DNA from: an uncultured bacterium
GTDB lineage: Bacteria; UBP7; UBA6624
Direction of reading: 5' to 3'
NCBI GenBank assembly: GCA_964517115.1
Contig: CAZFBE010000002.1
Location: forward strand, 6,862 to 70,861
Length of the DNA: 64,000 nt
Both the position numbers and the translations under genes were made by a program. The notes under the pieces are model-generated. The model had not been told where the DNA came from and did no database searches. It worked only from the letters and a program-made list of their open reading frames with translations. This document shows, in pieces, positions 1 through 64,000 of the stretch (positions are counted from its first letter, which is position 1; each line of letters begins with the position of its first letter).

Positions 1-1080
1 TTTCTTCACTCTGTCTGTATGCTTTTGTTTCTCCAGTAGGTATTTTGTTTTCATAAACTTTCATGTTGTTTTCGAGGCTGACAATCATATCTATAAGTTT
101 GTCTGTTTCTGGATTGATATAAGCTCTTCCAGTTAGCTCCAAAGTTCCAATAAAATCTCTATCAATTCTCCATTCATTTTGTTCGCTAACTTCCTTGCCG
201 TCAAATCTTGCAAATCCAAACATATCAATCACGATTGAAGGTTCAAGTCTATAAGCTTTGAGATTTGGTAAGCTGAGCATGGTTCCTCCAGAAACGATTC
301 CCTGAACATATCTTGTATCTCTTATTGGCAACCTGTACTCAATATCTATTTTTTGAAGAGTTCTTAAGCCCGGTATTGTTAAATAAACTGAACGGACCCA
401 TGTTTCCCCGAGTTTTACAGTTCTGTCAGGAAATCTTAATATATGGAAGTATTCCATTATTTGGCCTAGAGAAACATTAGCTCTTTCTCTTTCATTTTTA
501 ACCAATTCCAAAGGAACTCCTTGACTGGTTAAAACCTCACCGTTTTTGTTTCTTATAAGAACGTGATCATCATCCAATAAATCTATTACAGAATCCTCAA
601 TTTTTGTATCTTCTGAACTTCCAGAACTTCCCCCACCACCTGGAGCCATCCCTGCTCTTGGATCTATCCCTCTACCTTCGCTACCACCATCACCTTCGCC
701 ACCACCTGGAGGTCCACCGCCTTCGTCACCACCGCCGTCAGCAGGTCCACCACCACCGTCAACTCCACCAGATATTCCAAAGTCTTGTCTTTCGTAAGAA
801 TAATCATCAAATCTAACTCTCGACCACGTTAAATTAAATTCCTCACTTTCATGTGTTTCAGAAAGAACTGCTTGTGTAAAACCTTGCAAGCTTTCAAATT
901 CCCCTGGAGCCCAAATTTGACCACTCGATCCAGCTTGAATGATATATCTATGGGGAGTTGGGTGCAGAGGAATTGGAGGGTTGTAAGAAAGTTGTATGAA
1001 GTCATTTTTTGCAACTAGGGATGCTGCAACAAGAAGGGTTGCAGGAACCAAAAATAAAAGCCTAATTCCTTTAATGTTCA
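1..1080 (-). CDS. Secreted hypothetical protein with a Gly/Pro/Asp-rich low-complexity linker. The start codon is the complement of 1078-1080 and the 3-prime end runs past the window edge.
   Basis: Absent from the ORF track because no stop falls inside the window. My minus-strand translation from the ATG gives MNIKGIRLLFLVPATLLVAASLVAKN, a signal-peptide-like N-terminus, then no in-frame stop down to position 1. A Gly-rich run GGVDGGGGPADGGGDEGGGPPGGGEGDGGSEG lies at about 640-760. The plus-strand ORF 604..816 is its antisense artefact. Confidence 0.5.
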
Positions 1081-1133
1081 TAACCAGTCTCTTATCCTAC
1101 TATATCTCTTCATTATTTAGTTTTATTTTTTAT

Positions 1134-1207
1134 GGTGGAGCTGGAGGGATTCGAACCCTCGACCCCTTGTATGCCATACAAGTGCGCTACCACTGCGCTA
1201 CAGCCCC
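1134..1207 (-). tRNA. tRNA-Ala, anticodon GGC
   Basis: The reverse complement GGGGCTGTAGCGCAGTGGTAGCGCACTTGTATGGCATACAAGGGGTCGAGGGTTCGAATCCCTCCAGCTCCACC folds as a cloverleaf. It has the G3:U70 Ala identity pair, anticodon loop ATGGCAT (GGC) and a TTCGAAT T-loop. Confidence 0.85.
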
Positions 1208-1208
1208 T

Positions 1209-1553
1209 TTAAGATTCGTATATTATTGAGCAGTCTTGTACCAACCCATCTATATCCCAATAGTCTCTTGCTGTTGGCGTCATCAAGTGAACAATTGTGT
1301 CTCCAAGATCCAGCAAGGACCATTCTGATTCAGACTCCGATCCTTCGGGGGTGATGTTGAAGCCATTATTTTTAAGCCATTGTTTTACATTTTCTCTTAG
1401 TGTTTTTAAGTGAGTTTTGTTTTGTGCAGTTGCAATGATGAAATTTTTTGTCCAGGTCATTTTATTTTCAACATTTATCAATTTAACTTCTTCAGCAAAT
1501 TCATCTAAAAGCATTAAGCTTATTTTTTTCGGATCTAGTTTTTTTTCAGTCAT
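1209..1553 (-). CDS. rsfS: Ribosomal silencing factor RsfS (Iojap/DUF143 family)
   Basis: 114 aa. The C-terminal GDTIVHLMTPTARDYWDIDGL matches the RsfS consensus (VVHVFxPEAREFYxLE). It lies directly downstream of nadD in the conserved obg-nadD-rsfS arrangement. Confidence 0.8.
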   Translation of the reverse strand: MTEKKLDPKKISLMLLDEFAEEVKLINVENKMTWTKNFIIATAQNKTHLKTLRENVKQWLKNNGFNITPEGSESESEWSLLDLGDTIVHLMTPTARDYWDIDGLVQDCSIIYES

Positions 1554-1556
1554 TTT

Positions 1557-2369
1557 TTAGTTGATGTTTTTTGATATCCATTGATTTAAATCATCCATTT
1601 CTGGAGACCAGTAAGGACCCATGAATTTCCCTGGGAGTATTTCTGTTAATGGGGATTCCCCTAGAGTTCTCATCCCTAGAACTAACACTTCTTCCATTTT
1701 TAAATTGGTTTCAATGTTTTCAAGAAATTTACTAATTACAGATATTTTTTTCAGAACATCTGATTTGTGAAATTTTTTAAGAATTGCATGAGCTAGTTTT
1801 TGTTGTCTTTGTATTCTTCCTATGTCACCTAAAGAATCGTTTCTGAATCTTGCATACAAAACTGAATCTTTTCCATTTAAGGTGTGAATACCTGATTCAA
1901 AGTTGATCTTTAAGCTTTGAGACGTGTCTTCGTATTTGAGTTCTTTTTCTATATGAACTCTTACTCCGCCGAGGTCATCGATTAATTTCTCTAGGTCTTT
2001 AAAATTGATTACAAGATATCTATCAACTGTAATATTTGCCAAAGAGTTTAAAGCGCCTCTTAACCCCGTTATGTTTCCGTTATTGTGCCAACTATGGTTT
2101 ATTCTGTTTGTTCCATCTTGAGTTTCAACAAGCGTATCTCTTGGTATTGAAAGTATATTTGGAGCACCTCCCGATTTAGGCAAAGCTGCAAGCAGTATCG
2201 TGTCGGGATTTATATCTTCTTTTGACTGGTCAAGACCAACTATAAGAACTGTTTCTGCTCTTGTTTGTTTGTATTTTTTGAAACCTTCTGCAAAACTTGA
2301 TAAAAGAATAAAAAATATCAAACTGAGAAGCATTCCCAAGAAAGTCAAATTTAGGTATTTTTGTATCAT
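1557..2369 (-). CDS. LytR-CpsA-Psr (LCP) family protein
   Basis: 270 aa with an N-terminal TM helix, then PNILSIPRDTLVETQDG, GLRGALNSLANITVDRYLVINF and GIHTLNGKDSVLYARFRND, typical of the LCP domain. Confidence 0.7.
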   Translation of the reverse strand: MIQKYLNLTFLGMLLSLIFFILLSSFAEGFKKYKQTRAETVLIVGLDQSKEDINPDTILLAALPKSGGAPNILSIPRDTLVETQDGTNRINHSWHNNGNITGLRGALNSLANITVDRYLVINFKDLEKLIDDLGGVRVHIEKELKYEDTSQSLKINFESGIHTLNGKDSVLYARFRNDSLGDIGRIQRQQKLAHAILKKFHKSDVLKKISVISKFLENIETNLKMEEVLVLGMRTLGESPLTEILPGKFMGPYWSPEMDDLNQWISKNIN

Positions 2370-2926
2370 TTATAAAGACCTCTTTTGAGAATCTTTTCTT
2401 CAACAAGTTTTGGTAATAGGTTTTTCACAGATTTTTTTTCCTTAATTTTCCTTCTTATTTCAGAAGATGAAATTTCCATTATTTTAGATTTGAGAAATGT
2501 TGTTTTATTGTTTTTTTCAGATTCCATTCTTCTTGCTACAACTATATTACAGTTGTCAATTAATTCACTGTAGTTTTTCCAATTTTTTATATCTTTTAAA
2601 TTGTCTTCTCCAACCAAAAGAGATATTTTTTTATTTTCATGATTTTTTTTAACCCATCTGACTTGGTCTATTGAGTAACAGGTTTCATTTTTCTTTTTTT
2701 CAAAATCAGAAATTATGACGTTTTTCAACTGAGCCGTTCCTGCTTTGCAGAGCTGAATTCTTTCTTCAAATGATGCATGAAAATTTTTCCCTACAGGAGA
2801 GATATATGTAGGAATGACATAAATGGGTTTATATTTTTCCTTAATACAAGCATTGATCAACTCTAAATGCGCATTATGAAAAGGGTCAAAGGAGCCTCCA
2901 AAAATTAAAGGATTTATCCTGGCCAT
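2366..2926 (-). CDS. nadD: Nicotinate-nucleotide adenylyltransferase
   Basis: 186 aa. It carries the FGGSFDPFHNAHL (GxFDPxHxxH) nucleotidyltransferase signature at the N-terminus. Confidence 0.85.
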   Translation of the reverse strand: MARINPLIFGGSFDPFHNAHLELINACIKEKYKPIYVIPTYISPVGKNFHASFEERIQLCKAGTAQLKNVIISDFEKKKNETCYSIDQVRWVKKNHENKKISLLVGEDNLKDIKNWKNYSELIDNCNIVVARRMESEKNNKTTFLKSKIMEISSSEIRRKIKEKKSVKNLLPKLVEEKILKRGLYK

Positions 2927-3753
2927 TCTTTTATGCTTTTGATATTTTCAGAATCTACAGGTATTGAGGAGTTTTTATATGTATAAATTTTGGATTTTTT
3001 TGGCAAGATTTCTTTTATTTTTAAAAAATCTTTGATTTTTGTAAACCTTCCAACAAAAACAATTTTTTTTGCATTTTTTGTCTGATGGAGCCAATTTTTT
3101 ACTTCATTCAGAGATGGTATTAGAAGTATTTTTTCATTAATTTTCATCTTATTAACTTTAACTCCTATTATTGGATAACTAGGCATTGTCTTGTCATACT
3201 TTCTTCCTGTTAGTTTTTCATGGATAGAAAGAGAGGAGTTTGTATTGGATATTATTGCAGTATCACAAGGAATAAAATAATTCATGCTGAGGCTTTTCTC
3301 TTCTCCAGGTTTTCCTTTCGTTATTTTTTTCGGCGATCTGTTTACGGAACTTGCAAAAGACCTATTTCCCCTTCCTCCACGGCCACCTTTTAGAGTGAAT
3401 ATTTCTCCTGGTTTTTCAAGTTTTTTAATTAAGTCTTTTTTCAAATCCCTTAACTCTGTTCCAGTTGGAACTTTTAGGATTAGTTCTTTTCCATTTTTTC
3501 CACTTTTGTTATTTTTTCCACCACTAAACCCATTTTCAGCTTTTATAGGTTTGTTTTGTTTGAATTTGTATAAATCAAATACAGAATCATCGGCAACGAT
3601 AGAAAGGTTTCCACCTCGCCCTCCGTTTCCTCCGTCAGGGCCCATACTTGCTCTAAATTTTTGTCTTAGGAAAGAAGATCTTCCATCACCGCCATTCCCA
3701 GCGACTAAATGAATTTCAGTCGAATCTATGAATTTGTTGAAGAATTTACTCAG
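2914..3753 (-). CDS. obg: Obg-family protein with a degenerate (inactive-looking) GTPase domain. The track ORF starts at ATG 3645, but the conserved Obg N-terminus continues upstream to a probable CTG start at 3753..3751.
   Basis: The track ORF begins [12 protein letters not shown], which is internal in Obg. Translating upstream in frame gives (I)[42 protein letters not shown], matching the Obg N-terminus MKFVDEVKIHVKAGDGGNG..REKFVPKGGPDGGDGG. An in-frame TAG lies at 3759..3757 and there is no ATG/GTG/TTG in between. Downstream, the block [14 protein letters not shown] is conserved, but the P-loop, switch I, DxxG and NKxD positions read [17 protein letters not shown] and VGRFTKIKD. Confidence 0.7.
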
Positions 3754-4000
3754 AATCTATTTGTGCTACTTTTTTATTGCCTCTTTTGTTTACATATTTG
3801 ACTATGCCATTGTTTAATGCAAACAAAGTGTAATCTTTCCCAATTCCAACATCTTTACCAGGGTGTATATTTTTGCCCCTTTGTCTAACTAAAACATTTC
3901 CAGTTGAAACTTTTTGACCATCTGAACATTTGACGCCAAGACGTTTTCCTGCAGTTGATCTTAAATTCTTAGTACTTCCCTGACCTGTTTTATGCGCCAT
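3746..4000 (-). CDS. rpmA: 50S ribosomal protein L27
   Basis: 84 aa. [24 protein letters not shown]...VRQRG is the canonical L27 N-terminus. Confidence 0.9.
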
Positions 4001-4001
4001 A

Positions 4002-4316
4002 TTAACCCTCTATTTTTAAAACTTTTAATTGGGTGTATTCTTGTCTGTGGCCAATAATTCTTTTGTAGTTCTTTTTTGCTTTGTATTTTTGGACCCTGAC
4101 TTTTTTATCTTTGATGTGAGCAATAACTTCGCAAGTAACCTTTGCTTTTTCTACTAGAGGTTTTCCAATCTTGACTTTATCCTTATTTATTGTCATTAGG
4201 ATCTCTTTGTAAACAATTTTTTTGCCTTTTTCTTCAGCAACCTTGTCAACAAATACGGTTTCCCCTGAGCAAACTAACATTTGTGTTCCTGATGCTTTAA
4301 TAATTGCCTTCTTCAT
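4002..4316 (-). CDS. rplU: 50S ribosomal protein L21
   Basis: 104 aa. Its N-terminus [46 protein letters not shown] and the rplU-rpmA-obg order match L21. Confidence 0.9.
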
Positions 4317-4346
4317 ATCTTTAATAAAATAAACCCGTAATAGACT

Positions 4347-4352
4347 ATTATA
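4347..4352 (-). promoter_or_regulatory. Candidate -10 hexamer (TATAAT on the minus strand) for the rplU-rpmA-obg-nadD operon
   Basis: The plus-strand attata at 4347-4352 reads TATAAT on the minus strand, about 30 nt upstream of the rplU ATG. No convincing -35 was seen. Confidence 0.25.
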
Positions 4353-4460
4353 TAACTTTTTTTATGGAAAGATTTTTTGGACAGATAACGAACTTGGCTT
4401 TAGTGCTTGCTGTTGTTGGTTTCTTTCTTTGGTTTTTTTCAGCAAAGTTAAGAAAATAAA

Positions 4461-5897
4461 TTAATCCCCTCTCCAGAGAACAGCAATTAATGCTAGACAC
4501 ATTTCATCTAAAGAACTTGGTCCCAGCCTTACGTCAATAGGCTCATTAATATCGTCATATTCACTGAGTGCATAGGCAACGAAGGGGTTATTCATGGTGT
4601 TGTCGAAGGTGCATTTGAATTCAAGGGTATCTCCTCCCCTTATCCTTGGGACAAGCCATCTTCCACCAGGGTAACCAGTATCATAATAGTACATTCTTTG
4701 ATAATAGAAGTTGTAGTTTGGGGTTGCAATCAGGCATTCCTTTTTCTTTTGACCCTCTTCAGGGTTTTTTCGATGGAGGATAACTTCCATGTTGGTTCCT
4801 GTGTAGTGCATATGTGTCCCTATCCCAAAAATTGCTGTTTCGGGAAAGTTTTCTGGGAGTGTAAAGAGAATTGTTTCCTCATGACCCTTTACGTTTGCGG
4901 GAATTACAAAATCGGGATATCCTTTTTCATCATATGAACCTGGGACAAGGCCATTTGGAATTAGATTGTTGTCCTCATCAAGGCTATTGTCATGACTTGA
5001 GCCCCAAACCCAAACATAGGATTTCAGCAAAGGCTGTCTTTTTGTTATTTCAAGCTCAAGTATGCTTGAATCTTTTGGAGGTTCATCGTACTCTTGGTGA
5101 ATGTGGTAGTGTATTTGCATGATGATCTTAGATCCTTCAGGGATATGTATTCCAGATTCCTTTGGAGGGTCGTAAGGTGGGTATCCAGGATTCCATCCTC
5201 CTATCAAACTTACTTCAAAACCTACATCACCAAAGCAGTTGTAGTAACCTTTCTCGCCAGCTGTTTCAGATGATGCCCCCTTCTCGTCAAGCCATAATCC
5301 GACATGATGGACAACCTCGTTGTTTCCAGGAGTTATCCTGAAGTTTGTCATCCATGTGTCCCCCTCGATTTCTGGGTCAAGGACAAAGCACCTGAGCATG
5401 TCGTCTGTTCCTCCCCACTTTTCTCCAACAATCGTGTATTCGGGGATGCTCATTTTTATGTCCGACCTAAAGGGAACCTCTTTTTTCGTCTCTTTGTTTT
5501 TTTCAACCTTTTCACCCATGGGGAAATCAGAATCAATCCACTTTTCCAGAAGGAGTATCTCCCTTTGGGTCAGGGTGGGGTCATCTTTCCATCCAAGCTG
5601 GTTTGGTTCACATGTTTCCGTTTCTCCGGGACCCCATGGAGGCATCCTTTTTGCCTTGATTGCCCTCAGGGCACTCTTCGCCTTTTCTTTGACTTGGTCG
5701 TATGTTTCGAGAGAAAAGTCAGCAACATTCCCATCTGAATGGCATGAGATGCAGTGATCTGAGAATATTTCTGAGATGTGACCTTCCCATGTTACCTCTG
5801 ATTCAGCAAGCGTAAACTCTTCTTGGCTTGTTGCATTTTTTTCTTGACAGGAGTTGAAGATAAGAAAAAAAGAAAAAAGAAAGACTCTTTTCATCAT
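4461..5897 (-). CDS. Lipoprotein fusing a haem-c (CxxCH) domain to a PHM/DBH-like copper monooxygenase, copy A. The track ORF runs to 5921, but the likely start is M9 at 5897, which also removes the overlap with copy B.
   Basis: Signal plus lipobox-like MMKRVFLFSFFLIFNSC. A single haem-c motif CISCH is followed by RMPPWG. The copper-site ligands VVHHVGLW, MQIHYHIH, GTHMHYTG and SLDEMC align with the PHM/DBH CuH (HH...H) and CuM (HxH...M) sites. Confidence 0.7.
   Translation of the reverse strand: MMKRVFLFSFFLIFNSCQEKNATSQEEFTLAESEVTWEGHISEIFSDHCISCHSDGNVADFSLETYDQVKEKAKSALRAIKAKRMPPWGPGETETCEPNQLGWKDDPTLTQREILLLEKWIDSDFPMGEKVEKNKETKKEVPFRSDIKMSIPEYTIVGEKWGGTDDMLRCFVLDPEIEGDTWMTNFRITPGNNEVVHHVGLWLDEKGASSETAGEKGYYNCFGDVGFEVSLIGGWNPGYPPYDPPKESGIHIPEGSKIIMQIHYHIHQEYDEPPKDSSILELEITKRQPLLKSYVWVWGSSHDNSLDEDNNLIPNGLVPGSYDEKGYPDFVIPANVKGHEETILFTLPENFPETAIFGIGTHMHYTGTNMEVILHRKNPEEGQKKKECLIATPNYNFYYQRMYYYDTGYPGGRWLVPRIRGGDTLEFKCTFDNTMNNPFVAYALSEYDDINEPIDVRLGPSSLDEMCLALIAVLWRGD
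4476..5868. repeat. Direct tandem repeat, unit 1 (1393 bp, 100% identical to 5911..7303)
   Basis: The period is 1435 bp. Matching antisense ORFs (4698/6133, 4871/6306, 5304/6739, 5320/6755) and my line-by-line comparison show perfect identity. Flanks diverge at 4475/5910 and at 5869/7304. Confidence 0.9.
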
Positions 5898-5898
5898 T

Positions 5899-7335
5899 TT
5901 AGCTTTTATTGAGAACAGCAATTAATGCTAGACACATTTCATCTAAAGAACTTGGTCCCAGCCTTACGTCAATAGGCTCATTAATATCGTCATATTCACT
6001 GAGTGCATAGGCAACGAAGGGGTTATTCATGGTGTTGTCGAAGGTGCATTTGAATTCAAGGGTATCTCCTCCCCTTATCCTTGGGACAAGCCATCTTCCA
6101 CCAGGGTAACCAGTATCATAATAGTACATTCTTTGATAATAGAAGTTGTAGTTTGGGGTTGCAATCAGGCATTCCTTTTTCTTTTGACCCTCTTCAGGGT
6201 TTTTTCGATGGAGGATAACTTCCATGTTGGTTCCTGTGTAGTGCATATGTGTCCCTATCCCAAAAATTGCTGTTTCGGGAAAGTTTTCTGGGAGTGTAAA
6301 GAGAATTGTTTCCTCATGACCCTTTACGTTTGCGGGAATTACAAAATCGGGATATCCTTTTTCATCATATGAACCTGGGACAAGGCCATTTGGAATTAGA
6401 TTGTTGTCCTCATCAAGGCTATTGTCATGACTTGAGCCCCAAACCCAAACATAGGATTTCAGCAAAGGCTGTCTTTTTGTTATTTCAAGCTCAAGTATGC
6501 TTGAATCTTTTGGAGGTTCATCGTACTCTTGGTGAATGTGGTAGTGTATTTGCATGATGATCTTAGATCCTTCAGGGATATGTATTCCAGATTCCTTTGG
6601 AGGGTCGTAAGGTGGGTATCCAGGATTCCATCCTCCTATCAAACTTACTTCAAAACCTACATCACCAAAGCAGTTGTAGTAACCTTTCTCGCCAGCTGTT
6701 TCAGATGATGCCCCCTTCTCGTCAAGCCATAATCCGACATGATGGACAACCTCGTTGTTTCCAGGAGTTATCCTGAAGTTTGTCATCCATGTGTCCCCCT
6801 CGATTTCTGGGTCAAGGACAAAGCACCTGAGCATGTCGTCTGTTCCTCCCCACTTTTCTCCAACAATCGTGTATTCGGGGATGCTCATTTTTATGTCCGA
6901 CCTAAAGGGAACCTCTTTTTTCGTCTCTTTGTTTTTTTCAACCTTTTCACCCATGGGGAAATCAGAATCAATCCACTTTTCCAGAAGGAGTATCTCCCTT
7001 TGGGTCAGGGTGGGGTCATCTTTCCATCCAAGCTGGTTTGGTTCACATGTTTCCGTTTCTCCGGGACCCCATGGAGGCATCCTTTTTGCCTTGATTGCCC
7101 TCAGGGCACTCTTCGCCTTTTCTTTGACTTGGTCGTATGTTTCGAGAGAAAAGTCAGCAACATTCCCATCTGAATGGCATGAGATGCAGTGATCTGAGAA
7201 TATTTCTGAGATGTGACCTTCCCATGTTACCTCTGATTCAGCAAGCGTAAACTCTTCTTGGCTTGTTGCATTTTTTTCTTGACAGGAGTTGAAAATAAGA
7301 AATAGGAAAATAAGAGTTATTTTTTTTATCTCCAT
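5899..7335 (-). CDS. Lipoprotein fusing a haem-c (CxxCH) domain to a PHM/DBH-like copper monooxygenase, copy B
   Basis: 478 aa. It is identical to copy A from ...FNSCQEK through ...ALIAVL. Only the signal peptide (MEIKKITLIFLFLIFNSC) and the last 3-4 residues differ. Confidence 0.7.
   Translation of the reverse strand: MEIKKITLIFLFLIFNSCQEKNATSQEEFTLAESEVTWEGHISEIFSDHCISCHSDGNVADFSLETYDQVKEKAKSALRAIKAKRMPPWGPGETETCEPNQLGWKDDPTLTQREILLLEKWIDSDFPMGEKVEKNKETKKEVPFRSDIKMSIPEYTIVGEKWGGTDDMLRCFVLDPEIEGDTWMTNFRITPGNNEVVHHVGLWLDEKGASSETAGEKGYYNCFGDVGFEVSLIGGWNPGYPPYDPPKESGIHIPEGSKIIMQIHYHIHQEYDEPPKDSSILELEITKRQPLLKSYVWVWGSSHDNSLDEDNNLIPNGLVPGSYDEKGYPDFVIPANVKGHEETILFTLPENFPETAIFGIGTHMHYTGTNMEVILHRKNPEEGQKKKECLIATPNYNFYYQRMYYYDTGYPGGRWLVPRIRGGDTLEFKCTFDNTMNNPFVAYALSEYDDINEPIDVRLGPSSLDEMCLALIAVLNKS
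5911..7303. repeat. Direct tandem repeat, unit 2
   Basis: Same evidence as unit 1. Confidence 0.9.
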
Positions 7336-9284
7336 GTTTCTATCTCCTCTGCCATGGCTTCAATTCTGTCTCTTAATGCTGCAGCCAACTCGAATTCAAG
7401 ATTATCTGCATGTAAAAGCATTTCTTTTTCCATTTTTTGAACAAGTTTCATACCTTTGCTGTAATCTTTTGAACTCATTGATTCTTCTTCTCCAATCAAA
7501 AACAATTTACTCATTTTTATAGATTTTTTTATACTTTTAGGTTTCTTATTATTCTTTTTATTATATTCTTTCTGAATTTCTCTTCTTCTTGAGGTTTCTC
7601 CTATAGCTTCACTCATTGAAGGGCTTATTGAATCAGCATAAAGAACAACCTTTCCATTTAAATGCCTTGATGCTCTTCCAATAATCTGTATTAGAGACTT
7701 TGTGCTTCTTAAAAAACCTTGTTTATCTGCATCTAATATTGCAATAGTTGAAACTTCTGGGAGGTCCAAGCCTTCTCTTAGGAGGTTGACTCCAACCAAG
7801 CAATCAATTTTTCCAGATCTCAATTGGTGTATTATTTTTATTCTTTCAAGTGTTTTTACTTTTGCATGGAGCCATCCAGAATTTATATTTCTTTCTTGTA
7901 GAAATTCTGAAATTTCTTCTGACATTTTTTGAGTAAGGGCTATTATCAAAACCCTATCTCCCTTTGATTTTGCTTTTTTTATCTCCTTCAAAATGTGGTT
8001 GACCTGATTGCTTCTTGAGTGAATTTCTATTTTTGGATCAATTAGGTATGTAGGTCGAATAATTTGTTCAGTTATTTTTTCTGAATTTTCAATTTCCCAA
8101 GATCCTGGTGTTGCAGAGACAAAAAGAGTTTTATTTGTTTTTTTCATCAATTCATCAAAGTTTAATGGTCTATTGTCGTAGGCAGAAGGCAATCTAAAAC
8201 CATGGTCTATCAGGGATTTTTTTCTAGACCTATCTCCTTTTGGCATTCCTTTAAATTGAGGTATTGATACATGGCTTTCATCGATTATTGTGAGAAAGTC
8301 TTTTGGAAAGAAATCTACCAAGCACGTAGGAGGCTCACCTTTTTTCCTTTGTTGAAAATGTCTTGAGTAATTTTCAATACCTTTAACAGTTCCAAAAGTT
8401 TGTATTTGCTCAAGGTCATAAAGAGTTTTTTCTCTAATCCTTTCTGCTTCTATCATTTTTTCTTCTTTTTTGAAGGAACTCTCACGGATCTTCATTTCTT
8501 CTTTTATTTCGCAAAATATTTTTTCTCTATTTTTGTCATTCACTACATGCAATGTTGACGGAAATATGGTTACCTTCTCTTCAGAAGATATCTTTTCTCT
8601 CGAAATTGTATGAATTTTTTTTATCGATTCAATTTCATTTCCAAACCATTCAATGAGTATTGAGTTCTCCTCTTCAGGGGTTTTTATTTTCATTGTGTCA
8701 TTTTGTCTTTCAAATGTGCCATTGCTGATTGAGCCTGTTTCATAAACATAACCCATTGAAACCAATCTTTTTCCAATGTCTTTTGGCTCTATTAGGTCAC
8801 CCTTTTTTATTGGCAGGATTTTATTTAAATAATCTTTAGGTGCTCCTATTCCGTAAACACTTGAGACCGTTCCTATTATGACTGAATGTTTTGATGTAAT
8901 TAAGTTTTTTACTGCTTGATGCCTCAATCTTTCAATTTCTGTATTTATTTTTGCATCTTTTTCGATATATTTATTTTCATGAACTATGTAAGCTTCTGGT
9001 TGATAGTAGTCATAATAGGAAACAAAATATCCAACAGCATTATTCGGAAAAAAAGTTTTAAATTCTTCGTAAAGTTGTGCAGCGAGTGTTTTGTTATGTG
9101 TTAAAACCAATGTAGGCAAACCCAGTGATTGAATAACATTTGAAACCGTATAGGTTTTCCCACTTCCAGTAACTCCTAACAGTGTTTGTTTTTTTGAGCC
9201 TTCTTCAAAACCTTTTACTATGCTTTTGATTGCCTTTGGCTGATCTCCGGTTGGAGAAAATTGAGTTTTTAGATTAAAGTTCAC
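7326..9284 (-). CDS. uvrB: Excinuclease ABC subunit B
   Basis: 652 aa. N-terminal FSPTGDQPKAI..LLGVTGSGKTYT (Walker A) plus helicase motifs and a C-terminal UVR domain (ELAAALRDRIEAM). Confidence 0.9.
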   Translation of the reverse strand: MNFNLKTQFSPTGDQPKAIKSIVKGFEEGSKKQTLLGVTGSGKTYTVSNVIQSLGLPTLVLTHNKTLAAQLYEEFKTFFPNNAVGYFVSYYDYYQPEAYIVHENKYIEKDAKINTEIERLRHQAVKNLITSKHSVIIGTVSSVYGIGAPKDYLNKILPIKKGDLIEPKDIGKRLVSMGYVYETGSISNGTFERQNDTMKIKTPEEENSILIEWFGNEIESIKKIHTISREKISSEEKVTIFPSTLHVVNDKNREKIFCEIKEEMKIRESSFKKEEKMIEAERIREKTLYDLEQIQTFGTVKGIENYSRHFQQRKKGEPPTCLVDFFPKDFLTIIDESHVSIPQFKGMPKGDRSRKKSLIDHGFRLPSAYDNRPLNFDELMKKTNKTLFVSATPGSWEIENSEKITEQIIRPTYLIDPKIEIHSRSNQVNHILKEIKKAKSKGDRVLIIALTQKMSEEISEFLQERNINSGWLHAKVKTLERIKIIHQLRSGKIDCLVGVNLLREGLDLPEVSTIAILDADKQGFLRSTKSLIQIIGRASRHLNGKVVLYADSISPSMSEAIGETSRRREIQKEYNKKNNKKPKSIKKSIKMSKLFLIGEEESMSSKDYSKGMKLVQKMEKEMLLHADNLEFELAAALRDRIEAMAEEIETWR

Positions 9285-9287
9285 CTT

Positions 9288-9974
9288 TCAGCCAGGTTTA
9301 GAACTGCCTTCTTTCAAACAAAAAACAGATACAACTTCAAGGGTTTTTTTCTCTAAGTCTTGCAAACTGCCATTGTTTTTTATCACAGCATCAGATATTA
9401 AGCTCCTTTCTTTTTCGGTTGATTGAGATTTTTCTATAGCAAGGAATTCTTCTTTTGTTAGTTTGTTTTTGTATCTTTTTAAGGTTCTATGAAGTCTTTT
9501 TTCTTGTTTTGCCTCAACAGTAATGATTTTCTTGAAATGTTTTTCAAGCCCTGATTTGACCAAGATTGGTATTTCACAAATCAAGTTTTTTTCATTTGAC
9601 TTGATTAAAGATACACATTGTTTTTTTATTACTGGATGAATGATGCTTTCTAAAAAAGACAATTTCTTTTTGTTGGAAAAAACTATTTTTCTTAATTTTT
9701 CTTTATCAAGATTTTTTTTATTTTCCCCTTTTGTTACAAATGCTTCAGGAATTTTCGTTTTTAGCTTTTCTTGAATTTCTTTCCTTAAGTAAAGGTTGTG
9801 AACTTCTTTATCAGCACTGTAGGTATCAAATCCAATTCTTTTAAAGATGTCTAAAACGGTTGATTTTCCGGATCCAAATGAGCCCGTTAGGCCAATTGTT
9901 AAATTTTTACTCAAAATCTTTGAGAAGTTCTGACAATGTTTGTCCACCCTCAGCTTTATCTCCAAACGTTTCAC
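9288..9974 (-). CDS. coaE: Dephospho-CoA kinase. The start is uncertain: an in-frame TTG at 9914..9912 would give the typical short N-terminus.
   Basis: GLTGSFGSGKST P-loop plus a DxD-like motif. The ATG ORF overlaps the upstream S1 gene by 68 nt. Confidence 0.7.
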   Translation of the reverse strand: MKRLEIKLRVDKHCQNFSKILSKNLTIGLTGSFGSGKSTVLDIFKRIGFDTYSADKEVHNLYLRKEIQEKLKTKIPEAFVTKGENKKNLDKEKLRKIVFSNKKKLSFLESIIHPVIKKQCVSLIKSNEKNLICEIPILVKSGLEKHFKKIITVEAKQEKRLHRTLKRYKNKLTKEEFLAIEKSQSTEKERSLISDAVIKNNGSLQDLEKKTLEVVSVFCLKEGSSKPG

Positions 9975-11046
9975 CTCTGGGTTTTTTTGATTCTTCTTTT
10001 GTAATCAAGGATAAAGAAAGTTTTTTATTTTCCTTGTCTACATTTTTAATTCTTGCTTCAACCTTTCCCCCAGCCTTTTCTTTAAAGTTTTCCGGGATTT
10101 CTGACTCATGAACAAATCCTTCTATTCCATTTTTTAAAGATACAAATAGACCAAATTTTGTTTTATTTGAAATTGTCCCACTTACCCAGGTTTCTTTTTC
10201 TAAGATTTCGCTATTCCAAGGGTTTTCCCTTGTCATGTTGTAACTAGTGTCTATTTGCATTTTTTCTTTATTTATCTTTGTTATCTTGACTTCAATTTCC
10301 TGACCTTCTTTGAAAATGTTTTTAAGATCTCCACCCCCCCAGGTAGCTTCATTTCTGTGAAGAAATAAATTTGCTCCATTTGAATTAAGGATGATTCCGA
10401 AAGCCTTATTTTTTTGAGATAAAAATCTTTTAATTTTTGCTTTCACTATTGAATTTTCTGGATTCGACAAGATGAATTGAGAAAACTGTTTATTCTTTTT
10501 TTCTTCAAGATAGGCGATTCTTGAAACTATTGCATCATTTTTTTTCATTTCTTTGACTAAAAACTTAACATTCCTCCCAATAAGTACGTCTAGGTTTCTA
10601 GGGGGGCTTTTTTCATAAAGAGATCGTGGCATAAATAGCAACCTTCCATTGAGGTTAACCATCATTCCTACCTGTTGTTTGGTTTTGTTCAAAACAATTT
10701 TTTCAATCTTTCCAGAAAGGGGCTCTTTGTTTTTGAAGGAGTTTTCAAGCATTTTTGCAGATTCTTTTTCTACTATTCTTTTTCTACTTACAATAATTTT
10801 TTCTCGATTTGTTCTTATTATCTCTACTTTTAAAGATTCGCCTGTTTTAATGTTTTTTAAATCATCTCCAATTTGGTCTTTTGGAAGCCAAGCATCATTT
10901 TTTAAGCCGAGAGAAAGTATTATCCCGTTTTCGTCTTTTTGTACAACTTTTCCATTCCTCTCGTCTCCTTTTTGGGGGTTCTCAAAATCCAAAAAGTCTT
11001 TCTCTATGTTGTTTGTTTCTTTTTCAGAATTCATATTTTTTTCCAA
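9907..11046 (-). CDS. S1 RNA-binding-domain protein (short ribosomal-protein-S1-like)
   Basis: 379 aa with repeated S1-like segments (GQEIEVKITKINKEK.., VSGTISNKTKFGLFVSLKNGIEGFVHESEI, GESLKVEIIRTNREKIIVS). Confidence 0.55.
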   Translation of the reverse strand: MEKNMNSEKETNNIEKDFLDFENPQKGDERNGKVVQKDENGIILSLGLKNDAWLPKDQIGDDLKNIKTGESLKVEIIRTNREKIIVSRKRIVEKESAKMLENSFKNKEPLSGKIEKIVLNKTKQQVGMMVNLNGRLLFMPRSLYEKSPPRNLDVLIGRNVKFLVKEMKKNDAIVSRIAYLEEKKNKQFSQFILSNPENSIVKAKIKRFLSQKNKAFGIILNSNGANLFLHRNEATWGGGDLKNIFKEGQEIEVKITKINKEKMQIDTSYNMTRENPWNSEILEKETWVSGTISNKTKFGLFVSLKNGIEGFVHESEIPENFKEKAGGKVEARIKNVDKENKKLSLSLITKEESKKPRGETFGDKAEGGQTLSELLKDFE

Positions 11047-13489
11047 TTTTTATACCAACCCTCAAAGGGACTTTCAATTCTAAAGCTTTTTCCATTGCTT
11101 TTTTTGCTTTTTCAACACTCCTTTCTAAAACATTGTCAGATACATGAAATACGAGTTCATCATGTACCTGGAGAATTAGTTCAAATTCTTGATTTAAATT
11201 ATGGAAAATTTTAACCATAGCTCTTTTTATAAGATCGGAACTTCCACCCTGAACACAGTTATTGACAGCTTGTCTTTCGGCTTGTTGTCTCATGAAACTA
11301 TTTGGGCTGCCTAAACCTTCTACGTATCTTCTTCTGCCATCTAGCGTTTCTGTGTACAGGTTTTGGTTTGCTTTTTCTTTTGTTTCCTTTATCCAACTAT
11401 AAACACCATTAAATTTTTCAAAATATTTCTTTATTTCGTTTTTCGAGCGCTCAACAGATATTCCCAGCTGTTTCGATAATGCGCTTGCACCCATTCCGTA
11501 AATAATTCCAAAATTAATAATTTTTGCAATCCTTCTGTCATCTTGTGTTATTTCTTTCTTATCTTTTTTAAACATTAGAGAAGCTGTTTGAGAATGAACA
11601 TCTTCGTCTTTGTTGAAAATTTCTATTAGCTTTTCATCTTCTGAAAGGTGTGCTAAAACTCTAAGGTCAATTTGTGAGTAGTCTATAGAAACTATTGAGA
11701 AGTTTTCTTTTGCCTCCACACAGCTGCGAATCATTCTTCCTTCATTTGTTTTTATTGGGAGAACCTGGAAATTAGGATCTTTTGATGCCAGCCTCCCGCT
11801 TCTTGTTCCATATGGGTCGAAGTTTGGGTGTATTCTTCCATTGTCTTTTTGGTGCTGTATAAAAGGCTTTATGTAAGATGAAAGGAGTTTATGCTTCTCC
11901 CTGTATTTGATAATTTCTTCTATTATTGGATGTTTTCCAAGAAGGCTATTCAATGCTTCTCTATTTGTACTTTTCCCATGTTTTGATTTCAGGTTTAATT
12001 TTTCAAAAAGGATTTCCCCAACCTGCTTCGGACTTCTTGGGTTGAAGTTTGTTTCAGAGATTTTTTTCATTTTCGCCTCTATCTCCAAGCACTCAAGGTT
12101 GAATTTTTCCTCAAGTTTTTTCACTTCTTTTACATTAATTGGAACACCTGTATTCTTCATTTTTTCAACTGCTAGAAGAAAAGGTTTTTCTATTTTTTTG
12201 TAGTAGTTTTTTATAGTTTTTTCTCCAATTTTTTTTTCTAAGATTTGTTGTAATTGTTTGAACTTGCTTATACACACTGAGGGATCTTCCGGAAATTGCT
12301 CATTAAAGATATTGTTCCATGTTTTTTGAATTGAGGGATTTTCTGAGTTTAGGAAAAAAGCATATGACTTTAGATCCAATGCATTTTCAAAATCAGAATG
12401 AAATATATTTATTTTTTTGTTGTAGAAATCAAACCCAATGATTTCATGTTTGTTGTTGAGGTAATCTTTGATGTTTGTTTCTGTTGCAAAAAGACCTTCA
12501 TCCTCTTTTGGTCCAAAAGTAATATTTTCAGTCTGACATATCCATGAATTTCCATATGGCATCAAGTGCACAAAAGAAGTTTTATCCAGTTCTGTCTTTA
12601 TGTCCTCTGGCTCAAGTTTTTTAATCTCTATCTGTTTTTCTTCTTTTAAGACGAATGATGTCATGCCTAACTTTTTTAATATTTTTTGAGCAGGTTTATT
12701 AGAGAGGTTGAAGGGTTTTAAATTCCCAATTTGAATATCTAAATCATCATCCAGGGTTGCTAATTTTTTACAAAAATAAGCTGACTCTTTGTCGTTTTGA
12801 AGTTTCTTTTTTTGTGAGTCGGGAAGGTCCTGTAGATTCTTGTAAACGTCATCCAGATCTTTATATTTTTTCAATAGTATTTTTGCTGTTTTCTCACCTA
12901 TTCCTTTGACTCCTTTTAGATTGTCTGAAGAATCTCCGACAAGGCCTTTGAAGTCAGGTATTAAATCTGGATTAAATCCATATTCCTCAAAAAGAGTATT
13001 TTTTGTTATTAGCTTAATTTGTGAAATAGACCTTCCAGACCTGAGGATGGACACGCCTGGCTCCAGGGTTTGAAGTAGGTCTTTGTCGTTGCTGACGATG
13101 ATGGGGTTTATTTTTTCTTTGAGTAGGCTTTTTGAAACTGATGCCAATACGTCATCTGCTTCATGTCCTGGAAATTCTATAGACTTTACATCAAGCTCTT
13201 TCAAAAAAAATTTGAAAAATTTTATTTGATTCAGAAGGTTTTCTGGAGTGTCAGGCCTCCCAGCTTTGTATTCTGGATACTCTTTTTTCCTCCATGTAGG
13301 AACAGATGAATCTAATGCAACGATTATTGTTTTTGGCTTGTATTTTTTATTGAGAGAATCTAAAGTTCTAACAAATCCAAAAAGTGCATTTGTAGGATCT
13401 CCTGCAGGAGATTGCATGTTTGGAGGGAGACTGTAAAAAGCCCTAAAGAGAAGATTTAAACCATCTATCAGTAAGGCTTTTTCACTCAA
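11024..13489 (-). CDS. polA: DNA polymerase I
   Basis: 821 aa. It has the 5-prime nuclease N-terminus (LLIDGLNLLFRAFYSLP), the polymerase motifs RRIAKIINFGIIYGMGASALSKQLG and QVHDELVFH, and a reduced middle (3-5 exo) region. Confidence 0.9.
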   Translation of the reverse strand: MSEKALLIDGLNLLFRAFYSLPPNMQSPAGDPTNALFGFVRTLDSLNKKYKPKTIIVALDSSVPTWRKKEYPEYKAGRPDTPENLLNQIKFFKFFLKELDVKSIEFPGHEADDVLASVSKSLLKEKINPIIVSNDKDLLQTLEPGVSILRSGRSISQIKLITKNTLFEEYGFNPDLIPDFKGLVGDSSDNLKGVKGIGEKTAKILLKKYKDLDDVYKNLQDLPDSQKKKLQNDKESAYFCKKLATLDDDLDIQIGNLKPFNLSNKPAQKILKKLGMTSFVLKEEKQIEIKKLEPEDIKTELDKTSFVHLMPYGNSWICQTENITFGPKEDEGLFATETNIKDYLNNKHEIIGFDFYNKKINIFHSDFENALDLKSYAFFLNSENPSIQKTWNNIFNEQFPEDPSVCISKFKQLQQILEKKIGEKTIKNYYKKIEKPFLLAVEKMKNTGVPINVKEVKKLEEKFNLECLEIEAKMKKISETNFNPRSPKQVGEILFEKLNLKSKHGKSTNREALNSLLGKHPIIEEIIKYREKHKLLSSYIKPFIQHQKDNGRIHPNFDPYGTRSGRLASKDPNFQVLPIKTNEGRMIRSCVEAKENFSIVSIDYSQIDLRVLAHLSEDEKLIEIFNKDEDVHSQTASLMFKKDKKEITQDDRRIAKIINFGIIYGMGASALSKQLGISVERSKNEIKKYFEKFNGVYSWIKETKEKANQNLYTETLDGRRRYVEGLGSPNSFMRQQAERQAVNNCVQGGSSDLIKRAMVKIFHNLNQEFELILQVHDELVFHVSDNVLERSVEKAKKAMEKALELKVPLRVGIKIGKKYEF

Positions 13490-14968
13490 TTATTTATATA
13501 CCTTAAATTTTCCAGCTTTCAATTTTGTCCAGTATTCAGATAAGGCTTCCTTGACCTTTGGCGCTAGTATTATTCCACCGATTATGTTTGGAAAGGCCAT
13601 TGAGAGTATCATGAGGTCTGAAAAATCAAGAACATTTCCTAGTTTCATGACTGTTCCCAATACAACAAAAGCAAGGAACATTACCCTATAGGCCAATATT
13701 ATTTGTTTACCTCTTCCAAACAGGTATGCCCAGGCTTTTTCTCCGTAATAGCTCCAGCTTATCATGGTTGAGTATGCGAAGAAGAAAATGCATATTGAAA
13801 GAATGGCTGGGAACCATGAGAATGTTGATTCAAATGCTTTTTGCGTCATGGCGACACCTTCTAAGCCCGGTACGTTATAAACACCGCTGACTATAAGTAT
13901 TAGTGCTGTCATGGTACATATAACAACAGTGTCAATGAATGGACCAATCATTCCAACTATGCCTTCTCTAACAGGCTGGTCAGTTTTTGCTGCCGAGTGT
14001 GCAATTGCGGCAGAACCTATTCCAGCTTCATTTGAGAAAACAGCTCTCCTTATTCCCTGAACCATTACACCAATTATGCCACCGTATGCTGCATCAGGGC
14101 TGAATGCCTGTGTAAATATAAGATTTAAAGCAGGAATAACTTGATCGCCATTTTTAAATAAGACGATAATTCCAGCAACAAGGTACAAGCCACACATGAA
14201 GGGGATAATCTTTTCAGTCACTCGTCCAATTCTTTTTATTCCCCCTATGATTACCAAGCCAACAAGAAATGCCATGAAGAAGCCAAATCCCCATGATGCT
14301 ACTTCAGAATCAGCAAGGGATGGCACTATTCCGCTTATTGCTTCAAATGTTTGATTTGCTTGAAACATGTTTCCTCCACCCAAAGATCCCCCTATGCAGA
14401 AAACCGCGAATACAACAGCAAGAATCTTTCCAAGAGTTTCAAGGCCCCTTTCCTTTAGACCTAAAGAAAGATAATACATAGGTCCTCCATGAACTGTGCC
14501 GTCTTTGTCTACTTTTCTGTAGAACTGAGCCAATGTACACTCATGAAATTTGCTTGTCATTCCAAACAGGCCTAAAATTATCATCCAAAAAACTGCCCCA
14601 GGGCCTCCAACACCTACAGCAACTGCAACACCTGCTATATTTCCAAGTCCAACTGTCGCAGATAGTGCACTAGTGAGCGCCTGAAAATGGGAAATTTCTC
14701 CTGGATGTTTAGGGTCGTCATATTTTCCTGCAATAACAGCTAGGGAATGTTTAAAACCTTTTAAGTTAATCCATTTGTGATAAAAGGTAAAAAATATTGC
14801 GCCCAGCATTAATACCCAAATAATTACAGGTATGTTTGCAACTGGATAAAATAAAAACTCTGCCATTTTTGCAACAATGCCACCAAAAGATTCATCTATT
14901 CTTTCAGACAAACTTTGTTCTTCAAATAGTAGATTTAAATTTGTAATATAACAAGCTAAATTATTCAT
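13490..14968 (-). CDS. Sodium:alanine (AGCS family) symporter
   Basis: 492 aa multi-TM protein. FQALTSALSATVGLGNIAGVAVAVGVGGPGAVFWM is the AGCS signature region. Confidence 0.8.
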   Translation of the reverse strand: MNNLACYITNLNLLFEEQSLSERIDESFGGIVAKMAEFLFYPVANIPVIIWVLMLGAIFFTFYHKWINLKGFKHSLAVIAGKYDDPKHPGEISHFQALTSALSATVGLGNIAGVAVAVGVGGPGAVFWMIILGLFGMTSKFHECTLAQFYRKVDKDGTVHGGPMYYLSLGLKERGLETLGKILAVVFAVFCIGGSLGGGNMFQANQTFEAISGIVPSLADSEVASWGFGFFMAFLVGLVIIGGIKRIGRVTEKIIPFMCGLYLVAGIIVLFKNGDQVIPALNLIFTQAFSPDAAYGGIIGVMVQGIRRAVFSNEAGIGSAAIAHSAAKTDQPVREGIVGMIGPFIDTVVICTMTALILIVSGVYNVPGLEGVAMTQKAFESTFSWFPAILSICIFFFAYSTMISWSYYGEKAWAYLFGRGKQIILAYRVMFLAFVVLGTVMKLGNVLDFSDLMILSMAFPNIIGGIILAPKVKEALSEYWTKLKAGKFKVYK

Positions 14969-15019
14969 AATACCCCCATTAATTCAAAATAAAAAATATG
15001 ATAGGCTAAGTATACAACG

Positions 15020-15102
15020 GCCGGAGTGGCGGAATGGTAGACGCGCTTGCCTCAAAAGCAAGTGTCCAATAGGGCGTGAGGGTTCGAGTCCCTCCTCCGG
15101 CA
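15020..15102 (+). tRNA. tRNA-Leu, anticodon CAA
   Basis: GCCGGAGTGGCGGAATGGTAGACGCGCTTGCCTCAAAAGCAAGTGTCCAATAGGGCGTGAGGGTTCGAGTCCCTCCTCCGGCA has a long variable arm and anticodon loop CTCAAAA. Confidence 0.85.
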
Positions 15103-15636
15103 TTAGTTTTCAAGGATCATTAAAACCTGATCGCCTGAAACTCTTTCCCCTTCAACAACAAGGATTTCTTTGATTTTTCCTTTTGTGGTTGATGCAATTT
15201 CATTCTCCATTTTCATTGCTTGGAGAGTGCACAAAACATCTCCCTCTTTGACTTTTTTATTTTCGTTTGTATTTATCGAAGATATTATTCCAGGAATAGG
15301 GCTTCTTATCTCAATGAGCCCTGCAGAACCGTCATCTTTTGCTCTTGTTAAAAATGAGTAACTCGTTTCTCTTTCAAGTTTAAATTTTGTTCCATCTAGA
15401 AGTAAATTAATTCTGATTCCGTCTCTAGAATAATTTACTGGAAATCTTCTTTCTCCAATGATTATCCCAACAACACCCTGTTCCCTTCTTATTATCTCAA
15501 AGGGTATTTTTTCCTCTCCATTGAAAATTGCGGTATTTGTTCCAAAGTCCACAGAAACATCATGAACTTTTCCTTTAGAGTCTCTGATTTTTAGTTCCAA
15601 CTTTCTTCTACGTCCTCGTTTCGATTTGAATTCCAA
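15103..15636 (-). CDS. Biotin carboxyl carrier protein with an atypical N-terminal domain
   Basis: 177 aa. The C-terminal biotinyl domain reads EGDVLCTLQAMKMENEIAS..GERVSGDQVLMIL (AMKM biotin-attachment motif). The 100-aa N-terminal region (VDFGTNTAIFNGEEKIPFEIIRR...) is unassigned. Confidence 0.7.
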   Translation of the reverse strand: MEFKSKRGRRRKLELKIRDSKGKVHDVSVDFGTNTAIFNGEEKIPFEIIRREQGVVGIIIGERRFPVNYSRDGIRINLLLDGTKFKLERETSYSFLTRAKDDGSAGLIEIRSPIPGIISSINTNENKKVKEGDVLCTLQAMKMENEIASTTKGKIKEILVVEGERVSGDQVLMILEN

Positions 15637-17144
15637 TCATTTCGATCTTCTGAATCCTGTTCTACATTTGGGTGGTTTTCTTCATCGGCTAATAATATAG
15701 CTGCAGCTAAGATAGATTCTTTATCTTCCTGTTCACTTGGTTCAGTTAACCTGCTTCCTTGATGTTCAACAAATCTTGTCCATATTTTTCCATTTCTAAA
15801 ACTCTTATGAGCTAAGAGTCTTCTGTGGAATGGTGCTGTCGTGGTAAAGCCTCTTACTACCATTTCCCTAAGTGCTCGTTCCATTCTTGTTATTGCTTCT
15901 CTTCTCGTTCTTCCGTAAGAGATAACTTTTGCTATAAGGGAGTCATATATTGAAGGAACTGTATATCCCGGACACAAGTGTGTATCTACCCTTATGCCCG
16001 GACCTGCAGGAAGTATCAATTCTTCAACTGTTCCTGGAGTGGGTGCAAAGCCAAATCTTGGATCTTCTGCATTTATCCTGCATTCGATAGCATGGCCACT
16101 TCTCCTTACCTGTCTTTGAGAAAAAGGTATTCTCTCTTTCCCAGCTATCCTTATGCCAGCTCTTATTATGTCAATTCCGGTTATTTTTTCAGTTACAGGG
16201 TGTTCAACTTGAACACGTGTATTTACCTCTATGAAGTAAAAGTTTTTACCATCAACAAGAAACTCAACGGTACATACTCCATGGTATTTTGCTGCCTTTG
16301 TTAAAGCTTTTGAGGAATCAATCATCCTCTTTCTCATCAGAGTCGAAACCGTAAGAGAGGGAGCTTCTTCAAGTAATTTTTGATGCCTCCTTTGTATGGA
16401 GCATTCTCTTTCGTATAGATGGATGAATCTTCCATGAGAATCTCTCATTGCCTGTATTTCTATGTGTCTTGGCTTTGATAAATATCTTTCTATAAAGCAG
16501 GAACCATCTCCAAAGGCAAGCTCAGCTTCAGATTGTGCAGATTCAAAAGCATCTTTTAGATCTTTTAAGTTTTCTACAACCCTCATGCCTCTGCCTCCAC
16601 CACCAGCAGCAGCTTTTATAAGTACAGGAAATCCAATTTTTCTAGATACCTTTATGGCTGTTCTCACATCATTCACAACACCTTTTGATCCTGGGATTGT
16701 TGGTATTTTTAACTCTTTAGCTTTCTTTCTTCCCCAAACTTTATCACCTAATTTTTCCATTGCTTCAGAGTTTGGACCTATGAAAATAATATCTTCCTCT
16801 TCACATCTTTTTGCAAATTTAGCATTTTCTGACAAGAATCCGTATCCTGGATGTATGGCTTCAACATTTGATTTTTTGGCAGCATCAATTATTTTTTCAA
16901 TATCCAGATACGTTTCAGCTGCTGAGCCAGGGCCAAGATTAAAAACACTATCTGCAACTCTTGAAGGGAGGGAGTCTATATCTATTTCACTTGAGGCAAT
17001 TACGCATCTTATCCCTAGTTCCCATCCTGCTCTTATTATGCGAAGTGCAATTTCTCCCCTGTTTGCAATTAACATGCTTTTGATCTTGCTTTTTTTAGCA
17101 GTTCTTTTTCTTGGGGTGATTCTTCTAAAAGCCATTGAAAACAT
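15591..17144 (-). CDS. Biotin carboxylase (acyl-CoA carboxylase alpha-type). The start is probably the internal M at about 17075; the C-terminus carries a 45-aa acidic tail.
   Basis: MLIANRGEIALRIIRA, the ATP-grasp motifs (GGGGRGMRVV) and BC C-domain motifs, and the tail EQEDKES...DSEDRNDWNSNRNEDVEESWN. Confidence 0.85.
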   Translation of the reverse strand: MFSMAFRRITPRKRTAKKSKIKSMLIANRGEIALRIIRAGWELGIRCVIASSEIDIDSLPSRVADSVFNLGPGSAAETYLDIEKIIDAAKKSNVEAIHPGYGFLSENAKFAKRCEEEDIIFIGPNSEAMEKLGDKVWGRKKAKELKIPTIPGSKGVVNDVRTAIKVSRKIGFPVLIKAAAGGGGRGMRVVENLKDLKDAFESAQSEAELAFGDGSCFIERYLSKPRHIEIQAMRDSHGRFIHLYERECSIQRRHQKLLEEAPSLTVSTLMRKRMIDSSKALTKAAKYHGVCTVEFLVDGKNFYFIEVNTRVQVEHPVTEKITGIDIIRAGIRIAGKERIPFSQRQVRRSGHAIECRINAEDPRFGFAPTPGTVEELILPAGPGIRVDTHLCPGYTVPSIYDSLIAKVISYGRTRREAITRMERALREMVVRGFTTTAPFHRRLLAHKSFRNGKIWTRFVEHQGSRLTEPSEQEDKESILAAAILLADEENHPNVEQDSEDRNDWNSNRNEDVEESWN

Positions 17145-17188
17145 TCTAACTCTAAGAAAATGTTTATAAAGTTATAGAATTTTGAATT

Positions 17189-17575
17189 ATGAAAATTGCC
17201 CATTTAGGCATCGTTGTAAAAAGTCTTGACAAATCCTTGCCTTTGTGGCTAGGGGTTCTCAAAGGGGATCTTTCTTACAGGAAGAAATATAAGAGGGAGA
17301 ATGTAGAGATAGCTATGTTGAAAATTGGGAAATTGAATATTGAATTACTCGAACCTGTTGGGGAAGGAACATTAAAAAAGTTTTTACTTAAGAGGGGGGA
17401 GGGTTTTCATCATATTGCTTTTAAAGTTGAAAATTTAGATGAAATGGAAAAAAAATTCAACTCAATAGGAATTGAAACAATAGAATCTTCAAGACAGGAT
17501 GGTGTTGGTGGAGGAGGGGCATTATTTTTTAACCCCAAATTCACAATGGGGATATTGATGGAAATAATAAAATGA
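17189..17575 (+). CDS. Methylmalonyl-CoA epimerase (VOC/glyoxalase family)
   Basis: 128 aa. HLGIVVKSLDKSL, VEIAMLKIGKLNIELLEPVGEG and GFHHIAFKVENLD fit the pattern. It is coupled by an ATGA overlap to the carboxyltransferase gene. Confidence 0.65.
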   Translation: MKIAHLGIVVKSLDKSLPLWLGVLKGDLSYRKKYKRENVEIAMLKIGKLNIELLEPVGEGTLKKFLLKRGEGFHHIAFKVENLDEMEKKFNSIGIETIESSRQDGVGGGGALFFNPKFTMGILMEIIK

Positions 17576-19116
17576 AAAAAAGAATTGAAAAACTAAGAGG
17601 CCTAATTGCAAAAGCGAAGCTTGGTGGCGGAAAAGAAGCAATTGAAAAACAGCATAAAAAAGGGAAGTTGACCGCTAGAGAAAGACTTGAGGTTTTGCTT
17701 GATGACGGATCTTTTAGAGAGTTGGGAATTTTCATAAAATCTTCTCCTTTGCCCATAGGGGAAAAGAAAGAATTCCTCGGAGACGGCTTGGTGGCTGGAT
17801 TCGGAAAGATAAATGGCAGGAGGGTTCTTGTTTATAGTCAAGATTTCACAGTTATGGGAGGTTCTTTGGGGGAAAGGCATGCTGAAAAGATAGTTAAAAT
17901 CATTCAAACTGGAAGAAAGGTTGGCGTTCCTGTTATTGCAATACAGGATTCTGGTGGGGCGAGAATACAGGAAGGGGTTGTCTCTCTGGCTGGTTATGCA
18001 AGCATTTTTAGAGAAAACACTCTTTCAAGTGGTGTTGTTCCTCAGATTGCTTGCATTTTAGGGCCGTGTGCTGGCGGTGCAGTTTATTCTCCTGGTCTTA
18101 TGGATTTTGTTTTTATGACAAAAGGTACCAGTCATATGTTCTTAACTGGACCAGATGTAATAAAGACGGTTTTGCATGAAGACGTTACTTTTGAGGATCT
18201 TGGGGGAGCTTCTGTGCACACTCAAAAGAGTGGTGTTTCTCATTTTGTTTCAGAAAATGAAGTTGAATGTTTGAAATCCGTAAGAGATTTATTAGATTAC
18301 ATTCCTGCCAACAATAAAGTTTCTCAATTGAAAAAAGAGTCAGATTCTCATAATGTTCAAAGAAGAGAGGGGAAGTTAAGAGAGATAATCCCTGATAGTT
18401 CAGACAAGCCCTATGACATGAAGGAGATTCTTGATTTGGTTCTGGATGGTGATTCATTTTTTGAAATCCAGTCTTCTTGGGCTAAAAATATAGTTATTGG
18501 CTTTGGAAGACTTGATGGAAATGTTGTTGGAATAATTGCAAATCAGCCTAATGTTTTAGCGGGATGCCTTGATTCAGATTCTTGCAACAAGGCAGCTAGG
18601 TTTATTAGATTTTGTGATGCTTTTAACATTCCGATTGTTTCCTTTGTTGATGTTCCTGGATTCCTTCCTGGAAAAGACCAGGAGCATAGAGGGATCATTA
18701 GGCATGGAGCAAAACTTCTACATGCCTACTCCGAATCAACTGTACCTCTTCTAACAGTTGTCACAAGGAAAGCCTATGGAGGTGCTTATTGTGTTATGGC
18801 ACCAAAACAACTAGGTGCCGATTTGAATCTTGCTTGGCCTTCGGCTGAGTTTGCTGTTATGGGTGCTGAGGGTGCGATAAATATCATTTTTAGAAAAGAT
18901 ATAAGTGAAGCAAAGGATAAAGAGAAAAAGAGAGAAGATTTAATTTCAAATTACGAGACAAATATAGCAACTCCCTATATTGCTGCTGAAAGAGGGTATG
19001 TTGATGAGGTTATTGACCCAATAGATACGAGACCTAAGTTAATTGAAGGCTTGAGATTTTATAAATCTAAAAGAGAGAATCTTCCTTCTAGAAAGCATGG
19101 GAATATACCACTCTGA
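17572..19116 (+). CDS. Acyl-CoA carboxyltransferase (propionyl-CoA carboxylase beta / methylmalonyl-CoA carboxyltransferase family)
   Basis: 514 aa. INGRRVLVYSQDFTVMGGSLGE, VPVIAIQDSGGARIQEG and the duplicated crotonase-like halves are present. Confidence 0.85.
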   Translation: MKKRIEKLRGLIAKAKLGGGKEAIEKQHKKGKLTARERLEVLLDDGSFRELGIFIKSSPLPIGEKKEFLGDGLVAGFGKINGRRVLVYSQDFTVMGGSLGERHAEKIVKIIQTGRKVGVPVIAIQDSGGARIQEGVVSLAGYASIFRENTLSSGVVPQIACILGPCAGGAVYSPGLMDFVFMTKGTSHMFLTGPDVIKTVLHEDVTFEDLGGASVHTQKSGVSHFVSENEVECLKSVRDLLDYIPANNKVSQLKKESDSHNVQRREGKLREIIPDSSDKPYDMKEILDLVLDGDSFFEIQSSWAKNIVIGFGRLDGNVVGIIANQPNVLAGCLDSDSCNKAARFIRFCDAFNIPIVSFVDVPGFLPGKDQEHRGIIRHGAKLLHAYSESTVPLLTVVTRKAYGGAYCVMAPKQLGADLNLAWPSAEFAVMGAEGAINIIFRKDISEAKDKEKKREDLISNYETNIATPYIAAERGYVDEVIDPIDTRPKLIEGLRFYKSKRENLPSRKHGNIPL

Positions 19117-21068
19117 AAAATAAATTAACTTTATTAGTATTCTTAGCTTCTTTTTCTTTTTTCACTATTTTTTCTCAGGAGGATTTCCAAAATTCTTGGA
19201 TTGAAAAGAATCTTGTAAATTTTTCTGAATTAAAACCAGGCAAGAAAAGCATTTTTCCAAGTGTTTTACATGATGATCTTTCTTCTTTCTATATCGATGA
19301 AATGATCAAGAAAGGAGAGATGGATGAGGCAAAAAGACATTTTCTTTTATGGTATGACTCATGCGAATCTTCTTGTTTTGATTTTGCAAACCTTGTTGTT
19401 GATTTTTTAAAGCTCGATATTTTCAACCTTGAGAAAGCTAAGATTTATCTTGACGATATTTCTTCAGGTTTGAATTATGAAAATAAATCCCAAGTTATGC
19501 TTAGGTTTTTTTTACAAAAGAAGGTTTCAGGTGAAGATTTTTTAATGAGGGAAGTTGAGCTTCATTATCAAGGACTAAGCCCCATGTCATCTACCGAAGT
19601 AAGAAAAGGATGGTCTGATTTAATGATATTTTTACTTAGCAAGAATATTGAAAATGAAAGAAGGGATGTTGAAAAGGTTTTTAATTTTATTAAATCTTGG
19701 AATATTGATTTTGATCATGAAAGACTTGGTAAACTTTCTCCTCATTCTGATTTAAAAAAATTCATTTTATCTTGGGGAAATTACAAATCATCAAAACCGA
19801 AAGATGCAAAAAGAATTTTGAAAGAATGGGAGGAAGAAGGTGTGGCCAATTACCACTTTCTTGATTACCACAGTCTTAATTCAAGAGTTTCCTCTTCCCT
19901 AGGGCAGACTCAAGAGGCTCTTGACTCTCTTGAAAAAATGGCTATTAATGGTGGGGGGGAGGATGGAGTATACAGAAAGGCCGGTTATCTTTTTTATTTA
20001 AACATGTTTGATGATTCTGAAAGAGAATATAAAAGATATTTGAGAAGATACCCTGAGGGTGAAAGGGCGGATTTATGTAAATATCATTTGTTCAGACTTA
20101 ATGCTGTGGAAAATCCCGATATAGCACTTTCTTATATTTCAGATATTAATGATCCTGATCTTGAGCCAAATAAACTTTATTGGCAATATAGGCTTGCGGG
20201 ACACGGTGAAAAAAGAGAAATTCTTTTAAAGAAATACCCTTTTTCTTTTTTCAGTTTATATATTCTTGAAACAGAAGGTTACCCTAGCGAGGATTGGTGG
20301 AAGTTGATTCTTGATGATCCAGGAAATTTTCAATTCAAGGAGGATGCATTGACTTTTTACGAGAGTTTAATTCCGGAAACAATCCTGAAGGAAGCCAGAT
20401 TCAAGTACTTAAATGGAGAAAAAAACTATAGTAATATTTTGAGAATATCATCTCTTCTCATGAAATTGGAAAGAGGAATTGAATCAAGGCTTTATGCTGG
20501 TTTTTTATTGGATGCTGTAGTGGAAGGAGAATTGTCAGAACAGGCTATCATAAAAATACTTTCAAATTTTTGGCCAACTCCATATGATGAAATATTCGGT
20601 GGTTTTAATTCTGGAAAAAATGAAGATAGGTTGTTGATGTATTCTTTGGCCCATAGAGAAAGTGCATTTCAGCCAAATGCTATATCCTCAGCAGGAGCTG
20701 TTGGGTTGACACAGGTTATGCCTTCTACGGCCTCAAACGTCCTTGATGATTTTCATATGGATGTTCCATATGATGAAATTCATGATCTTTTAAAGAATCC
20801 CGAACTCAATTTTTTAGTTGGTTCGACTTACTTAAACAGAATGCTGGAAAAATATGATGATGATATTGTTGCTGCACTATTTGCGTACAACGCAGGATCA
20901 TCAAGGGTTGATCCATGGCTTGAGCGCATTCAGGAAAACGATTACCAAAACCTCATGGACCCTTTGAGGATATTGGAGATACCATTATCAGAGTCAAGGA
21001 TATACGCGAGGTCAATCTTGACAAATCTATTCATGTATCAAAGATTGGATGATTATGCCTTAGAGTAG
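19113..21068 (+). CDS. slt: Soluble lytic murein transglycosylase (Slt family). The track ORF starts at ATG 19302, but an in-frame upstream extension encodes a signal peptide, with a probable CTG start at 19113 overlapping the upstream stop (cTGA).
   Basis: The C-terminal SLT domain reads HRESAFQPNAISSAGAVGLTQVMPSTAS..AYNAG. The frame is open from the TAG at 19089, giving (L/M)KNKLTLLVFLASFSFFTIFSQEDF. No ATG/GTG/TTG is available before 19302. Confidence 0.65.
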   Translation: MKNKLTLLVFLASFSFFTIFSQEDFQNSWIEKNLVNFSELKPGKKSIFPSVLHDDLSSFYIDEMIKKGEMDEAKRHFLLWYDSCESSCFDFANLVVDFLKLDIFNLEKAKIYLDDISSGLNYENKSQVMLRFFLQKKVSGEDFLMREVELHYQGLSPMSSTEVRKGWSDLMIFLLSKNIENERRDVEKVFNFIKSWNIDFDHERLGKLSPHSDLKKFILSWGNYKSSKPKDAKRILKEWEEEGVANYHFLDYHSLNSRVSSSLGQTQEALDSLEKMAINGGGEDGVYRKAGYLFYLNMFDDSEREYKRYLRRYPEGERADLCKYHLFRLNAVENPDIALSYISDINDPDLEPNKLYWQYRLAGHGEKREILLKKYPFSFFSLYILETEGYPSEDWWKLILDDPGNFQFKEDALTFYESLIPETILKEARFKYLNGEKNYSNILRISSLLMKLERGIESRLYAGFLLDAVVEGELSEQAIIKILSNFWPTPYDEIFGGFNSGKNEDRLLMYSLAHRESAFQPNAISSAGAVGLTQVMPSTASNVLDDFHMDVPYDEIHDLLKNPELNFLVGSTYLNRMLEKYDDDIVAALFAYNAGSSRVDPWLERIQENDYQNLMDPLRILEIPLSESRIYARSILTNLFMYQRLDDYALE

Positions 21069-21083
21069 CAGTTTACTAACAAG

Positions 21084-21899
21084 ATGTCAAAAAGAAAAAC
21101 AGAGAAGTTTGTCAAATTTTGGAAACAGCCAATTGAGGACGAAATGATGTATCGTGTTGATTCGCTTAATGGTCCTAAAATTTTAAAAAAAGCGGTTTCC
21201 TACGCACTTTTCAGTGGTGGGAAAAGAGTTCGACCTTTGTTTTATTTGGCAGTTCTTCAAAGTATTGAGGGTTTGGATTTGACATGGGACGAGAGATTAA
21301 ATTACGGGCCTTTGCCAAGAGCATGCTCGTTTGAATTTTTTCATGCTTTCACACTGGTTCAAGATGATTTGCCATGTATGGATAATGATGCATTGCGAAG
21401 AGGGAAGCCGTCACTGTGGAAGAAATTCGGAGAATCTACAGCCTTGCTTGCAAGTAATGTTTTATTGGGGATGTCTTATGGCTCGGTGGCTAAAAATTTT
21501 GCTATTACAGAAATGTTAATGCCAGATAGCATTATTGGGGGTCAGGCATTTGATTTAGGTCTTGAGGAAGGTGTTGTCCAAGAAGAGATTAACTACATGA
21601 AAACAGCACATTTTTTTGAAAAAATAGTACGTACGGCAATTTTTGATTTTCTGCATGCAGATTGGAGTGAGCTGGAGCTTAAACAGGATCCCAAAGACTT
21701 AGTGAAATTTGCTGGAAGATTTGGTGCTTATTTTCAGCATAGGGATGATTTTTTTGATTCTAAAAACGAGACTAAAAAAAATGAATCGAGAAAAAAGATG
21801 AAAGAAGCAATAGAAGATCAAGATAGATTGTTGAAAAAGATGGATTTAGAGGATTCTGTTTTAGGGGGGTTTGCCTCTTGGCTGATAGACAAGGAATAG
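21084..21899 (+). CDS. Short-chain polyprenyl diphosphate synthase
   Basis: 271 aa. FARM motif DDLPCMDNDALRRGKP, second Asp-rich motif QHRDDFFD and GGKRVRP are all present. Confidence 0.7.
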   Translation: MSKRKTEKFVKFWKQPIEDEMMYRVDSLNGPKILKKAVSYALFSGGKRVRPLFYLAVLQSIEGLDLTWDERLNYGPLPRACSFEFFHAFTLVQDDLPCMDNDALRRGKPSLWKKFGESTALLASNVLLGMSYGSVAKNFAITEMLMPDSIIGGQAFDLGLEEGVVQEEINYMKTAHFFEKIVRTAIFDFLHADWSELELKQDPKDLVKFAGRFGAYFQHRDDFFDSKNETKKNESRKKMKEAIEDQDRLLKKMDLEDSVLGGFASWLIDKE

Positions 21900-22723
21900 G
21901 TTTTGAAAAATGGATTGCTGCTGGCAATTCATTTATTGTTGTTGATGGGGACGCTGTAAGCAATGACGAGAGATCTAGGTTTGCAATAAAAATTACCGAT
22001 TCAGAAAATTACCTTCAGGCAGACGGTGTTCTTTTTGTAAGTGTCATTGACGATGACTTGGTTAGATGTGATGTTTACAACAGGGATGGAAGCATTGGAG
22101 AGGTTTCGTTGAATGGGTTCAGGATTGCCTCTGCTTACTGTTATTCAAACCGCAAAAGGCTTGCATGGAAATGGACTTCTCTAAGCTTGGATAAATGGAT
22201 ATCATCACAAGTAAGCGAGAAGTGGGAAATAGAGAATATTTTCTCTGAAGATGGATTATTTTCTGTAAGCTTGAAACAAGAAGGTCTTGATGATTTTCAT
22301 TGTGAAAGAATTAGTGTTGAGGGTTTGGAAGGGTGGTCTGTTTTTGGTGTTGGTAATCCTCATTTTGTCATCTCCCTGGATCAAGAATACCAATTGGAAG
22401 AATCTCATTACAAGGATATCTTCAATAAGGTTTCTTCAAATGAGAATTTTCCATTTGGTGCAAATGTTCATTTTTTAAAGAGGGTTAACCAGTTGGGTGA
22501 TTATTCCATTCAGACATACGAAAGAGGGGTAGGAAAAACTTTATCCTGCGGATCTGGAACTCTCGCATGTTCTATATGTGTAAACAAGGAAATAGACAAA
22601 GGTATAGAACATATAAAAACAGAATCCGAAGGGGGCCTTTTGGAGATTGCGTTTGGTGAGGATTTTGTTATCTGTAAGGGTCCAGCAAAAAGAACCTTGA
22701 CTGGTTTTTTTGAAAGTTCCTAA
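21878..22723 (+). CDS. dapF: Diaminopimelate epimerase
   Basis: 281 aa. GNSFIVVDG, NRDGSIGEVSLNGFRIAS, GNPHFVI and the catalytic SCGSGTLA are present. Confidence 0.8.
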   Translation: MADRQGIGFEKWIAAGNSFIVVDGDAVSNDERSRFAIKITDSENYLQADGVLFVSVIDDDLVRCDVYNRDGSIGEVSLNGFRIASAYCYSNRKRLAWKWTSLSLDKWISSQVSEKWEIENIFSEDGLFSVSLKQEGLDDFHCERISVEGLEGWSVFGVGNPHFVISLDQEYQLEESHYKDIFNKVSSNENFPFGANVHFLKRVNQLGDYSIQTYERGVGKTLSCGSGTLACSICVNKEIDKGIEHIKTESEGGLLEIAFGEDFVICKGPAKRTLTGFFESS

Positions 22724-23334
22724 GCGTAGTATTCCATAATATAACCAAGATTTAATTCTTCAGTTATTGGAATTTCTGAAAATTCTGGATATCTTTCATA
22801 TTTTGAAGTCCATTTATCTTGATTGACAACAAGCCATCTTGGGGCTCCTCTGCCAATGACCTCTGAAACTTTTTCTTTAAAGAAGGTTTTTTTCATTGAT
22901 CCAGGTTTTAAAGATAGAACATCTCCAGGTTTGCATGCATAGGAAGGCTTGTCCGCTTTTCTTCCATTGATGTAGAAATGGCCATGGACGACAAGCTGCC
23001 TTGCCTCTCTTTGGGTTCTTGCAAAGCCACTTTTTAATGCAATGGTATCAAGTCTTGACTCAAGTAACTTCATGAGCATTTCTTCAGAAGATCCTTTTTT
23101 GTTTTTTGACTCTCTGACATAACTAGCAAACTTTCTTTCTTTTAAGTTGTAGATAGCTCTAAGTCTTTGTTTTTCAAGGAGCCTTATTTTGTAATCACTA
23201 GATTTTCTTCTCCTCATATTTGTTCCATGCTGTCCCGGAGGATGTTTTCTTCTGGCAAGTGGGTCACGATGTGTCCCAACAACATTCATTCCTAGTTTCC
23301 TAGAAAGAGCAACCTTTTTTTGTTTAATTGACAT
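22720..23334 (-). CDS. rpsD: 30S ribosomal protein S4
   Basis: 204 aa. YKIRLLEKQRLRAIYNLKERKF, RLDTIALKSGFARTQREARQLVVHGHFYINGRKADKPSY (S4 domain). Confidence 0.9.
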   Translation of the reverse strand: MSIKQKKVALSRKLGMNVVGTHRDPLARRKHPPGQHGTNMRRRKSSDYKIRLLEKQRLRAIYNLKERKFASYVRESKNKKGSSEEMLMKLLESRLDTIALKSGFARTQREARQLVVHGHFYINGRKADKPSYACKPGDVLSLKPGSMKKTFFKEKVSEVIGRGAPRWLVVNQDKWTSKYERYPEFSEIPITEELNLGYIMEYYA

Positions 23335-23358
23335 ATTACAAGCGTCTATTATAGCTTA

Positions 23359-23475
23359 TTAGCTTTTAAAAATCGAAGAGAGCCTGATGATTCCCCAGAT
23401 TACTAGAGAAAAACATAATCCTGAAACTAGGCCAACTAAAGCAGCATGAATCCAGTTTTTATCAATTCTTTTCAT
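23359..23475 (-). CDS. Possible 38-aa small membrane protein (too short for the ORF track)
   Basis: My translation gives MKRIDKNWIHAALVGLVSGLCFSLVIWGIIRLSSIFKS, with one hydrophobic helix, in the only sizeable intergenic gap upstream of rpsD. Confidence 0.2.
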   Translation of the reverse strand: MKRIDKNWIHAALVGLVSGLCFSLVIWGIIRLSSIFKS

Positions 23476-23484
23476 GTTTTATTT

Positions 23485-23784
23485 TTAAAATTTTATGTAT
23501 ATGAAAGGCTTTCCTTTTATTGAAAATCTTTGCAAACATCCATCCCTTGAAAGTATTTCTATAATTTCCTTGCTTTTTGCAAGATTCGTATTTTTTTGAA
23601 TCTTCTTTTGTATGAGCGTGATTATTCTCTGTTCAGCACACACTATATTTCCTGAATTTCTAAAATCAAGAAGTACATTTTTATATTCATTTTTTTTCTT
23701 TTTTGATATATCGGAAACTTTTGCTTGAGATTGTTTCTCAGGCCCCTTGAGAATGTTTAAAAAATTTTCAAATAAATTTTTCAT
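23485..23784 (-). CDS. Hypothetical protein (99 aa)
   Basis: Intact ORF in the operon with rpiB. No motif recognised. Confidence 0.4.
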   Translation of the reverse strand: MKNLFENFLNILKGPEKQSQAKVSDISKKKKNEYKNVLLDFRNSGNIVCAEQRIITLIQKKIQKNTNLAKSKEIIEILSRDGCLQRFSIKGKPFIYIKF

Positions 23785-23789
23785 GACCT

Positions 23790-24230
23790 TTAGTCTATTT
23801 CAATTTTGTTGATTCTTTTTTGATGTCTCTCTCCTTCAAAGTCAGTTGAAAGAAATAATTTAACTAAATTTAGTGCATCATCCCTGTTTACCATTCTTTC
23901 TCCCAGGCATAAGACATTTGCGTCATTGTGTTTTCTTGTCATTATTACAGATTCTTTGTCATGAACTCGTGCGGCTCTTATTTTTTGATGTCTATTTGCA
24001 GCCATTGACATGCCTACCCCGCTCCCGCAGACTAATATTCCGTATTTTGCTTTTCCTTTCTTAATGCTTTCGCAAAGCTTATGTGCAAAATCTGGATAAT
24101 CAACAGATCCTTCCTTCGTTGGAGTTAGGTCTATAAATGAAAAATATTCATTTAATTTTTCAATAATGTATAAAGAAAGGTTTTTCCCAGCATGATCACA
24201 TGAGATAGCTATTTTTAAGTTCTCATCCAT
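23790..24230 (-). CDS. rpiB: Ribose-5-phosphate isomerase B
   Basis: 146 aa. KIAISCDHAGKNL, GILVCGSGVGMSMAANR and NDANVLCLGERMV are present. Confidence 0.85.
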   Translation of the reverse strand: MDENLKIAISCDHAGKNLSLYIIEKLNEYFSFIDLTPTKEGSVDYPDFAHKLCESIKKGKAKYGILVCGSGVGMSMAANRHQKIRAARVHDKESVIMTRKHNDANVLCLGERMVNRDDALNLVKLFLSTDFEGERHQKRINKIEID

Positions 24231-24982
24231 AATATTTCTTCTCCTTCAAATACGATATTTTCTTTTCTCAACCCTGAGGCTGATTTAAAGTTTTTTTCTA
24301 TAATCATTTCTTTATCTTTGGAACAAAGAATATAAAGATTTGGCAATAGAGACCCTTCGTTTTCCCAGAATCTTGACATTTCAGATAAAAATTCTTCATC
24401 ATGGTTATTCCTTTTGTACCCAAGTTTTTTTGATATTAAAGATAATTTTGTTTCTTTTGGGGTTCTGTATAGGTTTATGAAAATCCCATCAAAGGTAAAT
24501 GATTCGGCTATTTTTGAAATATTTTCATTCAGGACAAAACTTTTGTAATCTTCTGAAAACATTTGGTACCTTTGCAAGTTCCAATTTCCGATTTTTTCAT
24601 AAATGCCTTTCCAGTCTTTGTTAGTTCTTTCCCAATGACTTATAGCAAGGAGGAGGGAATTTAGCAATAGTCCTTTTGAAATGGTTCCATCTTCAAATTT
24701 TGCTAAGATTTTTTCAATGTTTTTGTAGGTTCCATCTTCTAGAACTGGTTTATTTAGCGATATTTCAGAAATTGTTTTTCCATTAAAATTTATTGGTTTT
24801 TTAGCTGTTAGAAAGAAGGTGTGGAGGTTGTAGGTCATCTTGTCTTTATTCGCAGAAAAAAGATTAATATTCGATTCTCTGAATTCGGAAAAAATTCTAC
24901 AGAAAGGATCTCCGCATACTGCAAGTCTTCTTATCCTTTTCCTCTGAAAAGTATCAATTATGTCAGATCCAAAAAGATTCAT
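24215..24982 (-). CDS. Hypothetical protein (255 aa), translationally linked to the HD-GYP gene
   Basis: Intact ORF with no recognisable motifs. It overlaps rpiB by 16 nt and abuts the HD-GYP gene. Confidence 0.4.
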   Translation of the reverse strand: MNLFGSDIIDTFQRKRIRRLAVCGDPFCRIFSEFRESNINLFSANKDKMTYNLHTFFLTAKKPINFNGKTISEISLNKPVLEDGTYKNIEKILAKFEDGTISKGLLLNSLLLAISHWERTNKDWKGIYEKIGNWNLQRYQMFSEDYKSFVLNENISKIAESFTFDGIFINLYRTPKETKLSLISKKLGYKRNNHDEEFLSEMSRFWENEGSLLPNLYILCSKDKEMIIEKNFKSASGLRKENIVFEGEEILWMRT

Positions 24983-24983
24983 T

Positions 24984-26183
24984 TTAGTTTTTCATAATCT
25001 CCATTAGTATATTTATCAAAGAAGGGTCAGCTATGTTTTTTAAATAGGTGTTAATTGATTCATTTATCTCAATTTTTCCCTTCCTCCTTCTGTGAGGTCT
25101 GTCATGCTGCAAGGCAACATAGGTGTCAGCAATTCTAAGTATCCTGCTTGAGAGAGGGATCTTGGAGCCTTTTAGGCCGTCTGGATAGCCCGAACCATCC
25201 CAGGCTTCATGTGAGCTTCTGATTATTTTAGAAACTTTTGGCAAGCTTGTGATTTCTTCTGTTGCTTTTTCGCCTATCAATGTATGGTTTTTGATTATTT
25301 CCGTATCTTCTTTTGAAAGTTTTTCTTTTTTCATATAGATTTTTTCATCTTGCGCAAGAATCCCAATGTCAGAAAGGAATGCTGATATTTTCATGTCAAA
25401 CAATTCCTCTTGACTCATCCCGATTGCTTCTCCTAGTTTGACAGCGAGAAGCGCAACTTTGCTAGGATGTGCTGCTAGGAATGGTATTTTTTCTCCTATC
25501 AAGTTGGAAAAAACAACTGATATTGCTAGAAGGTATGCTTGAGATTCGAATTCTGATAATTCTTGTCCTGAATCTTTAATTTCGTTTATTTTTTCACTTG
25601 CAGAATTTTGTATATTTTTCTTTTCTTTGAACTTTATAAATTTATCAACCAGTTGGGGTTGAAATCTTGTTTCTCTTGACTGCTTGAGTATTTTATTTAT
25701 TTCTTCTCCTGTTCTTTTTGGCCTGTAAGGCCTTTCTCTACTTAAGGTATCATTCAAATCACAAATAGAAAGGATTTGCTTGGCCGTTGTGAATTCGCCA
25801 AGCATTAGCTGATCCGGGTAGCCTGTCCCATTCCAGCTTTCATGATGATGTCTAATTAAATTTGCAACTTCTTTCATTGAAGGTATATCTTTTACTATCT
25901 TGTATCCAATTACCGAATGGCCTTCGATCTTTTTTCTTTCCAGTGGAAGGAGGGGGCCTTTTTTGTAAAGTATTGAATGTGGCAATGTGGTCTCTCCGAT
26001 GTCGTGTAAAAGGGCAGCATAATAAAGGTTTCTTTGTGTTTTTAGTGTTAGTCCAAACTCATCCGAGAAGCTGATTGAAAAATTTGCAACCCCTTGTGCA
26101 TGAGAACTTGTGTGTCCTTCGATTTCATCCAGTATCTTTGAAAGGCATTTTATTAATTGTGAAAGTATATTAAATCTTTTCAT
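24984..26183 (-). CDS. Tandem HD-GYP domain protein (c-di-GMP phosphodiesterase-type). The second domain is degenerate.
   Basis: Domain 1 reads AALLHDIGETT..IRHHHESWNGTGYPDQL (HD plus HHExxDGxGYP). Domain 2 reads SAFLSDIGIL..RSSHEAWDGSGYPDGL, with HD replaced by SD but GYP retained. Confidence 0.75.
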   Translation of the reverse strand: MKRFNILSQLIKCLSKILDEIEGHTSSHAQGVANFSISFSDEFGLTLKTQRNLYYAALLHDIGETTLPHSILYKKGPLLPLERKKIEGHSVIGYKIVKDIPSMKEVANLIRHHHESWNGTGYPDQLMLGEFTTAKQILSICDLNDTLSRERPYRPKRTGEEINKILKQSRETRFQPQLVDKFIKFKEKKNIQNSASEKINEIKDSGQELSEFESQAYLLAISVVFSNLIGEKIPFLAAHPSKVALLAVKLGEAIGMSQEELFDMKISAFLSDIGILAQDEKIYMKKEKLSKEDTEIIKNHTLIGEKATEEITSLPKVSKIIRSSHEAWDGSGYPDGLKGSKIPLSSRILRIADTYVALQHDRPHRRRKGKIEINESINTYLKNIADPSLINILMEIMKN

Positions 26184-27775
26184 TTTTTAACCCTTACACA
26201 GTTTTTCCCTTCAGATTTTGCAACATACAAACATTCATCAGCAACAGATATTATTTCATTTAGAGTATTTCCACTTTCAGGATATGTTGCAACTCCTATC
26301 GAGACTGTGAAGTTGATTTTTTCATCATCATTTACTGGAATTGATATATTTTGAATTTCTTTCAATAGTTTTTCAGCTGCTTTTTCTGTATTTTTGGAGT
26401 CAGACTCGAGTAAAAGGAGCATGAATTCTTCACCACCGTAGCGTCCTGACAAATCTCCTGCTCTTGATCTTTTTTGAATGTATTCGGCAAGGTTTTTCAA
26501 AACCTCATCACCAATTTGATGTCCATAAGTGTCATTAATTTCTTTGAAATTATCAACATCAAGCATCATTATGCTAAAGGTTCCTTCATATCTTTTTGAT
26601 CTTTCAAGTTCAATGTTTCCTAGCTCAAAAAATCTCCTTCTGTTGAGGAGGTTTGTTAAGCTGTCTGTTTGTGCTAGAAGTCTTAACTCTTCTTGTAAGT
26701 TTTTATTTTCCAGTATCCTTGAAAAATCTTTTGCTGCAACTTCGAAGAAGGTGTTGTCACGATTGTTAAATGATGATGAAGCTGATTTCATTAAAGCCAA
26801 AAATCCTACCCTTGAGTTTCTTTCAAAAAGATGTGTAATGATCATGCTTTTGGGTCGAATGTCTTCGACAACTGCCTTTGGCTCTTTCGGAAACTGGAAT
26901 AAACCTTCGGGAAAATTTGTTTTTGAAACTTTTGCTATATCTTCCCAATTAAAAGGACTTAAGGAATTGCGATTCTTTTTTTTCTTGAATATGTTCAAAA
27001 GAGCGTCTAGCAGCTCCGGGTCATGTGTATTTGATTGAGATATTAATGTTTCAGCTGTTTTTTTAGAAAATCTCAGAAAGTGATCTGGATTTTTTTCTAG
27101 TTTAATTTCTTTGTTCTTGTTGGAATAAAACATTATTGCGTAGTCGGCATCCAGTGCTTCATATAATTTTTCTAAAAATATTTCAGCTAAATCTTCTGGT
27201 GAATTTGTCATTTCTGAAATGTTTTTAAGCAAGGAGAGTTCAGCAACCTGCCTTTCAAAATGCTCTCTAAAAACAGAATGATATCTTTTTAAGGTTTCAT
27301 TAAATATTATTTCAAGTTTTTCTTTTTTAAGGTGAATGTCAAAAGCCTCTTTTTCCTCTTTGGAAAGTAAGTTTTTGAAAGTTTTTACACATTTCCAAAA
27401 TGCTTTGTCAATATTTGAAGGATCTATGTCTTTCTCAATCCAGTAATCAAAGTTTTTTTTAATTAGTATTGTTACCTGGTTATCCTTCATTGAGAGGATT
27501 GTTCTGTCAAAAGATGAAAAAACACCAAAAATAAAATCTCCCAATAACTGCCTGATGGATTCAATTGAGTTTTCAGGAAATAAATCTGAGAATTCTTTTG
27601 GAGGCTTGCTTGTAAACTCAATTAGATATTTTCTTAAAATCGTTCTAAGAAAATCATATTTATATTCAATATTTTTTTTCACTTGTAATAATTTTATAGG
27701 TTGTAATGCTCTTATTAGGATAGAATTGCTTTTATTCTGACGCGGGGTGGAGCAGTGGTAGCTTGTCGGGCTCAT
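26180..27775 (-). CDS. GGDEF diguanylate cyclase with a 350-aa N-terminal sensory region. The start is uncertain because the ATG at 27775 is the antisense of the tRNA-fMet anticodon.
   Basis: LTNLLNRRRFFE..DVDNFKEINDTYGHQIGDEVL..RYGGEEFMLLL (GGEEF active site). The first 35 nt of the ORF overlap tRNA-fMet on the other strand. Confidence 0.75.
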   Translation of the reverse strand: MSPTSYHCSTPRQNKSNSILIRALQPIKLLQVKKNIEYKYDFLRTILRKYLIEFTSKPPKEFSDLFPENSIESIRQLLGDFIFGVFSSFDRTILSMKDNQVTILIKKNFDYWIEKDIDPSNIDKAFWKCVKTFKNLLSKEEKEAFDIHLKKEKLEIIFNETLKRYHSVFREHFERQVAELSLLKNISEMTNSPEDLAEIFLEKLYEALDADYAIMFYSNKNKEIKLEKNPDHFLRFSKKTAETLISQSNTHDPELLDALLNIFKKKKNRNSLSPFNWEDIAKVSKTNFPEGLFQFPKEPKAVVEDIRPKSMIITHLFERNSRVGFLALMKSASSSFNNRDNTFFEVAAKDFSRILENKNLQEELRLLAQTDSLTNLLNRRRFFELGNIELERSKRYEGTFSIMMLDVDNFKEINDTYGHQIGDEVLKNLAEYIQKRSRAGDLSGRYGGEEFMLLLLESDSKNTEKAAEKLLKEIQNISIPVNDDEKINFTVSIGVATYPESGNTLNEIISVADECLYVAKSEGKNCVRVKK

Positions 27776-27815
27776 AACCCGAAGGTCGCAGGTTCGAATC
27801 CTGCCCCCGCACCCA
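27741..27815 (+). tRNA. Initiator tRNA-fMet, anticodon CAT
   Basis: CGCGGGGTGGAGCAGTGGTAGCTTGTCGGGCTCATAACCCGAAGGTCGCAGGTTCGAATCCTGCCCCCGCACCCA is near-identical in outline to E. coli tRNA-fMet. It has the C1xA72 mismatch and three G-C pairs in the anticodon stem. Confidence 0.8.
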
Positions 27816-27821
27816 GGTTTT

Positions 27822-27895
27822 GGCAGCGTAGCTCAGCTGGTTAGAGCGTCCGGCTCATACCCGGGAGGTCCTCGGTTCAAGTCCGAGCGCTGCTA
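27822..27895 (+). tRNA. tRNA with a CAT anticodon: elongator tRNA-Met or tRNA-Ile2 (lysidine)
   Basis: GGCAGCGTAGCTCAGCTGGTTAGAGCGTCCGGCTCATACCCGGGAGGTCCTCGGTTCAAGTCCGAGCGCTGCTA. The T-loop TTCAAGTCC resembles Ile2-type tRNAs and the gene lies immediately upstream of tilS. Identity cannot be settled by eye. Confidence 0.65.
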
Positions 27896-27909
27896 TTTGC
27901 CTAAAGAGT

Positions 27910-28851
27910 ATGGATAAGTTGTTAAAAAAAATCAAAGATAACATTCTTGAAAAAAAATTAATAAATAGCGGTGATAAGGTTTTAATTGCATGGTCTGGAG
28001 GGCCCGATTCAACAGCTTTGCTTTCTATCTTGAAGAATCTGAGAGATGATTTGGATTTTCACATAGAGGCTTTTTATTTCAATCATGATTCAAGAGAGGA
28101 TTCTTCCCAAGAACAAGCATTTGTTGAACTTTTTTCTGAAAAGCATTTAATTAAACTTCATATCTCAAAGTCAAGAAAAAAAACTATTGGCCAAGGTCCT
28201 GAGGACACATGGAGGAAAGAAAGGTATTCTGCAATTGAAAAAATTATTCAAAAAGACAAGTTTGACAAGGTTGCAACAGGTCACACCCTTGATGACAATT
28301 TGGAAACCTTGTTGATTAGGTTAGGTAGAGGTTCTGGACTAGAAGGCATCAAGGGCATCCCGCTTAGGAGGGATTACTTCATAAGGCCTCTTTTGAACGT
28401 GACTAGAGAATACTTGATGACCTATTTGGAAAAAAATGATCTTGAGTGGTACAAAGATCCTTCAAATGAGAATAACTTGATCAGAGCTTCTTTGAGGAAG
28501 GAGGTTATTCCAGCGTTGAAAAAAACCTGGGATAGGTATTGGCCAGCAGGTCCTGAAAAAAGTTTATCAATCTTGGCTGAGGAAAACCAGTCTTTAAACG
28601 TCCTTTCAAATGATTTGTTGAGAATTTATTTAAATGAGAAAGGTTTGAATAGGGAAGTTTTTAATCTTCCGCCAGCAATTTCGCTGAGAGTTATAAAAAA
28701 TTGGCTGTATTCAATTGGCGTAAATCCTCCTGGCGGAGCATTGGAAAGAGTTTTGAATGAAGGGAGAAATAAAAAGAAGACATTTATTGAAGGTCCTTCG
28801 TGGTTCAGAATCGAAATTACGAATGATAATATTGTTTATGTTGGAGAGTGA
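27910..28851 (+). CDS. tilS: tRNA(Ile)-lysidine synthetase (short form)
   Basis: 313 aa with the PP-loop VLIAWSGGPDSTAL. Confidence 0.85.
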   Translation: MDKLLKKIKDNILEKKLINSGDKVLIAWSGGPDSTALLSILKNLRDDLDFHIEAFYFNHDSREDSSQEQAFVELFSEKHLIKLHISKSRKKTIGQGPEDTWRKERYSAIEKIIQKDKFDKVATGHTLDDNLETLLIRLGRGSGLEGIKGIPLRRDYFIRPLLNVTREYLMTYLEKNDLEWYKDPSNENNLIRASLRKEVIPALKKTWDRYWPAGPEKSLSILAEENQSLNVLSNDLLRIYLNEKGLNREVFNLPPAISLRVIKNWLYSIGVNPPGGALERVLNEGRNKKKTFIEGPSWFRIEITNDNIVYVGE

Positions 28852-28881
28852 TTTTTTGTTTAGAATATATTTTCTTCTTTT

Positions 28882-30723
28882 ATGAAAAAGAAAAAAAAGA
28901 ACAATCATCAACCTTCCCCAAGGTCACTTTTGATATTGGCGTTCCTCTTTTTTGGAACAATGATTTTTTTTAGCCTTTTTGAAACTTCAGAAGAAACAAC
29001 CCAAAGTCAATTTTTTTCCTATCTTGAAGAAGGTTCTGTAGAAGATGTTTCCATAGATACAAGTTCAAATTCTGTAAACTATAAAATCTTTGATGACGAT
29101 AAGGATTATTTTTCAAGAGTTATATTGAGTGATTCTTTGCTTGAGGAAATTAATTCAAATGTATCTGAGGTAAAAGTTAAACCCAAGAGTTGGGGAGAAA
29201 GTGTTAATCCTTTTGTATGGTTTGCACTTTCAATAGGCATAACCGTATTGATTTTTATTCTCTTGATTCGAAAAATGGGAGGAGGTGGAGACCCGACTTC
29301 TTTCGGTCAGTCAAAAGCAAAATCAATTACTAGTGAAAAAACTAAAACAAAATTCAGCGATGTTGCTGGGTTAGAAGAGCCAAAAAATGAATTACAAGAG
29401 ATTGTTTCTTTCTTGAAAAACCCAGCACCATTTAAAAAATTAGGTGCAAAACCAACTAAAGGTGTTTTGCTTACAGGGCCTCCGGGATGCGGTAAAACAT
29501 TGTTAGCAAAAGCTGTTGCTGGAGAGGCGAAGGTCCCTTTCTTTCTTTCAAGTGGTAGCGAATTTGTAGAACTTTTTGTTGGGGTGGGGGCATCAAGAGT
29601 TAGAAGTTTGTTTGAGAAAGCAAAAGCTGCTGGTAGTGCTCTTATTTTTCTTGATGAAATAGATGCTGTTGGAAGGCAAAGAGGTGCTGGGATGGGTGGT
29701 GGTCATGATGAGAGAGAACAGACTTTGAATCAAATCTTAATAGAGATGGATGGATTTGAATCGCATAATAATATAGTTGTTATAGCAGCAACAAATAGGC
29801 CAGATATTTTAGACCCTGCGTTAATAAGGTCTGGACGTTTTGACAGAAAGATAAAGGTAAATTTGCCAACTGTAAAATCAAGAGAAGAGATATTAAAAGT
29901 TCATTCTGTTGGAAAGCCTTTTGAAAAAAGTATAAGCCTTAAGCACATAGCACAAAGGACTCCTGGTTTTTCCGGAGCCGATCTCGAGAATCTTCTAAAC
30001 GAGTCTGCTTTGTTAGCTGCGAGAGGTAAGGCTAAAAAAATAAAACAAGAACATTTGGCCGAAGCTGTTGAGAGGGTTGCGATGGGTCCTCAGCGTAAAT
30101 CTTTGATCATCTCAGAAAAAGAAAAGAAAACTGTTGCTTGGCATGAATCGGGTCATGCTATTGTTTCTTATCTTTTTGGCTCAACGGTTCACAAAATTAC
30201 GATTATTCCAAGATCTGAAGCTCTTGGTTATGTTTGGAATACTGACTCTGAAGAAGATACAGACAAAGCCTTACAAACAAAAAAAGACCTTTTAGATGAG
30301 ATGGCTATTTGTTTGGCAGGTAGAGCTGCTGAAAAGATTACTTTTAAGGAAATTACAAACGGTGCTAGTTCTGACATAAAGAGAGTTACTAGCATTGCTA
30401 GGTCTATGGTTCGAAATTGGGGCATGAGCGAAAAGATAGGCCCGGTTGACTATGAGTATGATCAAGCTCCATTTTTGGGAAGAGGTTTTTCAATGCAGAA
30501 AAACCATTCAGATGCAACTGAAGAAGAGATAGATCGACAAGTTCTTTCTTTGATTAACTGCTCACAAGATAAAGCTGAAAGTTTGCTTTTGAAGCATAAA
30601 GATGCTTTAGACAGTCTTGCAAATATATTATTGGAAAAAGAATCAATAGACAGGGAAGATTTTGAGAAATTGATGAAGGGTTTAAAGGTTCAAAGTAGGC
30701 AAAAAAATAAAAAAAGTGATTAG
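28882..30723 (+). CDS. ftsH: ATP-dependent zinc metalloprotease FtsH
   Basis: 613 aa. N-terminal TM plus periplasmic region, AAA motif GPPGCGKTLLAKAVAGEA, second region of homology and the HEXGH-type site (AWHESGHAIV). Confidence 0.9.
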   Translation: MKKKKKNNHQPSPRSLLILAFLFFGTMIFFSLFETSEETTQSQFFSYLEEGSVEDVSIDTSSNSVNYKIFDDDKDYFSRVILSDSLLEEINSNVSEVKVKPKSWGESVNPFVWFALSIGITVLIFILLIRKMGGGGDPTSFGQSKAKSITSEKTKTKFSDVAGLEEPKNELQEIVSFLKNPAPFKKLGAKPTKGVLLTGPPGCGKTLLAKAVAGEAKVPFFLSSGSEFVELFVGVGASRVRSLFEKAKAAGSALIFLDEIDAVGRQRGAGMGGGHDEREQTLNQILIEMDGFESHNNIVVIAATNRPDILDPALIRSGRFDRKIKVNLPTVKSREEILKVHSVGKPFEKSISLKHIAQRTPGFSGADLENLLNESALLAARGKAKKIKQEHLAEAVERVAMGPQRKSLIISEKEKKTVAWHESGHAIVSYLFGSTVHKITIIPRSEALGYVWNTDSEEDTDKALQTKKDLLDEMAICLAGRAAEKITFKEITNGASSDIKRVTSIARSMVRNWGMSEKIGPVDYEYDQAPFLGRGFSMQKNHSDATEEEIDRQVLSLINCSQDKAESLLLKHKDALDSLANILLEKESIDREDFEKLMKGLKVQSRQKNKKSD

Positions 30724-30764
30724 AATTCTTTGATGCTATTTAAGGAAAAATTGGAAGTTAAAAA

Positions 30765-31160
30765 TTGATGGCTGATAATTTTCAGGCAACCGTCCAATTT
30801 TCAGGAGTTCTTTTGTTTTTCTTTGGGGCTGTAGGCTTTGGTGTTATTTCCCTTTTCATGAATCAGATTACTGGGGGAAGGTTTCCTTCTCCATCTAAAT
30901 TAAGCACTTACGAATGTGGTAATGATCCTCATCTAGATGCTGACATTCCTTTTAATTTTAGATTTGCTGTCATTGCTGTAATTTTCCTTTTATTTGAAAT
31001 TGAATTGGTTTTCTTTTTGCCTTGGGCTGTAAGTTTTAGAAATTTGCTTTTTACAACAGGTTGGCCAGCTTTTTTTGAAATGATAACGTTTTTTTCCATA
31101 CTGGTAATAGCGTTTGTTTATGTTTGGAGAAAAGGTGGTTTGGAGTGGGATAGAACCTAG
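30765..31160 (+). CDS. nuoA: NADH-quinone oxidoreductase subunit A
   Basis: 131 aa with three TM helices. YECGNDP and LLFEIELVFFLPWAV are present. Confidence 0.85.
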   Translation: MMADNFQATVQFSGVLLFFFGAVGFGVISLFMNQITGGRFPSPSKLSTYECGNDPHLDADIPFNFRFAVIAVIFLLFEIELVFFLPWAVSFRNLLFTTGWPAFFEMITFFSILVIAFVYVWRKGGLEWDRT

Positions 31161-31171
31161 GAGGATAGATT

Positions 31172-31642
31172 ATGAGTCAAGAACCTTATATGTTAGCTAA
31201 GTTGGATGATTTGCTTGGATGGTGCAGGAAGAATAGTTTATGGCCTATGACTTTTGGTCTTGCTTGTTGTGCTATCGAGATGATGTCAATTGGTGATACT
31301 AAATACGATGTTGACAGGATGGGTGTTGTTTTCAGGGCGAGTCCTAGACAGTCTGACGTGATGATTGTTTCTGGCACCGTCACTTACAAAATGGCTCCTT
31401 TGCTCAAGCGACTTTATGATCAGATGCCTGAGCCTAAATATGTTATTTCAATGGGTTCTTGTGCAAACTCTGGAGGAATTTACAAAGATGCTTATTCTGT
31501 TGTTAATGGTGTTGACCAGGTTGTTCCAGTAGATGTTTATGTTCCTGGTTGTCCACCTCGTCCAGAAGCCTTGATATATGCAATAACAAAATTACAAGAA
31601 AAAATAGAAAAGGAGAAACTAATTTCAGATCGTGTTGCATGA
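31172..31642 (+). CDS. nuoB: NADH-quinone oxidoreductase subunit B
   Basis: The N2 cluster ligands [15 protein letters not shown] and [11 protein letters not shown] are present. Confidence 0.9.
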
Positions 31643-32210
31643 TAAAAAATTATTTCTAAAAAAACTAGAAAGTTTTTTTGACGAATATGGGGAACTAAGA
31701 GGTCAACTAATTTTTATTGTTGACAGATCGAAGGTTCTTGAATGTTTGTCATTGTTAAAGAACGATAAAGATTTGGATTTTGATATGCTACATGATTTAA
31801 CTTGCAATCAAAAAAAGAAAGGTTTGGAGTTGATTTACCAAATGCACAGTACTAAAAATTCATATTGGATTACTATAAAATCTTTAATTCCTTCTGAATC
31901 TCTGATTGCACCTTCTGTAACACCTCTTTTCGCTGCTGCAGATTGGCATGAAAGAGAGGCTTTTGATATGTTTGGTTTAAAGTTTAATGATCATCCTGAC
32001 CTTAGGAGAATATTGCTTCCTGATGATTGGGAGGGCTTTCCTTTAAACAAAGAATATCCACTTGGTGGCTTCAAGGATATTAAACCTATTTGGGCTTATG
32101 AAGAGGCAGAGGATTTACAAAATTTACCAGAGAGAGATCTTTTAGATTCTCCAATAATGAAACCAGAAAAAAAGAAAAAGAAACTAAAGATTATTAAAGA
32201 AGATGAGTGA
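31632..32210 (+). CDS. nuoC: NADH-quinone oxidoreductase subunit C (Lys-rich C-terminal tail)
   Basis: [27 protein letters not shown]; the tail reads [16 protein letters not shown]. Confidence 0.85.
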
Positions 32211-33351
32211 AGCTAAAGATTTTTTGACAACAAAGACAGGTACTCTTTTGGAGCAGGAGTCAGAAGATAGATTTTGGCTCAACATGGGTCCGCAGCATCC
32301 TTCAACACATGGTGTTTTCAGAATTTTATTGGAAACAGAAGGAGAGGTGGTAAAGAATGTGAAGCCGATCATTGGATATCTACATCGAGGAGTTGAGAAG
32401 ATATCAGAAAACAGAGAGTGGATGGGAGCTCTTCCACTAACTGACAGGATGGATTATCTTGGTGCTATGTCAAACAATATGGCATTAACTCTCCCAGTCG
32501 AAAAATTGATGGAGATAGATGTTCCAAGAAGAGCACAATGGTTGAGGGTTTTGGCTCTAGAGACAAATAGGCTTGCTAGCCATTTGTTGTTTTATGGAAC
32601 ACTTGGTTTGGACCTTGGTGCACTTACTCCTTTCTTTTTTGCTTTTAGGCAAAGGGAAATTGCTCAGTATTTGTTGGAGCTTCTTTCTGGGCAGAGGATT
32701 ACTTTTAATTACATAAGATATGGCGGCGTTAGAGGAGATATCACACCGCAGATAGAAAGAGAATTTAGAAATTTTATTTCAGGATTCAAGCCAGCTTTTA
32801 AAGAGATGTGGGATCTTGTAGAGGGAAATGAAATATTTCGTTCAAGGGTTATTGGTGTGGGTAAATCTGATAGTGATTTGCTTATAAGATATGGTGTTAC
32901 CGGACCAATACTTAGAGCAACGGGTGTTAAGAGAGATTTGAGAAAAGATATCCCTTACGCTGCTTATGACGAATTTGATTTTAATGTTGTGACACATGAC
33001 AAAGGAGATACTTATTCGAGATGGATTTGTAGATATCATGAAATGGGAGAGTCTCTCAAGATAATTGAGCAATGTTTGGACGGCATGCCTGATGGGCCCT
33101 ATATTAAAAAAATGCCATTCTTTTTCAAGCCTCCACAAGGTGAAATTTATTCTGCAATAGATACTCCTCGCGGAGATTTGGGTGTTTATATTGTTTCTGA
33201 TGGAAGCAGATTTCCTTACAGGATAAGATACAGAGCTCCATCTTTTTGCAATCTTTCAGTTTTGCCAGAACTCTTGTACGGGCAGCTTATTGGGGATGTC
33301 ATAGCTATCCTTGGGTCATTTGATCCTGTATTTGGTGAGGTTGACAGATGA
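32203..33351 (+). CDS. nuoD: NADH-quinone oxidoreductase subunit D
   Basis: NMGPQHPSTHGVFR, YLHRGVEK and the C-terminal DRVDR-like end are present. Confidence 0.9.
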   Translation: MSEAKDFLTTKTGTLLEQESEDRFWLNMGPQHPSTHGVFRILLETEGEVVKNVKPIIGYLHRGVEKISENREWMGALPLTDRMDYLGAMSNNMALTLPVEKLMEIDVPRRAQWLRVLALETNRLASHLLFYGTLGLDLGALTPFFFAFRQREIAQYLLELLSGQRITFNYIRYGGVRGDITPQIEREFRNFISGFKPAFKEMWDLVEGNEIFRSRVIGVGKSDSDLLIRYGVTGPILRATGVKRDLRKDIPYAAYDEFDFNVVTHDKGDTYSRWICRYHEMGESLKIIEQCLDGMPDGPYIKKMPFFFKPPQGEIYSAIDTPRGDLGVYIVSDGSRFPYRIRYRAPSFCNLSVLPELLYGQLIGDVIAILGSFDPVFGEVDR

Positions 33352-34712
33352 AGATCTTGAATTGGAGAGTTAGAAATGTCCCTGTTGGGAAGATTACTGT
33401 TCTTCTTTTTGGGATTGCTTTTTTTCTCTTCATTGCCTGGCAAGCTTGGGCTTTTACAGATTACTGGTCATTTGAGCCTGTTTTTGATTCAATCAGAAAT
33501 GCTTTTTTAGATTTAAGGAAGAATTTTGGTGGACCTGGCCAGATGCCAATGGGTTTATACAACACCATAATCCTCACTTTAAAGTTGTTAGGTGTATTGG
33601 TCGTTTTGCTTTTAGTTGGAGCATATTCGACTTATGTGGAAAGAAAAATATTGGCTTTTATGCAAGATAGACTTGGTCCAACTCGCGTTGGTCCAAGAGG
33701 AATCCTTCAGCCAATTGCAGATGGTCTAAAACTACTTCAAAAAGAATGCATTGTTCCCTTGGGTGCTGATGCAAACTTTCATTATTTAGCACCTGTTATA
33801 TGTTTTATACCCGCACTTATGGGTGCAGTTCTTATCCCTTTTGGAAAAGGCATGATTCCTGTTGATCTAAACGTTGGGATTCTTTATTTTTTTGCCTTAG
33901 GTGCATTTGGTGAGTTGGGTATATTTTTAGCTGCATGGGGCTCTAATAATAAGTATTCAGCAATTGCTGGATTCAGAGCTGTTGCACAATTGGTTAGTTA
34001 TGAAATTCCAATGGCTTTTGCAATAATGTCCGTTGTTCTTCTTTCTGGCAGTTTGAAGATTAGTGATATTATTAATGCTCAAGTTGATGGACTTACTGCA
34101 CATGGGGGTTTAGGTTTTCCCATCTGGTTTATAGTTCCTCAGTTTTTGGGTTTTCTCATTTTCTTTTTAAGCGCTGTTGCTGAAACAAACCGTACCCCTT
34201 TTGACCTTGCTGAGGCAGAGTCTGAATTGGTTAGTGGTTTTCATACAGAATATACAGGCTTAAGATGGGCTTTCTTCTTCCTTGCTGAATATGTAAATAT
34301 ATTTATTGGAGCTGCAATAATTGCCACAATGTATTTGGGTGGATATGCTGGACCAGAGCTTCCATTCTTGGGAATCACTCTTTCGTCTGTTTTCTGGTTC
34401 TGCTTCAAGGTCTTTTTGATTTTCTTCATTATTGTTTGGTTGCGTGGAACCCTCCCACGACTAAGGGTTGACCAGTTAATGATGACTTGCTGGAAACGAT
34501 TGATTCCCATCTCTATGGCAAACTTCTTACTTACGGGTATTTTTGTTTTTGCAAATACGGTAAGGCTGACTCCCCAATTATGGACAGTTCATTTGGAGAA
34601 TAGCGCTTACACATCGATTGCGGCCCTGGTTGGAATATTAGTGCTTATGTTTGGCTTGGCTTGGTATTTTGCAAGAGACTTGATGAAGCCCTTAAAGGAG
34701 AGAGAAACATGA
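33348..34712 (+). CDS. nuoH: NADH-quinone oxidoreductase subunit H. It has a roughly 60-aa N-terminal extension relative to typical NuoH if the ATGA-coupled start is used.
   Basis: YVERKILAFMQDRLGPTRVGPRGILQPIADGLKL and the conserved TM topology are present. Confidence 0.85.
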   Translation: MKILNWRVRNVPVGKITVLLFGIAFFLFIAWQAWAFTDYWSFEPVFDSIRNAFLDLRKNFGGPGQMPMGLYNTIILTLKLLGVLVVLLLVGAYSTYVERKILAFMQDRLGPTRVGPRGILQPIADGLKLLQKECIVPLGADANFHYLAPVICFIPALMGAVLIPFGKGMIPVDLNVGILYFFALGAFGELGIFLAAWGSNNKYSAIAGFRAVAQLVSYEIPMAFAIMSVVLLSGSLKISDIINAQVDGLTAHGGLGFPIWFIVPQFLGFLIFFLSAVAETNRTPFDLAEAESELVSGFHTEYTGLRWAFFFLAEYVNIFIGAAIIATMYLGGYAGPELPFLGITLSSVFWFCFKVFLIFFIIVWLRGTLPRLRVDQLMMTCWKRLIPISMANFLLTGIFVFANTVRLTPQLWTVHLENSAYTSIAALVGILVLMFGLAWYFARDLMKPLKERET

Positions 34713-35443
34713 ATGTTCAGCTAGAGACAATCACAAACATTTCAATGATTTTTGCCATTGTGATGTTTATCATTTTGATGTTGTTCGCTTTTGTTGTTAT
34801 AAGGTCTAGTGCAACTGGAATCAAAGGTGGCTTGAGGTTGGTTTTGGAGAAGTTTTTAAGAAACTTTGAGCAAAATGATACTCTTGAATATCCAGGGAAT
34901 GATCGGGTGATGAGTCATAGGTGGAGAGGTAGATTTGTTCAAATGATTGACGAAAAAGGAAGAATGCGTTGTGATGCTTGTCAGCTCTGTGCTCAAGCTT
35001 GTCCAGACAACCTTATAGAAGTGCTTCCTGAAGGAAAAGGAAGGGACAAAAGGCCAAGAGTCTATACTTTGAATTATGCCGCTTGTCACAATTGTGGTTT
35101 TTGTGTTGATATTTGTCCGAGTGATGCAATAAGATTTTCTAGGGATTTTGAGACTGCAACTTACGACAGAACAGATGCGTTTAGTCATAACGACAATGAA
35201 TCTCTCGTTTTCAACCTAGAAGATCTTGTTGCTTTTGAATCATCAGTTTATCCTGAGCTTTTTGATGCAAGTTCTCCTGGAGATGTTGCTGATAGCTTGG
35301 GTTACTTTAAACAAAAAAATATTTTCCAAGCAGATACTTATGAAGGTTATGAGCCAATGGACGAAGATGCATTGAAGATTGTTGAAGAAACTGTTCATGA
35401 AAATGAAGAAAAGGATTATGAGATACCAGAAATAGATGAATAA
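34709..35443 (+). CDS. nuoI: NADH-quinone oxidoreductase subunit I. Start revised to ATG 34709 (ATGA overlap with the nuoH stop, AAGGAG 6 nt upstream). It has an N-terminal TM helix and an acidic C-terminal tail.
   Basis: Two 4Fe-4S motifs, CDACQLCAQACP and CHNCGFCVDICP. The tail reads VHENEEKDYEIPEIDE. Confidence 0.85.
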   Translation: MNVQLETITNISMIFAIVMFIILMLFAFVVIRSSATGIKGGLRLVLEKFLRNFEQNDTLEYPGNDRVMSHRWRGRFVQMIDEKGRMRCDACQLCAQACPDNLIEVLPEGKGRDKRPRVYTLNYAACHNCGFCVDICPSDAIRFSRDFETATYDRTDAFSHNDNESLVFNLEDLVAFESSVYPELFDASSPGDVADSLGYFKQKNIFQADTYEGYEPMDEDALKIVEETVHENEEKDYEIPEIDE

Positions 35444-36035
35444 TTTTGATTTGACTCCTTATGTTCCATGGATATGGTTTAGCTTTTTTGGGCTTTTTAC
35501 TTTGATTATGGCTATTGGTGTTGTTTTTCATAGAAAAATTGTTTATAACGCTGTTTTTTTGGCAATGAGTTTACTTGGAACTGCTGCTCTTTATATAACC
35601 CTAAATGCTGATTTCTTGGGGATAGTTCAAATATTGCTTTACTTGGGAGGGATCATTGTTTTAGTTCTTTTCTCAATTTTGTTAACCAGGGGTGAGGAGA
35701 GAGGTTCCGAGTATGTAAACAGAAACAAACAGAACATTTGGGCTTTTACCTCCATCTTAGGTTTGTCAATATGGATAGGCACTCAGTTCTGGAAGGTTCA
35801 ATGGCCTGATGCTAATAGGAATTTGGCTGCAAATCACTGGGAAAGATATTCTGAAATTGCATCAATAAAAACATTACCACAAATTTTAAACAGGACTGTT
35901 CCTGTAGAAGCTATTGGAGATGGCTTAATGAAGCCTTATTTGTTGATCTTCGAATTAGCAAGTATTGTTCTTCTTATTGCCATGGTTGGTGTTGTCATAT
36001 ATATGAAACCAGAGAAGGTTGATGGAGATGTTTAA
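35436..36035 (+). CDS. nuoJ: NADH-quinone oxidoreductase subunit J
   Basis: 199 aa multi-TM protein positioned between nuoI and nuoK. Confidence 0.75.
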   Translation: MNNFDLTPYVPWIWFSFFGLFTLIMAIGVVFHRKIVYNAVFLAMSLLGTAALYITLNADFLGIVQILLYLGGIIVLVLFSILLTRGEERGSEYVNRNKQNIWAFTSILGLSIWIGTQFWKVQWPDANRNLAANHWERYSEIASIKTLPQILNRTVPVEAIGDGLMKPYLLIFELASIVLLIAMVGVVIYMKPEKVDGDV

Positions 36036-36474
36036 TTTCTTTTTCTTTTTAAACGAAGTTTTTTCTGGGGAAAAATGTACTCTTGAAAATTTAGGAAATT
36101 GTCATTTCTATGGTCCTGCAGTCCCAGTTAATGCTTATCTATTTTTAGCAATGATTCTTTTCGGACTTGGTGCTTATGGGGTTGTTACAAGAAGGCACCT
36201 GATAAGTATTTTGATGTGTATGGAAATTATGCTCAATGCTGTTAATTTAATGCTCGTTGCTTTTAGTAGACAGTGGGGCCTTTCTTCAATGAGGCCTCCA
36301 TTTGTTTCTACCGGCGATGAATTGTGGGTGTATGTTCCTGTAGGGCAAATATTTGTAATATTTTCTTTAACCATTGCAGTTGCAGAAGCCGCGATTGGTT
36401 TGGCTCTTGTTTATCATATTTACAAATCTTTAGGAACGACACAGGCGGATGATTTTGATTTATTGAAAGGATGA
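36019..36474 (+). CDS. nuoK: NADH-quinone oxidoreductase subunit K. The true start may be the internal ATG at 36151.
   Basis: MILFGLGAYGVVTRRHLISILMCMEIMLNAVNL matches the NuoK core. The first 44 codons of the ORF are non-homologous. Confidence 0.8.
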   Translation: MMEMFNFFFFLNEVFSGEKCTLENLGNCHFYGPAVPVNAYLFLAMILFGLGAYGVVTRRHLISILMCMEIMLNAVNLMLVAFSRQWGLSSMRPPFVSTGDELWVYVPVGQIFVIFSLTIAVAEAAIGLALVYHIYKSLGTTQADDFDLLKG

Positions 36475-38483
36475 ACTATTTAATTTTAATTCCACTATTG
36501 CCATTGTTGGCATTTGCTTTAATAGCACCTTTGACCAGAATATGGAAAAGAAAGGCTGCATTTATTGCAACAGGGGCAATTATTGGATCGTCAATTTTGT
36601 CTTTGTTACTTTTTTTCCAATCTCTTGCTTCTGGGGGGCCTTTAAAAGATGGTGATTTTTGGACAGCTAATCATCATCCTGTAAACCTTACCTGGACATT
36701 GCCGAACTGGCTTCCTTTGGGTGGAGGAAATTTTGTTGACCTGAGTCTTTCTGCTGACGGTTTTACGTTAATGATGCTTCTTGTTGTTACCTTGGTCAGT
36801 ACAGCAGTTCACATATATTCCTTCGGATATATGGATTATGGCGGCAAATATTATCAGCATGAGGAAAAAAACCTTCCTAGGTATTATGGCTATTTATCAA
36901 TTTTTACGGCAGCAATGTTGGTAATGGTTTTGGCAAACAATTTACTTTTGGCCTTTGTTGGTTGGGAGTTGATGGGGTTGGCAAGTTATCTATTGATAGG
37001 TTTTTGGTTTGACAAAGAAAGTGCTGCAGTTGCTGCCAAGAAGGCTTTTCTTACAACAAAGGTTGGAGACCTCTCCTTGTTTCTTGGAGTTTTAACTTTA
37101 TACGGCTTAACTGGAACTTTCAATATTCCAAAAATTTTAGAATTTGCTTCAACCCATGATACAAATGGCATATTGTCTGTTGCAGCATTGCTTATTTTTG
37201 GTGGTGCTATGGGTAAAAGTGCACAGTTTTTTCTGCATGTTTGGTTGCCTGATGCAATGGAGGGTCCAACTCCAGCTTCTTCTCTTATTCATGCGGCAAC
37301 AATGGTTGCAGCTGGTGTTTATCTAATTGCAAGACTGCAACCAATTTACACAGGGGAAGTAACATCTTCAATTGTTTCACATATAGGTGCTTTTACAGCT
37401 CTTTTTGCAGCATCGATTGCTATAGCTCGCTGGGATATAAAAAGGGTTTTAGCTTATTCGACTATAAGCCAATTAGGGTTTATGGTTGCTGGAATTGGAA
37501 CAGGAAGTGTCGCCGCTGGTATATTTCATCTTTTTACTCATGCCTTTTTTAAAGCGTTGTTGTTCCAGGCTGCTGGTTCTGTGATTCATGGTGTTCATAC
37601 AAATGACATGAGAGAGATGGGTAATTTGAAAAAATACATGCCGAAAACTTTTATGGTTTTCTTAATTGGGACTTTGGCTCTTGCTGGAATTCCTCCATTT
37701 TCAGGATTTTTCAGCAAAGATGAAATTCTTTTGTCTGCATATAACTATGGCCAACATGGGGATGGATGGCTTCCTTATGCGATGCTTTCAATTGCCGCTT
37801 TCTTTACGGCTTTCTATATGTTTAGGGTTATTTACTTAACATTCTTTGGCAAATATAGAGGACATGGTCACCCCCATGAATCTCCTTCAGTGATGACGAC
37901 ACCTATGATCTTTTTGGCAGCAATGTGTCTCATACCCTCTTTTGTAGGGGTTCCTGGAAAACATGGTTCTTGGGCAGCATTATTCATTGACCCCCATCCA
38001 CATCATGGACTCAATTGGCAAGTGGCAATAGTTTCAACAGTATTGGCTATTGTTGCTATGCTGTTGGCAAAAAAGATATTTTTGAAAAAATCAGAGATGA
38101 AAAAGATTGAATTTGGATTCTTTGAAAAAGAAAATCCGGTTTTATGGAGAGCCTTGTCAAAAAGGCTATATGTAGACGAAGTTCTTCAGTGGTCCTTTGT
38201 GAAGCCCGGATCATATTTGGCAGATCGAGTTGCTTGGTTTGACAAGAGCGTCATTGATGGAATAGTTAATAGGGTGGCTGGATTTGGAGAAAGCCTTTCT
38301 TCAATTTCAGGATTTATTGACAAATATATTGTTGACGGAATTGTTAATCTTTTTGGAAGTTTAACAAAAGCTGGACATAGGTTAGTAAAAATGTATCAGA
38401 CTGGTTTTGTTTCTGGTTATCTTTTCATGATATTGATTATGTTGGCTTTAATTTTATTGACCCAAGGTTATTGGGTGTCTTAG
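36471..38483 (+). CDS. nuoL: NADH-quinone oxidoreductase subunit L
   Basis: 670 aa. LHVWLPDAMEGPTPASSLIHAATMVAAGVYLIAR and the long C-terminal amphipathic arm are present. Confidence 0.9.
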   Translation: MNYLILIPLLPLLAFALIAPLTRIWKRKAAFIATGAIIGSSILSLLLFFQSLASGGPLKDGDFWTANHHPVNLTWTLPNWLPLGGGNFVDLSLSADGFTLMMLLVVTLVSTAVHIYSFGYMDYGGKYYQHEEKNLPRYYGYLSIFTAAMLVMVLANNLLLAFVGWELMGLASYLLIGFWFDKESAAVAAKKAFLTTKVGDLSLFLGVLTLYGLTGTFNIPKILEFASTHDTNGILSVAALLIFGGAMGKSAQFFLHVWLPDAMEGPTPASSLIHAATMVAAGVYLIARLQPIYTGEVTSSIVSHIGAFTALFAASIAIARWDIKRVLAYSTISQLGFMVAGIGTGSVAAGIFHLFTHAFFKALLFQAAGSVIHGVHTNDMREMGNLKKYMPKTFMVFLIGTLALAGIPPFSGFFSKDEILLSAYNYGQHGDGWLPYAMLSIAAFFTAFYMFRVIYLTFFGKYRGHGHPHESPSVMTTPMIFLAAMCLIPSFVGVPGKHGSWAALFIDPHPHHGLNWQVAIVSTVLAIVAMLLAKKIFLKKSEMKKIEFGFFEKENPVLWRALSKRLYVDEVLQWSFVKPGSYLADRVAWFDKSVIDGIVNRVAGFGESLSSISGFIDKYIVDGIVNLFGSLTKAGHRLVKMYQTGFVSGYLFMILIMLALILLTQGYWVS

Positions 38484-38495
38484 AGGAGAAAGATT

Positions 38496-40145
38496 ATGTC
38501 TTTATTAAATTTAACACTATTTTCATTTTGGAGTCAACCTTTAAATATTTTGATTTTCCTTCCTTTGCTTGGTGCCCTTATTGCATCATTCACTAAAGGT
38601 GAGAAAAAATTAAGAATGGTGATGATAGGAACGAGTGCTGTTACGTTTCTTTACTCTCTACAGGTTTGGCGCTTGTTTTCTTTGGAACCTGCACAGAAAT
38701 TTATTGCTGAGTTGGGGGAGTCTTTTGCCGATCCTTTTGGTTTTAAATTAGGATACTTGGCACCTTGGTTCCCTGAAATTGGCATGGGCAATGGCCCGGG
38801 TGTTTCTTGGTATCTTGGTATTGATGGAATATCTTTATCCTTGATAGTTTTAACTACTTTTGTCTCTATATCTGCTGCTATATCAAGCAATTCAATAAAA
38901 GAAAGGTTACAACTTTATGTAATACTTTTCCTTCTTTTAGAAACCTCTCTTCTCGGTGTTTTGGTTGCCAGGGACTTCTTTATGTTCTTTGTGTTTTGGG
39001 AATTGATGTTATTGCCAATGTATTTCTTGATTGGTATTTGGGGTGGTAAAAATAGAATTTATGCAGCTATAAAACTTTTCTTATACACTTTAGCGGGCTC
39101 TGTTGCTGTTTTGATAGGGATACTTATAATGTTTTGGGCATCTCCAGTAAGATCTTTTGGAATATCTGAATTAACTACCTTTTTTGCCAATAATGTTCCT
39201 GTTACTGGCCCTGGCTTAGTTACTCAAACTTCTTTGTTTTTATTGTTTTTTATTGGTTTTGGAATAAAGGTTCCAATAGTTCCATTTCATACCTGGCTTC
39301 CTGATGCACACGTTCAGGCACCAACTCCAATTTCAATGATGTTAGCCGCTGTTTTGTTGAAGATGGGAACTTATGGTTTTATAAGGATTTTGTTACCTGC
39401 AACAAATGGAGCTATACATGACACAAATGGAATAGCTGTTCCAATTATGGCGATTGTTGGTGTGGTTAGCATGATTTATGCAGCCTTGGCCGCAATGGCT
39501 CAAAAAGACTGGAAGAGTATGGTCGCATATTCTTCTATTTCGCATATGGGATATCTTATTTTTGCTTTTTCTACAGCAAGTGAAATTGGTTTGTCTGCAG
39601 GAATGTTCATCATGATAAGCCATGGTTTAATTAGCGCTTGCATGTTCCATTTGGTTGGTGTTGTTTATGAGCGTACTCATAATAGAGATTTGTTGGCTTA
39701 TGGTGGTCTTGGAAGCATTGTTCCTACCTACTTCACAATATGGATTTTTGTTGGTATGGCGAACCTTGGCCTTCCCGGTCTTTCGGGATTTTGGGGAGAA
39801 TTCATGGCATTCGTTGCTGCTTTCAGCAAATTTGACTGGATTGTTTCTTCAGGTATTTTTGAAGGGATGAATTTCTTTAGAGTTTTAGCAGGTTTTGGAG
39901 TTGTAACTATTGTTATAACAGCCGCGTACATGTTGTTGATGATTCAAAGAATATTCATGGGTCCTTTGAATGAAAAGTGGAAAGACCTCAAAGACATGAA
40001 GAAATGGGAAGTATGGGCGATAGCACCAGTTATGTTTTTTATACTTTATTATGGATTGAATCCAAAAGCTCTTGTTGATATTTATGGAGAATCAACAGCT
40101 AGATTAGCTGAAAGTTTAGGATATTTAACTTCTATCATTCCGTAG
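38496..40145 (+). CDS. nuoM: NADH-quinone oxidoreductase subunit M
   Basis: 549 aa. [32 protein letters not shown] is NuoM-type rather than NuoN-type. Confidence 0.8.
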
Positions 40146-40580
40146 ATTTTCTGGAATTATCATAAGTATTATTCCAGTAACAACAGCAGCGTCTGCTATG
40201 TTGAAAACAGGCCAATCTCCTATGGAGATAAAATCGATAACAAAACCTCTAGTCATTCTGTCAACAAGATTTCCCAACGCTCCTCCAAGGATAAGCCCAG
40301 CGGGAATGATCAAGTGAGTTTTTTTTGTTAGGAATTCCTCTTCTTTTAAAAAATTGTAAAGACTATGTACGGCAAAAGCCATAATGAAAACAACAAATGC
40401 TTGATTTTCTGACAAGAATCCAAGCATCAAGCCTTCATTTTTTACAATTACAAATTTATAGAGAGATTCTTCTCCCAAAGGGTAATGCATCCCATGTGGT
40501 GTAAATTGCCTCCATGCAAATTGCTTTGTCAGGGTGTCAATGACAAGAGTCACCAAGCATGAAAGCCAAAGTTTGTTCAT
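40125..40580 (-). CDS. lspA: Lipoprotein signal peptidase II
   Basis: 151 aa. [35 protein letters not shown] is present. Confidence 0.85.
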
Positions 40581-41359
40581 AAGTTGAATAGTCTATTAGC
40601 ATTTGCTGTTGTTGCTGATGCTATTTCTTTTAAATCTAGATTTTTTAATGTTGCAATATATTCAGCAATTTCTAAAAGATTTTTTGGTTCGTTTATTGTC
40701 CCTCTCCTGCTTTGAGGGGGAAGATAGGGAGAGTCTGTCTCTAAAAGAAAATGATTTATCGGGCCATTCTGGATTGCCTCTCTTAGTTTTTCATTTTTCT
40801 TGTAAGTGACCATTCCTCCTAAACCAACAAAGAATCCTAGCTTTATTATCTCATTTAGTTCTTTTTCAGAATGATGAAAAGCATGAAAAACTCCTTTAAT
40901 TCCAGGATAATCTTTTATGACAGAAACAAGCTCTTGAAAACTGTTTCGTTCATGAAGTATTATTGGAAGATCTTTTTCGATAGCCAATTCGCATTGGAAT
41001 CTTAAGGATTCAATTTGTGCATCTTTGCTTACAGGGCATTTGAAAAAATCCAATCCGGTTTCTCCAATTGCGACAGCTTTATCTAAAGCATTAATTATTT
41101 TGTTTTTTTTTCCAATTGTTTCATCTGCATGATAAGGGTGTGATCCCGCAGCAAGAAAAATATTTTTAATGTTTATTTTTGATATTCCTGGCTTTATTGC
41201 GGGAATAAGGATTTTTTTAACTGATTTTTTATATGCATTATTGATGATTTGATTGGTATTTTCTTCAAATTGTTTGTTGTCCAATTGGTTTCGAACACTC
41301 AATAAACGATTATGTGCATCGAAGATCATGTCCAAATGGCAATGTGTATCAAAAAGCAT
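40577..41359 (-). CDS. tatD: TatD-family metal-dependent hydrolase
   Basis: 260 aa. [18 protein letters not shown] and the His/Asp/Glu ligand pattern are present. Confidence 0.85.
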
Positions 41360-41401
41360 AATAAAATTTTATTCTCTTAAATATGTATTTGATTCAAAAA
41401 A

Positions 41402-42151
41402 ATGAAAAATAAAAATAATTATTGGAAAAAAGTTCTAAATGGAGATGTTCCTTCAAGGCTTCAGATTGCTTTGTCTGAACCAATAGCTTCAGATCTTGTC
41501 GTTTCAGAAACACACAAATTGGCTGTTGCACATAAGGAAATGCACGAAATACTAATCGAGCAAAATGATTTCATATGGGATGAGGGATGGGATTATGATT
41601 TGAGACCCGAGTCGAATATCATTTCTTTAAAATTGGAAATTCTTGAAAGGTGGTTTTTTTACAAAGGCTTAAATGCTAATCATGGTTGGAAAATAGAAAA
41701 TGTTGAAAGTCCAATTAGGCACATACATCTTTATGAATCTGAAGAAGAGTGCCTTCAGCCTCTTGAAAGCCTCATAACAGAATCTTATGATCAGGGTTGT
41801 GTTTGGATGGATGTTGAAATAAGCAAAGTGGAAAAGCTTCCAAGTCTTTTAGCAGCTTTAAAAAGTCTCGAAATAAACATTCCCATAAGGGCAATTTGCA
41901 ATTTTGAGTGGGATCCTGTACCCGTCTCTCTTTTGACTTGGGTTTTTGATGAATTTTTAATTAATGGAAAATGTATGGGAGATGTTGAAAAAGGTCCAAA
42001 TTGGCCTGGTATGAGAGAGGCAAAAATGCTATCTCTTGCGGGAGAGAATGTTACATTTTTTATGTCGATTGACAATAGGCAAAAAAAAGACTGGGAGGAA
42101 AAATTAGATATTTGGAGTAAGAAAAATAATATCAATTTAATATTAAAATGA
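41402..42151 (+). CDS. Hypothetical cytoplasmic protein (249 aa)
   Basis: Intact ORF, ATGA-coupled to the next gene. No motif recognised. Confidence 0.4.
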   Translation: MKNKNNYWKKVLNGDVPSRLQIALSEPIASDLVVSETHKLAVAHKEMHEILIEQNDFIWDEGWDYDLRPESNIISLKLEILERWFFYKGLNANHGWKIENVESPIRHIHLYESEEECLQPLESLITESYDQGCVWMDVEISKVEKLPSLLAALKSLEINIPIRAICNFEWDPVPVSLLTWVFDEFLINGKCMGDVEKGPNWPGMREAKMLSLAGENVTFFMSIDNRQKKDWEEKLDIWSKKNNINLILK

Positions 42152-42972
42152 GTTTCTTTTTGTTGGCTTTTATTCCATTTTCTCATCCTTTTTGGAGTTC
42201 TCTTCCTACCCCTTTGGTACCTGAAGATGCACAAAGATTTTCTTCAGCTTCTTATGCCAGTGTTGAAAATGGGATTTACATGGATGGGGAAGTTTTCTCT
42301 TTTTCTGACTCCCTGTCTTTTGAATTAGGGGGATTCGATATTTCAGCAGATTTATATTACTTGGGTGGAGGCTTTATGGATTCTTCAATTGATTCTTGGC
42401 ATTCTTTTTGGGGTTTACCCTTGGGAGATAGGCCTAATATGCCAAAAAATGAAGTTTTGATGAGGTTTGAAAATAATGGAAATGTTTTTTGGGAGGTCAG
42501 TGATTCAGGTTTTGGAGTAAGTCCATTTAGGGTTTCTAAAGATATATCAAAAGATATAGCCTTCAAGGCTGTTCTTCTTCCTGGCTTTGGTCCCTTGGAC
42601 CTTTTTTCTGAACCTAGTTTTTCGATTTATAAAAAATATAAATATGGACATTGGTTTGGTGAATATGGGGTGGGTTGGTTTGGAGGAGTTGATATTGAGG
42701 GCATTGGTGGGTCAGAGTTTTTTTCTTTTTCAGCCTTTAGGGAAAAGGAGATTGATGGAAAAGTTTTTAATTTTGGGATTATGTCATCTAGCAATTTGTG
42801 GAATGGTCCAAAAAATAACACCTTGGAAGGGCAGATCACCGAAGCTTATTTTTCAGCTTTATTTGACCTTGGGGACCATTTTTTAAAAATAGGTTTTTCT
42901 GAAGATCTTTCAGTAAACAAGATAGCTGATTTTGTTTTATTTTTTGAAATTTTTTCAGCAGAAATTGATTAA
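42148..42972 (+). CDS. Hypothetical secreted Gly/Phe/Ser-rich protein (274 aa)
   Basis: Hydrophobic N-terminus MSFFLLAFIPFSHPFWSS. Repeated aromatic/Gly segments suggest a beta-rich envelope protein. Confidence 0.4.
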   Translation: MSFFLLAFIPFSHPFWSSLPTPLVPEDAQRFSSASYASVENGIYMDGEVFSFSDSLSFELGGFDISADLYYLGGGFMDSSIDSWHSFWGLPLGDRPNMPKNEVLMRFENNGNVFWEVSDSGFGVSPFRVSKDISKDIAFKAVLLPGFGPLDLFSEPSFSIYKKYKYGHWFGEYGVGWFGGVDIEGIGGSEFFSFSAFREKEIDGKVFNFGIMSSSNLWNGPKNNTLEGQITEAYFSALFDLGDHFLKIGFSEDLSVNKIADFVLFFEIFSAEID

Positions 42973-43121
42973 TCTTTTTTTTTATTTTCTTTTGTCATGT
43001 GTATAGAAAATTGAGATAAGAGAACTGCAACAACTACATCCCACAATGGATCAACTTCTGGCCAACCATAATTCCAAATTACTACAAGACATAACCAATA
43101 AAGCCATGCCTTGTTTTTCAT
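42969..43121 (-). CDS. Possible 50-aa small membrane protein, ATGA-coupled to the lipoprotein gene
   Basis: My translation gives MKNKAWLYWLCLVVIWNYGWPEVDPLWDVVVAVLLSQFSIHMTKENKKKD. Its start overlaps the TGA of the 43118..43531 gene. Confidence 0.25.
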   Translation of the reverse strand: MKNKAWLYWLCLVVIWNYGWPEVDPLWDVVVAVLLSQFSIHMTKENKKKD

Positions 43122-43531
43122 TTTTTTATTTTGTTTAAGACTTTTGCTCTTTCAAGCCTTATTTCACAATTGTTTCCATAACCATTTTCTTCTGAAAGGT
43201 ATCCTGCAAAATATCCTTTAACATAAAAAGTGCATTTTGCCTGATAACTGCTAATGCAATCTTGCCCTATTTTTTTTCCCTCTTTGTTCTTCATCACTAC
43301 TCTTGCATAAGTCTTTCCTGTTGGGTCTTTTCCTATCCATTCCTGCCTGTCGTCAGGAAGGAATGTGAGATCAAAGAAAAACAATGGGATTTTGAATATT
43401 TTCCCTTTTTGATAATCCTGAATTAGGTTTGGGTTTGTTTTGATTTTTGTGCATATCTTTCCAACTGTTGTTTTTTCAGCCATGCATGATGATAAAAAGA
43501 CAAGCAATAAAATTAATGTTGTTTTTTTCAT
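43118..43531 (-). CDS. Hypothetical lipoprotein (137 aa)
   Basis: MKKTTLILLLVFLSSC carries a lipobox (LSSC). The protein has 6 additional Cys. Confidence 0.5.
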   Translation of the reverse strand: MKKTTLILLLVFLSSCMAEKTTVGKICTKIKTNPNLIQDYQKGKIFKIPLFFFDLTFLPDDRQEWIGKDPTGKTYARVVMKNKEGKKIGQDCISSYQAKCTFYVKGYFAGYLSEENGYGNNCEIRLERAKVLNKIKK

Positions 43532-43634
43532 TGCTTCATTAAAACAAATATCATGCTCTTCACCGATATCAACAATACGACAAAGCCAACAAGTATCAAT
43601 ATTAAATATTTTTTACTCAATTAAAAAATATCAT

Positions 43635-44804
43635 TTATTCAAGTTCGTCATCTTTCAAAGCTTGATAAGCATGCTGTTGGGCCAAGTCTTTACCAGTTGG
43701 TCCATCTTTGCTTTCAATCCATCTTTTTTTAACTTCTTTTTGGATTTTTGGCAAAGTTGTATATTCCATTTGGTCTGGTGGAAGTCTGTGAGGCTCAAAT
43801 GGTCCGTGCATTCTCATGTAGTCAGCGACATCATTCGCTTTTTGTCTTGCATTGTCAAATCCAGGATCATTAAACATGTCTCTAGGTCCAACCAGCATTC
43901 CATCTGCAATTTGAAAACCAGCACCAATAACCCTTGGGGGGCCATCGAATCTGCTGGGATTGCAGTCTTCGAATGAACAAGGCATCATTGGTCCTGTATG
44001 AGATCCTCTCATCCATCCAGGGACGAGATGAGGAAATGCAAATGGGTTTGTCACTTCTCCAACTGCAGGCAATCCTGACTGACATCTGATAATCATTGCA
44101 GGGTCATCTTTTCCTATGTATTTTCCAGCCAAAAGTGAAAGCTTATCAGTTGACATTGTTGCTGCTGGAATTTTGTCTCCCCTTCTTCTGATGTTTTTTA
44201 TAACATATGTTTCAACAGCCCCAATGAAAGCAAGAATCTTGTAAGACTCTTCAGGAGCTTTCAATGTGATGATTTTATTATTTTTGACATCCATGATATC
44301 GAATTCAAAACCAGCATGCATATTCTCATCAATTACCAATCCTGGAGTGTTGAATGGGTCAGCAAACATTTTATAAGCTGGGAAATTCCATGCTCCTGGG
44401 CTTGTTTTATCTGCAAGAAAAACAATAAAAGGTTCACTTGTTCTTTCTTCAAATTCCATTTCTGCGCATCCAGGACCCATGCCTTTGATGTTCCCAGAAA
44501 AACCTTCAGACAATAGATCTTGGCCAGCTCCATAAAGTTTTAATTTTTTTGCAACTTTTGTACCTTCAACAAATGTATCCCAGCCCAACTTGTGAATCTC
44601 TTCACAGTCTTCACCTTTGTCATGTGTCATTACCAATGCCATGTCATCTCCAACCCACAAAACTCTAAAGTCTTTAATTTGACCTTTGTCTTTTGAGGAT
44701 TGCAGTTCTTCTTCTGCTTTTATTATTAAGTCTGGATGAATTGCAGAATGTCCTACAAATCCACCAATATCTGCTTTTATTACGCTTAAGGTTGTTTTAG
44801 TCAT
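43635..44804 (-). CDS. fbp: Bifunctional fructose-1,6-bisphosphate aldolase/phosphatase (archaeal-type, class V FBPase)
   Basis: 389 aa. The N-terminus MTKTTLSVIKADIGGFVGHSAIHPDLI matches the hallmark start of FBP aldolase/phosphatase, and the family length fits. Confidence 0.8.
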   Translation of the reverse strand: MTKTTLSVIKADIGGFVGHSAIHPDLIIKAEEELQSSKDKGQIKDFRVLWVGDDMALVMTHDKGEDCEEIHKLGWDTFVEGTKVAKKLKLYGAGQDLLSEGFSGNIKGMGPGCAEMEFEERTSEPFIVFLADKTSPGAWNFPAYKMFADPFNTPGLVIDENMHAGFEFDIMDVKNNKIITLKAPEESYKILAFIGAVETYVIKNIRRRGDKIPAATMSTDKLSLLAGKYIGKDDPAMIIRCQSGLPAVGEVTNPFAFPHLVPGWMRGSHTGPMMPCSFEDCNPSRFDGPPRVIGAGFQIADGMLVGPRDMFNDPGFDNARQKANDVADYMRMHGPFEPHRLPPDQMEYTTLPKIQKEVKKRWIESKDGPTGKDLAQQHAYQALKDDELE

Positions 44805-44925
44805 TAGACCTCCAAATTTTTATTATGTTGTTTCTTATTCTATAATTTTTTATTAAAAAATTAAAAACAGAGTTTATTTCTTTGTTTTCTCTCATTTTGC
44901 TATACGATTGTAAGGTTTACTAAAC

Positions 44926-44931
44926 GGAGGT
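44926..44931 (+). promoter_or_regulatory. Shine-Dalgarno sequence (GGAGGT) for the giant lipoprotein gene
   Basis: ggaggt sits 6 nt upstream of the ATG at 44938. A TATAAT hexamer lies at 44841-44846 in the divergent intergenic region. Confidence 0.5.
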
Positions 44932-44937
44932 AACATT

Positions 44938-47900
44938 ATGAAAAAATTCATAAAATTAGTATTTTCTTTAATCATCTTTTCCATTGTTTTTTCTGCCTGT
45001 AGTGGTGGAGGGAATGAGGATGTTGGTTCTCCTCAATTTATTACAGGAGCTTTAGAGCCTGGACAGGTTGACGAATCTTACAACATGCTTTTGGAGGCTA
45101 CCGGAGGTAGTGGAGACCTGGATATCTCTCTTTACAACATCAATGATCTTCCTTCTGGTTTGGAATTTGATCCAAGTAGTTCTACTTTATTTGGTATCCC
45201 TGTTATTGGCACTACTGTTGAGTTGCTTTTTAAAGTTACCGATGAAAGGGGTGAAACAGGCGAGACTCGTCTTGTTTTAAGGATTAACCAAGGGCCAGAG
45301 GTCACCCTTGCTCCGTTTGCTTATCTTCTTGACGAAGAAGGCAATAAGGTTCCTGTCGGCAGCGTTGATTCAAGATGTACGGAAGAAAATTCTGATACTT
45401 GTACTTTTGTTACAGATTCAACCACAAACATTGATCACTCCGTTTTAGATCTTTACGTGGAATTTCAAGAGACCGATGCTGAGGATAATGTAATTGTTGA
45501 ATGGGAGCAAATTAGCCCAAGCCAATGCAGAGGGACAGTAACAACAAATGAAGGGCAGATTCTTCTCCAACCTTTTTATCCCTTAACGCCTGCAACTAAT
45601 CTTCAAGATGAAGAGGGTCAAACTATTTCTAATCAATATTTCAGTCATGCAGTTTGGCATGCTCCGAACCTAGATGAAGATTCAGGATGTGCTCAAACAG
45701 ATATTCCTGTTACCCTCAGGGTCCGAATGTCTGATGACAAGGGTGGATTTACTGAGGCAGACATAAACTTAACTGTCAATTATGTTGCAGAATTCAATAG
45801 CCCAGCTACTGTTACTTCCTTTGAATGGGAAGACGAAAAAGGGACTCCAAGAAACAGTGAAATAATCGAGCCTGGACAATCTTCAGGAGGGTCTTTCAAT
45901 GCTGAAGATGTTAGTGATGATGGTTCTGGAACATCTAATGATAATAATTATGTTTGGTTAGCTGCTGAGTTCCAGAATGGCAATATCTCAGAATCAGAAA
46001 ACATCAGCCTTATAGGCTGGAGTGTTAATTTGATAGGTGAAAATTTACCATTTGAAGGGGAGGTTGAAATTGATGAACCTACAAATGGCAAAGTTGGAGA
46101 TACTAATGATCCTTCTAGCGGTTTGCTCTGTACAAATGAACCTGGACAACAGCCTGTTTTCTGTGGTCGTTTTAGACCTCTTGTAAGTAGGGATGTTGAA
46201 GGTGCGAGTGACCAATATGAAATTAGTGTTACAGCTCAAGACATTTATGGTGGAGTTGGAAGCACGACTTGGCTTATTACTGTTTCCGATAGCGGAACTT
46301 CAAGCGGTGGAGGAGGCGGTGGCCCTGCTTTTAAAAACTCAATTCCTGTGATAACTGGAAGCAATCCTCAAGCACAAATTTCAATGGAGGTTAGTGAAAC
46401 TACAGGAGCCAATAGGCAGGTTAGTGTAACTGCTGATGATAATGATTCCGATATCATCAGGTATTGGTGGTCTCTTGACATAAACAACTCAAATGCAACG
46501 CCTAATGGATGTGTTACCGACAACAGTCTTGCAAATTTATGGGGTCATGACAATTGGTCTTGGGATCCAAATGCTGGATTTAATTCTTTGGTTCAGGATG
46601 TAAATTCAAATGATGCTATTCTTTCAAACAGTGTTGTAAGGAATCCAGACCTGAATGTACAAAATTCAATTCTTCGAACATTGGATACGGTAAACTCATC
46701 TCCAGCGATTTCTTCTGTTGGATTTACATTTACTCCTGGACAGTGTGCGGGTGCTGTTGCTGGAACAACATGTGTGAGAATTGACAATATTCAGGCTTTT
46801 GGTGGGGTCCAGAATGGTGTCTCTATTCCAGTAAGGATTAGTGATGATGCTGGTACCGAGTACATGGACACTTTTATTACTTCTGTTTCAGCTGATCCAG
46901 ATCCTTTGAATGCTCCTGCAGGAAATCTAGAAATAGCAGAAACTCTTGAGGACGACTATTCGATAATGAATAATGCAAGAGTCAGCATAAGGTGTGCATT
47001 ACCTATAAGTGTTTCTGTTGCGGACCAGATAGCAATCCAGGGATTTCTTGACAACGGTAATGGGTTGAGTCATAACAGCATTATCGACACTGATGTTTCT
47101 CAAGATTTTTCAAGAGTTTGTGGAAGTGATGATGTTCTTGGAAACCCTTTGTGTGATTGGGGGCATTTTGTTATAGTCTTCCCTGACCCTTCTGAAACTT
47201 GCTCTCCGTATGCTGAGCAAAACTGGAGTACTGATGGTTGTTACCAAAGAGCTCAAGTGACATCTGTTGACCAAAGTACAGGAACATTAAACCTAGATAG
47301 ATTTTTGACTTTAGATACCAATGACCAGTACCAAATTCTGGGATGTGATTTAGGTGGAATTTTCACCCCTTCTGATTCAGGTGATGATTGTGACAAGTCT
47401 GACGAGTCGATTGTTACTGTTACTTTTAGTTCTCCAAATGTTAACAACCCCCCTCAGATAACTTCTGGACCATCAATTTCCGATGATCCTATATTTGAAT
47501 TTTCAACTTTAGATGCTTCTAAGACAACTGTTTCAGTTTCTGTAGAAGATTCTGATGGCCCTGGTTCTTGTGCCCTATCTTGGACAGACCCATGTGGAAC
47601 TATGAAATACTATTGGACTGACTGGAAAGGTAGTAACAACAATGCAAATACGAGGGCATATCTTGTTCAAAACGGTACTTTTGGATCAAACACTGTTGTT
47701 GTCCAAGGTTCTTGTAATCGACATGAACAGTATAGGCCAGTAAGGGTTAGCGATAGTTCAAACCCTCTTGGGCATGAAACAACAATAGAAAGTTGTATTG
47801 AGTCTGGTAATTTTGGTAATCAAAATGCTACTGTAACTTTGGCAACCAATTTAGACAACAATTACCTTACGAGTAATTTGGCAATTCTTGAACATATGCA

Positions 47901-50900
47901 GTGGGGCTCTTATGGACCTTCTGCGAGTATAGAAAGCAATAATGGCATTTGGGCAAAAACAGGTGTTAGCGGTATTGTTTGGACTGCTCCATCAGCTGAT
48001 TTGAATGGTGTTGATATATGGACTGGTGAAACTAACTTCAGGATAAGGGTTGTTGCTGTTGACGGAACATGTCGTTATCCGGGGATTTTAGACTTCCCTG
48101 AGGCTCAATTGTGTGATTCAGCAAGTGCTTCTGTTGGTGTTATAAACAATGTAGAGCCGTCTGCAGGTTTGACTTTTGAGATACTTGACGAAAATCCAAC
48201 TAACTTAAGGGTTAGTTTTGATGCTTCTTCAAGTTTTGATTTGGATTCGGGTCCTGATGCTTTGAAGTATATGTGGGACTTTGATTCTGACGGTACTAAT
48301 GATTTGACAACTTTGAATTCAATTTACATTCACACTTACACCGAAAATGCCCCTTTCTACGATGCGACACTAACCGTTACAGATGGAATCTCAAATGATT
48401 CCGAGACTGTAAGGATTCAGGTTAATCAGGCTCCGGAAGTGCCTAAGATATGGATATATGGTGTTGATGAAGATCCTTCAAATTGTATAAACACAGGATG
48501 TGAACAAGGGCAATTCTCAAATGCTCTAGAAAGCTTTACAACCATGAATCCAATTTCTACTAATCCGACAGAATTTGTGAACCCTTCAACAGGGAAGTTC
48601 ATTGGGCTTGGTGTTGGTATCTGTGATGATGACAATATCCAAACTCTTGAATGGGACCTTGACTATGATGGAGTTTCATTTTTTGCAGATGTTATACAAA
48701 ATAGTTTTTCAAATATAGATTCTTCTGCATTGTCTGTAAATGATACTGTCATTTGTGATGCTTCTGGTGAACAGAATTTCTATCAATGGGAACTTAATTC
48801 AACAGATGGAATAAATGGCCTAGGTTCTCAAATGAATTTTGCTAGTGATTACAGGGTTGCTGTAAGGGTTGTTGATGAAGAGGGTGCTACGAGTAACTTG
48901 ATGTGTTTGAATGTTTATGGTGATGTTAACGGTGCTTGGGATGCGAAGCTTTGTAGGGAAGGAGACCCTCAAAGCAATTTGGAAATCCCTCTAACTGTTG
49001 GTAATGATGAGATGATAAGTGGTGACATCAATGAAAATGATGAATATCCATTCTTGCCTGCTGAAGGTGTTGATAACAGCCATTCTCAAGGTCAACACAA
49101 TATTAGATTTGTTCAAACTGGTCCTGATACTGGAATATTGCATTCAATCTGGATATCTTCATCTTTGGATGAATGTTTAGGTGGAGAAACTCAAATAAGG
49201 TACAGGAGAGGTGCTTATGATGGCTCAGACCCTAATAACAGAGATATCAATTGGGAAGAAGCTCAGAATATTTCACATGAAGAACCAAGCAATGGAATCA
49301 AATGTGGAAGTAATGCTGAATCTCCAAATTTGACTGTAGATCCTGGCAATAGCGATCATTTGATTGTTTTCTTTGGAGATGATGAGAATGGTGACTTGGA
49401 TGTTTATTGGATAGAAAGTATTGATGCTGGTTCCACTTGGTCTCAAAGAAACTCTATGCCAGGTCTTGGAAATAGTGATTTGAGGGCTTCTGGACAAGGT
49501 GCACAAACCCAGCCAGTTTTATCCATAGAGCCTACTACAGGAAGTCCGTTTGATGATTTCTGGCATTTGAGTTTTGTGGAAGCTTCAAGTGGTCGTGCAA
49601 AGATGTTCCACATGATGAGTGATGACCAGGGTGCAAGCTGGGTTGATGGAAACAAGTATGACCAAAGAATAAACAATGCTCCACAGGTGCACGTAAGGGT
49701 TGCAGCAGGTTTTGATGTTTCTGTTGGAATGGCGACAAATGAATCTGGCCCTGATTTGGAATGCTGGGTTAGCGATTATGAGGATGATGGTGGATTTTTA
49801 GCACCTGTGAATCAGACTTGCGAATGGAATGCAAACTATGACACAAACATTCAAAGGGCAGGTGGAGGTTTCAATCCTTCCTTTATTGAAAATGACAGTT
49901 GTGAAAATGATTCAGGTTGGGGTAATTCAGCCTCTGTTCTTTCAGGTTATTCATATGCAACAACAGGCTTGAAGAGAGTTGGTGCGAGATTCACAGACTC
50001 TCATGGAGCTGTTGGGTGTGGTGTGATTTGGGTTCCTGTGAATAATAACCAGGATCGTCCACCTGTTCCTGTGATGAGGTTGAGAAACCCAAGCAACAAC
50101 AATAGGGCTATAGGAGAATTGGATGAAACTGGAAACCTTTCCGTTGAAGCACAGTGTGCTTGGCGTGTAGGTGGTTTTGGAGATAATAACAGAGGTTCTT
50201 ATGACCCTGATGAAACAAGCTTTACATGTGAATTTGTTTCCGATTGGGATCCTGCTACTGCATGGACATCGCAGAATGTTCAAACAGTTAACTGTAATCC
50301 AAACAACAATCCAAATTCAGGTTCGAATTGTGCTATTGATTTAAGTTATTCTGATTGGCAAGGATTCGCTTCTGGAGATGCAAGAACCCGTGTTGGTTTG
50401 AGGGCATGTAGTGGTGGTCCAAACCCAGGAGAATGTTCACCGATTATTTGGAGTCATCTCTATGTTGATGATTACGAGAATAATGCTCCTGTTGTTTTGC
50501 TCAAGATTGAGGAAGACCAGAATGAGGCTTGTTCGCTAGCTTCTGCAGGTGTTTTGAACCATGACTTGGCAACACCATCATTCAATGTTTGTTTTGATGC
50601 AACGGCATCATTTGATAGAGAAGATGAATTTGTCAATTTTTCAAATGGATCTCTTATCTGTGATTCAAATTCAATAGCTACAAGTGCCCCAATTGTCACA
50701 GACAATGGAGACGGTACTGGAAAATGTACTTTTAGGGAAGTTGGAGATTATGCTGTTAAATATGAATTGACAGACAATAATGGAGAGGTTGGAGAAAGAA
50801 CAGTTTTGATATCCGTTGGTTATGGAGACGATCCGAGTTCAGATGGTTACCAGCATGACATAAATGCTGGAAATAGCGATCCACAAGCTGTTGCAATAGT

Positions 50901-53900
50901 AAAGCCTTTTGCTGAATCTGTGCGTAACGTTTCAGAATATGACAATACTGGCAATGCTTCTGTTTACCTAGATGGAAGAAGATCTGTCGATGCTGATGGT
51001 GAGGTTGTTTCTTGGGATTGGGATCTTAATTATGACGGTATTACATTTAATGTTGATGTAAGTGGGAATGAATTAAATTCATCAGTTGATTTAACGTTTG
51101 GTAACAATGTTGCTGGCGCAAATTACAGAGAGGGTGTTATTGCTTTAAGAGCAACTGACAATCTTGGTGCAACAAACATTCATGCTGTGACATACAGAGT
51201 TATGCCAAATGAAAACGAAGCACCACAAGGTGCAATTTCTGCAAGTCCTTTCCTTGCTGGTTTTGCTCCTTTGACTGTTGACTTTAATGCTGTAGCCGTT
51301 GATACTGACGATGCAACATGGACAGATCCAACTGATTGTGATGGTTGTACTTATGAATGGGATTTTGATGTTGTTGGTGGAACCTTTACTGTTGATGCAA
51401 CAGGCGAAACTGAAAATGTGACTTTTTCGGAAGAAAAAGATTACACTGTCGGCTTGAGGATTACTGATGCTGATGGTAGTCTTTCTCCGGTTATTACAAC
51501 TGTAATACATGTTGGAGACTGTCCAGATGACGGAACTCCTTGTGATTCAGTTACGAGAAACAGGCAGCCACAATCCTATTTCTTCATCAGTGGAGCAAGC
51601 GGTGCATTAGGAACATTCAATCCTGGAGGTTCTTATTTTGTTGATTTTGATGGTTCAAGGTCAGATGATCTTGATGGAAACATCAATGAATATCAGCCAG
51701 TTTGTAACGGAGGGACCATTTCCCAATGGACTGGAGTTTCTGACTCCACCTGGAGATGTTCATACGATGAAGCAATTGATGGTGTAGGTATCAAGACTGT
51801 AAGCTTAACGGTTACAGATGATGGCGGGCTTAGAGATGATTCTGGTAACGCAAGCACTATTCTTCCTGCTGACTCAGTTCTAACTCATACTGTCAACTTG
51901 GATGTTTATGTTTCCGACATGAACCAAGATCCAATGGGGAGTATTAAGGTTACAGGTGTTTACTACAACCACGATTCACTTCAGCCAGTTCCATGGAATA
52001 CAGCTTTGTCAAAAGATGCTGATACAAGCATGAGTGCTGGTTCTGGGATTGCTTCAAGGGAAATTGACTGTAACTGGGCTTGGAACCTTCCATTTGACAA
52101 TCCAGGTTTGACTCAGGAATCGGGTAGCTGTTCTGTTGCTATAGACGGAATGGTAAATGGCGCGAATCTTCTTACCGTCAAGGTTAGCGATGATGAGGCT
52201 TCCCCATCCGAGGATGTCAGAACTGTTGTTGTCTGGGTTGATGAACTAGGTTCTGGACAGCAGAGGCCAGTTGCGCTTGCTGATTACACGGGGTCGTTGA
52301 CGGTCGGATCTAGTTCAACAACCCACAATGTTGAAATTGATTTGAATAATTCATGGGATCCAGATGGTGACCTTTTGTCACATCGAATTAATTGCGGTGC
52401 TGGTGGAGGAATAATTGATTTTGCTGTGGGAACATGTAATTTCCCAAATCCTGCTCCAGGTGCTGGTCCTGTTCTAGAAACGGTTGAATATTCAGTATGT
52501 GACAATGGGACTGTTGGAGGATGTGGTTTTTCTGTAGAGCCTTTAATTAGGGACCATATTGACCTTACAGATTTTGTCATTGTGGCAGATGGGGTTTGTG
52601 CTACAGGCCTTTTCGCAGATGGAATTGGAGTAAGGGTTTCTAACCAACTTAACCCACCGGATTCTGACGACAGAACAGTTGAGGCTGGAGGATGTGATCC
52701 AACAGACCCTATAACAGACATAGTATCGAATGCACAGATAAATTCAACTACTGTTGATATTCCAGATGGAGAATGTATTGCTCAATCTTTCCGTGTAGGA
52801 AACCCTATACGTATTGAAGATGATAATATGTTTGGTGCAGGACCTACAAATACAACAATTACCAACTGTACTCCTGGCAGTCCAGATGTATTGGAATTTG
52901 CTGATCCTTTGCTTGAAACTGTTCAGGATGGAGACAATGCCCGCGTTGTAAGTCTCTTGGATACTGTAAGGGTTGATGGAGGATTCTTTGGTGGAGTAAT
53001 GTCTCCTGCTTACTTGGTTGATGATGGTGCTCAAATTGAAGAGATTCGCGAAGGGAATATTGGTTCTGCTGCAACGGCTGGAGATAACCAGTTGCAACTT
53101 GCAGCTGGAAGTTGTGCTGATCCTGAATTGAACCTAATCAGAGGAAGACAGGGTTTAGTTAGGGAAAATGAAACCTTGACTTCAGTCTTCACAATAGATA
53201 CATGTGGTGTTGTAGGTGCTGACGTTATTACTTTCCCTGAACCTTTGAGGGATGATTACACAACCAATGGAATTATTGACATGAATGACAATCTTGATAT
53301 TGAGTATTTGACATTTGAAATTTGGAACAACAGACCTCCTGTTGTTGTTGCTCATGAAGAAAATACTGATTGGGTTGTTCCAGTTGGAGGAACCACGAGT
53401 TGGCATTCAAGATCCCAAGATGAAGGGGATCCACTTTACCTTTCATGGGATCCAGATGGTGACTCTTTGCAGTATGCATGGGAATGTGACAGTGTTGGAG
53501 CAGGAAATACTTCAGCTCAAGATTGTCAATTTGATACTGTTGGAAGGCCAGCGGTTTCTCTTGTTGTAAGTGATGGAGATTTGTCCGGACAGGATAATCA
53601 CAATATCGCAAGAGCAACAAACACAACGCCGATGCCAATTGTTTATATTGATCCTCAAACTGACTTCTTGCCAGTTGTGGATAGTTTGATGACATCAAAC
53701 AATGTTGTTTTGGTCGGAGGTTCAACCATGGATCTTGAAGGCCAATTAAGCAATCCTCCTTGGAGCACAACGTTCCAGTGGGATTGTGGAGATGGAAATG
53801 GGCTAAATACAAGCCCTCCATTCTCTCCAGGTCCATTTAACTATGATTTATGTTCTTACCCGGCTTCCAATACTCCAACGATCCCACATAGTGTTAGCCC

Positions 53901-56900
53901 AATTGAACTTATAGTGAATGACCCACATGTTTCTCCTGGATGTACGAGCTACTTCTGTTTGCCTGGCTCCACTTCCTTGGGTGTTATCCCTGTTAGGAAT
54001 ATGTTGAATAGAGCCCCAAGGGCTGCTATTTCAGGTCCTGAAAATTGGGATTCGAATACAAATCCAAATAACCCTTGGGAGGAAGATCATTTGAACTGGG
54101 TTGGAACTTTTGATGTTTCTGTGAGTTCTGCTCCAAATTTCAACGGTACTTTCTCTGTTCCTCTTTCAGCTCATAACTCCATTGACCCTGATGACCAAGC
54201 ACTGACTTATTCTTGGGATTGTGGCAATGGTAGCCCTGTTGTAAATACACCAGTACACACTTGTGTTTATCAGGATGATGCTGTTGCGAGTGATGTTAGA
54301 GATGGTTTGACAGATTTGGGCAATGATGGAACTGGGGACATGTGGACTGTAACTTTGACAGTAACAGACTCAATGGGTGTTTCTGATACAGATACTGCTA
54401 GTGTAAGGGTCGTCGAGCAGCTTTCTCCACAGAGTGGAATTTTCCAAAGTGATGCAAATGGTCAAAACAATTATTGGGTAGCTGATTCTGATCCAGGTAT
54501 TGCAGACCTCAAACGACCTGATTTAGAGCTGTTGGATGTTTTTGCGGACGGAACATACCTTTTCCCGAAACCATTAACTCCATTTGGTGGTGAGAATCCT
54601 GGAGGATGTCCTTTTGAGGAACTTCCAAATTGTGATTCTGCAAATACCCTTTTTGATTCCGTTGTACATCTTGACGCTTCAAGGAGTTTAGATCCTTATG
54701 GAAGAAACATCTTTGTTCAGATTGATTGTGACTGGGTCGATTCAAATGATTTTGCTACTTTCTCTCCAGATATGAGTGGTTCTACTTTCGATGCTTTGGC
54801 ACCTGCTTGGTTTGAGCATGTGTGTAGAGATCAGGTTTCTGGACCAGCTTTATGGAATGGAACTGATTCACCAAATTCAGGAGACTCTTCTACATACACT
54901 GTTTCAAGAAATGTTTCTGTTAGGGTTTGTGAAACTGCGTCAACAACAGCATGTGCTGCTTCTGCTAGAGAAGACATTTCATCATTTGATATGACTTTAT
55001 GGAGAAACAGGGTTCCTTTAGCCCACATAACAATACAGGATGATGTTTTCTCAGGGGACAATTCAAGGAATGTTGACTATACAGCACGTTCTTCTTGGGA
55101 TCCAGACGGTGACCCAGTTCTTTTCGGGCAAGGTGCTGGAACCATAGATAAAGATGGTCTTGCTAACTGGAGTGGAATAACACCAGACATATGTCCAGAT
55201 GGTGGAACTTTCTGTGACGATAAGGATCAGGTTCCTCAATGGGTATGTGATGATGGAGGTAGTTGGCCTTATCAAACAGGTTTTGGAAACAATAAGGTAG
55301 TTTGGGATGTTGACCAGGGTCACAGAATTGGATCCGGATCTTCATTAGGGGAACAAGGTGTAAATGGAGAGGACTCATTCAGATGTCTTGTTTCTGGTCA
55401 GGGTGTTACATTTAGGCCAACCCTTTATGTTTCTGACGGAGACCCTTCTGATGAAGGGTACAGTTTGGAGTCTTGTATTGAGTACTCTGATTCAGGAAGC
55501 CCATTTGCTTCTACTTTAGATAATCATGTTTGTGCAAATGGAAATCCAATACATCTTGGCGGAGTTGGAAATGGCTTGACTGTCAATAATCCGCCTTCAG
55601 CTTGGATAATCCAACAGACAAAGGGTGATCTTTTTGGAATTACACCATTCCAGGTTAGCCTTTCTGCCGATCATTATGATCCAGATGGAGATCCTTTATC
55701 AAATAACTTTAATAGTGCTACTGGTTTTGAGTGGGATTATCATTATTCAAGATCTTGGTATTGGGGCGGCAACAATGACGATGTGTTAAATGTTAACGAC
55801 TTTAATTATCAAGACGATACTGTTTCTGATTTTGATATCGACAGTGCAGGGGTTTGGAATTTTGCTGTTAGAGCAACTACAGAAGGTACACATACAGCTT
55901 TAGTTCAAAGTGATGGATCCGGTGCAAATTGTTTTGATGAAGACTTAGGAGACGTGTATCCATGTGATACAAGCATGATGGATCTTCCTCAGGTTGTTTG
56001 GGATAACATACTCGGTCTTGTTGGAGGTATTGCTTCTAGCCAAGATTGTAAGTGGGGTGTTCAAGACCCTCTTGACCTGCTGCTTTACGGTGACGGGGGA
56101 ATGTTCCTTCTCAAAGATGAAGATGCTGCCATGTATAACATTGGTCAAAGTGTTGAAATTTTTGGAGGTCCTTTCAACCAAACATTCCTTGCAGGTTCAG
56201 TTTGTGATATTGTAGATATTCCAAGTGGCTGGAACGGATTGGATGGAGACCTTTCAAGAGTTTATATCAACTGGAACGGATTCCTTTTCCAGCAGTTGCC
56301 AATTGGTGAAACTTTTATTAGAAATACAGACAATACATTGACCGGAACTGAGGAAATCAAGACATTTACTGTTACAACTGATGGTTATGTTGGAAATCTT
56401 CAGATACCAACAAGACATGCTCAGTCTGGAAATATACTTTCCAACGGAGCTTCTGCTGGTGCAAACAATGATACCCAAAATGATTTCCATGCAGCTGCTT
56501 TTGGAGAATGGGACGGATGGACAATCATAGATTCTGAAGACCAAAGGCCGGATTCAACTGTTATGGAGAGTTCTGATTTTGATGATAACAACCAGGTCTT
56601 TGGACAGTATTCATTATTCTTTGACTCCAGTCCTCCAAACAATCCTCAACATACAGTTATGTTTAACAGGTTTGTTCATACTTCAGATGATGCTGCTATA
56701 AGTGGCTCTTTCGGAGGTTGGTTCAATATGAATTACGAGGATCAACTTGTTGGAACCTCACAAGCAGGTTCTAATATTTCCGTTCTTGATTCATTTGGAT
56801 TTGGTTTAGCTATTGACTCTGCTGCTTGTAGTCCAAGTGCCATTGAGGGTGTTTGTAGGAATGTTACAACTCTTGAAACAGGACTTTATCCAAGTTTGGC

Positions 56901-57372
56901 AGATGTTTCAAAGACGTCAAATCCTGCTTCTCCTGATATGTTTGTTGCGTTCAGCTCCACTAATAAAACACTGACAAAGAAAACAACAGATAGGGGTAGA
57001 AGTTGGGAGAATGTTTCTGCTGTGAATAATAGCGGAACAGCTGCATCTCCGCTTTACTTGAGAGTCAGTGCTGATATTTCTGATGACATACTTGCTGTCG
57101 CTTGGGCAGACACTAGTGTAAATTCAACTGAGAGGGTTACTTTAGGATGTACTGACAACATGAACCCAACTTGGCAACTTAATGATTATTCAATTGGGGA
57201 TCCGATACAGTCACCTAATGTTCAGCATAGTCCAGCTATTGAGATTTTTGGAGATATCATTTTTACACTTTGGTCTGACAACAGGAGAGGTGGCCAGAGC
57301 AGTGAAGAGGTTTTCTTTAGGATATTTGATGGGACTGACTCAATAAATAATCCGACTTCTTGTTATCAGTAG
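44938..57372 (+). CDS. Giant (4144 aa) surface lipoprotein with PKD-like, DPDGD calcium-binding-like and BNR/Asp-box repeats
   Basis: Lipoprotein signal MKKFIKLVFSLIIFSIVFSAC. PKD-like WDFDSDGTND...TLTVTDG, WDWDLNYDG and YEWDFDVVGG. Recurrent SWDPDGD(P/L/S) motifs. Asp-box SIDAGSTW, SDDQGASW and TDRGRSW. One uninterrupted 12.4 kb ORF. Confidence 0.85.
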   Translation: MKKFIKLVFSLIIFSIVFSACSGGGNEDVGSPQFITGALEPGQVDESYNMLLEATGGSGDLDISLYNINDLPSGLEFDPSSSTLFGIPVIGTTVELLFKVTDERGETGETRLVLRINQGPEVTLAPFAYLLDEEGNKVPVGSVDSRCTEENSDTCTFVTDSTTNIDHSVLDLYVEFQETDAEDNVIVEWEQISPSQCRGTVTTNEGQILLQPFYPLTPATNLQDEEGQTISNQYFSHAVWHAPNLDEDSGCAQTDIPVTLRVRMSDDKGGFTEADINLTVNYVAEFNSPATVTSFEWEDEKGTPRNSEIIEPGQSSGGSFNAEDVSDDGSGTSNDNNYVWLAAEFQNGNISESENISLIGWSVNLIGENLPFEGEVEIDEPTNGKVGDTNDPSSGLLCTNEPGQQPVFCGRFRPLVSRDVEGASDQYEISVTAQDIYGGVGSTTWLITVSDSGTSSGGGGGGPAFKNSIPVITGSNPQAQISMEVSETTGANRQVSVTADDNDSDIIRYWWSLDINNSNATPNGCVTDNSLANLWGHDNWSWDPNAGFNSLVQDVNSNDAILSNSVVRNPDLNVQNSILRTLDTVNSSPAISSVGFTFTPGQCAGAVAGTTCVRIDNIQAFGGVQNGVSIPVRISDDAGTEYMDTFITSVSADPDPLNAPAGNLEIAETLEDDYSIMNNARVSIRCALPISVSVADQIAIQGFLDNGNGLSHNSIIDTDVSQDFSRVCGSDDVLGNPLCDWGHFVIVFPDPSETCSPYAEQNWSTDGCYQRAQVTSVDQSTGTLNLDRFLTLDTNDQYQILGCDLGGIFTPSDSGDDCDKSDESIVTVTFSSPNVNNPPQITSGPSISDDPIFEFSTLDASKTTVSVSVEDSDGPGSCALSWTDPCGTMKYYWTDWKGSNNNANTRAYLVQNGTFGSNTVVVQGSCNRHEQYRPVRVSDSSNPLGHETTIESCIESGNFGNQNATVTLATNLDNNYLTSNLAILEHMQWGSYGPSASIESNNGIWAKTGVSGIVWTAPSADLNGVDIWTGETNFRIRVVAVDGTCRYPGILDFPEAQLCDSASASVGVINNVEPSAGLTFEILDENPTNLRVSFDASSSFDLDSGPDALKYMWDFDSDGTNDLTTLNSIYIHTYTENAPFYDATLTVTDGISNDSETVRIQVNQAPEVPKIWIYGVDEDPSNCINTGCEQGQFSNALESFTTMNPISTNPTEFVNPSTGKFIGLGVGICDDDNIQTLEWDLDYDGVSFFADVIQNSFSNIDSSALSVNDTVICDASGEQNFYQWELNSTDGINGLGSQMNFASDYRVAVRVVDEEGATSNLMCLNVYGDVNGAWDAKLCREGDPQSNLEIPLTVGNDEMISGDINENDEYPFLPAEGVDNSHSQGQHNIRFVQTGPDTGILHSIWISSSLDECLGGETQIRYRRGAYDGSDPNNRDINWEEAQNISHEEPSNGIKCGSNAESPNLTVDPGNSDHLIVFFGDDENGDLDVYWIESIDAGSTWSQRNSMPGLGNSDLRASGQGAQTQPVLSIEPTTGSPFDDFWHLSFVEASSGRAKMFHMMSDDQGASWVDGNKYDQRINNAPQVHVRVAAGFDVSVGMATNESGPDLECWVSDYEDDGGFLAPVNQTCEWNANYDTNIQRAGGGFNPSFIENDSCENDSGWGNSASVLSGYSYATTGLKRVGARFTDSHGAVGCGVIWVPVNNNQDRPPVPVMRLRNPSNNNRAIGELDETGNLSVEAQCAWRVGGFGDNNRGSYDPDETSFTCEFVSDWDPATAWTSQNVQTVNCNPNNNPNSGSNCAIDLSYSDWQGFASGDARTRVGLRACSGGPNPGECSPIIWSHLYVDDYENNAPVVLLKIEEDQNEACSLASAGVLNHDLATPSFNVCFDATASFDREDEFVNFSNGSLICDSNSIATSAPIVTDNGDGTGKCTFREVGDYAVKYELTDNNGEVGERTVLISVGYGDDPSSDGYQHDINAGNSDPQAVAIVKPFAESVRNVSEYDNTGNASVYLDGRRSVDADGEVVSWDWDLNYDGITFNVDVSGNELNSSVDLTFGNNVAGANYREGVIALRATDNLGATNIHAVTYRVMPNENEAPQGAISASPFLAGFAPLTVDFNAVAVDTDDATWTDPTDCDGCTYEWDFDVVGGTFTVDATGETENVTFSEEKDYTVGLRITDADGSLSPVITTVIHVGDCPDDGTPCDSVTRNRQPQSYFFISGASGALGTFNPGGSYFVDFDGSRSDDLDGNINEYQPVCNGGTISQWTGVSDSTWRCSYDEAIDGVGIKTVSLTVTDDGGLRDDSGNASTILPADSVLTHTVNLDVYVSDMNQDPMGSIKVTGVYYNHDSLQPVPWNTALSKDADTSMSAGSGIASREIDCNWAWNLPFDNPGLTQESGSCSVAIDGMVNGANLLTVKVSDDEASPSEDVRTVVVWVDELGSGQQRPVALADYTGSLTVGSSSTTHNVEIDLNNSWDPDGDLLSHRINCGAGGGIIDFAVGTCNFPNPAPGAGPVLETVEYSVCDNGTVGGCGFSVEPLIRDHIDLTDFVIVADGVCATGLFADGIGVRVSNQLNPPDSDDRTVEAGGCDPTDPITDIVSNAQINSTTVDIPDGECIAQSFRVGNPIRIEDDNMFGAGPTNTTITNCTPGSPDVLEFADPLLETVQDGDNARVVSLLDTVRVDGGFFGGVMSPAYLVDDGAQIEEIREGNIGSAATAGDNQLQLAAGSCADPELNLIRGRQGLVRENETLTSVFTIDTCGVVGADVITFPEPLRDDYTTNGIIDMNDNLDIEYLTFEIWNNRPPVVVAHEENTDWVVPVGGTTSWHSRSQDEGDPLYLSWDPDGDSLQYAWECDSVGAGNTSAQDCQFDTVGRPAVSLVVSDGDLSGQDNHNIARATNTTPMPIVYIDPQTDFLPVVDSLMTSNNVVLVGGSTMDLEGQLSNPPWSTTFQWDCGDGNGLNTSPPFSPGPFNYDLCSYPASNTPTIPHSVSPIELIVNDPHVSPGCTSYFCLPGSTSLGVIPVRNMLNRAPRAAISGPENWDSNTNPNNPWEEDHLNWVGTFDVSVSSAPNFNGTFSVPLSAHNSIDPDDQALTYSWDCGNGSPVVNTPVHTCVYQDDAVASDVRDGLTDLGNDGTGDMWTVTLTVTDSMGVSDTDTASVRVVEQLSPQSGIFQSDANGQNNYWVADSDPGIADLKRPDLELLDVFADGTYLFPKPLTPFGGENPGGCPFEELPNCDSANTLFDSVVHLDASRSLDPYGRNIFVQIDCDWVDSNDFATFSPDMSGSTFDALAPAWFEHVCRDQVSGPALWNGTDSPNSGDSSTYTVSRNVSVRVCETASTTACAASAREDISSFDMTLWRNRVPLAHITIQDDVFSGDNSRNVDYTARSSWDPDGDPVLFGQGAGTIDKDGLANWSGITPDICPDGGTFCDDKDQVPQWVCDDGGSWPYQTGFGNNKVVWDVDQGHRIGSGSSLGEQGVNGEDSFRCLVSGQGVTFRPTLYVSDGDPSDEGYSLESCIEYSDSGSPFASTLDNHVCANGNPIHLGGVGNGLTVNNPPSAWIIQQTKGDLFGITPFQVSLSADHYDPDGDPLSNNFNSATGFEWDYHYSRSWYWGGNNDDVLNVNDFNYQDDTVSDFDIDSAGVWNFAVRATTEGTHTALVQSDGSGANCFDEDLGDVYPCDTSMMDLPQVVWDNILGLVGGIASSQDCKWGVQDPLDLLLYGDGGMFLLKDEDAAMYNIGQSVEIFGGPFNQTFLAGSVCDIVDIPSGWNGLDGDLSRVYINWNGFLFQQLPIGETFIRNTDNTLTGTEEIKTFTVTTDGYVGNLQIPTRHAQSGNILSNGASAGANNDTQNDFHAAAFGEWDGWTIIDSEDQRPDSTVMESSDFDDNNQVFGQYSLFFDSSPPNNPQHTVMFNRFVHTSDDAAISGSFGGWFNMNYEDQLVGTSQAGSNISVLDSFGFGLAIDSAACSPSAIEGVCRNVTTLETGLYPSLADVSKTSNPASPDMFVAFSSTNKTLTKKTTDRGRSWENVSAVNNSGTAASPLYLRVSADISDDILAVAWADTSVNSTERVTLGCTDNMNPTWQLNDYSIGDPIQSPNVQHSPAIEIFGDIIFTLWSDNRRGGQSSEEVFFRIFDGTDSINNPTSCYQ

Positions 57373-57387
57373 TTTTGAGAGGGGCAA

Positions 57388-57420
57388 CAAGGAATGCAGA
57401 AAGTGCATTCCTTGTTTGTC
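57388..57420. terminator. Bidirectional intrinsic terminator hairpin between the convergent giant gene and gpsA
   Basis: Perfect inverted repeat caaggaatgca-gaaag-tgcattccttg (11-bp stem, 5-nt loop), followed by tttgtcc. Confidence 0.6.
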
Positions 57421-57424
57421 CTAT

Positions 57425-58405
57425 TTAATCTATTTCTTTTTTCTTTGAGGGTCTTTTTAAGAGTGTCTTTACAACATCTTTAACTGTCTTCTTTTTGTAG
57501 ATAACATCATTTATAGCACAAGCCAGGGGAACGTCTATATTTTTTTCATTTGAAAGATTTATAAGTCCATTCAAGGTTCTTATCCCTTCACTTTCTCCTG
57601 TTAGGTTCTTAAGAGAATCTTCAAGAGAAATGCCTTTTGCAATTTGGTTTCCAAGTTGCCAATTCTTGCTGTCGCTTCCTGTTGCTGTAAGTATAAGATC
57701 GCCTAGCCCAGCCAAACCCCAAAGAGTTTTTTTGTCTGTTTCAAAATAATCAAAAACTCTTGAAGTTTCAACCAGTGCTCTTGAAATCATTGCAGCTCTT
57801 GCATTCTTTCCAAGATTGGCACCATCAACCATCCCAGAGCCTATAGCATATACATTCTTAAGAACACCCCCAAGGCTCACACCCAAGATATCGTCAGAGT
57901 AATAAGTTCTCAAAGAGCTGTTTTTTAAAACTTCTTCGATCTTTTTTGGCCTCTTTTCTCCGGCAATCACTGTTGCTGCTGGAAGTCCATGAATTATTTC
58001 GGTAGCAAAATTCGGTCCTGAGAGTACATAAATATTATTTTTCAAATTTTCATTTAACCAGTTTCCTATAGGGTTGAATCCTTTTGGAGCCAAACCTTTT
58101 GACAAAACAAGAATATCAACACCTGAATAGTGTCTTAAGAAATCTTCGGTAATCCACTCTTTTGTAAATTTTGTTGGAACTGACCAAACTAAAAAATCAG
58201 GAATTTCTGAAATTTCATTTTTGTTTATTGCTGTAATTTTATTATTTAATTTTTTCCCCTCGAACAATGGGTGAATTTTTTCTTGATTGAATTTTTTTTC
58301 ATCTTCATGGTCTGTTGTCAATATCGTGACTTTAGCATTTTGACTTGCAAGAAGATTTGAAAATGAAATTCCCCAAGAACCGAACCCAGCTACATGAATC
58401 TTCAT
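57425..58405 (-). CDS. gpsA: NAD(P)H-dependent glycerol-3-phosphate dehydrogenase
   Basis: 326 aa. MKIHVAGFGSWG Rossmann fold, GLKNVYAIGSGM. Confidence 0.85.
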   Translation of the reverse strand: MKIHVAGFGSWGISFSNLLASQNAKVTILTTDHEDEKKFNQEKIHPLFEGKKLNNKITAINKNEISEIPDFLVWSVPTKFTKEWITEDFLRHYSGVDILVLSKGLAPKGFNPIGNWLNENLKNNIYVLSGPNFATEIIHGLPAATVIAGEKRPKKIEEVLKNSSLRTYYSDDILGVSLGGVLKNVYAIGSGMVDGANLGKNARAAMISRALVETSRVFDYFETDKKTLWGLAGLGDLILTATGSDSKNWQLGNQIAKGISLEDSLKNLTGESEGIRTLNGLINLSNEKNIDVPLACAINDVIYKKKTVKDVVKTLLKRPSKKKEID

Positions 58406-59079
58406 TTGATTTTACTTTCAGTTCCTTTTTTCAATCTTGTTAAATTTTCTCTATGCAAAAACACAACCAAAATGATTATAGGTAATGTTTGAAGCAAAAT
58501 GTGAGGTATATTTTCATCAAGATTAATAAAGTAATTTCCACTTTTATGAATAATTTTTAAGTTATTTTTTAAATAAAGGTATGAGCTTAATGGAAGCAAG
58601 CATGTTGAAATGATAGATCCAAGTGAAACAAATTTGGATTTTTTTATGGTTATTAAATAAAAAGAAAGACAAATTAGCATGTATTCAAAATTAAAAAATA
58701 TAAATGAACCAAATGTTGTAGCAACACCTTTCCCACCTTTCCAATTCATAAAGGGAGAAAAAGCATGTCCTAAAACTGCAAAAAGAGGAAGTAGGCATAT
58801 TGCAATATTTATATTGTTTTCATTTTGAAATCCAGATGAAAGCATGTTGTAAGAAATCAAAACTCCAAGGTATCCTTTTAGCATGTCAAGTAAAAGTGTC
58901 ATATAGCCATACTTTGAGCCAAATGTTCTTCCAACATTTGTTGATCCAATGTTTTTGGAGCCATGCTTTCTTATATCTTTTTTGAATAATATTTTCACCA
59001 AAATATATCCTGAAGGTATTGACCCAAAAATAAAAGGTATCAGAAAAAAGGTCCAAAAAGTCGAAAGGAAGTTTTCCAT
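58402..59079 (-). CDS. plsY: Glycerol-3-phosphate acyltransferase PlsY
   Basis: 225 aa multi-TM protein. KHGSKNIGSTNVGRTFG resembles the PlsY GSGNxGATN motif. Confidence 0.75.
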   Translation of the reverse strand: MENFLSTFWTFFLIPFIFGSIPSGYILVKILFKKDIRKHGSKNIGSTNVGRTFGSKYGYMTLLLDMLKGYLGVLISYNMLSSGFQNENNINIAICLLPLFAVLGHAFSPFMNWKGGKGVATTFGSFIFFNFEYMLICLSFYLITIKKSKFVSLGSIISTCLLPLSSYLYLKNNLKIIHKSGNYFINLDENIPHILLQTLPIIILVVFLHRENLTRLKKGTESKIK

Positions 59080-59121
59080 TGTGTTTAATATTAATTTAAA
59101 TCTTCTAGAATTTGTTATTAG

Positions 59122-60186
59122 ATGTTTAGTAAAGTTAAAAAAATAATCAAAGATTCGAATTTAGACTGCATTCTCATCTCAGACCCTGTTCATCTTTCGT
59201 GGTTTTCGGGATTTTTAGGATCAACTGGAATTTTGATTATCACTGAAAAAGGATGTGTTTTAGGTGTCGATTTTAGATATCATGAAATAGCTCAAGAATT
59301 TAAAAAAGATTATCTTGATGTTTATTGTTGTTCAGAAAAGAATTTACTAAAAAGCACTTTTAGACATCTCTTTGGAAAAGATGAAAAGAGGATTGGGTAC
59401 CTGTCTTCAAGAAATACTGAAAAGCAAAAATTGTTATTGGATAAAAACACAAACGGAGAACTGGTTCCCATTGATGAAGCTGTTGATTTTGCAAGATCAA
59501 TAAAAACAGAAGAGGAATTGGAGGGAATTAAAGAAAGTGCGAAATTGAATGCGGCTTTGTTCAACTATATAAAAACAATCATTCATCCAGGACTTTCAGA
59601 AAGAGATTTAGCTTCTGAGATTATTAAATATGCAATAAAAAATGGTGCTGAAAAAATGGCTTTTGATCCGATAGTTGCATCTGGACCTTATTCATCGAGG
59701 CCCCATGCTTCTTTTACAGACAAGATTCTTCAGCCTGGAGAGCCTTTGACTTTGGATTTGGGAGTTTGTTTGGATGGTTGGATGAGTGACATGACTAGAA
59801 CATGGCTTGTTCCCGGGAAAAAACCAAAAAAAGAGTTTTTAGAGATATTTGAAATTACGAATAGTGCAAAAAAAGAAGCAGAAGGCATTCTGAAAGAATC
59901 GGTTTCCGGACATGAGCTTGATGAAAGTGCAAGGAAGATTATTAGAGATTCTGGATATGGAGAATATTTTGGACATTCTTTAGGGCACGGAGTTGGAAGG
60001 GAGGTTCATGAATCTCCAGGATTATTTCAAGGTTCAAAAAACATAATGATGAAAAATATGGTTGTTACTATAGAGCCAGGGATTTATATAAAAAACAAAT
60101 ATGGAGTAAGAATAGAAGATTCTTATATTGTTGGTAAAAATAAATCGAAAAATTTGGGTATAGATGTTGTTTCTGATTTTTTCTAA
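59122..60186 (+). CDS. M24-family Xaa-Pro aminopeptidase/dipeptidase
   Basis: 354 aa. HSLGHGVGREVHESP and the pita-bread metal ligands are present. Confidence 0.8.
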   Translation: MFSKVKKIIKDSNLDCILISDPVHLSWFSGFLGSTGILIITEKGCVLGVDFRYHEIAQEFKKDYLDVYCCSEKNLLKSTFRHLFGKDEKRIGYLSSRNTEKQKLLLDKNTNGELVPIDEAVDFARSIKTEEELEGIKESAKLNAALFNYIKTIIHPGLSERDLASEIIKYAIKNGAEKMAFDPIVASGPYSSRPHASFTDKILQPGEPLTLDLGVCLDGWMSDMTRTWLVPGKKPKKEFLEIFEITNSAKKEAEGILKESVSGHELDESARKIIRDSGYGEYFGHSLGHGVGREVHESPGLFQGSKNIMMKNMVVTIEPGIYIKNKYGVRIEDSYIVGKNKSKNLGIDVVSDFF

Positions 60187-60203
60187 AATATAATACATCT
60201 TCT

Positions 60204-60527
60204 ATGTTGGGGGGAATTCGAAGAAAGTTCATTATTGAGTACAGGAGGCTTTCGGAGCTTCAAGATTTTCAGTTTTCTGGTGTCATACATGAGGAGGATG
60301 GGAAGTTGCTCTTTAAGCACAGGGATATTTTTTCAAACATGTCAAAGAAAGAGTTGGAGAAGGGGTCTCTTAAATCTTTAGATGATGTAGTTAGAAAAAA
60401 ATTTGGTCCTTTGGTTAACAGAACCACGGCAATTGCAAGTGTCGGATCTTTGGATGAGATTTTCAATCAGTATTTGGCAGTAGCTTTACTGAGAGAAAAG
60501 AAGAGCAGAATTTCAAACCGTAAGTGA
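60204..60527 (+). CDS. Hypothetical protein (107 aa), ATGA-coupled to the lyase gene
   Basis: Intact ORF. No motif recognised. Confidence 0.35.
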   Translation: MLGGIRRKFIIEYRRLSELQDFQFSGVIHEEDGKLLFKHRDIFSNMSKKELEKGSLKSLDDVVRKKFGPLVNRTTAIASVGSLDEIFNQYLAVALLREKKSRISNRK

Positions 60528-61894
60528 TTTTTGACAATCCTTCACCATGGAAAATAAAGGCAATAGAGCCTATTCCAAATCCATCTCCAGAAGAAAGGTT
60601 AAAAGCTCTTTCTGCTTCAGGTTACAACCTTTTCAATGTTTCTTCTTCACTTGTGACAATAGATCTTTTGACTGACTCTGGAACAGGTGCAATGAGTCAA
60701 GGGCAATGGAGTGCTATTCTTTCCGGAGATGAATCCTATGCAGGAAGCCAGTCTTTTTATTCGCTGAAAAAAAGCGTTAAGGACTTGTTTGGATACAAAG
60801 TTGTTATTCCGACACACCAAGGGAGGGCTGCAGAGGATATATTATTTTCAGCATTTGGAAACAAGGGGAAGGGGGTTGTTAGCAATCACCTTTTTGACAC
60901 CACTACAGCCCATGCTTTGGAAGTTGGAATGAAGGTCTTTTCTTGCCTTGATAAAAAAGATAAAGTTTTTGGCGGTAATTTTGATTTAGCCTTGTTGGAA
61001 AAGTATCTCAAAGAAGAAGAGGTTGAGTTGATAGTTGCTACTGTTACTTGTAATAGTGCTGGAGGGCTTCCTGTGAGTTTAAAAAACCTTCGTGCAGTAA
61101 AAAAAATCGCTGATTCTCATTCTGTAAAAATTTGGATTGACATGGCTCGTATTGCTGAAAATAGCTATTTCCAATATCTGAATGGAGAAGGAAAAAGCCC
61201 GAAAGCATGCGCACTTGAAACATGTTCCTTGAGCGATGGAGGATGGATGAGTTCAAAGAAGGATGGCCTTGTGAATATTGGGGGGTTCATTGCTCTTAAG
61301 GATAAAAAAAATAAAGAAAAATATGAACGCTTAGTTGAGTTAGAAATTTTAAAAGAGGGGTTTATCACCTATGGAGGATTAGCAGGAAGAGATATGAATG
61401 CTTTATCTGTGGGCTTGGGAGAAGCGCTTGATGAGAGGTATCTGAAACACAGGATCAATGAAATCAAGTTTCTTCATACTCAACTTGAAGAGGTTGGAGT
61501 TCCATGTGTGGACCCTGGAGGGCATGCAGTTTATATTGATGCTGGAAAATGGCTTCCTCATCTAAAAAGCGAAGATTTTCCAGCACAGTCTCTTGCTTTA
61601 GCTCTTTATCTTGTAGGAGGCATAAGGACATCTGAAATAGGAAGTTTGTGTGCTGGTAGAGATAATGATGGTAAGCAAATATCTTGTCCCGGAGAGTACT
61701 TGCGATTAGCAATTCCTCGAAGAACTTATACAAGTGACCATTTTATGTACATAAAAAGAGCTTTTGAAATTATTTCTAAAAACAAAGACTCTTTACCTAA
61801 GTTAAAATTTCAAAAGGAGGCAAAGAAGTTAAGACATTTTCAGTCAATCTTTGAAGATTTTTCATGGACACCGTCAAAGTATCTAAATTTATAA
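60524..61894 (+). CDS. Tryptophanase/tyrosine phenol-lyase family (beta-eliminating lyase)
   Basis: 456 aa. N-terminal PWKIKAIEPIP..ERLKAL..YNLFNV. The PLP-lysine region reads SSKKDGLVNIGGFIAL. Confidence 0.8.
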   Translation: MIFDNPSPWKIKAIEPIPNPSPEERLKALSASGYNLFNVSSSLVTIDLLTDSGTGAMSQGQWSAILSGDESYAGSQSFYSLKKSVKDLFGYKVVIPTHQGRAAEDILFSAFGNKGKGVVSNHLFDTTTAHALEVGMKVFSCLDKKDKVFGGNFDLALLEKYLKEEEVELIVATVTCNSAGGLPVSLKNLRAVKKIADSHSVKIWIDMARIAENSYFQYLNGEGKSPKACALETCSLSDGGWMSSKKDGLVNIGGFIALKDKKNKEKYERLVELEILKEGFITYGGLAGRDMNALSVGLGEALDERYLKHRINEIKFLHTQLEEVGVPCVDPGGHAVYIDAGKWLPHLKSEDFPAQSLALALYLVGGIRTSEIGSLCAGRDNDGKQISCPGEYLRLAIPRRTYTSDHFMYIKRAFEIISKNKDSLPKLKFQKEAKKLRHFQSIFEDFSWTPSKYLNL

Positions 61895-62334
61895 GTTGTA
61901 GTTCTTCAGAAGCTTTAACCCTAGCAATGAATCCAGAGTTGATAGCTGAAGAAATGCCCGGAATCAAATCGGTTAATATTTTAAAGAAGGAAAAGATAGA
62001 TGGTTGTTCCGTGCAGACTGTTTCATGGAAGGGAATTCTTGAAGCAGGGCCAATAAAAAAAGACTTAAATTGGATTGAAGAGGATATTTGGAACCTAGAT
62101 TCAAAAATTTGTGAATTTTCTCAGATAGAAGGTTCTTTTAAAGTTTATAGAGGTTCTTGGATTTTTGAAGATTCTGATAATGGTTGTGAATCTTCTATGA
62201 TTCTTGAATATGATGCTGGAGTCCCCTTGGTAGGCCCCCTTATAGACAAACTGATCAAAAAGGTAGTTATTGAAAATTTAGAAGCTCTCTTGAATGCCCT
62301 TGCTCAAGTTGCTGAAAAAAATGAAAGAAACTGA
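61864..62334 (+). CDS. SRPBCC/polyketide-cyclase-like (RatA-like) protein
   Basis: 156 aa. Length and hydrophobic-pocket pattern fit. Weak call. Confidence 0.4.
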   Translation: MDTVKVSKFISCSSSEALTLAMNPELIAEEMPGIKSVNILKKEKIDGCSVQTVSWKGILEAGPIKKDLNWIEEDIWNLDSKICEFSQIEGSFKVYRGSWIFEDSDNGCESSMILEYDAGVPLVGPLIDKLIKKVVIENLEALLNALAQVAEKNERN

Positions 62335-63217
62335 AGTAGTCAGGTTAATCAAAAAAAAATTTCCATTAACTGGAGATGATTCTTATTGGGAAAAAGGAGG
62401 AATTGCAATTTCTGTCGATTCCTCAATACAAGGAAGACATTTTCTTTTAGATAGAAAGAACTGGGTCGAAGAGGGTGTTTGGAATGCTGTTGCAGGTTCT
62501 ATAACGGATGTAGCTGCCGTTGGATCCAGGCCTGAAATGATATTGACATCTTTTTGTTTTCCTGCTGGGATCAACGATTCAGTTATAAAAAGAGCCTTAG
62601 ATTCCCTTGAGGAGGTTGCAGATTTTTTTTCACTAAAAGTTGTTGGAGGAGACTTGTCAAGGACATCTAAAGATATTGTTTTTTCCGTTACTGTGGTTGG
62701 ATTCAATGCTATTGGACCCGGTCTGTCAGGGGCAAAAGATGGGGATTTGATAGGCGTTACAGGGTATCCTGGAAAAAGGCCGTTGGGATGGTATCTTGCA
62801 ATAAATAAAATTTCAGAAAGGGAGAACCTTGTTGAGGAGGCTTTGAAGCCAAGACCAAATGTAAGTTTCCCATTAAAGATTGCAAAAATTGTTTCTTCAA
62901 TGACAGACATAACTGATGGTCTGGGATTTGATCTTATGAACATATGTAAGAACTCAAGTGTAAATCCAAATATTTTTAAAGAAATACCGTCTTCTTCCCT
63001 TATGAAAAAAGTATTTCTGGATTTAAATTTAAGTAGTGAAAATTTTTATAAACAGGGTGGGGATTATGAGTATCTTTTTACTTTTGACGAAAAACATGAG
63101 AGGGAGATAAAGGATATTTCAATAAAGGAGAAATTGCTTTTTTCTGTTATTGGAAAAATTGAGAATGGAACTATTCCAGCATGGTATGGAAAAGGAAGCG
63201 AGATAATTTGGCCTTAG
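62294..63217 (+). CDS. thiL: Thiamine-monophosphate kinase (AIR-synthase-related family)
   Basis: 307 aa with an N-terminal GDDSY region and the PurM-like fold pattern. Confidence 0.55.
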   Translation: MPLLKLLKKMKETEVVRLIKKKFPLTGDDSYWEKGGIAISVDSSIQGRHFLLDRKNWVEEGVWNAVAGSITDVAAVGSRPEMILTSFCFPAGINDSVIKRALDSLEEVADFFSLKVVGGDLSRTSKDIVFSVTVVGFNAIGPGLSGAKDGDLIGVTGYPGKRPLGWYLAINKISERENLVEEALKPRPNVSFPLKIAKIVSSMTDITDGLGFDLMNICKNSSVNPNIFKEIPSSSLMKKVFLDLNLSSENFYKQGGDYEYLFTFDEKHEREIKDISIKEKLLFSVIGKIENGTIPAWYGKGSEIIWP

Positions 63218-63615
63218 TTAGCAAAAGTGTTCAAGAAACTCATGATATAGCAAAGAGTATTTCAAAAAAATTAAAAAGAGGAGATATTGTTTTTTTAGAA
63301 GGTGAACTTGGTGTTGGAAAAACAGAAATGGTTAAGGGTTTTGTTAAGTCTTTGGACGGAAGGCCAGAAGACGTCCAATCCCCTACTTATTTATCTGCTT
63401 TGAATTATTTAACAAAAAAAGGACCAGTAATCCATATTGACTTTTATAAGTATCAAAAAAATACGAATTTTTTTAAATCTTTTATTTCGGAATTTTTAGA
63501 AGAAGATCCGTATTTGATTTTTGTTGAATGGGGAAAAGGCTTGGGTGAAGGGTTTTTGAGGATAAGAATTGAGGAAAAAAATAAAAAAAGATACATCACT
63601 GTTTTTCAAAAATGA
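63181..63615 (+). CDS. tsaE: tRNA threonylcarbamoyladenosine biosynthesis protein TsaE
   Basis: 144 aa. LEGELGVGKTEMVKG P-loop. Confidence 0.8.
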   Translation: MVWKRKRDNLALVSKSVQETHDIAKSISKKLKRGDIVFLEGELGVGKTEMVKGFVKSLDGRPEDVQSPTYLSALNYLTKKGPVIHIDFYKYQKNTNFFKSFISEFLEEDPYLIFVEWGKGLGEGFLRIRIEEKNKKRYITVFQK

Positions 63616-64000
63616 AAAAAAATAAAACTTGGCTAATTTTAGATCCAACAGGCCCCTTGTCAGGGTTTGCTGTAGCTGAAGGAAAAACTATTGTTGGTTC
63701 AAAGGTTTTTAAATCAAATTTTTTATTTGAGAACTTATTGCGGATAAGGTCTTTTTTTCAAAAACTAAACAGGAGTATTGATGACCTGGAAGGAGTTATC
63801 CTTGTGAATGGACCAGGGTCCATAATGGGCCTAAGGATAGCATTTTCTTGGTTGAAAGGTTTTTTCCACAATAAAAAATTGAAGTTTAAAACCGTTTCTA
63901 GCCTGGATGCTCTTTGGTTTTGTGCTGGAAAAAAAGAGCCTTGCTGGACAATGATTAACTCAATTAGAGATGAAGTTTTTTTTTCATTTAACGGCTCTTC
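63612..64000 (+). CDS. tsaB: tRNA threonylcarbamoyladenosine biosynthesis protein TsaB (partial, runs past the window end)
   Basis: The ATG at 63612 overlaps the tsaE TGA (ATGA). WLILDPTGPLSGFAVAEG..VNGPGSIMGLRIAFS matches TsaB/YeaZ. Confidence 0.6.
   Translation, partial: MKKNKTWLILDPTGPLSGFAVAEGKTIVGSKVFKSNFLFENLLRIRSFFQKLNRSIDDLEGVILVNGPGSIMGLRIAFSWLKGFFHNKKLKFKTVSSLDALWFCAGKKEPCWTMINSIRDEVFFSFNGS

Follow-up and report, generated by a model that had tools for sequence, protein, structure and literature searches.

Can a gene hold the place of obg in its native operon, and keep the Obg fold, when its product no longer has a recognizable GTPase domain? The question is raised by a bacterial locus in a 64-kb stretch of DNA, the whole of which we analysed and refer to as the window. 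To our knowledge, Obg, a ribosome-assembly GTPase, has proved essential in every case tested, and few GTPases share its conservation across nearly all bacteria. It is regarded as a drug target, and debate continues over which of its activities makes it essential.

The open reading frame (ORF) in question comprises 279–280 codons and is bounded upstream by an in-frame TAG at 3757–3759. It lies in the gene order rplU–rpmA–obg–nadD–LCP–rsfS, in which all genes are on the minus strand and neighbours overlap or are separated by gaps of 1–3 nt (Table 1). An initial sequence-only reading had placed it in the order rplU–rpmA–obg–nadD–rsfS, which our analysis reproduced with the addition of the LCP-family gene. 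The ribosomal protein genes rplU and rpmA canonically precede obg; the same order is found at canonical obg loci, for example L015 and L019, and the ORF occupies the position downstream of rplU–rpmA that is required of the Obg/CgtA family. No terminator-like site was found on the minus strand inside the operon, and promoter and terminator scans returned no more sites than in shuffled sequence. The gene is a positional orthologue of obg and has been vertically inherited.

Table 1 Features of the obg locus and its operon in the window.
Feature	Position	Strand	Remarks
rplU	4002–4316	minus	Pfam L21p, E = 4.7e-28
rpmA	3746–4000	minus	Pfam L27, E = 4e-31
Putative pseudo-GTPase Obg orthologue	2914–3753	minus	279 codons from the conserved CTG (probable start), then stop TAA 2914–2916
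Candidate non-canonical start	3751–3756	minus	CTG 3751–3753 and ATT 3754–3756
Complete Obg fold (glycine-rich protrusion and beta-barrel)	3283–3729	minus	Pfam PF01018
Internal ATG (Met37)	3643–3645	minus	First canonical start codon in the ORF
Probable degenerate, shortened G-domain remnant	2917–3282	minus	About residues 158–279, ~120 residues
G1 (P-loop) position	3226–3252	minus	ISNTNSSLS replaces G(F/L)PNxGKST; helix 1 then lacks 8 aa
G3 (DxxG) position	3112–3123	minus	LIPS, Pro alone kept; switch II then lacks 8 aa
G4 (NKxD) position	2965–2976	minus	KNSS; the protein ends 16 residues further on
nadD	2366–2926	minus	ATG overlaps the obg stop codon
LCP-family gene	1557–2369	minus	Between nadD and rsfS
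rsfS	1209–1553	minus	Last listed downstream gene of the operon

The first half of the product retains the Gly-rich Obg domain, as had been proposed. GTP1_OBG (PF01018) was the sole Pfam match, covering residues 10–158 and nearly the full profile (positions 1–151 of 155, E = 3.7e-44), and AlphaFold2 (AF2) modelled the fold with a pLDDT of 91–97, above 90 across most of the domain. Identity to the nearest canonical proteins is 46–47% in this region. In E. coli, the Obg fold of ObgE enters the 50S peptidyl-transferase centre, where it mimics the acceptor arm of a tRNA. Alignment to the ObgE structure (PDB chain 4csu_9) showed that the 50S-binding residues K27, R136, and R139 correspond here to K32, R139, and K142; the equivalent of K31 is S36, a position occupied by Lys in a high-GC relative. 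In ObgE, mutations in loops 1 and 3 abolish 50S binding, and the N-terminal domain has been argued to be the main activity centre of the protein (PMC4028186). Against a ribosome-binding model, loop 1 is changed from PKGG to ASMG.

The second half of the protein contains none of the expected nucleotide-binding motifs. The replacement of G1 by ISNTNSSLS and of G3 by LIPS stands as first described, the switch I threonines are not conserved in the alignment with canonical Obgs, and a six-frame search of positions 2800–3800 found neither GxxxxGK[ST] nor [NT]KxD. Other parts of the initial description required correction. NKxD, earlier equated with VGRFTKIKD, aligns instead with KNSS, and the supposed residue-for-residue alignment to the G domain gave way to one that is colinear only with three gaps (8 aa at the P-loop/helix 1, 8 aa in switch II, and ~14 aa after beta4), that ends just after G4, and that shows marginal similarity (hhalign against canonical G domains, E = 0.01, in the expected register). 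The protein had also been described as about 150 aa shorter than Obg at the C-terminus, which is true of the comparison with B. subtilis Obg, with its extra C-terminal domain, but not with the nearest canonical Obgs (~338 aa), relative to which ~60 aa are missing. Truncation after G4 means that G5, the last strand and helix, and the C-terminal OCT domain are all absent, and the nadD start, 13 nt before the obg stop, leaves no space for the missing C-terminus.

Profile searches placed the same boundary. MMR_HSR1 (PF01926) gave no Pfam match in the protein, and the NCBIfam ObgE equivalogs matched over profile positions 1–169 of 327 only, that is, the first half of each, with 160.9 bits for NF008956 (cutoff 300) and 158.4 bits for TIGR02729 (cutoff 280.25). 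A canonical G-domain HMM run with --max reached only E = 2.5–5.5 on the region. Conversely, a profile of the remnant searched against 1.84 billion proteins recovered no canonical Obg, and a word-index search with the alignment of the C-terminal domain yielded two fragments only. We also considered another origin for this domain; Pfam and PDB sequence searches gave no credible match. The predicted order of secondary-structure elements is beta1-alpha1-beta2-beta3-alpha2-beta4-alpha3-beta5, without alpha4, beta6, alpha5, and G5. A second model, built from seven clade sequences alone, was poor (pLDDT 40.6) and usable just for element order, which agrees. From its colinearity, its position, and a model whose alignment included canonical sequences, the remnant appears to descend from a G domain, and it would not be expected to bind guanine nucleotides. 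Both points are consistent with the initial proposal of a catalytically inactive Obg orthologue, to which the synteny, the clade-wide architecture, and the selection described below also point.

Loss of the G motifs and of a canonical start codon could also mean that the gene is a pseudogene in decay, or that its sequence was produced by errors in sequencing or assembly or by a frameshift. We consider this explanation extremely improbable. The same architecture and synteny occur in at least 11 independent marine contigs at 62–100% identity, and two distant high-GC relatives share the architecture at 37% identity overall; the frame is open and colinear in all relatives, and G motifs are absent from every clade member, down to 37% identity. 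The full order rplU–rpmA–obg–nadD–LCP–rsfS is kept in locus L005, and rpmA–obg–nadD in the high-GC locus L007. Independent sightings include 21 contigs in the closest cluster alone, four genome loci, and six metagenome loci, each of the six from the same marine clade; the gene has thus been recovered from many independent assemblies that differ in sample and pipeline, and the motif-less form is no low-quality outlier. Frameshift rescue was likewise examined and rejected: tblastn with full-length Obg, the six-frame motif search, and the G-domain HMM left no trace of a G domain in other frames.

Substitution patterns point the same way. Comparisons among relatives gave dN/dS values of 0.06–0.24 for the Obg fold, 0.10–0.31 for the remnant, and 0.10–0.27 overall, well below 1 in all three segments examined (those two and the first 36 codons, described below). 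Neighbouring genes gave 0.02–0.24, and the constraint on the Obg orthologue is comparable to that on nadD and coaE. The chance that 121 codons remain open, calculated from local base composition, is about 2.5e-5. Moreover, the remnant has invariant motifs of its own (IPCxT, HExLTxR, ExILLxP, LH, and a terminal WP), in blocks that are very highly conserved inside the marine clade and invariant across lineages with 26–29% identity in the domain. The remnant is therefore kept by selection, as in a pseudoenzyme, and shows neither the broken frame nor the dN/dS near 1 of a pseudogene. The original argument from the open ORF holds: the gene is under purifying selection and is not decaying.

A further feature of the gene, absent from the sequence-only reading, concerns its start. 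No ATG, GTG, or TTG lies in the ORF upstream of the internal ATG at 3643–3645, so the conserved first 36 codons lack a canonical start. The sole conserved start candidate is the CTG, which is present in 11/11 low-GC loci and also in L007, a high-GC relative; the adjacent ATT is replaced by ACT in L002 and L010. Within CTGAGTAA, this CTG shares nucleotides with the rpmA stop codon, an overlap that suggests translational coupling, and the pattern TAG-(ATT/ACT)-CTG-AGT-AA is conserved among clade loci, with Met37 as the first canonical start thereafter. NCBI annotation of relatives gives proteins of 279 aa that begin ‘MLSKF...’. Judged from this conservation, the CTG is the probable start codon.

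Initiation at Met37 would instead yield a product of only 243 aa, without the first strand and first glycine-rich helix of the Obg fold. Gene callers mostly report this shorter part, which is so annotated in six database clusters, and Met37, which stands where canonical loop 1 (PKGGPDGG) has a Gly, is invariant clade-wide, including in the high-GC relatives. The upstream codons nevertheless behave as coding sequence: they are in frame and stop-free in all 11 low-GC loci that have the region and in L007, they translate into the canonical Obg N-terminus (FIDxxxxxxxAGxGGDGxxSFLRQK), and in close pairs they show a dN/dS of 0.03–0.14 with pS of 0.22–0.35. In the AF2 model, these 36 residues lie within the fold, with pLDDT up to 97. 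We consider a product restricted to the 243 aa very unlikely.

How might such a protein act? Taken together, the findings are best explained by an Obg-fold factor that works independently of nucleotides and continues to dock at the 50S peptidyl-transferase centre, a reading that we judge fairly probable. The Obg fold would bind late pre-50S or free 50S particles, on which the protein may be a passive placeholder with anti-association activity. How readily it binds and leaves would depend on its abundance, the state of rRNA maturation, and competition from other factors, with no switch operated by GTP, GDP, or (p)ppGpp. The remnant could support the Obg fold as a scaffold and might also offer a docking surface. 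Production of the protein appears to be linked to that of L21 and L27, and initiation would take place at the weak CTG lying across the rpmA stop codon. RsfS, also encoded by this operon, is a small nucleotide-independent 50S anti-association factor of late assembly and exemplifies the type of mechanism proposed here; its fold is unrelated, and its binding site is uL14, other than that of Obg. An essential GTPase-independent role would be without precedent, because the known functions of Obg in model organisms need GTP binding and hydrolysis (e.g., bioRxiv 10.64898/2026.05.13.724932).

Alternatively, the remnant could have gained a new ligand-binding or catalytic function through the invariant Cys, His, and Glu of IPCxT, HExLTxR, ExILLxP, and LH, among them Cys163, His178, Glu179, Glu207, and His223, making the protein a neofunctionalized two-domain factor. 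Their invariance across such divergent lineages, and the conservation of the motif blocks within the marine clade, would fit this idea. However, no Pfam family or PDB sequence shows detectable similarity to the remnant, and several of its invariant positions (D164, P191, G197, P213, L222, and H223/224) are also conserved in canonical G domains, an overlap that suggests retained structural or interdomain roles. A new activity of this kind thus seems unlikely, and we retain the nucleotide-independent Obg-fold factor as the preferred reading.

The functional interpretation further depends on whether the same genomes hold a second, intact obg, acquired by duplication or horizontal transfer, which would have left the native-locus copy free to lose its GTPase. 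In that case, the native copy could survive as a specialized nucleotide-independent regulator, for instance one that acts on the 50S subunit in anti-association or hibernation and thereby competes with the real Obg. The ribosome-binding residues needed by such a competitor are kept, and the weak CTG start is compatible with low-level protein. Against this, Obg paralogues are uncommon in bacteria, and neither the 64-kb window nor 12 related loci (~110 kb) yielded an Obg-type G domain. As candidate second Obgs, we took the five AT-rich canonical Obgs from the best 120 database matches; all five lie in assemblies of other organisms, and three adjoin their own rpmA, two of these also rplU. None of these points is decisive, and GTP binding is essential to Obg function wherever tested, with obgE present in >99% of non-CPR genomes (PMC12641178). 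We regard a second intact obg as a real possibility, albeit on balance an improbable one; such a copy would alter how the function of the gene is understood but not its architecture. As a separate observation, one of the five AT-rich canonical Obgs seems to use another genetic code.

The host is a deep-branching, uncultured, free-living marine bacterial lineage. The window contains no rRNA, and the best identity of its UvrB outside the clade is only 51%. The host carries complex I, peptidoglycan-related genes, c-di-GMP signalling, and a 4144-aa protein, a gene content that is not CPR-like. With somewhat less than even confidence, we propose that a functional Obg GTPase is entirely absent from this lineage, the essential and otherwise near-universal function of Obg being reduced to a nucleotide-independent Obg-fold protein. 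If so, a free-living bacterium outside the CPR would be able to dispense with the GTP/(p)ppGpp switch of Obg, and the core role of Obg would be the contact of its N-terminal fold with the 50S peptidyl-transferase centre. If the protein is the sole Obg in these genomes, GTP/ppGpp sensing by Obg would not be universally required.

With canonical Obg/CgtA/ObgE (TIGR02729; PDB 1LNZ, 1UDX, 5M04, 4CSU, 7BL2) the protein shares the N-terminal fold, the locus after rplU–rpmA and before nadD/rsfS, the predicted two-domain layout, and key 50S-binding basic residues. Unlike canonical Obg, it lacks G1–G4, has three deletions in the G domain, ends after G4, scores far under the equivalog cutoffs, and has no canonical start codon. 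The mitochondrial Obg homologues MTG2/GTPBP5 and GTPBP10 (PDB 7ODT, 7O9K, 8PK0) also differ, in that they are intact GTPases. By contrast, CPR/Patescibacteria of class ABY1, which lack obgE altogether (PMC12641178), likewise apparently dispense with the Obg GTPase cycle; there the whole gene is gone from ultra-reduced genomes, whereas in the present lineage the Obg fold is kept and conserved.

Outside the Obg family, the closest parallel would be with class I pseudoGTPases, in which a G-domain fold persists but no nucleotide is bound; CENP-M and the pG domains of p190RhoGAP belong to this class. So does the N-terminal domain of AAGAB (PMC12490416). The present remnant, whose fold probably derives from a G domain, has likewise lost its nucleotide motifs and is kept by selection, presumably as an interaction scaffold. 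Known pseudoGTPases are mostly eukaryotic and are not ribosome-assembly factors, and the domain described here is, in addition, shortened by about a third. Our literature searches found no paper with both ‘Obg’ and ‘pseudoGTPase’. The gene would thus represent a natural separation of functions, with the ribosome-binding fold under purifying selection and the nucleotide switch discarded, and may offer a ready-made reagent for studying the action of the Obg fold on the 50S subunit without the GTPase cycle. Annotation pipelines label it a 243-aa ‘hypothetical protein’ or a truncated Obg, and surveys of obgE presence and absence that use the N-terminal domain would score it as an intact obgE.

The gene under study, pseudo-Obg, is a minus-strand ORF that occupies the usual obg neighbourhood. 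As the sequence-only reading had proposed, it sits at the canonical place in a compact operon that runs from rplU to rsfS, in which a scan found no minus-strand terminator-like sites. For comparison, two canonical obg loci have the orders rplU-rpmA-obg-proB-proA-nadD-rsfS (L015) and rplU-rpmA-obg-proB (L019). The Obg fold is also retained as claimed: GTP1_OBG (PF01018) is the sole Pfam domain and is matched over nearly its full profile (residues 10-158, profile 1-151 of 155, E 3.7e-44). NCBIfam ObgE/CgtA equivalogs matched only across profile positions 1-169 of 327 (161 bits vs a cutoff of 300), and PDB sequence alignments to ObgE, T. thermophilus Obg, B. subtilis Obg and human MTG2 stopped near residue 170-197. 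Pseudo-Obg shares the fold and synteny of the Obg family; of the tested features that define the Obg GTPase equivalog it lacks two, a G domain and a score above the curated cutoff.

Features of the pseudo-Obg locus and of the rest of the window (A1, alignment of the clade with canonical Obgs)
Feature	Position	Strand	Remark
rplU	4002-4316	-	operon
rpmA	3746-4000	-	operon, between rplU and pseudo-Obg
Pseudo-Obg frame	3757-3759 to 2914-2916	-	in-frame TAG to TAA
Met37 ATG	3643-3645	-	first ATG/GTG/TTG of the ORF
Gap 1			8 aa, P-loop/helix 1 (A1)
G1	3226-3252	-	G(F/L)PNxGKST replaced by ISNTNSSLS (A1)
Switch I			canonical Thr-Thr not conserved (A1)
G3	3112-3123	-	DxPG replaced by LIPS (A1)
Gap 2			8 aa, switch II (A1)
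Gap 3			about 14 aa, after beta4 (A1)
G4	2965-2976	-	NKxD replaced by KNSS (A1)
nadD	2366-2926	-	operon; ATG overlaps pseudo-Obg stop
LCP-family gene	1557-2369	-	operon, after nadD
rsfS	1209-1553	-	operon, after LCP-family gene
tRNA-Ala			next after rsfS
Tandem duplication	4461-7335	-	478-486 aa protein
uvrB	7326-9284	-
ORF without Pfam match	24215-24982	-	about 250 aa
HD-GYP gene	24984-26183
GGDEF gene	26180-27775
tRNA-Met(CAT) pair	27741-27896	+	5 nt apart
tilS	27910-28851		PP-loop family
Complex I operon	31172-40145	+	nuoB-C-D-H-I-J-K-L-M
ORF without Pfam match	41402-42151	+	about 250 aa
Fructose-1,6-bisphosphate aldolase/phosphatase	43635-44804	-	class V, PF01950, E 2e-174
Giant ORF	44938-57372	+	4144 aa

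Beyond the Obg fold, the C-terminal ~120 residues (the remnant) were colinear with the canonical G domain only through three gaps, and the protein ended 16 residues past the G4 position, lacking G5 and the domain's final strand and helix. Neither GxxxxGK[ST] nor [NT]KxD was found in six frames of 2800-3800, which leaves no frame restoring the motifs. The replacements previously read at G1 and G3 agree with A1, whereas the segment given for NKxD, VGRFTKIKD, does not correspond to G4. The description of this domain as aligning residue for residue was likewise overstated, because a pairwise profile comparison of the remnant with the canonical G domain gave only E 0.01, and the remnant profile recovered no canonical GTPase from 1.84 billion representative proteins and no credible match in Pfam or PDB. 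An unfiltered search with a canonical Obg G-domain HMM gave a best E of 0.24 across the window and 12 related loci, and on the remnant the same HMM reached no better than E 2.5-5.5. The register of the E 0.01 match was as expected (beta2/3, switch II, FLRH helix, beta4). The remnant is a probable descendant of a G domain because it directly continues the Obg fold of a positional orthologue and retains Obg-specific positions that have no nucleotide-binding role (D164, P191, G197, P213, L222, H223/224). The AF2 model is not independent evidence, since its alignment contained canonical Obgs; with only the seven clade sequences as input, the model was poor (pLDDT 40.6) and had the same predicted order, beta1-alpha1-beta2-beta3-alpha2-beta4-alpha3-beta5. 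Judged from its sequence, pseudo-Obg behaves like a class I pseudoGTPase; no paper in the library searched names both "Obg" and "pseudoGTPase".

Pseudo-Obg formed six 90%-identity clusters in the database (94-64% identity, all with PF01018 only) on dozens of contigs from NCBI, JGI, ENA, Logan and Tara assemblies, and four loci occurred in GTDB species genomes and six in JGI metagenomes. Full gene order was kept even in the most divergent marine member (L005). The remnant profile search also brought up P0261 and P0262, two distant relatives of high GC content. The latter lies between rpmA and nadD (L007), shares 37% identity with pseudo-Obg overall and 26-29% in the remnant, likewise lacks any G motif, and has in common with it the clade-specific invariants IPCxT, HExLTxR, ExILLxP, LH and a terminal WP. 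Among five marine orthologues, Nei-Gojobori dN/dS was 0.03-0.14 for the first 36 codons (close pairs), 0.06-0.24 for the Obg fold and 0.10-0.31 for the remnant, a range similar to that of the neighbours rplU, rpmA, nadD, the LCP gene, rsfS, uvrB and coaE in the same genome pairs (0.02-0.24). The chance of 121 codons staying open at the local base composition was about 2.5e-5. Sequencing error and decay are contradicted by the motif-less relatives in many assemblies and the constraint on the remnant, and the earlier argument for selection holds.

The start of the gene, a feature absent from the sequence-only reading, is probably non-canonical. Most gene callers begin at Met37, giving 243 aa; upstream of it, 36 codons code for the N-terminus of a canonical Obg, and in every relative they are in frame, stop-free and subject to purifying selection. 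The frame opens with TAG-(ATT or ACT)-CTG-AGT-AA(A/T) in 11/11 low-GC loci having the region. As a candidate start only CTG is universal, the matching position of the high-GC locus is also CTG, and in pseudo-Obg it overlaps the rpmA stop codon (CTGAGTAA). Two NCBI relatives are annotated from ATT as a 279-aa "hypothetical protein" (MLSKF...). From this pattern we infer that translation begins at a near-cognate, weak codon and is coupled to rpmA termination. Met37 replaces a Gly of canonical loop 1 (PKGGPDGG to ASMGPDGG) and does not vary across the low-GC clade and the high-GC relatives; possible readings are a structural change at the PTC-contacting tip or a second initiation site.

No intact obg was found in the window or about 110 kb of related loci, and five canonical Obgs of AT-rich sequence that ranked among the best database matches were all from other organisms. 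Should a second intact obg exist, pseudo-Obg is a degenerate, specialised copy that occupies the native locus; should there be none, this free-living lineage outside CPR has no Obg GTPase. That the cell has no Obg besides pseudo-Obg is possible, if somewhat doubtful. Separately, the gene called as canonical obg in L021 (Logan SRR24015491 contig, 2501-3805) does not give its database protein under code 11, which suggests an alternative genetic code in that organism and is unrelated to pseudo-Obg.

The window contained no rRNA. UvrB had clade relatives at 99-78% identity and a best match outside the clade of 51% among 5.8 billion proteins, indicating a very isolated, deep-branching lineage; named relatives came from Tara Oceans planktonic size fractions. 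The genes present make up the repertoire of a free-living cell rather than that of a CPR-like organism or an endosymbiont; they include those for complex I, PolA, FtsH, peptidoglycan-related enzymes, GGDEF and HD-GYP signalling proteins, and a 4144-aa surface-type protein.

In E. coli, the ObgE N-terminal domain mimics the tRNA acceptor arm and inserts into the 50S peptidyl-transferase centre, touching H89-H93 and the A loop; a construct without the C-terminal domain keeps anti-association activity, and 50S binding is almost lost in the K27E/K31E and R136G/R139G mutants (PMC4028186). By PDB sequence alignment, K27, R136 and R139 are kept in pseudo-Obg as K32, R139 and K142, and K31 corresponds to S36 (Lys in the high-GC relative). 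Cryo-EM places YihA, EngA and ObgE as successive placeholders in 50S maturation (bioRxiv 10.64898/2026.02.15.706057). Pseudo-Obg may still bind late pre-50S or free 50S through its Obg fold, acting as a placeholder and anti-association factor that is passive and independent of nucleotide, with the remnant as a putative scaffold and production presumably low and tied to L21/L27 synthesis. This mechanism, of which we infer every step, is probably the best explanation; its main weakness is that the functions known for Obg need GTP hydrolysis (e.g. bioRxiv 10.64898/2026.05.13.724932).

Elsewhere in the window, the complex I operon has no nuoE/F/G between D and H and is of the 11-subunit type without the NADH dehydrogenase module. 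Class V fructose-1,6-bisphosphate aldolase/phosphatase is known mostly from archaea and deep-branching bacteria. The tRNA-Met pair lies directly upstream of tilS and ftsH, and the minus-strand ORF without a Pfam match adjoins the HD-GYP and GGDEF gene pair. In Pfam, the giant ORF matched only a PKD domain and, faintly, a cellulose-binding-protein C-terminus, and probably encodes a giant surface or adhesion protein. The tandemly duplicated protein carries a cytochrome-c-like motif and weak Cu(II) monooxygenase-like domains, its copies being 100% identical over 1383 bp and repeating every 1435 bp; related locus L001 likewise has a pair of copies, which match the window copy at 88-89% identity, so this is a genuine duplication rather than an artefact of assembly.

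Follow-up and report, generated by a model that had tools for sequence, protein, structure and literature searches.

Two tandem genes, here called A and B, lie on the minus strand of the window, the whole 64-kb stretch of DNA that was analysed. Both encode a lipoprotein signal, a haem-c domain and two copper domains (CuH and CuM) resembling those of PHM. PHM (amidated hormones) and DBH (noradrenaline) are the textbook non-coupled two-copper monooxygenases of animals. The features are listed below; residue numbers refer to gene A.

5899-7335, minus strand: gene A (478 aa), with a lipoprotein signal, a haem-c domain and CuH and CuM domains of PHM type
4461-5894, minus strand: gene B, 477 aa from ATG 5894; architecture as in gene A
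5911-7293: upstream copy of a direct repeat (gene A core), 1383 nt, exact
4476-5858: downstream copy of the direct repeat (gene B core), 1383 nt, exact
7282-7335, minus strand: signal peptide of gene A with its lipobox, MEIKKITLIFLFLIFNSC; lipidation predicted at Cys18
5841-5894, minus strand: signal peptide of gene B with its lipobox, MKRVFLFSFFLIFNSC
6931-7248, minus strand: gene A cytochrome c domain, residues ~30-135; helices 38-49, 67-82 and 112-123
7174-7188, minus strand: gene A haem-attachment motif C50-I-S-C53-H54; gene B equivalent at 5739-5753
7078-7080, minus strand: gene A Met86 in RMPPWG; invariant, putative sixth haem ligand
7045-7047, minus strand: gene A Cys97 in the haem domain; invariant, family-specific
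6169-6171: gene A Cys389, candidate interdomain disulfide partner of Cys97
6466-6903, minus strand: gene A CuH (N-terminal catalytic) domain, residues ~145-290
6739-6744, minus strand: gene A H198-H199, PHM H107-H108 by alignment (CuH ligands); gene B 5304-5309
6538-6546, minus strand: gene A H264-Y-H266, with H264 equivalent to PHM H172 (third CuH ligand); gene B 5103-5111
5902-6465, minus strand: gene A CuM (C-terminal catalytic) domain, residues ~291-478
6241-6249, minus strand: gene A H363-M-H365, PHM H242 and H244 by alignment (CuM ligands); gene B 4806-4814
5932-5937, minus strand: gene A M467-C468, PHM M314 (CuM ligand) and C315 by alignment; gene B 4497-4502

The ATG of gene A overlaps uvrB (7326-9284) by the last 10 nt of uvrB, and only 4 nt separate the stop of gene A from the start of gene B. 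The latter gene most likely begins at ATG 5894 (477 aa) or ATG 5897, because such a start agrees with the orthologue in the related locus L001 and with the products of 477 and 478 aa listed for a 72.6-kb NCBI contig, which also has a UvrB sequence identical to that of the window; TTG 5921, taken from the list of open reading frames, is probably too far upstream. Promoter and terminator scans of positions 3900-7600 gave background level only.

The lipobox reads MEIKKITLIFLFLIFNS-C18 in gene A and MKRVFLFSFFLIFNS-C in gene B. The FNSC of both genes is non-canonical; in homologues, LAAC, LAGC or LVGC occupies this position. A hydrophobic stretch precedes the aligned Cys in 185 of 218 full-length homologues, and the canonical LAAC or LAGC is found in most. 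The h-region of the gene B signal is copy-specific and orthologous to that of copy B in L001 and in a second related locus, L002.

Haem and copper domains

The motifs quoted in the initial annotation (LIFNSC, CISCH, RMPPWG, VVHHVGLW, MQIHYH, THMHYTG and SLDEMC) are all present in both ORFs on the minus strand, with their coordinates in agreement. Profile searches, chosen beforehand as a test of the assignment, placed the C-terminal part of the protein in the copper type II monooxygenase family. For the window protein, Pfam Cu2_monoox_C narrowly passed its cut-off of 23 with 23.3 bits; Cu2_monooxygen (15.9 bits, gathering score 30) and Cytochrome_CBB3 (21.8 bits, gathering score 27) fell short of theirs. 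Across 30 diverse family members, these models matched in 28, 26 and 28 sequences, respectively, the last at E <= 0.01, and the copper-domain matches reached E values of 4.5e-9 and 4.6e-8. A single-sequence phmmer search against the PDB returned nothing meaningful; PHM (E 2.6e-10), DBH (5e-8) and cytochrome c6 (0.005) were reached by the family profile only.

Alignment with rat PHMcc by hhalign, for which the PHM sequence was checked to be that of 1SDW, spans both catalytic domains with a probability of 97.6% and an E value of 4e-12. It pairs H198/H199 with PHM H107/H108, H264 with H172, H363/H365 with H242/H244, and M467 with M314. In the same alignment, Q262 corresponds to PHM Q170, and the cysteine pairs C171-C222 and C430-C468 correspond to C81-C126 and C293-C315. 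Two consecutive beta-sandwich domains with a PHM/PNGase F-like fold were found. An AlphaFold model (pLDDT 80, pTM 0.77) served as the query for Foldseek, which retrieved PHM at E 9e-17 and DBH at 1e-13.

The CuH ligands H198, H199 and H264 are conserved in 248-250 of 251 homologues and the CuM ligands H363, H365 and M467 in 246-247. These six residues, together with C50, C53, H54 and M86, do not vary among 30 sequences aligned at 34-41% identity, and their conservation among the 251 homologues is 98-100%, so the haem and copper motifs are not due to chance. Family-specific features include H266, a His conserved in 223/251 sequences, and an insert in the CuM domain with a conserved GLxPGxxD; H340 and E342 are invariant. 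Judged by alignment and predicted structure, the catalytic part is a two-copper core of PHM/DBH fold with complete CuH and CuM ligand sets, presumably loaded with copper.

For the haem domain, the best matches are generic class I cytochromes (Cytochrome_CBB3, cytochrome c6 and PccH), and the NCBIfam c551 and c550 models scored far under their cut-offs. An affinity to the PSCyt models (PF07635, PF07583, PF07627) was considered and rejected: PSCyt3 alone appears, with 12.3 bits against 27 over 24 residues (E 0.22), and it matches 0 of the 30 members at E <= 0.01. The label "planctomycete-type" given to this domain at the outset is therefore better replaced by generic class I. Helix 38-49 directly precedes C50-I-S-C53-H54, and a distal Met and a three-helix cytochrome c fold were found. 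The CxxCH motif, whose absence from orthologues had been named as a possible objection, is present in 233/233 homologues with an intact N-terminus; the 18 sequences without it are N-terminally truncated fragments. The domain can be read from its sequence as a mono-haem class-I-like cytochrome c that would carry haem with H54 and M86 as axial ligands, the role of M86 being putative. No cytochrome c maturation genes (Ccm or Ccs) occur among the annotated ORFs of the 64-kb window. As annotated initially, both genes thus encode a lipoprotein signal, one haem-c domain and a PHM/DBH-type two-copper core, and the ligand assignments are borne out.

Since C97 and C389 are the only two unpaired invariant cysteines, they are candidates, by elimination, for a disulfide that would link the haem and CuM domains. 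If this bond is real, the haem may lie nearer to CuM than to CuH, which makes the order of electron transfer proposed below uncertain.

Identity of the tandem copies

Genes A and B differ only in the h-region of the signal peptide and in the final 3-5 residues, and the repeat copies are 100% identical over 1383 nt, with a period of 1435. Outside the pair, L001 and L002 agree at 99.95% identity, yet inside it they differ by 105 and 109 nt. These differences fall in three blocks, the same ones in both copies, at residues 226-259, 279-313 and 404-416, and relatives carry cassette-like mosaic blocks. The two genes probably form a tandem pair of long standing that is transcribed together with uvrB and whose cores have been held nearly identical.

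Another possibility, whose odds fall only a little short of even, is that the identity of the copies is partly a product of assembly, in which two non-identical paralogues, or a single gene, were represented by the same graph branch walked twice. Both the exact identity of the core and the shared blocks that separate L001 from L002 would suit such an origin. Hybrid sequences point in the same direction, namely P0268 and P0270, which combine the N-terminus of A with the C-terminus of B in other assemblies, and P0273, which has the reverse combination on a 2-kb contig; the contigs of L003 and L086 break within a copy. However, the A-to-B junction, with its distinct signal peptide and the same synteny, occurs in three independent data sets, and the start of copy B is seen in a fourth relative, so the tandem pair itself is real. 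Block 3 of L002 is alike in both copies although a mere ~65 nt separate it from copy-specific sites, which implies that at least some of the homogenisation is real there. The architecture is unaffected either way.

Electron supply, substrate and alternative functions

The preferred reading, with a probability of roughly 0.6, is that of a periplasm-facing lipoprotein comprising a non-coupled two-copper monooxygenase of PHM/DBH fold, with the N-terminal mono-haem cytochrome c as its point of electron entry. After export via Sec, the protein would be lipidated at Cys18 and would receive haem on C50 and C53, with H54 and M86 as axial ligands. Periplasmic or respiratory c-type carriers would then reduce the haem, from which two electrons would pass, singly, to CuH and on to CuM. 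O2 would be activated at CuM, followed by hydroxylation of a substrate C-H bond. The haem would thereby stand in for the ascorbate of the animal enzymes, which is a doubtful donor for a periplasmic bacterial enzyme. The analysis supports the domain identity, the ligand conservation, the fold, the export signal and the family-wide coupling of both modules; the loading with haem and copper, the direction and route of electron transfer and the hydroxylase chemistry are inferred, with the protein's own haem as the probable electron source. Even for PHM and DBH, the entry of electrons into CuH and their crossing to CuM are still debated.

The enzyme had also been suggested to be self-sufficient, a term that goes too far, since a single haem still requires an upstream reductant. 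Complex I genes within the window indicate a respiratory organism. Clustering of ORFs at 81 loci revealed no conserved partner gene, which would fit an enzyme bearing its own redox module; the conservation of the neighbourhood among relatives, raised as a question by the initial annotation, is thereby answered in the negative. Two ORF clusters were discarded as neighbours, the first consisting of antisense shadow ORFs produced by crude calling in high-GC genomes and the second being a Cys-rich repeat protein of myxobacteria whose distance varies. Three annotated gene contexts had nothing in common. An Rfam scan of the window detected four tRNAs and nothing else.

In the hhalign alignment, G361, L469 and L471 take the place of R240, N316 and Y318, the residues that anchor the carboxylate and backbone of the C-terminal glycine in PHM. 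Within the family, position 361 is G, A, F, L or S, and position 469 is L, I, V, A or M. PHM orthology with a peptidylglycine substrate was therefore rejected, and the substrate should be something other than a glycine-extended peptide; the suggestion of a peptide, made among others at first, is thus unlikely as far as a PHM-like substrate is concerned. The accessory domains of longer relatives (LTD, DUF4397 and AhpC/TSA) carry too little information to serve as substrate clues.

In one of these relatives, P0210 (1251 aa), the module is fused to two AhpC/TSA-Redoxin domains plus a further cytochrome c, which could hint at peroxide or thiol chemistry instead of O2 and cytochrome electrons. The copper might accordingly use H2O2, in the manner of the LPMO-like "peroxide shunt", with the haem priming the copper with one electron or handling peroxide. 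PHM is able to run a peroxide shunt. Cytochrome-driven reduction of LPMOs has been found to alter their H2O2 handling (PMC8981238). Such a peroxygenase is nevertheless unlikely: the fusion is the only one among 266 sequences, and thioredoxin-fold domains in the periplasm serve just as frequently in the maturation of haem or copper sites. The two copper sites known from the O2-dependent enzymes are conserved in full, and a His/Met-ligated haem would be a poor peroxidase.

The direction of electron flow might also be reversed, with the copper domain oxidising a substrate as an oxidase or dehydrogenase and the haem passing electrons to the respiratory chain. Fused class I cytochrome c domains are the electron exits of many periplasmic dehydrogenases, and the gene context does not fix the direction. 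The full set of CuH and CuM residues, including the CuM Met and Q262 (PHM Q170), is nonetheless typical of electron-consuming monooxygenases, and we know of no PHM-fold member that acts as a dehydrogenase, which makes reversed flow quite improbable. It is very improbable that the protein is a non-catalytic lipoprotein that retains the PHM fold for periplasmic copper binding, copper buffering or redox sensing, as the lack of a substrate and an operon partner and the housekeeping context might suggest, because both three-ligand sites, the two PHM disulfides, H266, H340, E342 and GLxPG are near-invariant at 34-41% identity, which argues for a constrained active site.

If the proteins are indeed haem-fed monooxygenases, they might be the first prokaryotic ascorbate-independent hydroxylases of the PHM/DBH class, wired to the respiratory cytochrome c pool via a disulfide-tethered haem, with the tandem isoenzymes of this marine lineage swapping loop cassettes for substrate specificity. 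This wider proposal is tentative, and the odds lean against it.

Known systems and distribution of the family

PHM shares 16-21% identity with the proteins described here. Unlike PHM, they are bacterial, anchored as lipoproteins and equipped with an N-terminal haem-c domain; they contain a ~30-residue insert with GLxPG, the invariant H340 and E342, and the extra H266; they have no PAL partner domain, and ascorbate is presumably not their donor. In the group of DBH, tyramine beta-monooxygenase and MOXD1 (PDB 4ZEL), DBH has a DOMON domain, and not a c-type cytochrome, as its additional domain. DBH also has a C-terminal dimerisation domain and is a eukaryotic secretory-vesicle enzyme fed by ascorbate and cytochrome b561.

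A natural fusion of a class I cytochrome c domain with a copper enzyme of the periplasm, giving built-in haem-to-copper transfer, also occurs in the copper nitrite reductases with a tethered cytochrome c, such as RpNiR of Ralstonia pickettii. These differ in their cupredoxin fold with T1/T2 copper and in their C-terminal cytochrome, and they reduce nitrite without C-H oxygenation. In comparison with mono-haem class I cytochromes (PccH of Geobacter, PDB 4RLR; cytochrome c6), the haem domain here is part of a larger enzyme and has the additional invariant Cys97. A functional likeness exists to the c-type cytochrome domain CjX183 of Cellvibrio japonicus Cbp2D, which reduces and activates bacterial copper LPMOs, and to the cytochrome domain of fungal cellobiose dehydrogenase, in that a small extracytoplasmic haem domain replaces small molecules as the physiological reductant of a copper monooxygenase (PMC8981238). 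LPMOs, however, have a single histidine-brace copper, an unrelated fold and the cytochrome on a separate protein, whereas the present cytochrome is joined in cis to a two-copper core of PHM type.

No NCBIfam model for the haem-c-PHM family or other curated family model was found. The literature yielded no published study of a bacterial or cytochrome-fused PHM/DBH homologue, within a coverage of subscription journals that is incomplete; this agrees with the initial statement that no such fusion has been characterised. The architecture had been called new as well, and here the databases disagree, since it is widespread among bacteria and carried by thousands of public sequences; it is uncharacterised rather than unseen.

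Present work on PHM and DBH depends on ascorbate-driven animal enzymes that are difficult to produce. A bacterial homologue with a covalent haem as both reporter and donor would allow spectroscopically triggered electron-transfer studies and would exemplify how the PHM/DBH fold was adapted to the bacterial envelope. The family, large and unannotated, may also bear on envelope or secondary-metabolite chemistry. The architecture occurs in ~3,300 clusters at 50% identity and at 250 loci among GTDB species genomes, mostly in Myxococcota, with members in Sorangium cellulosum So ce56, Nannocystis and Enhygromyxa that are mostly named "hypothetical" in the databases, or else "monooxygenase".

Domain identity of the tandem proteins

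The two cytochrome c-PHM-like proteins are encoded by tandem genes directly downstream of uvrB, in a tightly packed same-strand run (polA, an S1-like gene, coaE, uvrB, A and B) that is apparently co-transcribed; rplU and rpmA lie downstream of gene B.

Gene pair (window positions)
7326-9284, minus strand: uvrB, with A and B directly downstream
5899-7335, minus strand: gene A, ORF of 478 aa
4461-5921 as listed, minus strand: gene B, ORF with start most probably at ATG 5894

With its ATG within the final codons of uvrB, gene A overlaps that gene by 10 nt (7326-7335). For gene B, the most probable start codon is ATG 5894, 4 nt past the gene A stop: its orthologue at L001, a locus in another assembly, starts at the equivalent position, and one 72.6-kb NCBI contig bearing the exact UvrB sequence of the window lists products of 477 and 478 aa. 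The GC content is 0.39-0.40 in 4001-8000 versus about 0.32 in neighbouring 2-kb windows. Positions 4476-5858 and 5911-7293 form an exact direct repeat (1383 nt, 100% identity, period 1435), which confines the differences between the two proteins to the signal-peptide h-region and the last 3-5 residues.

Every motif string quoted in the initial annotation is present in the sequence. With Pfam, the window protein matches Cu2_monoox_C (23.3 bits, cut-off 23), while Cu2_monooxygen (E 0.015) and Cytochrome_CBB3 (E 2e-4) stay under their cut-offs; the supposed planctomycete-type character of the cytochrome was not borne out (PSCyt3, insignificant at E 0.22). NCBIfam holds no model for the family. 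An alignment of 30 homologues (A1, 34-41% identity) shows the haem-attachment motif C50xxC53H54, M86-P-P, H198-H199, H264-Y-H266, H363-x-H365, M467 and six more cysteines to be invariant (gene A numbering). Scanned singly, its members match Cu2_monoox_C (28/30), Cu2_monooxygen (26/30) and Cytochrome_CBB3 (28/30). Its profile retrieves PHM (E 2.6e-10), DBH (5e-8) and cytochrome c6 (0.005) from the PDB, and in hhalign it matches rat PHMcc, the sequence of which is identical to 1SDW, across both catalytic domains (97.6% probability, E 4e-12), with all copper ligands in register.

Residues aligned by hhalign (family, PHM)
H198, H199: H107, H108
H264: H172
H363, H365: H242, H244
M467: M314
Q262: Q170
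C171-C222: C81-C126
C430-C468: C293-C315

Profile searches thus place the C-terminal part with Cu2_monoox_C, PHM and DBH. The AlphaFold model (pLDDT 80, pTM 0.77) agrees, with Foldseek probability 1 for PHM (E ~1e-16) and DBH (1e-13) only, so that profiles and predicted structure alike support the structural interpretation first proposed. In the model, helices are predicted at 38-49, 67-82 and 112-123, with CxxCH immediately past the first and Met86 ahead of the last, the layout of a class I cytochrome c.

A widespread family

The fusion of cytochrome c to a PHM-like module is a family trait. A word-indexed search returned 961 homologues, the best 120 nearly all full length, and an exhaustive profile search 3,345 clusters (50% identity, E <= 1e-30); across GTDB, sampled at one genome for each species, relatives are encoded at 250 loci. 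The architecture, initially described as new, is therefore already in the databases, under names such as "hypothetical protein", "monooxygenase", "mono/diheme cytochrome c family protein" or [quoted passage not shown]. A full-text literature search for a bacterial or cytochrome-fused PHM/DBH homologue found no description. What the window holds is thus a widespread uncharacterised variant of a known enzyme class. The best 80 of the 250 loci are mainly from Myxococcota (Sorangium, including So ce56, Nannocystis, Enhygromyxa, Labilithrix, Polyangiaceae) and include two uncultured marine MAGs close to the window.

Among 251 sequences covering both copper sites, the copper ligands are 98-100% conserved. 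CxxCH is present in all 233 with a retained N-terminus; the other 18 are 5'-truncated fragments. Because 185 of the 218 full-length members show a hydrophobic stretch followed by Cys, often in a canonical lipobox (LAAC/LAGC), the window proteins are regarded as lipoproteins despite their unusual FNSC. No neighbouring gene is conserved across the family.

In one case, a metagenomic relative of 1251 aa (P0210), two AhpC/TSA-Redoxin domains, a thioredoxin-like domain and an extra cytochrome c are fused to the module; other longer relatives add C-terminal LTD or DUF4397 domains. Another protein (P0184, 1064 aa), with CxxCH at positions 39 and 592 and two stretches matching the family profile, may hold two modules. 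Gene duplication recurs outside the window's lineage: in three Nannocystis genomes (L009, L012, L019) the opposite strand encodes a second distant paralogue (~26% identity to the query) at a distance of 3-5 kb, and L069 carries two diverged copies in tandem (33% to the query).

Putative function

The substrate-anchoring residues of PHM, R240, N316 and Y318, align with G361, L469 and L471, positions occupied by small or hydrophobic residues throughout the family, and a peptidylglycine hydroxylase is rejected on these grounds. Conserved family-specific features are H266, a ~30-residue insert with GLxPGxxD, the invariant H340 and E342, C97 in the haem domain and C389 in the CuM domain. With two cysteines accounted for by haem and four by PHM-type disulfides, just C97 and C389 remain, and PHM lacks a cysteine at the position of C389. 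It is therefore reasonable to propose them as a candidate interdomain disulfide.

Domain identity and the conservation of the ligands are shown by the comparisons above. A putative haem-to-copper hydroxylase is a plausible reading, for which we infer cofactor loading, the direction and path of electron flow, and the chemistry as follows. The protein would be a periplasm-facing lipoprotein whose haem c (His54/Met86) would be reduced by the pool of respiratory c-type carriers and would pass electrons via CuH to CuM, where O2 would be activated and some non-peptidylglycine substrate hydroxylated. The earlier term "self-sufficient" overstates the case, as one haem still requires an upstream reductant. 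The nearest functional precedent found is the reduction of bacterial LPMOs by CjX183, a c-type cytochrome domain (PMC8981238). Rival readings are a peroxygenase, reverse electron flow and a non-catalytic copper protein.

History of the pair and the rest of the window

Within the lineage to which the window belongs, uvrB and rplU invariably flank the pair. L001 and L002, from independent assemblies (90-91% identity to the window protein), share the order uvrB-A-B-rplU; at L086 (a 77% relative) the start of copy B is present before the contig ends.

Gene-pair regions compared
L001: 10001-12875
L002: 8001-10875
window: 4476-5858 and 5911-7293

Each copy has N- and C-termini of its own, and these are orthologous across genomes. 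The cores of A and B differ by 0, 6 and 10 mismatches within the three genomes, versus 87-154 nt across genomes. This looks like concerted evolution, with a caveat. Outside the pair, a comparison of L001 with L002 over ~14.5 kb shows just 8 differences (flanks 99.95% identical); inside it, there are 105 in copy A and 109 in copy B, clustered in three sharply bounded blocks that the copies have in common (aa 226-259, 279-313, 404-416). Every block comes in two discrete versions, which occur in different combinations among relatives. Either assemblers followed a single branch twice where the real copies differ, collapsing two paralogues, or cassettes are really exchanged, with gene conversion. 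Hybrid genes occur in other assemblies (A N-terminus with B C-terminus, and the reverse on a 2-kb contig), and some other contigs end inside a copy. Block 3 of L002, with copy-specific sites ~65 nt away, does not differ between the copies, and this speaks for some real homogenisation. The architecture is unaffected by the assembly question.

Apart from the pair, the window carries housekeeping genes, among them polA, coaE, ftsH and those for complex I. Further features are:

2914-3645, minus strand: Obg-like ORF of just 243 aa in the usual rplU-rpmA-obg position
27741-27896, plus strand: two tRNA-Met (CAT) genes
43635-44804, minus strand: class V fructose-1,6-bisphosphate aldolase/phosphatase (Pfam FBPase_3, E 2e-174)
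44938-57372, plus strand: single ORF of 4144 aa, GC 0.40-0.43

The Obg-like ORF may be a GTPase-less remnant or variant of Obg: no obvious P-loop was seen in its translation, and its L001 orthologue, also 243 aa, matches only the GTP1_OBG N-terminal fold. The 4144-aa product, from a region above the window's average GC, is presumably a giant protein of the surface or adhesin type; Pfam finds one PKD domain (residues 1089-1162), a weak Sde0182_C match and nothing else. The class V aldolase/phosphatase, a type known mainly from archaea and deep-branching bacteria, may be informative on where this low-GC marine organism belongs. The two tRNA genes are separated by 6 nt and adjoin a GGDEF-domain gene and ftsH.

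Follow-up and report, generated by a model that had tools for sequence, protein, structure and literature searches.

What makes two neighbouring genes appear identical to the letter over almost their whole length while their ends differ? The question is raised by a tandem pair in the window, the whole 64-kb stretch of DNA analysed here, in which all features given below with coordinates lie on the minus strand. Gene A (5899-7335), defined by its open reading frame and translation, encodes a putative lipoprotein of 478 aa; its start overlaps the stop codon of the upstream neighbour uvrB (7326-9284) by 10 nt, and its exact protein is present in a public collection as P0121. The tandem paralogue, gene B (4461-5897; signal peptide MMKRVFLFSFFLIFNSC), begins with an ATG 1 nt past the stop of gene A and encodes 478 aa from this first ATG or 477 aa from the second; the 477-aa form is P0129, found on a contig shared with P0121. 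Downstream lies rplU (4002-4316), encoding ribosomal protein L21, which together with uvrB serves as a synteny anchor. Both genes are presumably expressed from a transcription unit running from uvrB to rplU; promoter and terminator scans of the coding strand gave signals no higher than the shuffled expectation. Four tRNAs and no rRNA were found in the window. GC3 of the tandem pair is 0.41, compared with 0.21-0.32 for neighbouring genes.

Comparison of the two genes reveals an exact direct repeat of 1383 bp (4476-5858 = 5911-7293), which cannot have arisen by chance, at the offset of 1435 given in the initial annotation. No repeat besides this period-1435 pair was found when the window was searched for repeats of at least 60 nt. 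Perfect units of 1393 bp had been described; a long perfect repeat is indeed present, but its uninterrupted run measures 1383 bp, with mismatches breaking the identity at 5859/7294 and 5868/7303. The identical core occupies 5911-7293 in gene A (gene positions 43-1425, Phe15 to Leu475) and 4476-5858 in gene B. Its beginning, formerly placed after the lipobox cysteine, lies in gene orientation at codon 15 (Phe-Asn-Ser-Cys18), so that Cys18 and the three preceding residues are inside the repeat; the codon just upstream shows only a synonymous ATT/ATC difference. At the other end, where Leu475 is the last shared residue, the identity was said to stop four codons before each stop codon, which is correct for B (WRGD*) but not for A, where three codons remain (NKS*). 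Within the tract A and B show 0 differences, followed by 8 within the final 12 nt. The divergence noted earlier of the signal peptides (MEIKKITLIFLFLI versus MMKRVFLFSFFLI) and of the C-terminal tails (NKS* in A, WRGD* in B) is confirmed. The copy-specific parts are the A-specific head (7294-7335; signal-peptide codons 1-14), which is orthologous between genomes and not homogenised with B; the B-specific tail (4461-4475), orthologous to the W[RK]GD tails of relatives; and the junction J (5859-5910), which comprises the last three codons and stop of A, the 1-nt spacer and B-specific signal-peptide codons.

The products of A and B are predicted to be lipoproteins and fusions of a c-type cytochrome domain with a copper monooxygenase resembling PHM (peptidylglycine alpha-hydroxylating monooxygenase) and DBH (dopamine beta-hydroxylase), both copper type II, ascorbate-dependent monooxygenases. 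The Pfam match to PF03712 (Cu2_monoox_C) scores 23.3 bits against a cut-off of 23, and homologues have precomputed matches to both PF01082 and PF03712. The match to Cytochrome_CBB3 stays below its cut-off (21.8 bits versus 27), so that the evidence for the haem domain is at motif level only: C50, C53 and H54 (CxxCH) and a distal M86 are invariant in the family alignment. A two-domain beta-sandwich catalytic core of the PHM/DBH type (PF01082 and PF03712) is likewise predicted. In an AF2 model (pLDDT 84, pTM 0.80), the top 31 PDB fold matches are PHM and DBH (Foldseek E values of 1.9e-17 to 1.4e-12), with TM values of 0.65-0.74 on target and ~16% sequence identity; a profile search against PDB sequences returned one spurious match and found no solved structure. 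Across 58 homologues H198, H199, H264, H266, H363, H365 and M467 do not vary and follow one another as expected, the late methionine and the His-His, His-x-His and His-Met-His motifs being family-wide invariants; this candidate set of copper ligands is read from order and conservation. All close relatives have an [FL]-[NTAS]-S-C18 lipobox after a hydrophobic stretch, and across the family C18 hardly varies; lipoprotein status, read from this motif, is putative. Signal peptide and lipobox do not tell on which face of the envelope the lipoprotein sits. The gene family is widespread in Myxococcota and Planctomycetota MAGs.

When related genomes are compared for one versus two copies, as had been proposed, at least 12 independent assemblies prove to share the uvrB-A-J-B-rplU order in synteny, with two genes and orthologous heads and tails. 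The same junction architecture is found in L001, L002, L003, L004, L006, L007, L008, L025, L026, L027 and L029, and the distinct heads and tails (NKS* / W[RK]GD*) are kept in lineages whose flanks are down to ~75% identical to those of the window. From this shared arrangement we infer that the duplication is old and predates the divergence of the compared genomes. The relatives that share it are uncultured marine bacteria. All sequences compared come from short-read (meta)genome assemblies; a scan of JGI metagenomes contributed four loci, with no long-read contig among them, and a scan of genome contigs two close relatives. In a search with UvrB, identities fell from 78% to 51% (Romboutsia and others).

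The core of the genes has a different history from their ends. Between the window and L001, whose flanks are 94.8% and 93.3% identical, 143 variable core sites group by genome and 0 by orthologue; between the window and L006 the corresponding numbers are 21 and 0. The heads show the reverse pattern, with 10-12 sites grouping by orthologue and 0 by genome (10 versus 0 for the window and L001), as do the tails, where the same pair has 7 sites grouping by orthologue and 1 by genome. Within genomes A and B are 100% identical over 1345-1383 nt, versus 88-89% between genomes. One segment, c1, holds 52 genome-grouping sites in 563 nt; independent drift of A and B to this extent would leave them without shared 55-mers, and hence they would not behave as a repeat in an assembly graph. 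The lineage of L003 and L029 has a shorter tract: L029 copy A and L003 copy B are 60% identical in the head, 99.5% (553/556) over columns 55-610 and 73.9% beyond. The first A/B difference in this lineage falls at column 606, and the contigs of four assemblies begin 50-98 nt ahead of it, a placement that fits the boundary of a genuinely exact repeat.

The 3′ end of the identical tract also varies, lying at column 1217 in L006, 1316 in L008, 1383 in L001, ~1400 in L028 and 1428 in the window; even near-clonal strains differ in its position (columns 1217, ~1400 and 1428). Reciprocal recombinants are found inside a 22-nt interval, in copy A of L027 and in copy B of L001 and L026, strains whose flanks are 99.9% identical. 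Such end points could not have been made by bubble collapse at k=55, the value inferred for those relatives' assemblies, because less than a 55-mer separates them from the unique tail. The 143:0 core sites and the shifting tract ends in relatives thus give strong support to the ongoing gene conversion between paralogues that the initial annotation had proposed. It is very probable, as judged from these alignments, that A and B are ancient tandem paralogues which interlocus gene conversion has homogenised again and again. In this view the direct repeats would recombine homologously, presumably by a RecA-type process, and sequence would be copied without reciprocal exchange; each copy could thus replace stretches of its partner, and where a tract ends would depend on the strain. 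Where homology stops, conversion would stop too, sparing the signal-peptide head, the final 3-4 codons and the junction, and in the window genome the converted tract would extend from codon 15 to codon 475.

Whether the perfect identity of the window copies is entirely the product of conversion is a separate matter. Short-read graph assemblers print a collapsed repeat edge twice, and because the two printed copies are then identical by construction, 100% identity is an upper bound. In a competing reading of the perfect identity, to which we give about even or perhaps slightly better chances, a de Bruijn assembler merged bubbles and walked the repeat edge twice through the loop R-J-R, so that internal patches, and perhaps a few single sites, differ in reality; this is compatible with real conversion elsewhere in the gene. 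The artefact suspected in the initial annotation would survive in this subtler form of collapsed patches, given that the two copies in assemblies always agree although near-clones differ. The stretches of the alignment that are concerned each occur in an A-type or a B-type version. Patch p0/p1 (6562-6733 in copy A, 5127-5298 in copy B; aa ~201-258) is B-type (GFEVSLIGGWNPGYPPY) in both window copies and A-type (EVPATLLAGWLPGINGV) in the near-clonal L025 and L028. Patch p2 (6402-6504 and 4967-5069; aa ~278-312) is A-type in both window copies and switches type among assemblies of the sister species. Patch p3 (6237-6321 and 4802-4886), which flanks the His363-Met-His365 motif, is A-type in the window and B-type in both L006 copies, and p4 (6094-6128 and 4659-4693; aa ~403-414) is A-type in both window copies, whereas the B copy of L006 retains the B-type. 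The sites of p5 lie next to the tail and can be resolved.

Several observations on these patches favour collapse. L001 and L008 differ at ~12-15 sites in ~18.5 kb of flank, yet at ~105 sites per gene copy, all within three patches and shared by both copies. Likewise, the flanks of L028 are 100.000% and 99.90% identical to those of the window, and those of L025 99.83%, yet their p0/p1 version is the opposite one. The two copies agree internally in six of six two-copy assemblies, a private 'FCDV' variant included, and the patch combinations reassort almost freely between assemblies (BAAA, BABA, AAAA, BBAB, ABBA, BBAA and AAAB). If conversion were to explain paired patches in near-clones, it would have to run oppositely in each strain. 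In the L003 lineage, where the copies are resolved, each patch type has its own gene, A or B, and has diverged along with the species; this is most simply read as every genome retaining both types. The patches are bounded by identical segments of 58-108 nt, which exceed the k=55 inferred for the relatives' assemblies, and metaSPAdes deliberately merges larger bulges into a consensus (PMC8021871). The locus itself is prone to breakage, with contigs ending in the repeat, a 10-N gap replacing copy B, single A-head/B-tail chimeras and inter-species chimeric contigs. Taken together, differing but always paired patches in near-clones and breakage of the locus indicate that collapse and double traversal may have forced part of the identity, and a difference between the true window copies is likeliest in p0/p1.

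Other observations argue for genuine homogenisation. At p5, four of six pairs are A-type in both copies; truly converted pairs are therefore common at these sites and full homogenisation is biologically plausible. The chimeras P0125 and L028 join A-type patches to a B tail, which suggests that fully converted B copies exist if these assemblies used a large k, and the mixture of types at columns 1269/1272/1302 in the window is unexplained by bubble choice between two fixed haplotypes. A Fisher-type argument, based on heterogeneous pairs occurring only at resolvable tail-proximal sites, was dropped, since fewer conversions are in any case to be expected close to where homology ends.

It is doubtful that the patches instead reflect real, fast, bidirectional segmental conversion, with near-clonal cells of a single population carrying different homogenised cassette combinations. 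Were this so, there would be four or five alternative cassettes, one of them flanking the CuM His-Met-His site, and the tandem genes would be mutual donors generating combinatorial variation of an envelope-anchored lipoprotein enzyme. Cassette variation of surface proteins would then be analogous; here, however, both genes are full-length and predicted to be expressed.

A copy number other than two is unlikely. Unequal crossing-over would make one-copy (A-head/B-tail) and three-copy (A, B-head/A-tail, B) arrays in the population or genome; single chimeras are observed, L032 and L033 carry B-head/A-tail genes with a junction on each side, and a graph assembler would give the same output for any count of at least two. 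Single A-head/B-tail chimeras thus hint at copy-number variation, but they equal, and are indistinguishable from, the result of loop-skipping by an assembler. L032 and L033 were considered as three-copy arrays and rejected: counts of differences per 100 columns (14 full bins and a short final one) show that their middle genes switch part-way to ~100% identity with a co-occurring species, and their two junctions are of different types. These genes are most simply explained as chimeric contigs.

We assign a similarly small probability to the idea that the mosaics are mainly imported alleles, acquired by homologous recombination between strains or species rather than by copy-to-copy exchange. Close strains differ in clusters, the patches, instead of at scattered sites, and several related species co-occur in the same samples, so that between-strain recombination could contribute to the mosaics. 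However, L001 and L008 differ solely at A-type/B-type sites, with no donor-specific SNPs between the patches or in the junction, import alone does not put the same change in both copies, and the 143:0 concerted pattern needs exchange within the genome.

The two remaining explanations are highly improbable. A tandem duplication too recent to have diverged, one of the options of the initial annotation, would fit the 1383-bp identity of the window taken by itself, but is contradicted by the two-gene array with its junction and the same heads and tails in lineages that share 75-94% flank identity with the window, by the copies of one lineage being just 74-76% identical over their 3′ two-thirds, and by the orthologue pattern of heads and tails. 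Nor is the second copy a false one, made by an assembler that doubled a single-copy gene: a single A-head/B-tail gene does lie between uvrB and rplU in L005/L031, L028, P0125 and P0135, but the junction (A tail, 1-nt spacer, B signal peptide) consists of unique sequence, which reads must contain, it is found again in at least 12 assemblies from different pipelines, and the copies of the L003 lineage are clearly distinct genes.

Repeated interlocus conversion of an old tandem pair is an ordinary and well-known mechanism, of which this locus is a clean example. It provides a natural case, from a deep-branching and uncultured lineage of marine bacteria, of head-to-tail genes that have long evolved in concert, with tract ends that visibly shift between near-clonal strains. 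It also carries a warning that perfect tandem identity in short-read and metagenome assemblies is to be read as an upper bound: comparison of several assemblies of one strain can expose collapsed paralogue differences, skipped loops and chimeras, and copy numbers, pangenomes and selection tests on this gene family that are based on these MAGs would be misleading without read-level checks. The predicted lipoprotein combining haem c with a PHM/DBH-like copper monooxygenase may merit its own study.

The A and B products resemble PHM and DBH in their predicted two-domain beta-sandwich core but carry in addition a lipoprotein signal and, N-terminally, a cytochrome c domain with CxxCH; this suggests that the fused haem, instead of ascorbate, is the electron donor. 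As regards their evolution, the textbook case of RecA-dependent conversion is tufA/tufB of Salmonella and E. coli. The two systems share a duplication that predates the species, sharp-ended homogenised tracts and a closer resemblance of paralogues in one genome than of orthologues from different genomes. However, the tuf genes are dispersed, whereas A and B are head-to-tail direct repeats 1 nt apart, so that the same recombination can also delete or amplify them; and tuf encodes a translation factor, whereas A and B encode an accessory lipoprotein enzyme, and the evidence for their conversion is drawn from metagenome assemblies only. Concerted evolution of prokaryotic paralogues is treated as an established phenomenon in a survey (PMC6053082). 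Mosaic tandem paralogues under interlocus gene conversion are also described for HMA4 of Arabidopsis halleri (PMC3749932; bioRxiv 10.1101/2025.10.29.685298), whose array shares with A and B long homogenised stretches broken by islands that remain or turn different. HMA4 belongs to a eukaryote and is documented as being under dosage selection, whereas the islands of A and B are seen across assemblies and may persist within one genome. Finally, collapse of the metaSPAdes type (PMC8021871) predicts identical copies, patch choice that varies randomly between assemblies of one strain, contig breaks at the edges of the repeat, N-gaps and chimeras, all of which are present here, but neither the junction nor concerted substitutions in long exact segments nor tract end points less than k from unique sequence can arise in this way.

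Base-by-base comparison of the two tandem genes shows unbroken identity over 1383 bp (4476–5858 against 5911–7293), within a direct repeat of period 1435 that is the sole repeat of at least 60 nt in the 64-kb window. The initial annotation had rightly recognized a long exact repeat, but its figure of 1393 bp at 100% identity is 10 bp too long, because the copies mismatch at 5859/7294 and 5868/7303. In gene orientation, identity begins at codon 15 and finishes after Leu475; the lipobox (Phe-Asn-Ser-Cys18) therefore falls within the repeat, and not outside it as had been thought. Past Leu475, gene A (5899–7335, minus strand) terminates in NKS-stop and gene B (4461–5897, minus strand) in WRGD-stop. 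The uvrB stop overlaps the gene A ATG by 10 nt (7326–7335), and one base lies between the gene A stop and the gene B ATG (5897–5899). No obvious Shine-Dalgarno sequence precedes gene B, which suggests that its start may depend on translational coupling or on SD-independent initiation.

The same-strand neighbours are, in order, polA, an S1-domain gene, coaE, uvrB, A, B, rplU, rpmA, an Obg-like gene, nadD, a LytR-family gene and rsfS. The Obg-like ORF (2914–3645, minus strand) encodes at most 243 residues, a short form common to L001, L003, L026, L027 and L030; in relatives its precomputed Pfam match is N-terminal GTP1_OBG only, and a GTPase domain is not apparent. Elsewhere in the window, two neighbouring tRNA-Met (CAT) genes lie 5 nt apart (27741–27896, plus strand).

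Comparison of relatives for one versus two copies, as the initial annotation had proposed, recovers the uvrB-A-junction-B-rplU array, or a contig breaking within it, at 13 loci (L001–L004, L006–L009, L025–L027, L029 and L030). In all of them gene A has a MxxKK-type head (signal-peptide codons) and an NKS-stop tail, and gene B a MKR/MKK-type head and a W[RK]GD-stop tail. Compared with the window, the flanks run from ∼75% identity (L002, L003) through 93–95% (L001, L008) to 98.8–100% (L006, L025, L028). Judged from these arrays, the A/B duplication is old and real.

The gene bodies have followed a different course from their ends. The L001 copies are mutually identical over ∼1345 nt, yet 11% different from the window copies. 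When every variable site is classified across the four sequences (window A and B, L001 A and B), 143 core sites group by genome and none by orthologue, whereas the heads give 0 and 10 and the tails (last 3–4 codons and stop) 1 and 7, respectively. The core comparison with L006 likewise yields 21 sites by genome and 0 by orthologue. A 563-nt core segment alone carries 52 genome-specific substitutions; had these accumulated independently, A and B would differ every ∼11 nt, and a repeat would therefore have been impossible in any assembly graph. The pattern indicates that the near-identity of A and B is real and later than the species split. The cleanest tract boundary is that of the L003/L029 lineage, where A and B share 60% identity in the head, 553 of 556 positions over alignment columns 55–610 and 73.9% from column 611 onward. 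The first A/B difference in this lineage is at column 606, and four independent contigs start 50–98 nt before it, which is where a de Bruijn contig is expected to end when an exact repeat is genuine.

The identical tract stops at a different 3′ column in each assembly: 1217 in L006, 1316 in L008, 1383 in L001, ∼1400 in L028 and 1428 in the window. The L028 flanks match those of the window at 100.000% (2389 nt) and 99.90% (3985 nt). L008, L026 and L027 are 99.86–99.96% identical to L001. In copy A of L027, B-type bases run as far as column 1363 and are followed by the A tail; in the B copies of L001 and L026 the reverse holds, with A-type bases as far as 1363 ahead of the B tail. By sequence, these are reciprocal recombinants switching within the same 22-nt interval. 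We take these end points to exist in the reads because they lie nearer to unique sequence than a 55-mer, with k = 55 inferred for those assemblies, though a multi-k run could conceivably have lost linkage at one of its smaller k values. On that footing, conversion runs in both directions, and does so over the short times that part near-clonal strains. The ongoing gene conversion proposed in the initial annotation is thus borne out by the 143:0 core sites, the strain-specific tract ends and the reciprocal recombinants.

The 1383-bp perfection itself should not be taken at face value. The chances are about even that the window copies truly differ somewhere inside it and that the assembler erased the differences, the prime candidate being p0/p1 (6562–6733 and 5127–5298), one of several core patches with alternative A-type and B-type versions. 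L001 and L008 differ at ∼12–15 sites across flanks totalling some 18.5 kb and at ∼105 inside each gene copy; these in-gene differences are limited to three patches, at columns 638–777 (including a 9-nt indel), 836–938 and 1212–1246, and are the same in both copies of each genome. The patch versions match what is specific to A and to B in the L003 lineage, where the two copies are resolved, and four patches reassort almost freely among assemblies of two species (BAAA in the window, BABA, AAAA, BBAB, ABBA, BBAA and AAAB). Both copies are nonetheless internally concordant in six of six two-copy assemblies, private variant included, and near-clonal L025 and L028 carry the other p0/p1 version than the window. 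The two versions of each patch diverged in step with the species, and therefore both persisted in every lineage; on the simplest reading, copies A and B of each genome would hold different versions. Identical segments of 58–108 nt separate the patches, which a k = 55 graph would treat as bubbles. When graph assemblers resolve a simple loop, they print the same edge twice. In addition, metaSPAdes was built to collapse larger bulges to a consensus (PMC8021871). The locus is visibly troublesome to assemblers, with broken contigs, single hybrid genes, species-switching contigs and an N-gap: contigs of L002, L007 and L025 end 55–118 nt into the repeat, and ten Ns in the L027 scaffold (∼2215–2224) stand in for the whole copy B body, with the B signal-peptide codons on one side and the sequence that follows gene B on the other. 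Against such erasure, pairs at p5, a site that can be resolved, are often fully converted (four of six), A-type sequence is in some cases physically joined to a B tail, and the window is mixed on a fine scale at columns 1269/1272/1302.

Unequal crossing-over between the repeats would leave either one gene, with an A head and a B tail, or three, the middle one with a B head and an A tail, and both forms are present as sequences. Single A-head/B-tail genes lie between uvrB and rplU in L005/L031 (10001–11437) and L028 (2390–3829), and in public proteins P0125 and P0135. Such a gene is the exact product of an unequal-crossover deletion, but equally of an assembler skipping the repeat loop. Three tandem copies are apparent in two short JGI contigs, L032 (1–2086, Ga0117901_1075687) and L033 (1–1762, Ga0118716_1081352), with junctions of two different types, TGAAACAATG and TAAAATGATG. 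We rejected them as three-copy arrays, since some way along the middle gene they turn 100% or nearly 100% identical to a co-occurring species; most likely, assembly has joined two species in each of these chimeric contigs. A third species-level lineage (‘NTPNQ' type), which has a junction of its own, also comes to light in them. The C terminus of P0130 (ENA contig, 528 nt), CLLYTSPSPRDKRQSRMPSSA, looks like translated sequencing-adapter sequence; if so, a public contig bearing the A head of this third lineage ends in an adapter that was left untrimmed. The weakest readings, a very recent duplication and a single gene falsely duplicated by the assembler, both raised initially, are excluded by the same array, with the same heads and tails, across relatives whose flanks are ∼75–100% identical.

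Against Pfam, the gene query gives borderline matches to Cu2_monoox_C (23.3 bits, cut-off 23) and Cytochrome_CBB3 (21.8 bits, cut-off 27); many of its 961 homologues have precomputed PF01082, PF03712 or PF13442 matches. An alignment of 58 homologues shows invariant C50-x-x-C53-H54, M86, H198-H199, H264, H266, H363-M364-H365, M467 and several cysteines. A sequence-profile search for relatives with a solved structure found none. The top PDB matches of an AlphaFold model built from the same alignment (pLDDT 84, pTM 0.80) number 31, all to rat PHM or human DBH chains (E-values of 1.9e-17 to 1.4e-12, target-normalised TM scores of 0.38–0.74). Because of these matches and residues, the product is predicted to be a lipoprotein in which a c-type cytochrome domain, at the N terminus, is joined to a PHM/DBH-like two-copper monooxygenase. 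We infer that the fused haem acts as electron donor in place of ascorbate.

Close homologues (77–99% identity) are few and come only from marine metagenomes; the next, at ∼40%, belong to Myxococcota (Sorangium, Enhygromyxa, Polyangiaceae and Kofleriaceae MAGs), and those of Planctomycetota are at 24%. UvrB (7326–9284) has 78–99% identical relatives only in a handful of marine metagenome contigs, and identity falls to 51% outside the clade (Firmicutes and others). Because of this fall and the few close homologues, the host probably belongs to a deep, sparsely sampled lineage. The duplicated genes (4461–7335) have a GC content of 0.42–0.43 and GC3 of 0.41, against GC3 of 0.21–0.32 in ten neighbours (within 1209–13489); the 3′ part is also richer in GC where fully converted (window, 0.416) than where unconverted (L003 lineage, 0.376–0.384). 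GC-biased gene conversion is one possible cause of this excess and a foreign origin another; distant homologues do occur in high-GC Myxococcota.

The locus is of value mainly as a comparative demonstration and as a warning about tandem identity in MAGs. For gene conversion that homogenises bacterial paralogues, tufA/tufB is the textbook example. PMC6053082 surveys such homogenisation across prokaryotes, and mosaic tandem paralogues in plants are described in PMC3749932 and in a 2025 bioRxiv model. Beside these, the A/B pair is an unusually well-resolved new case of a known mechanism, and the mechanism itself is not new.
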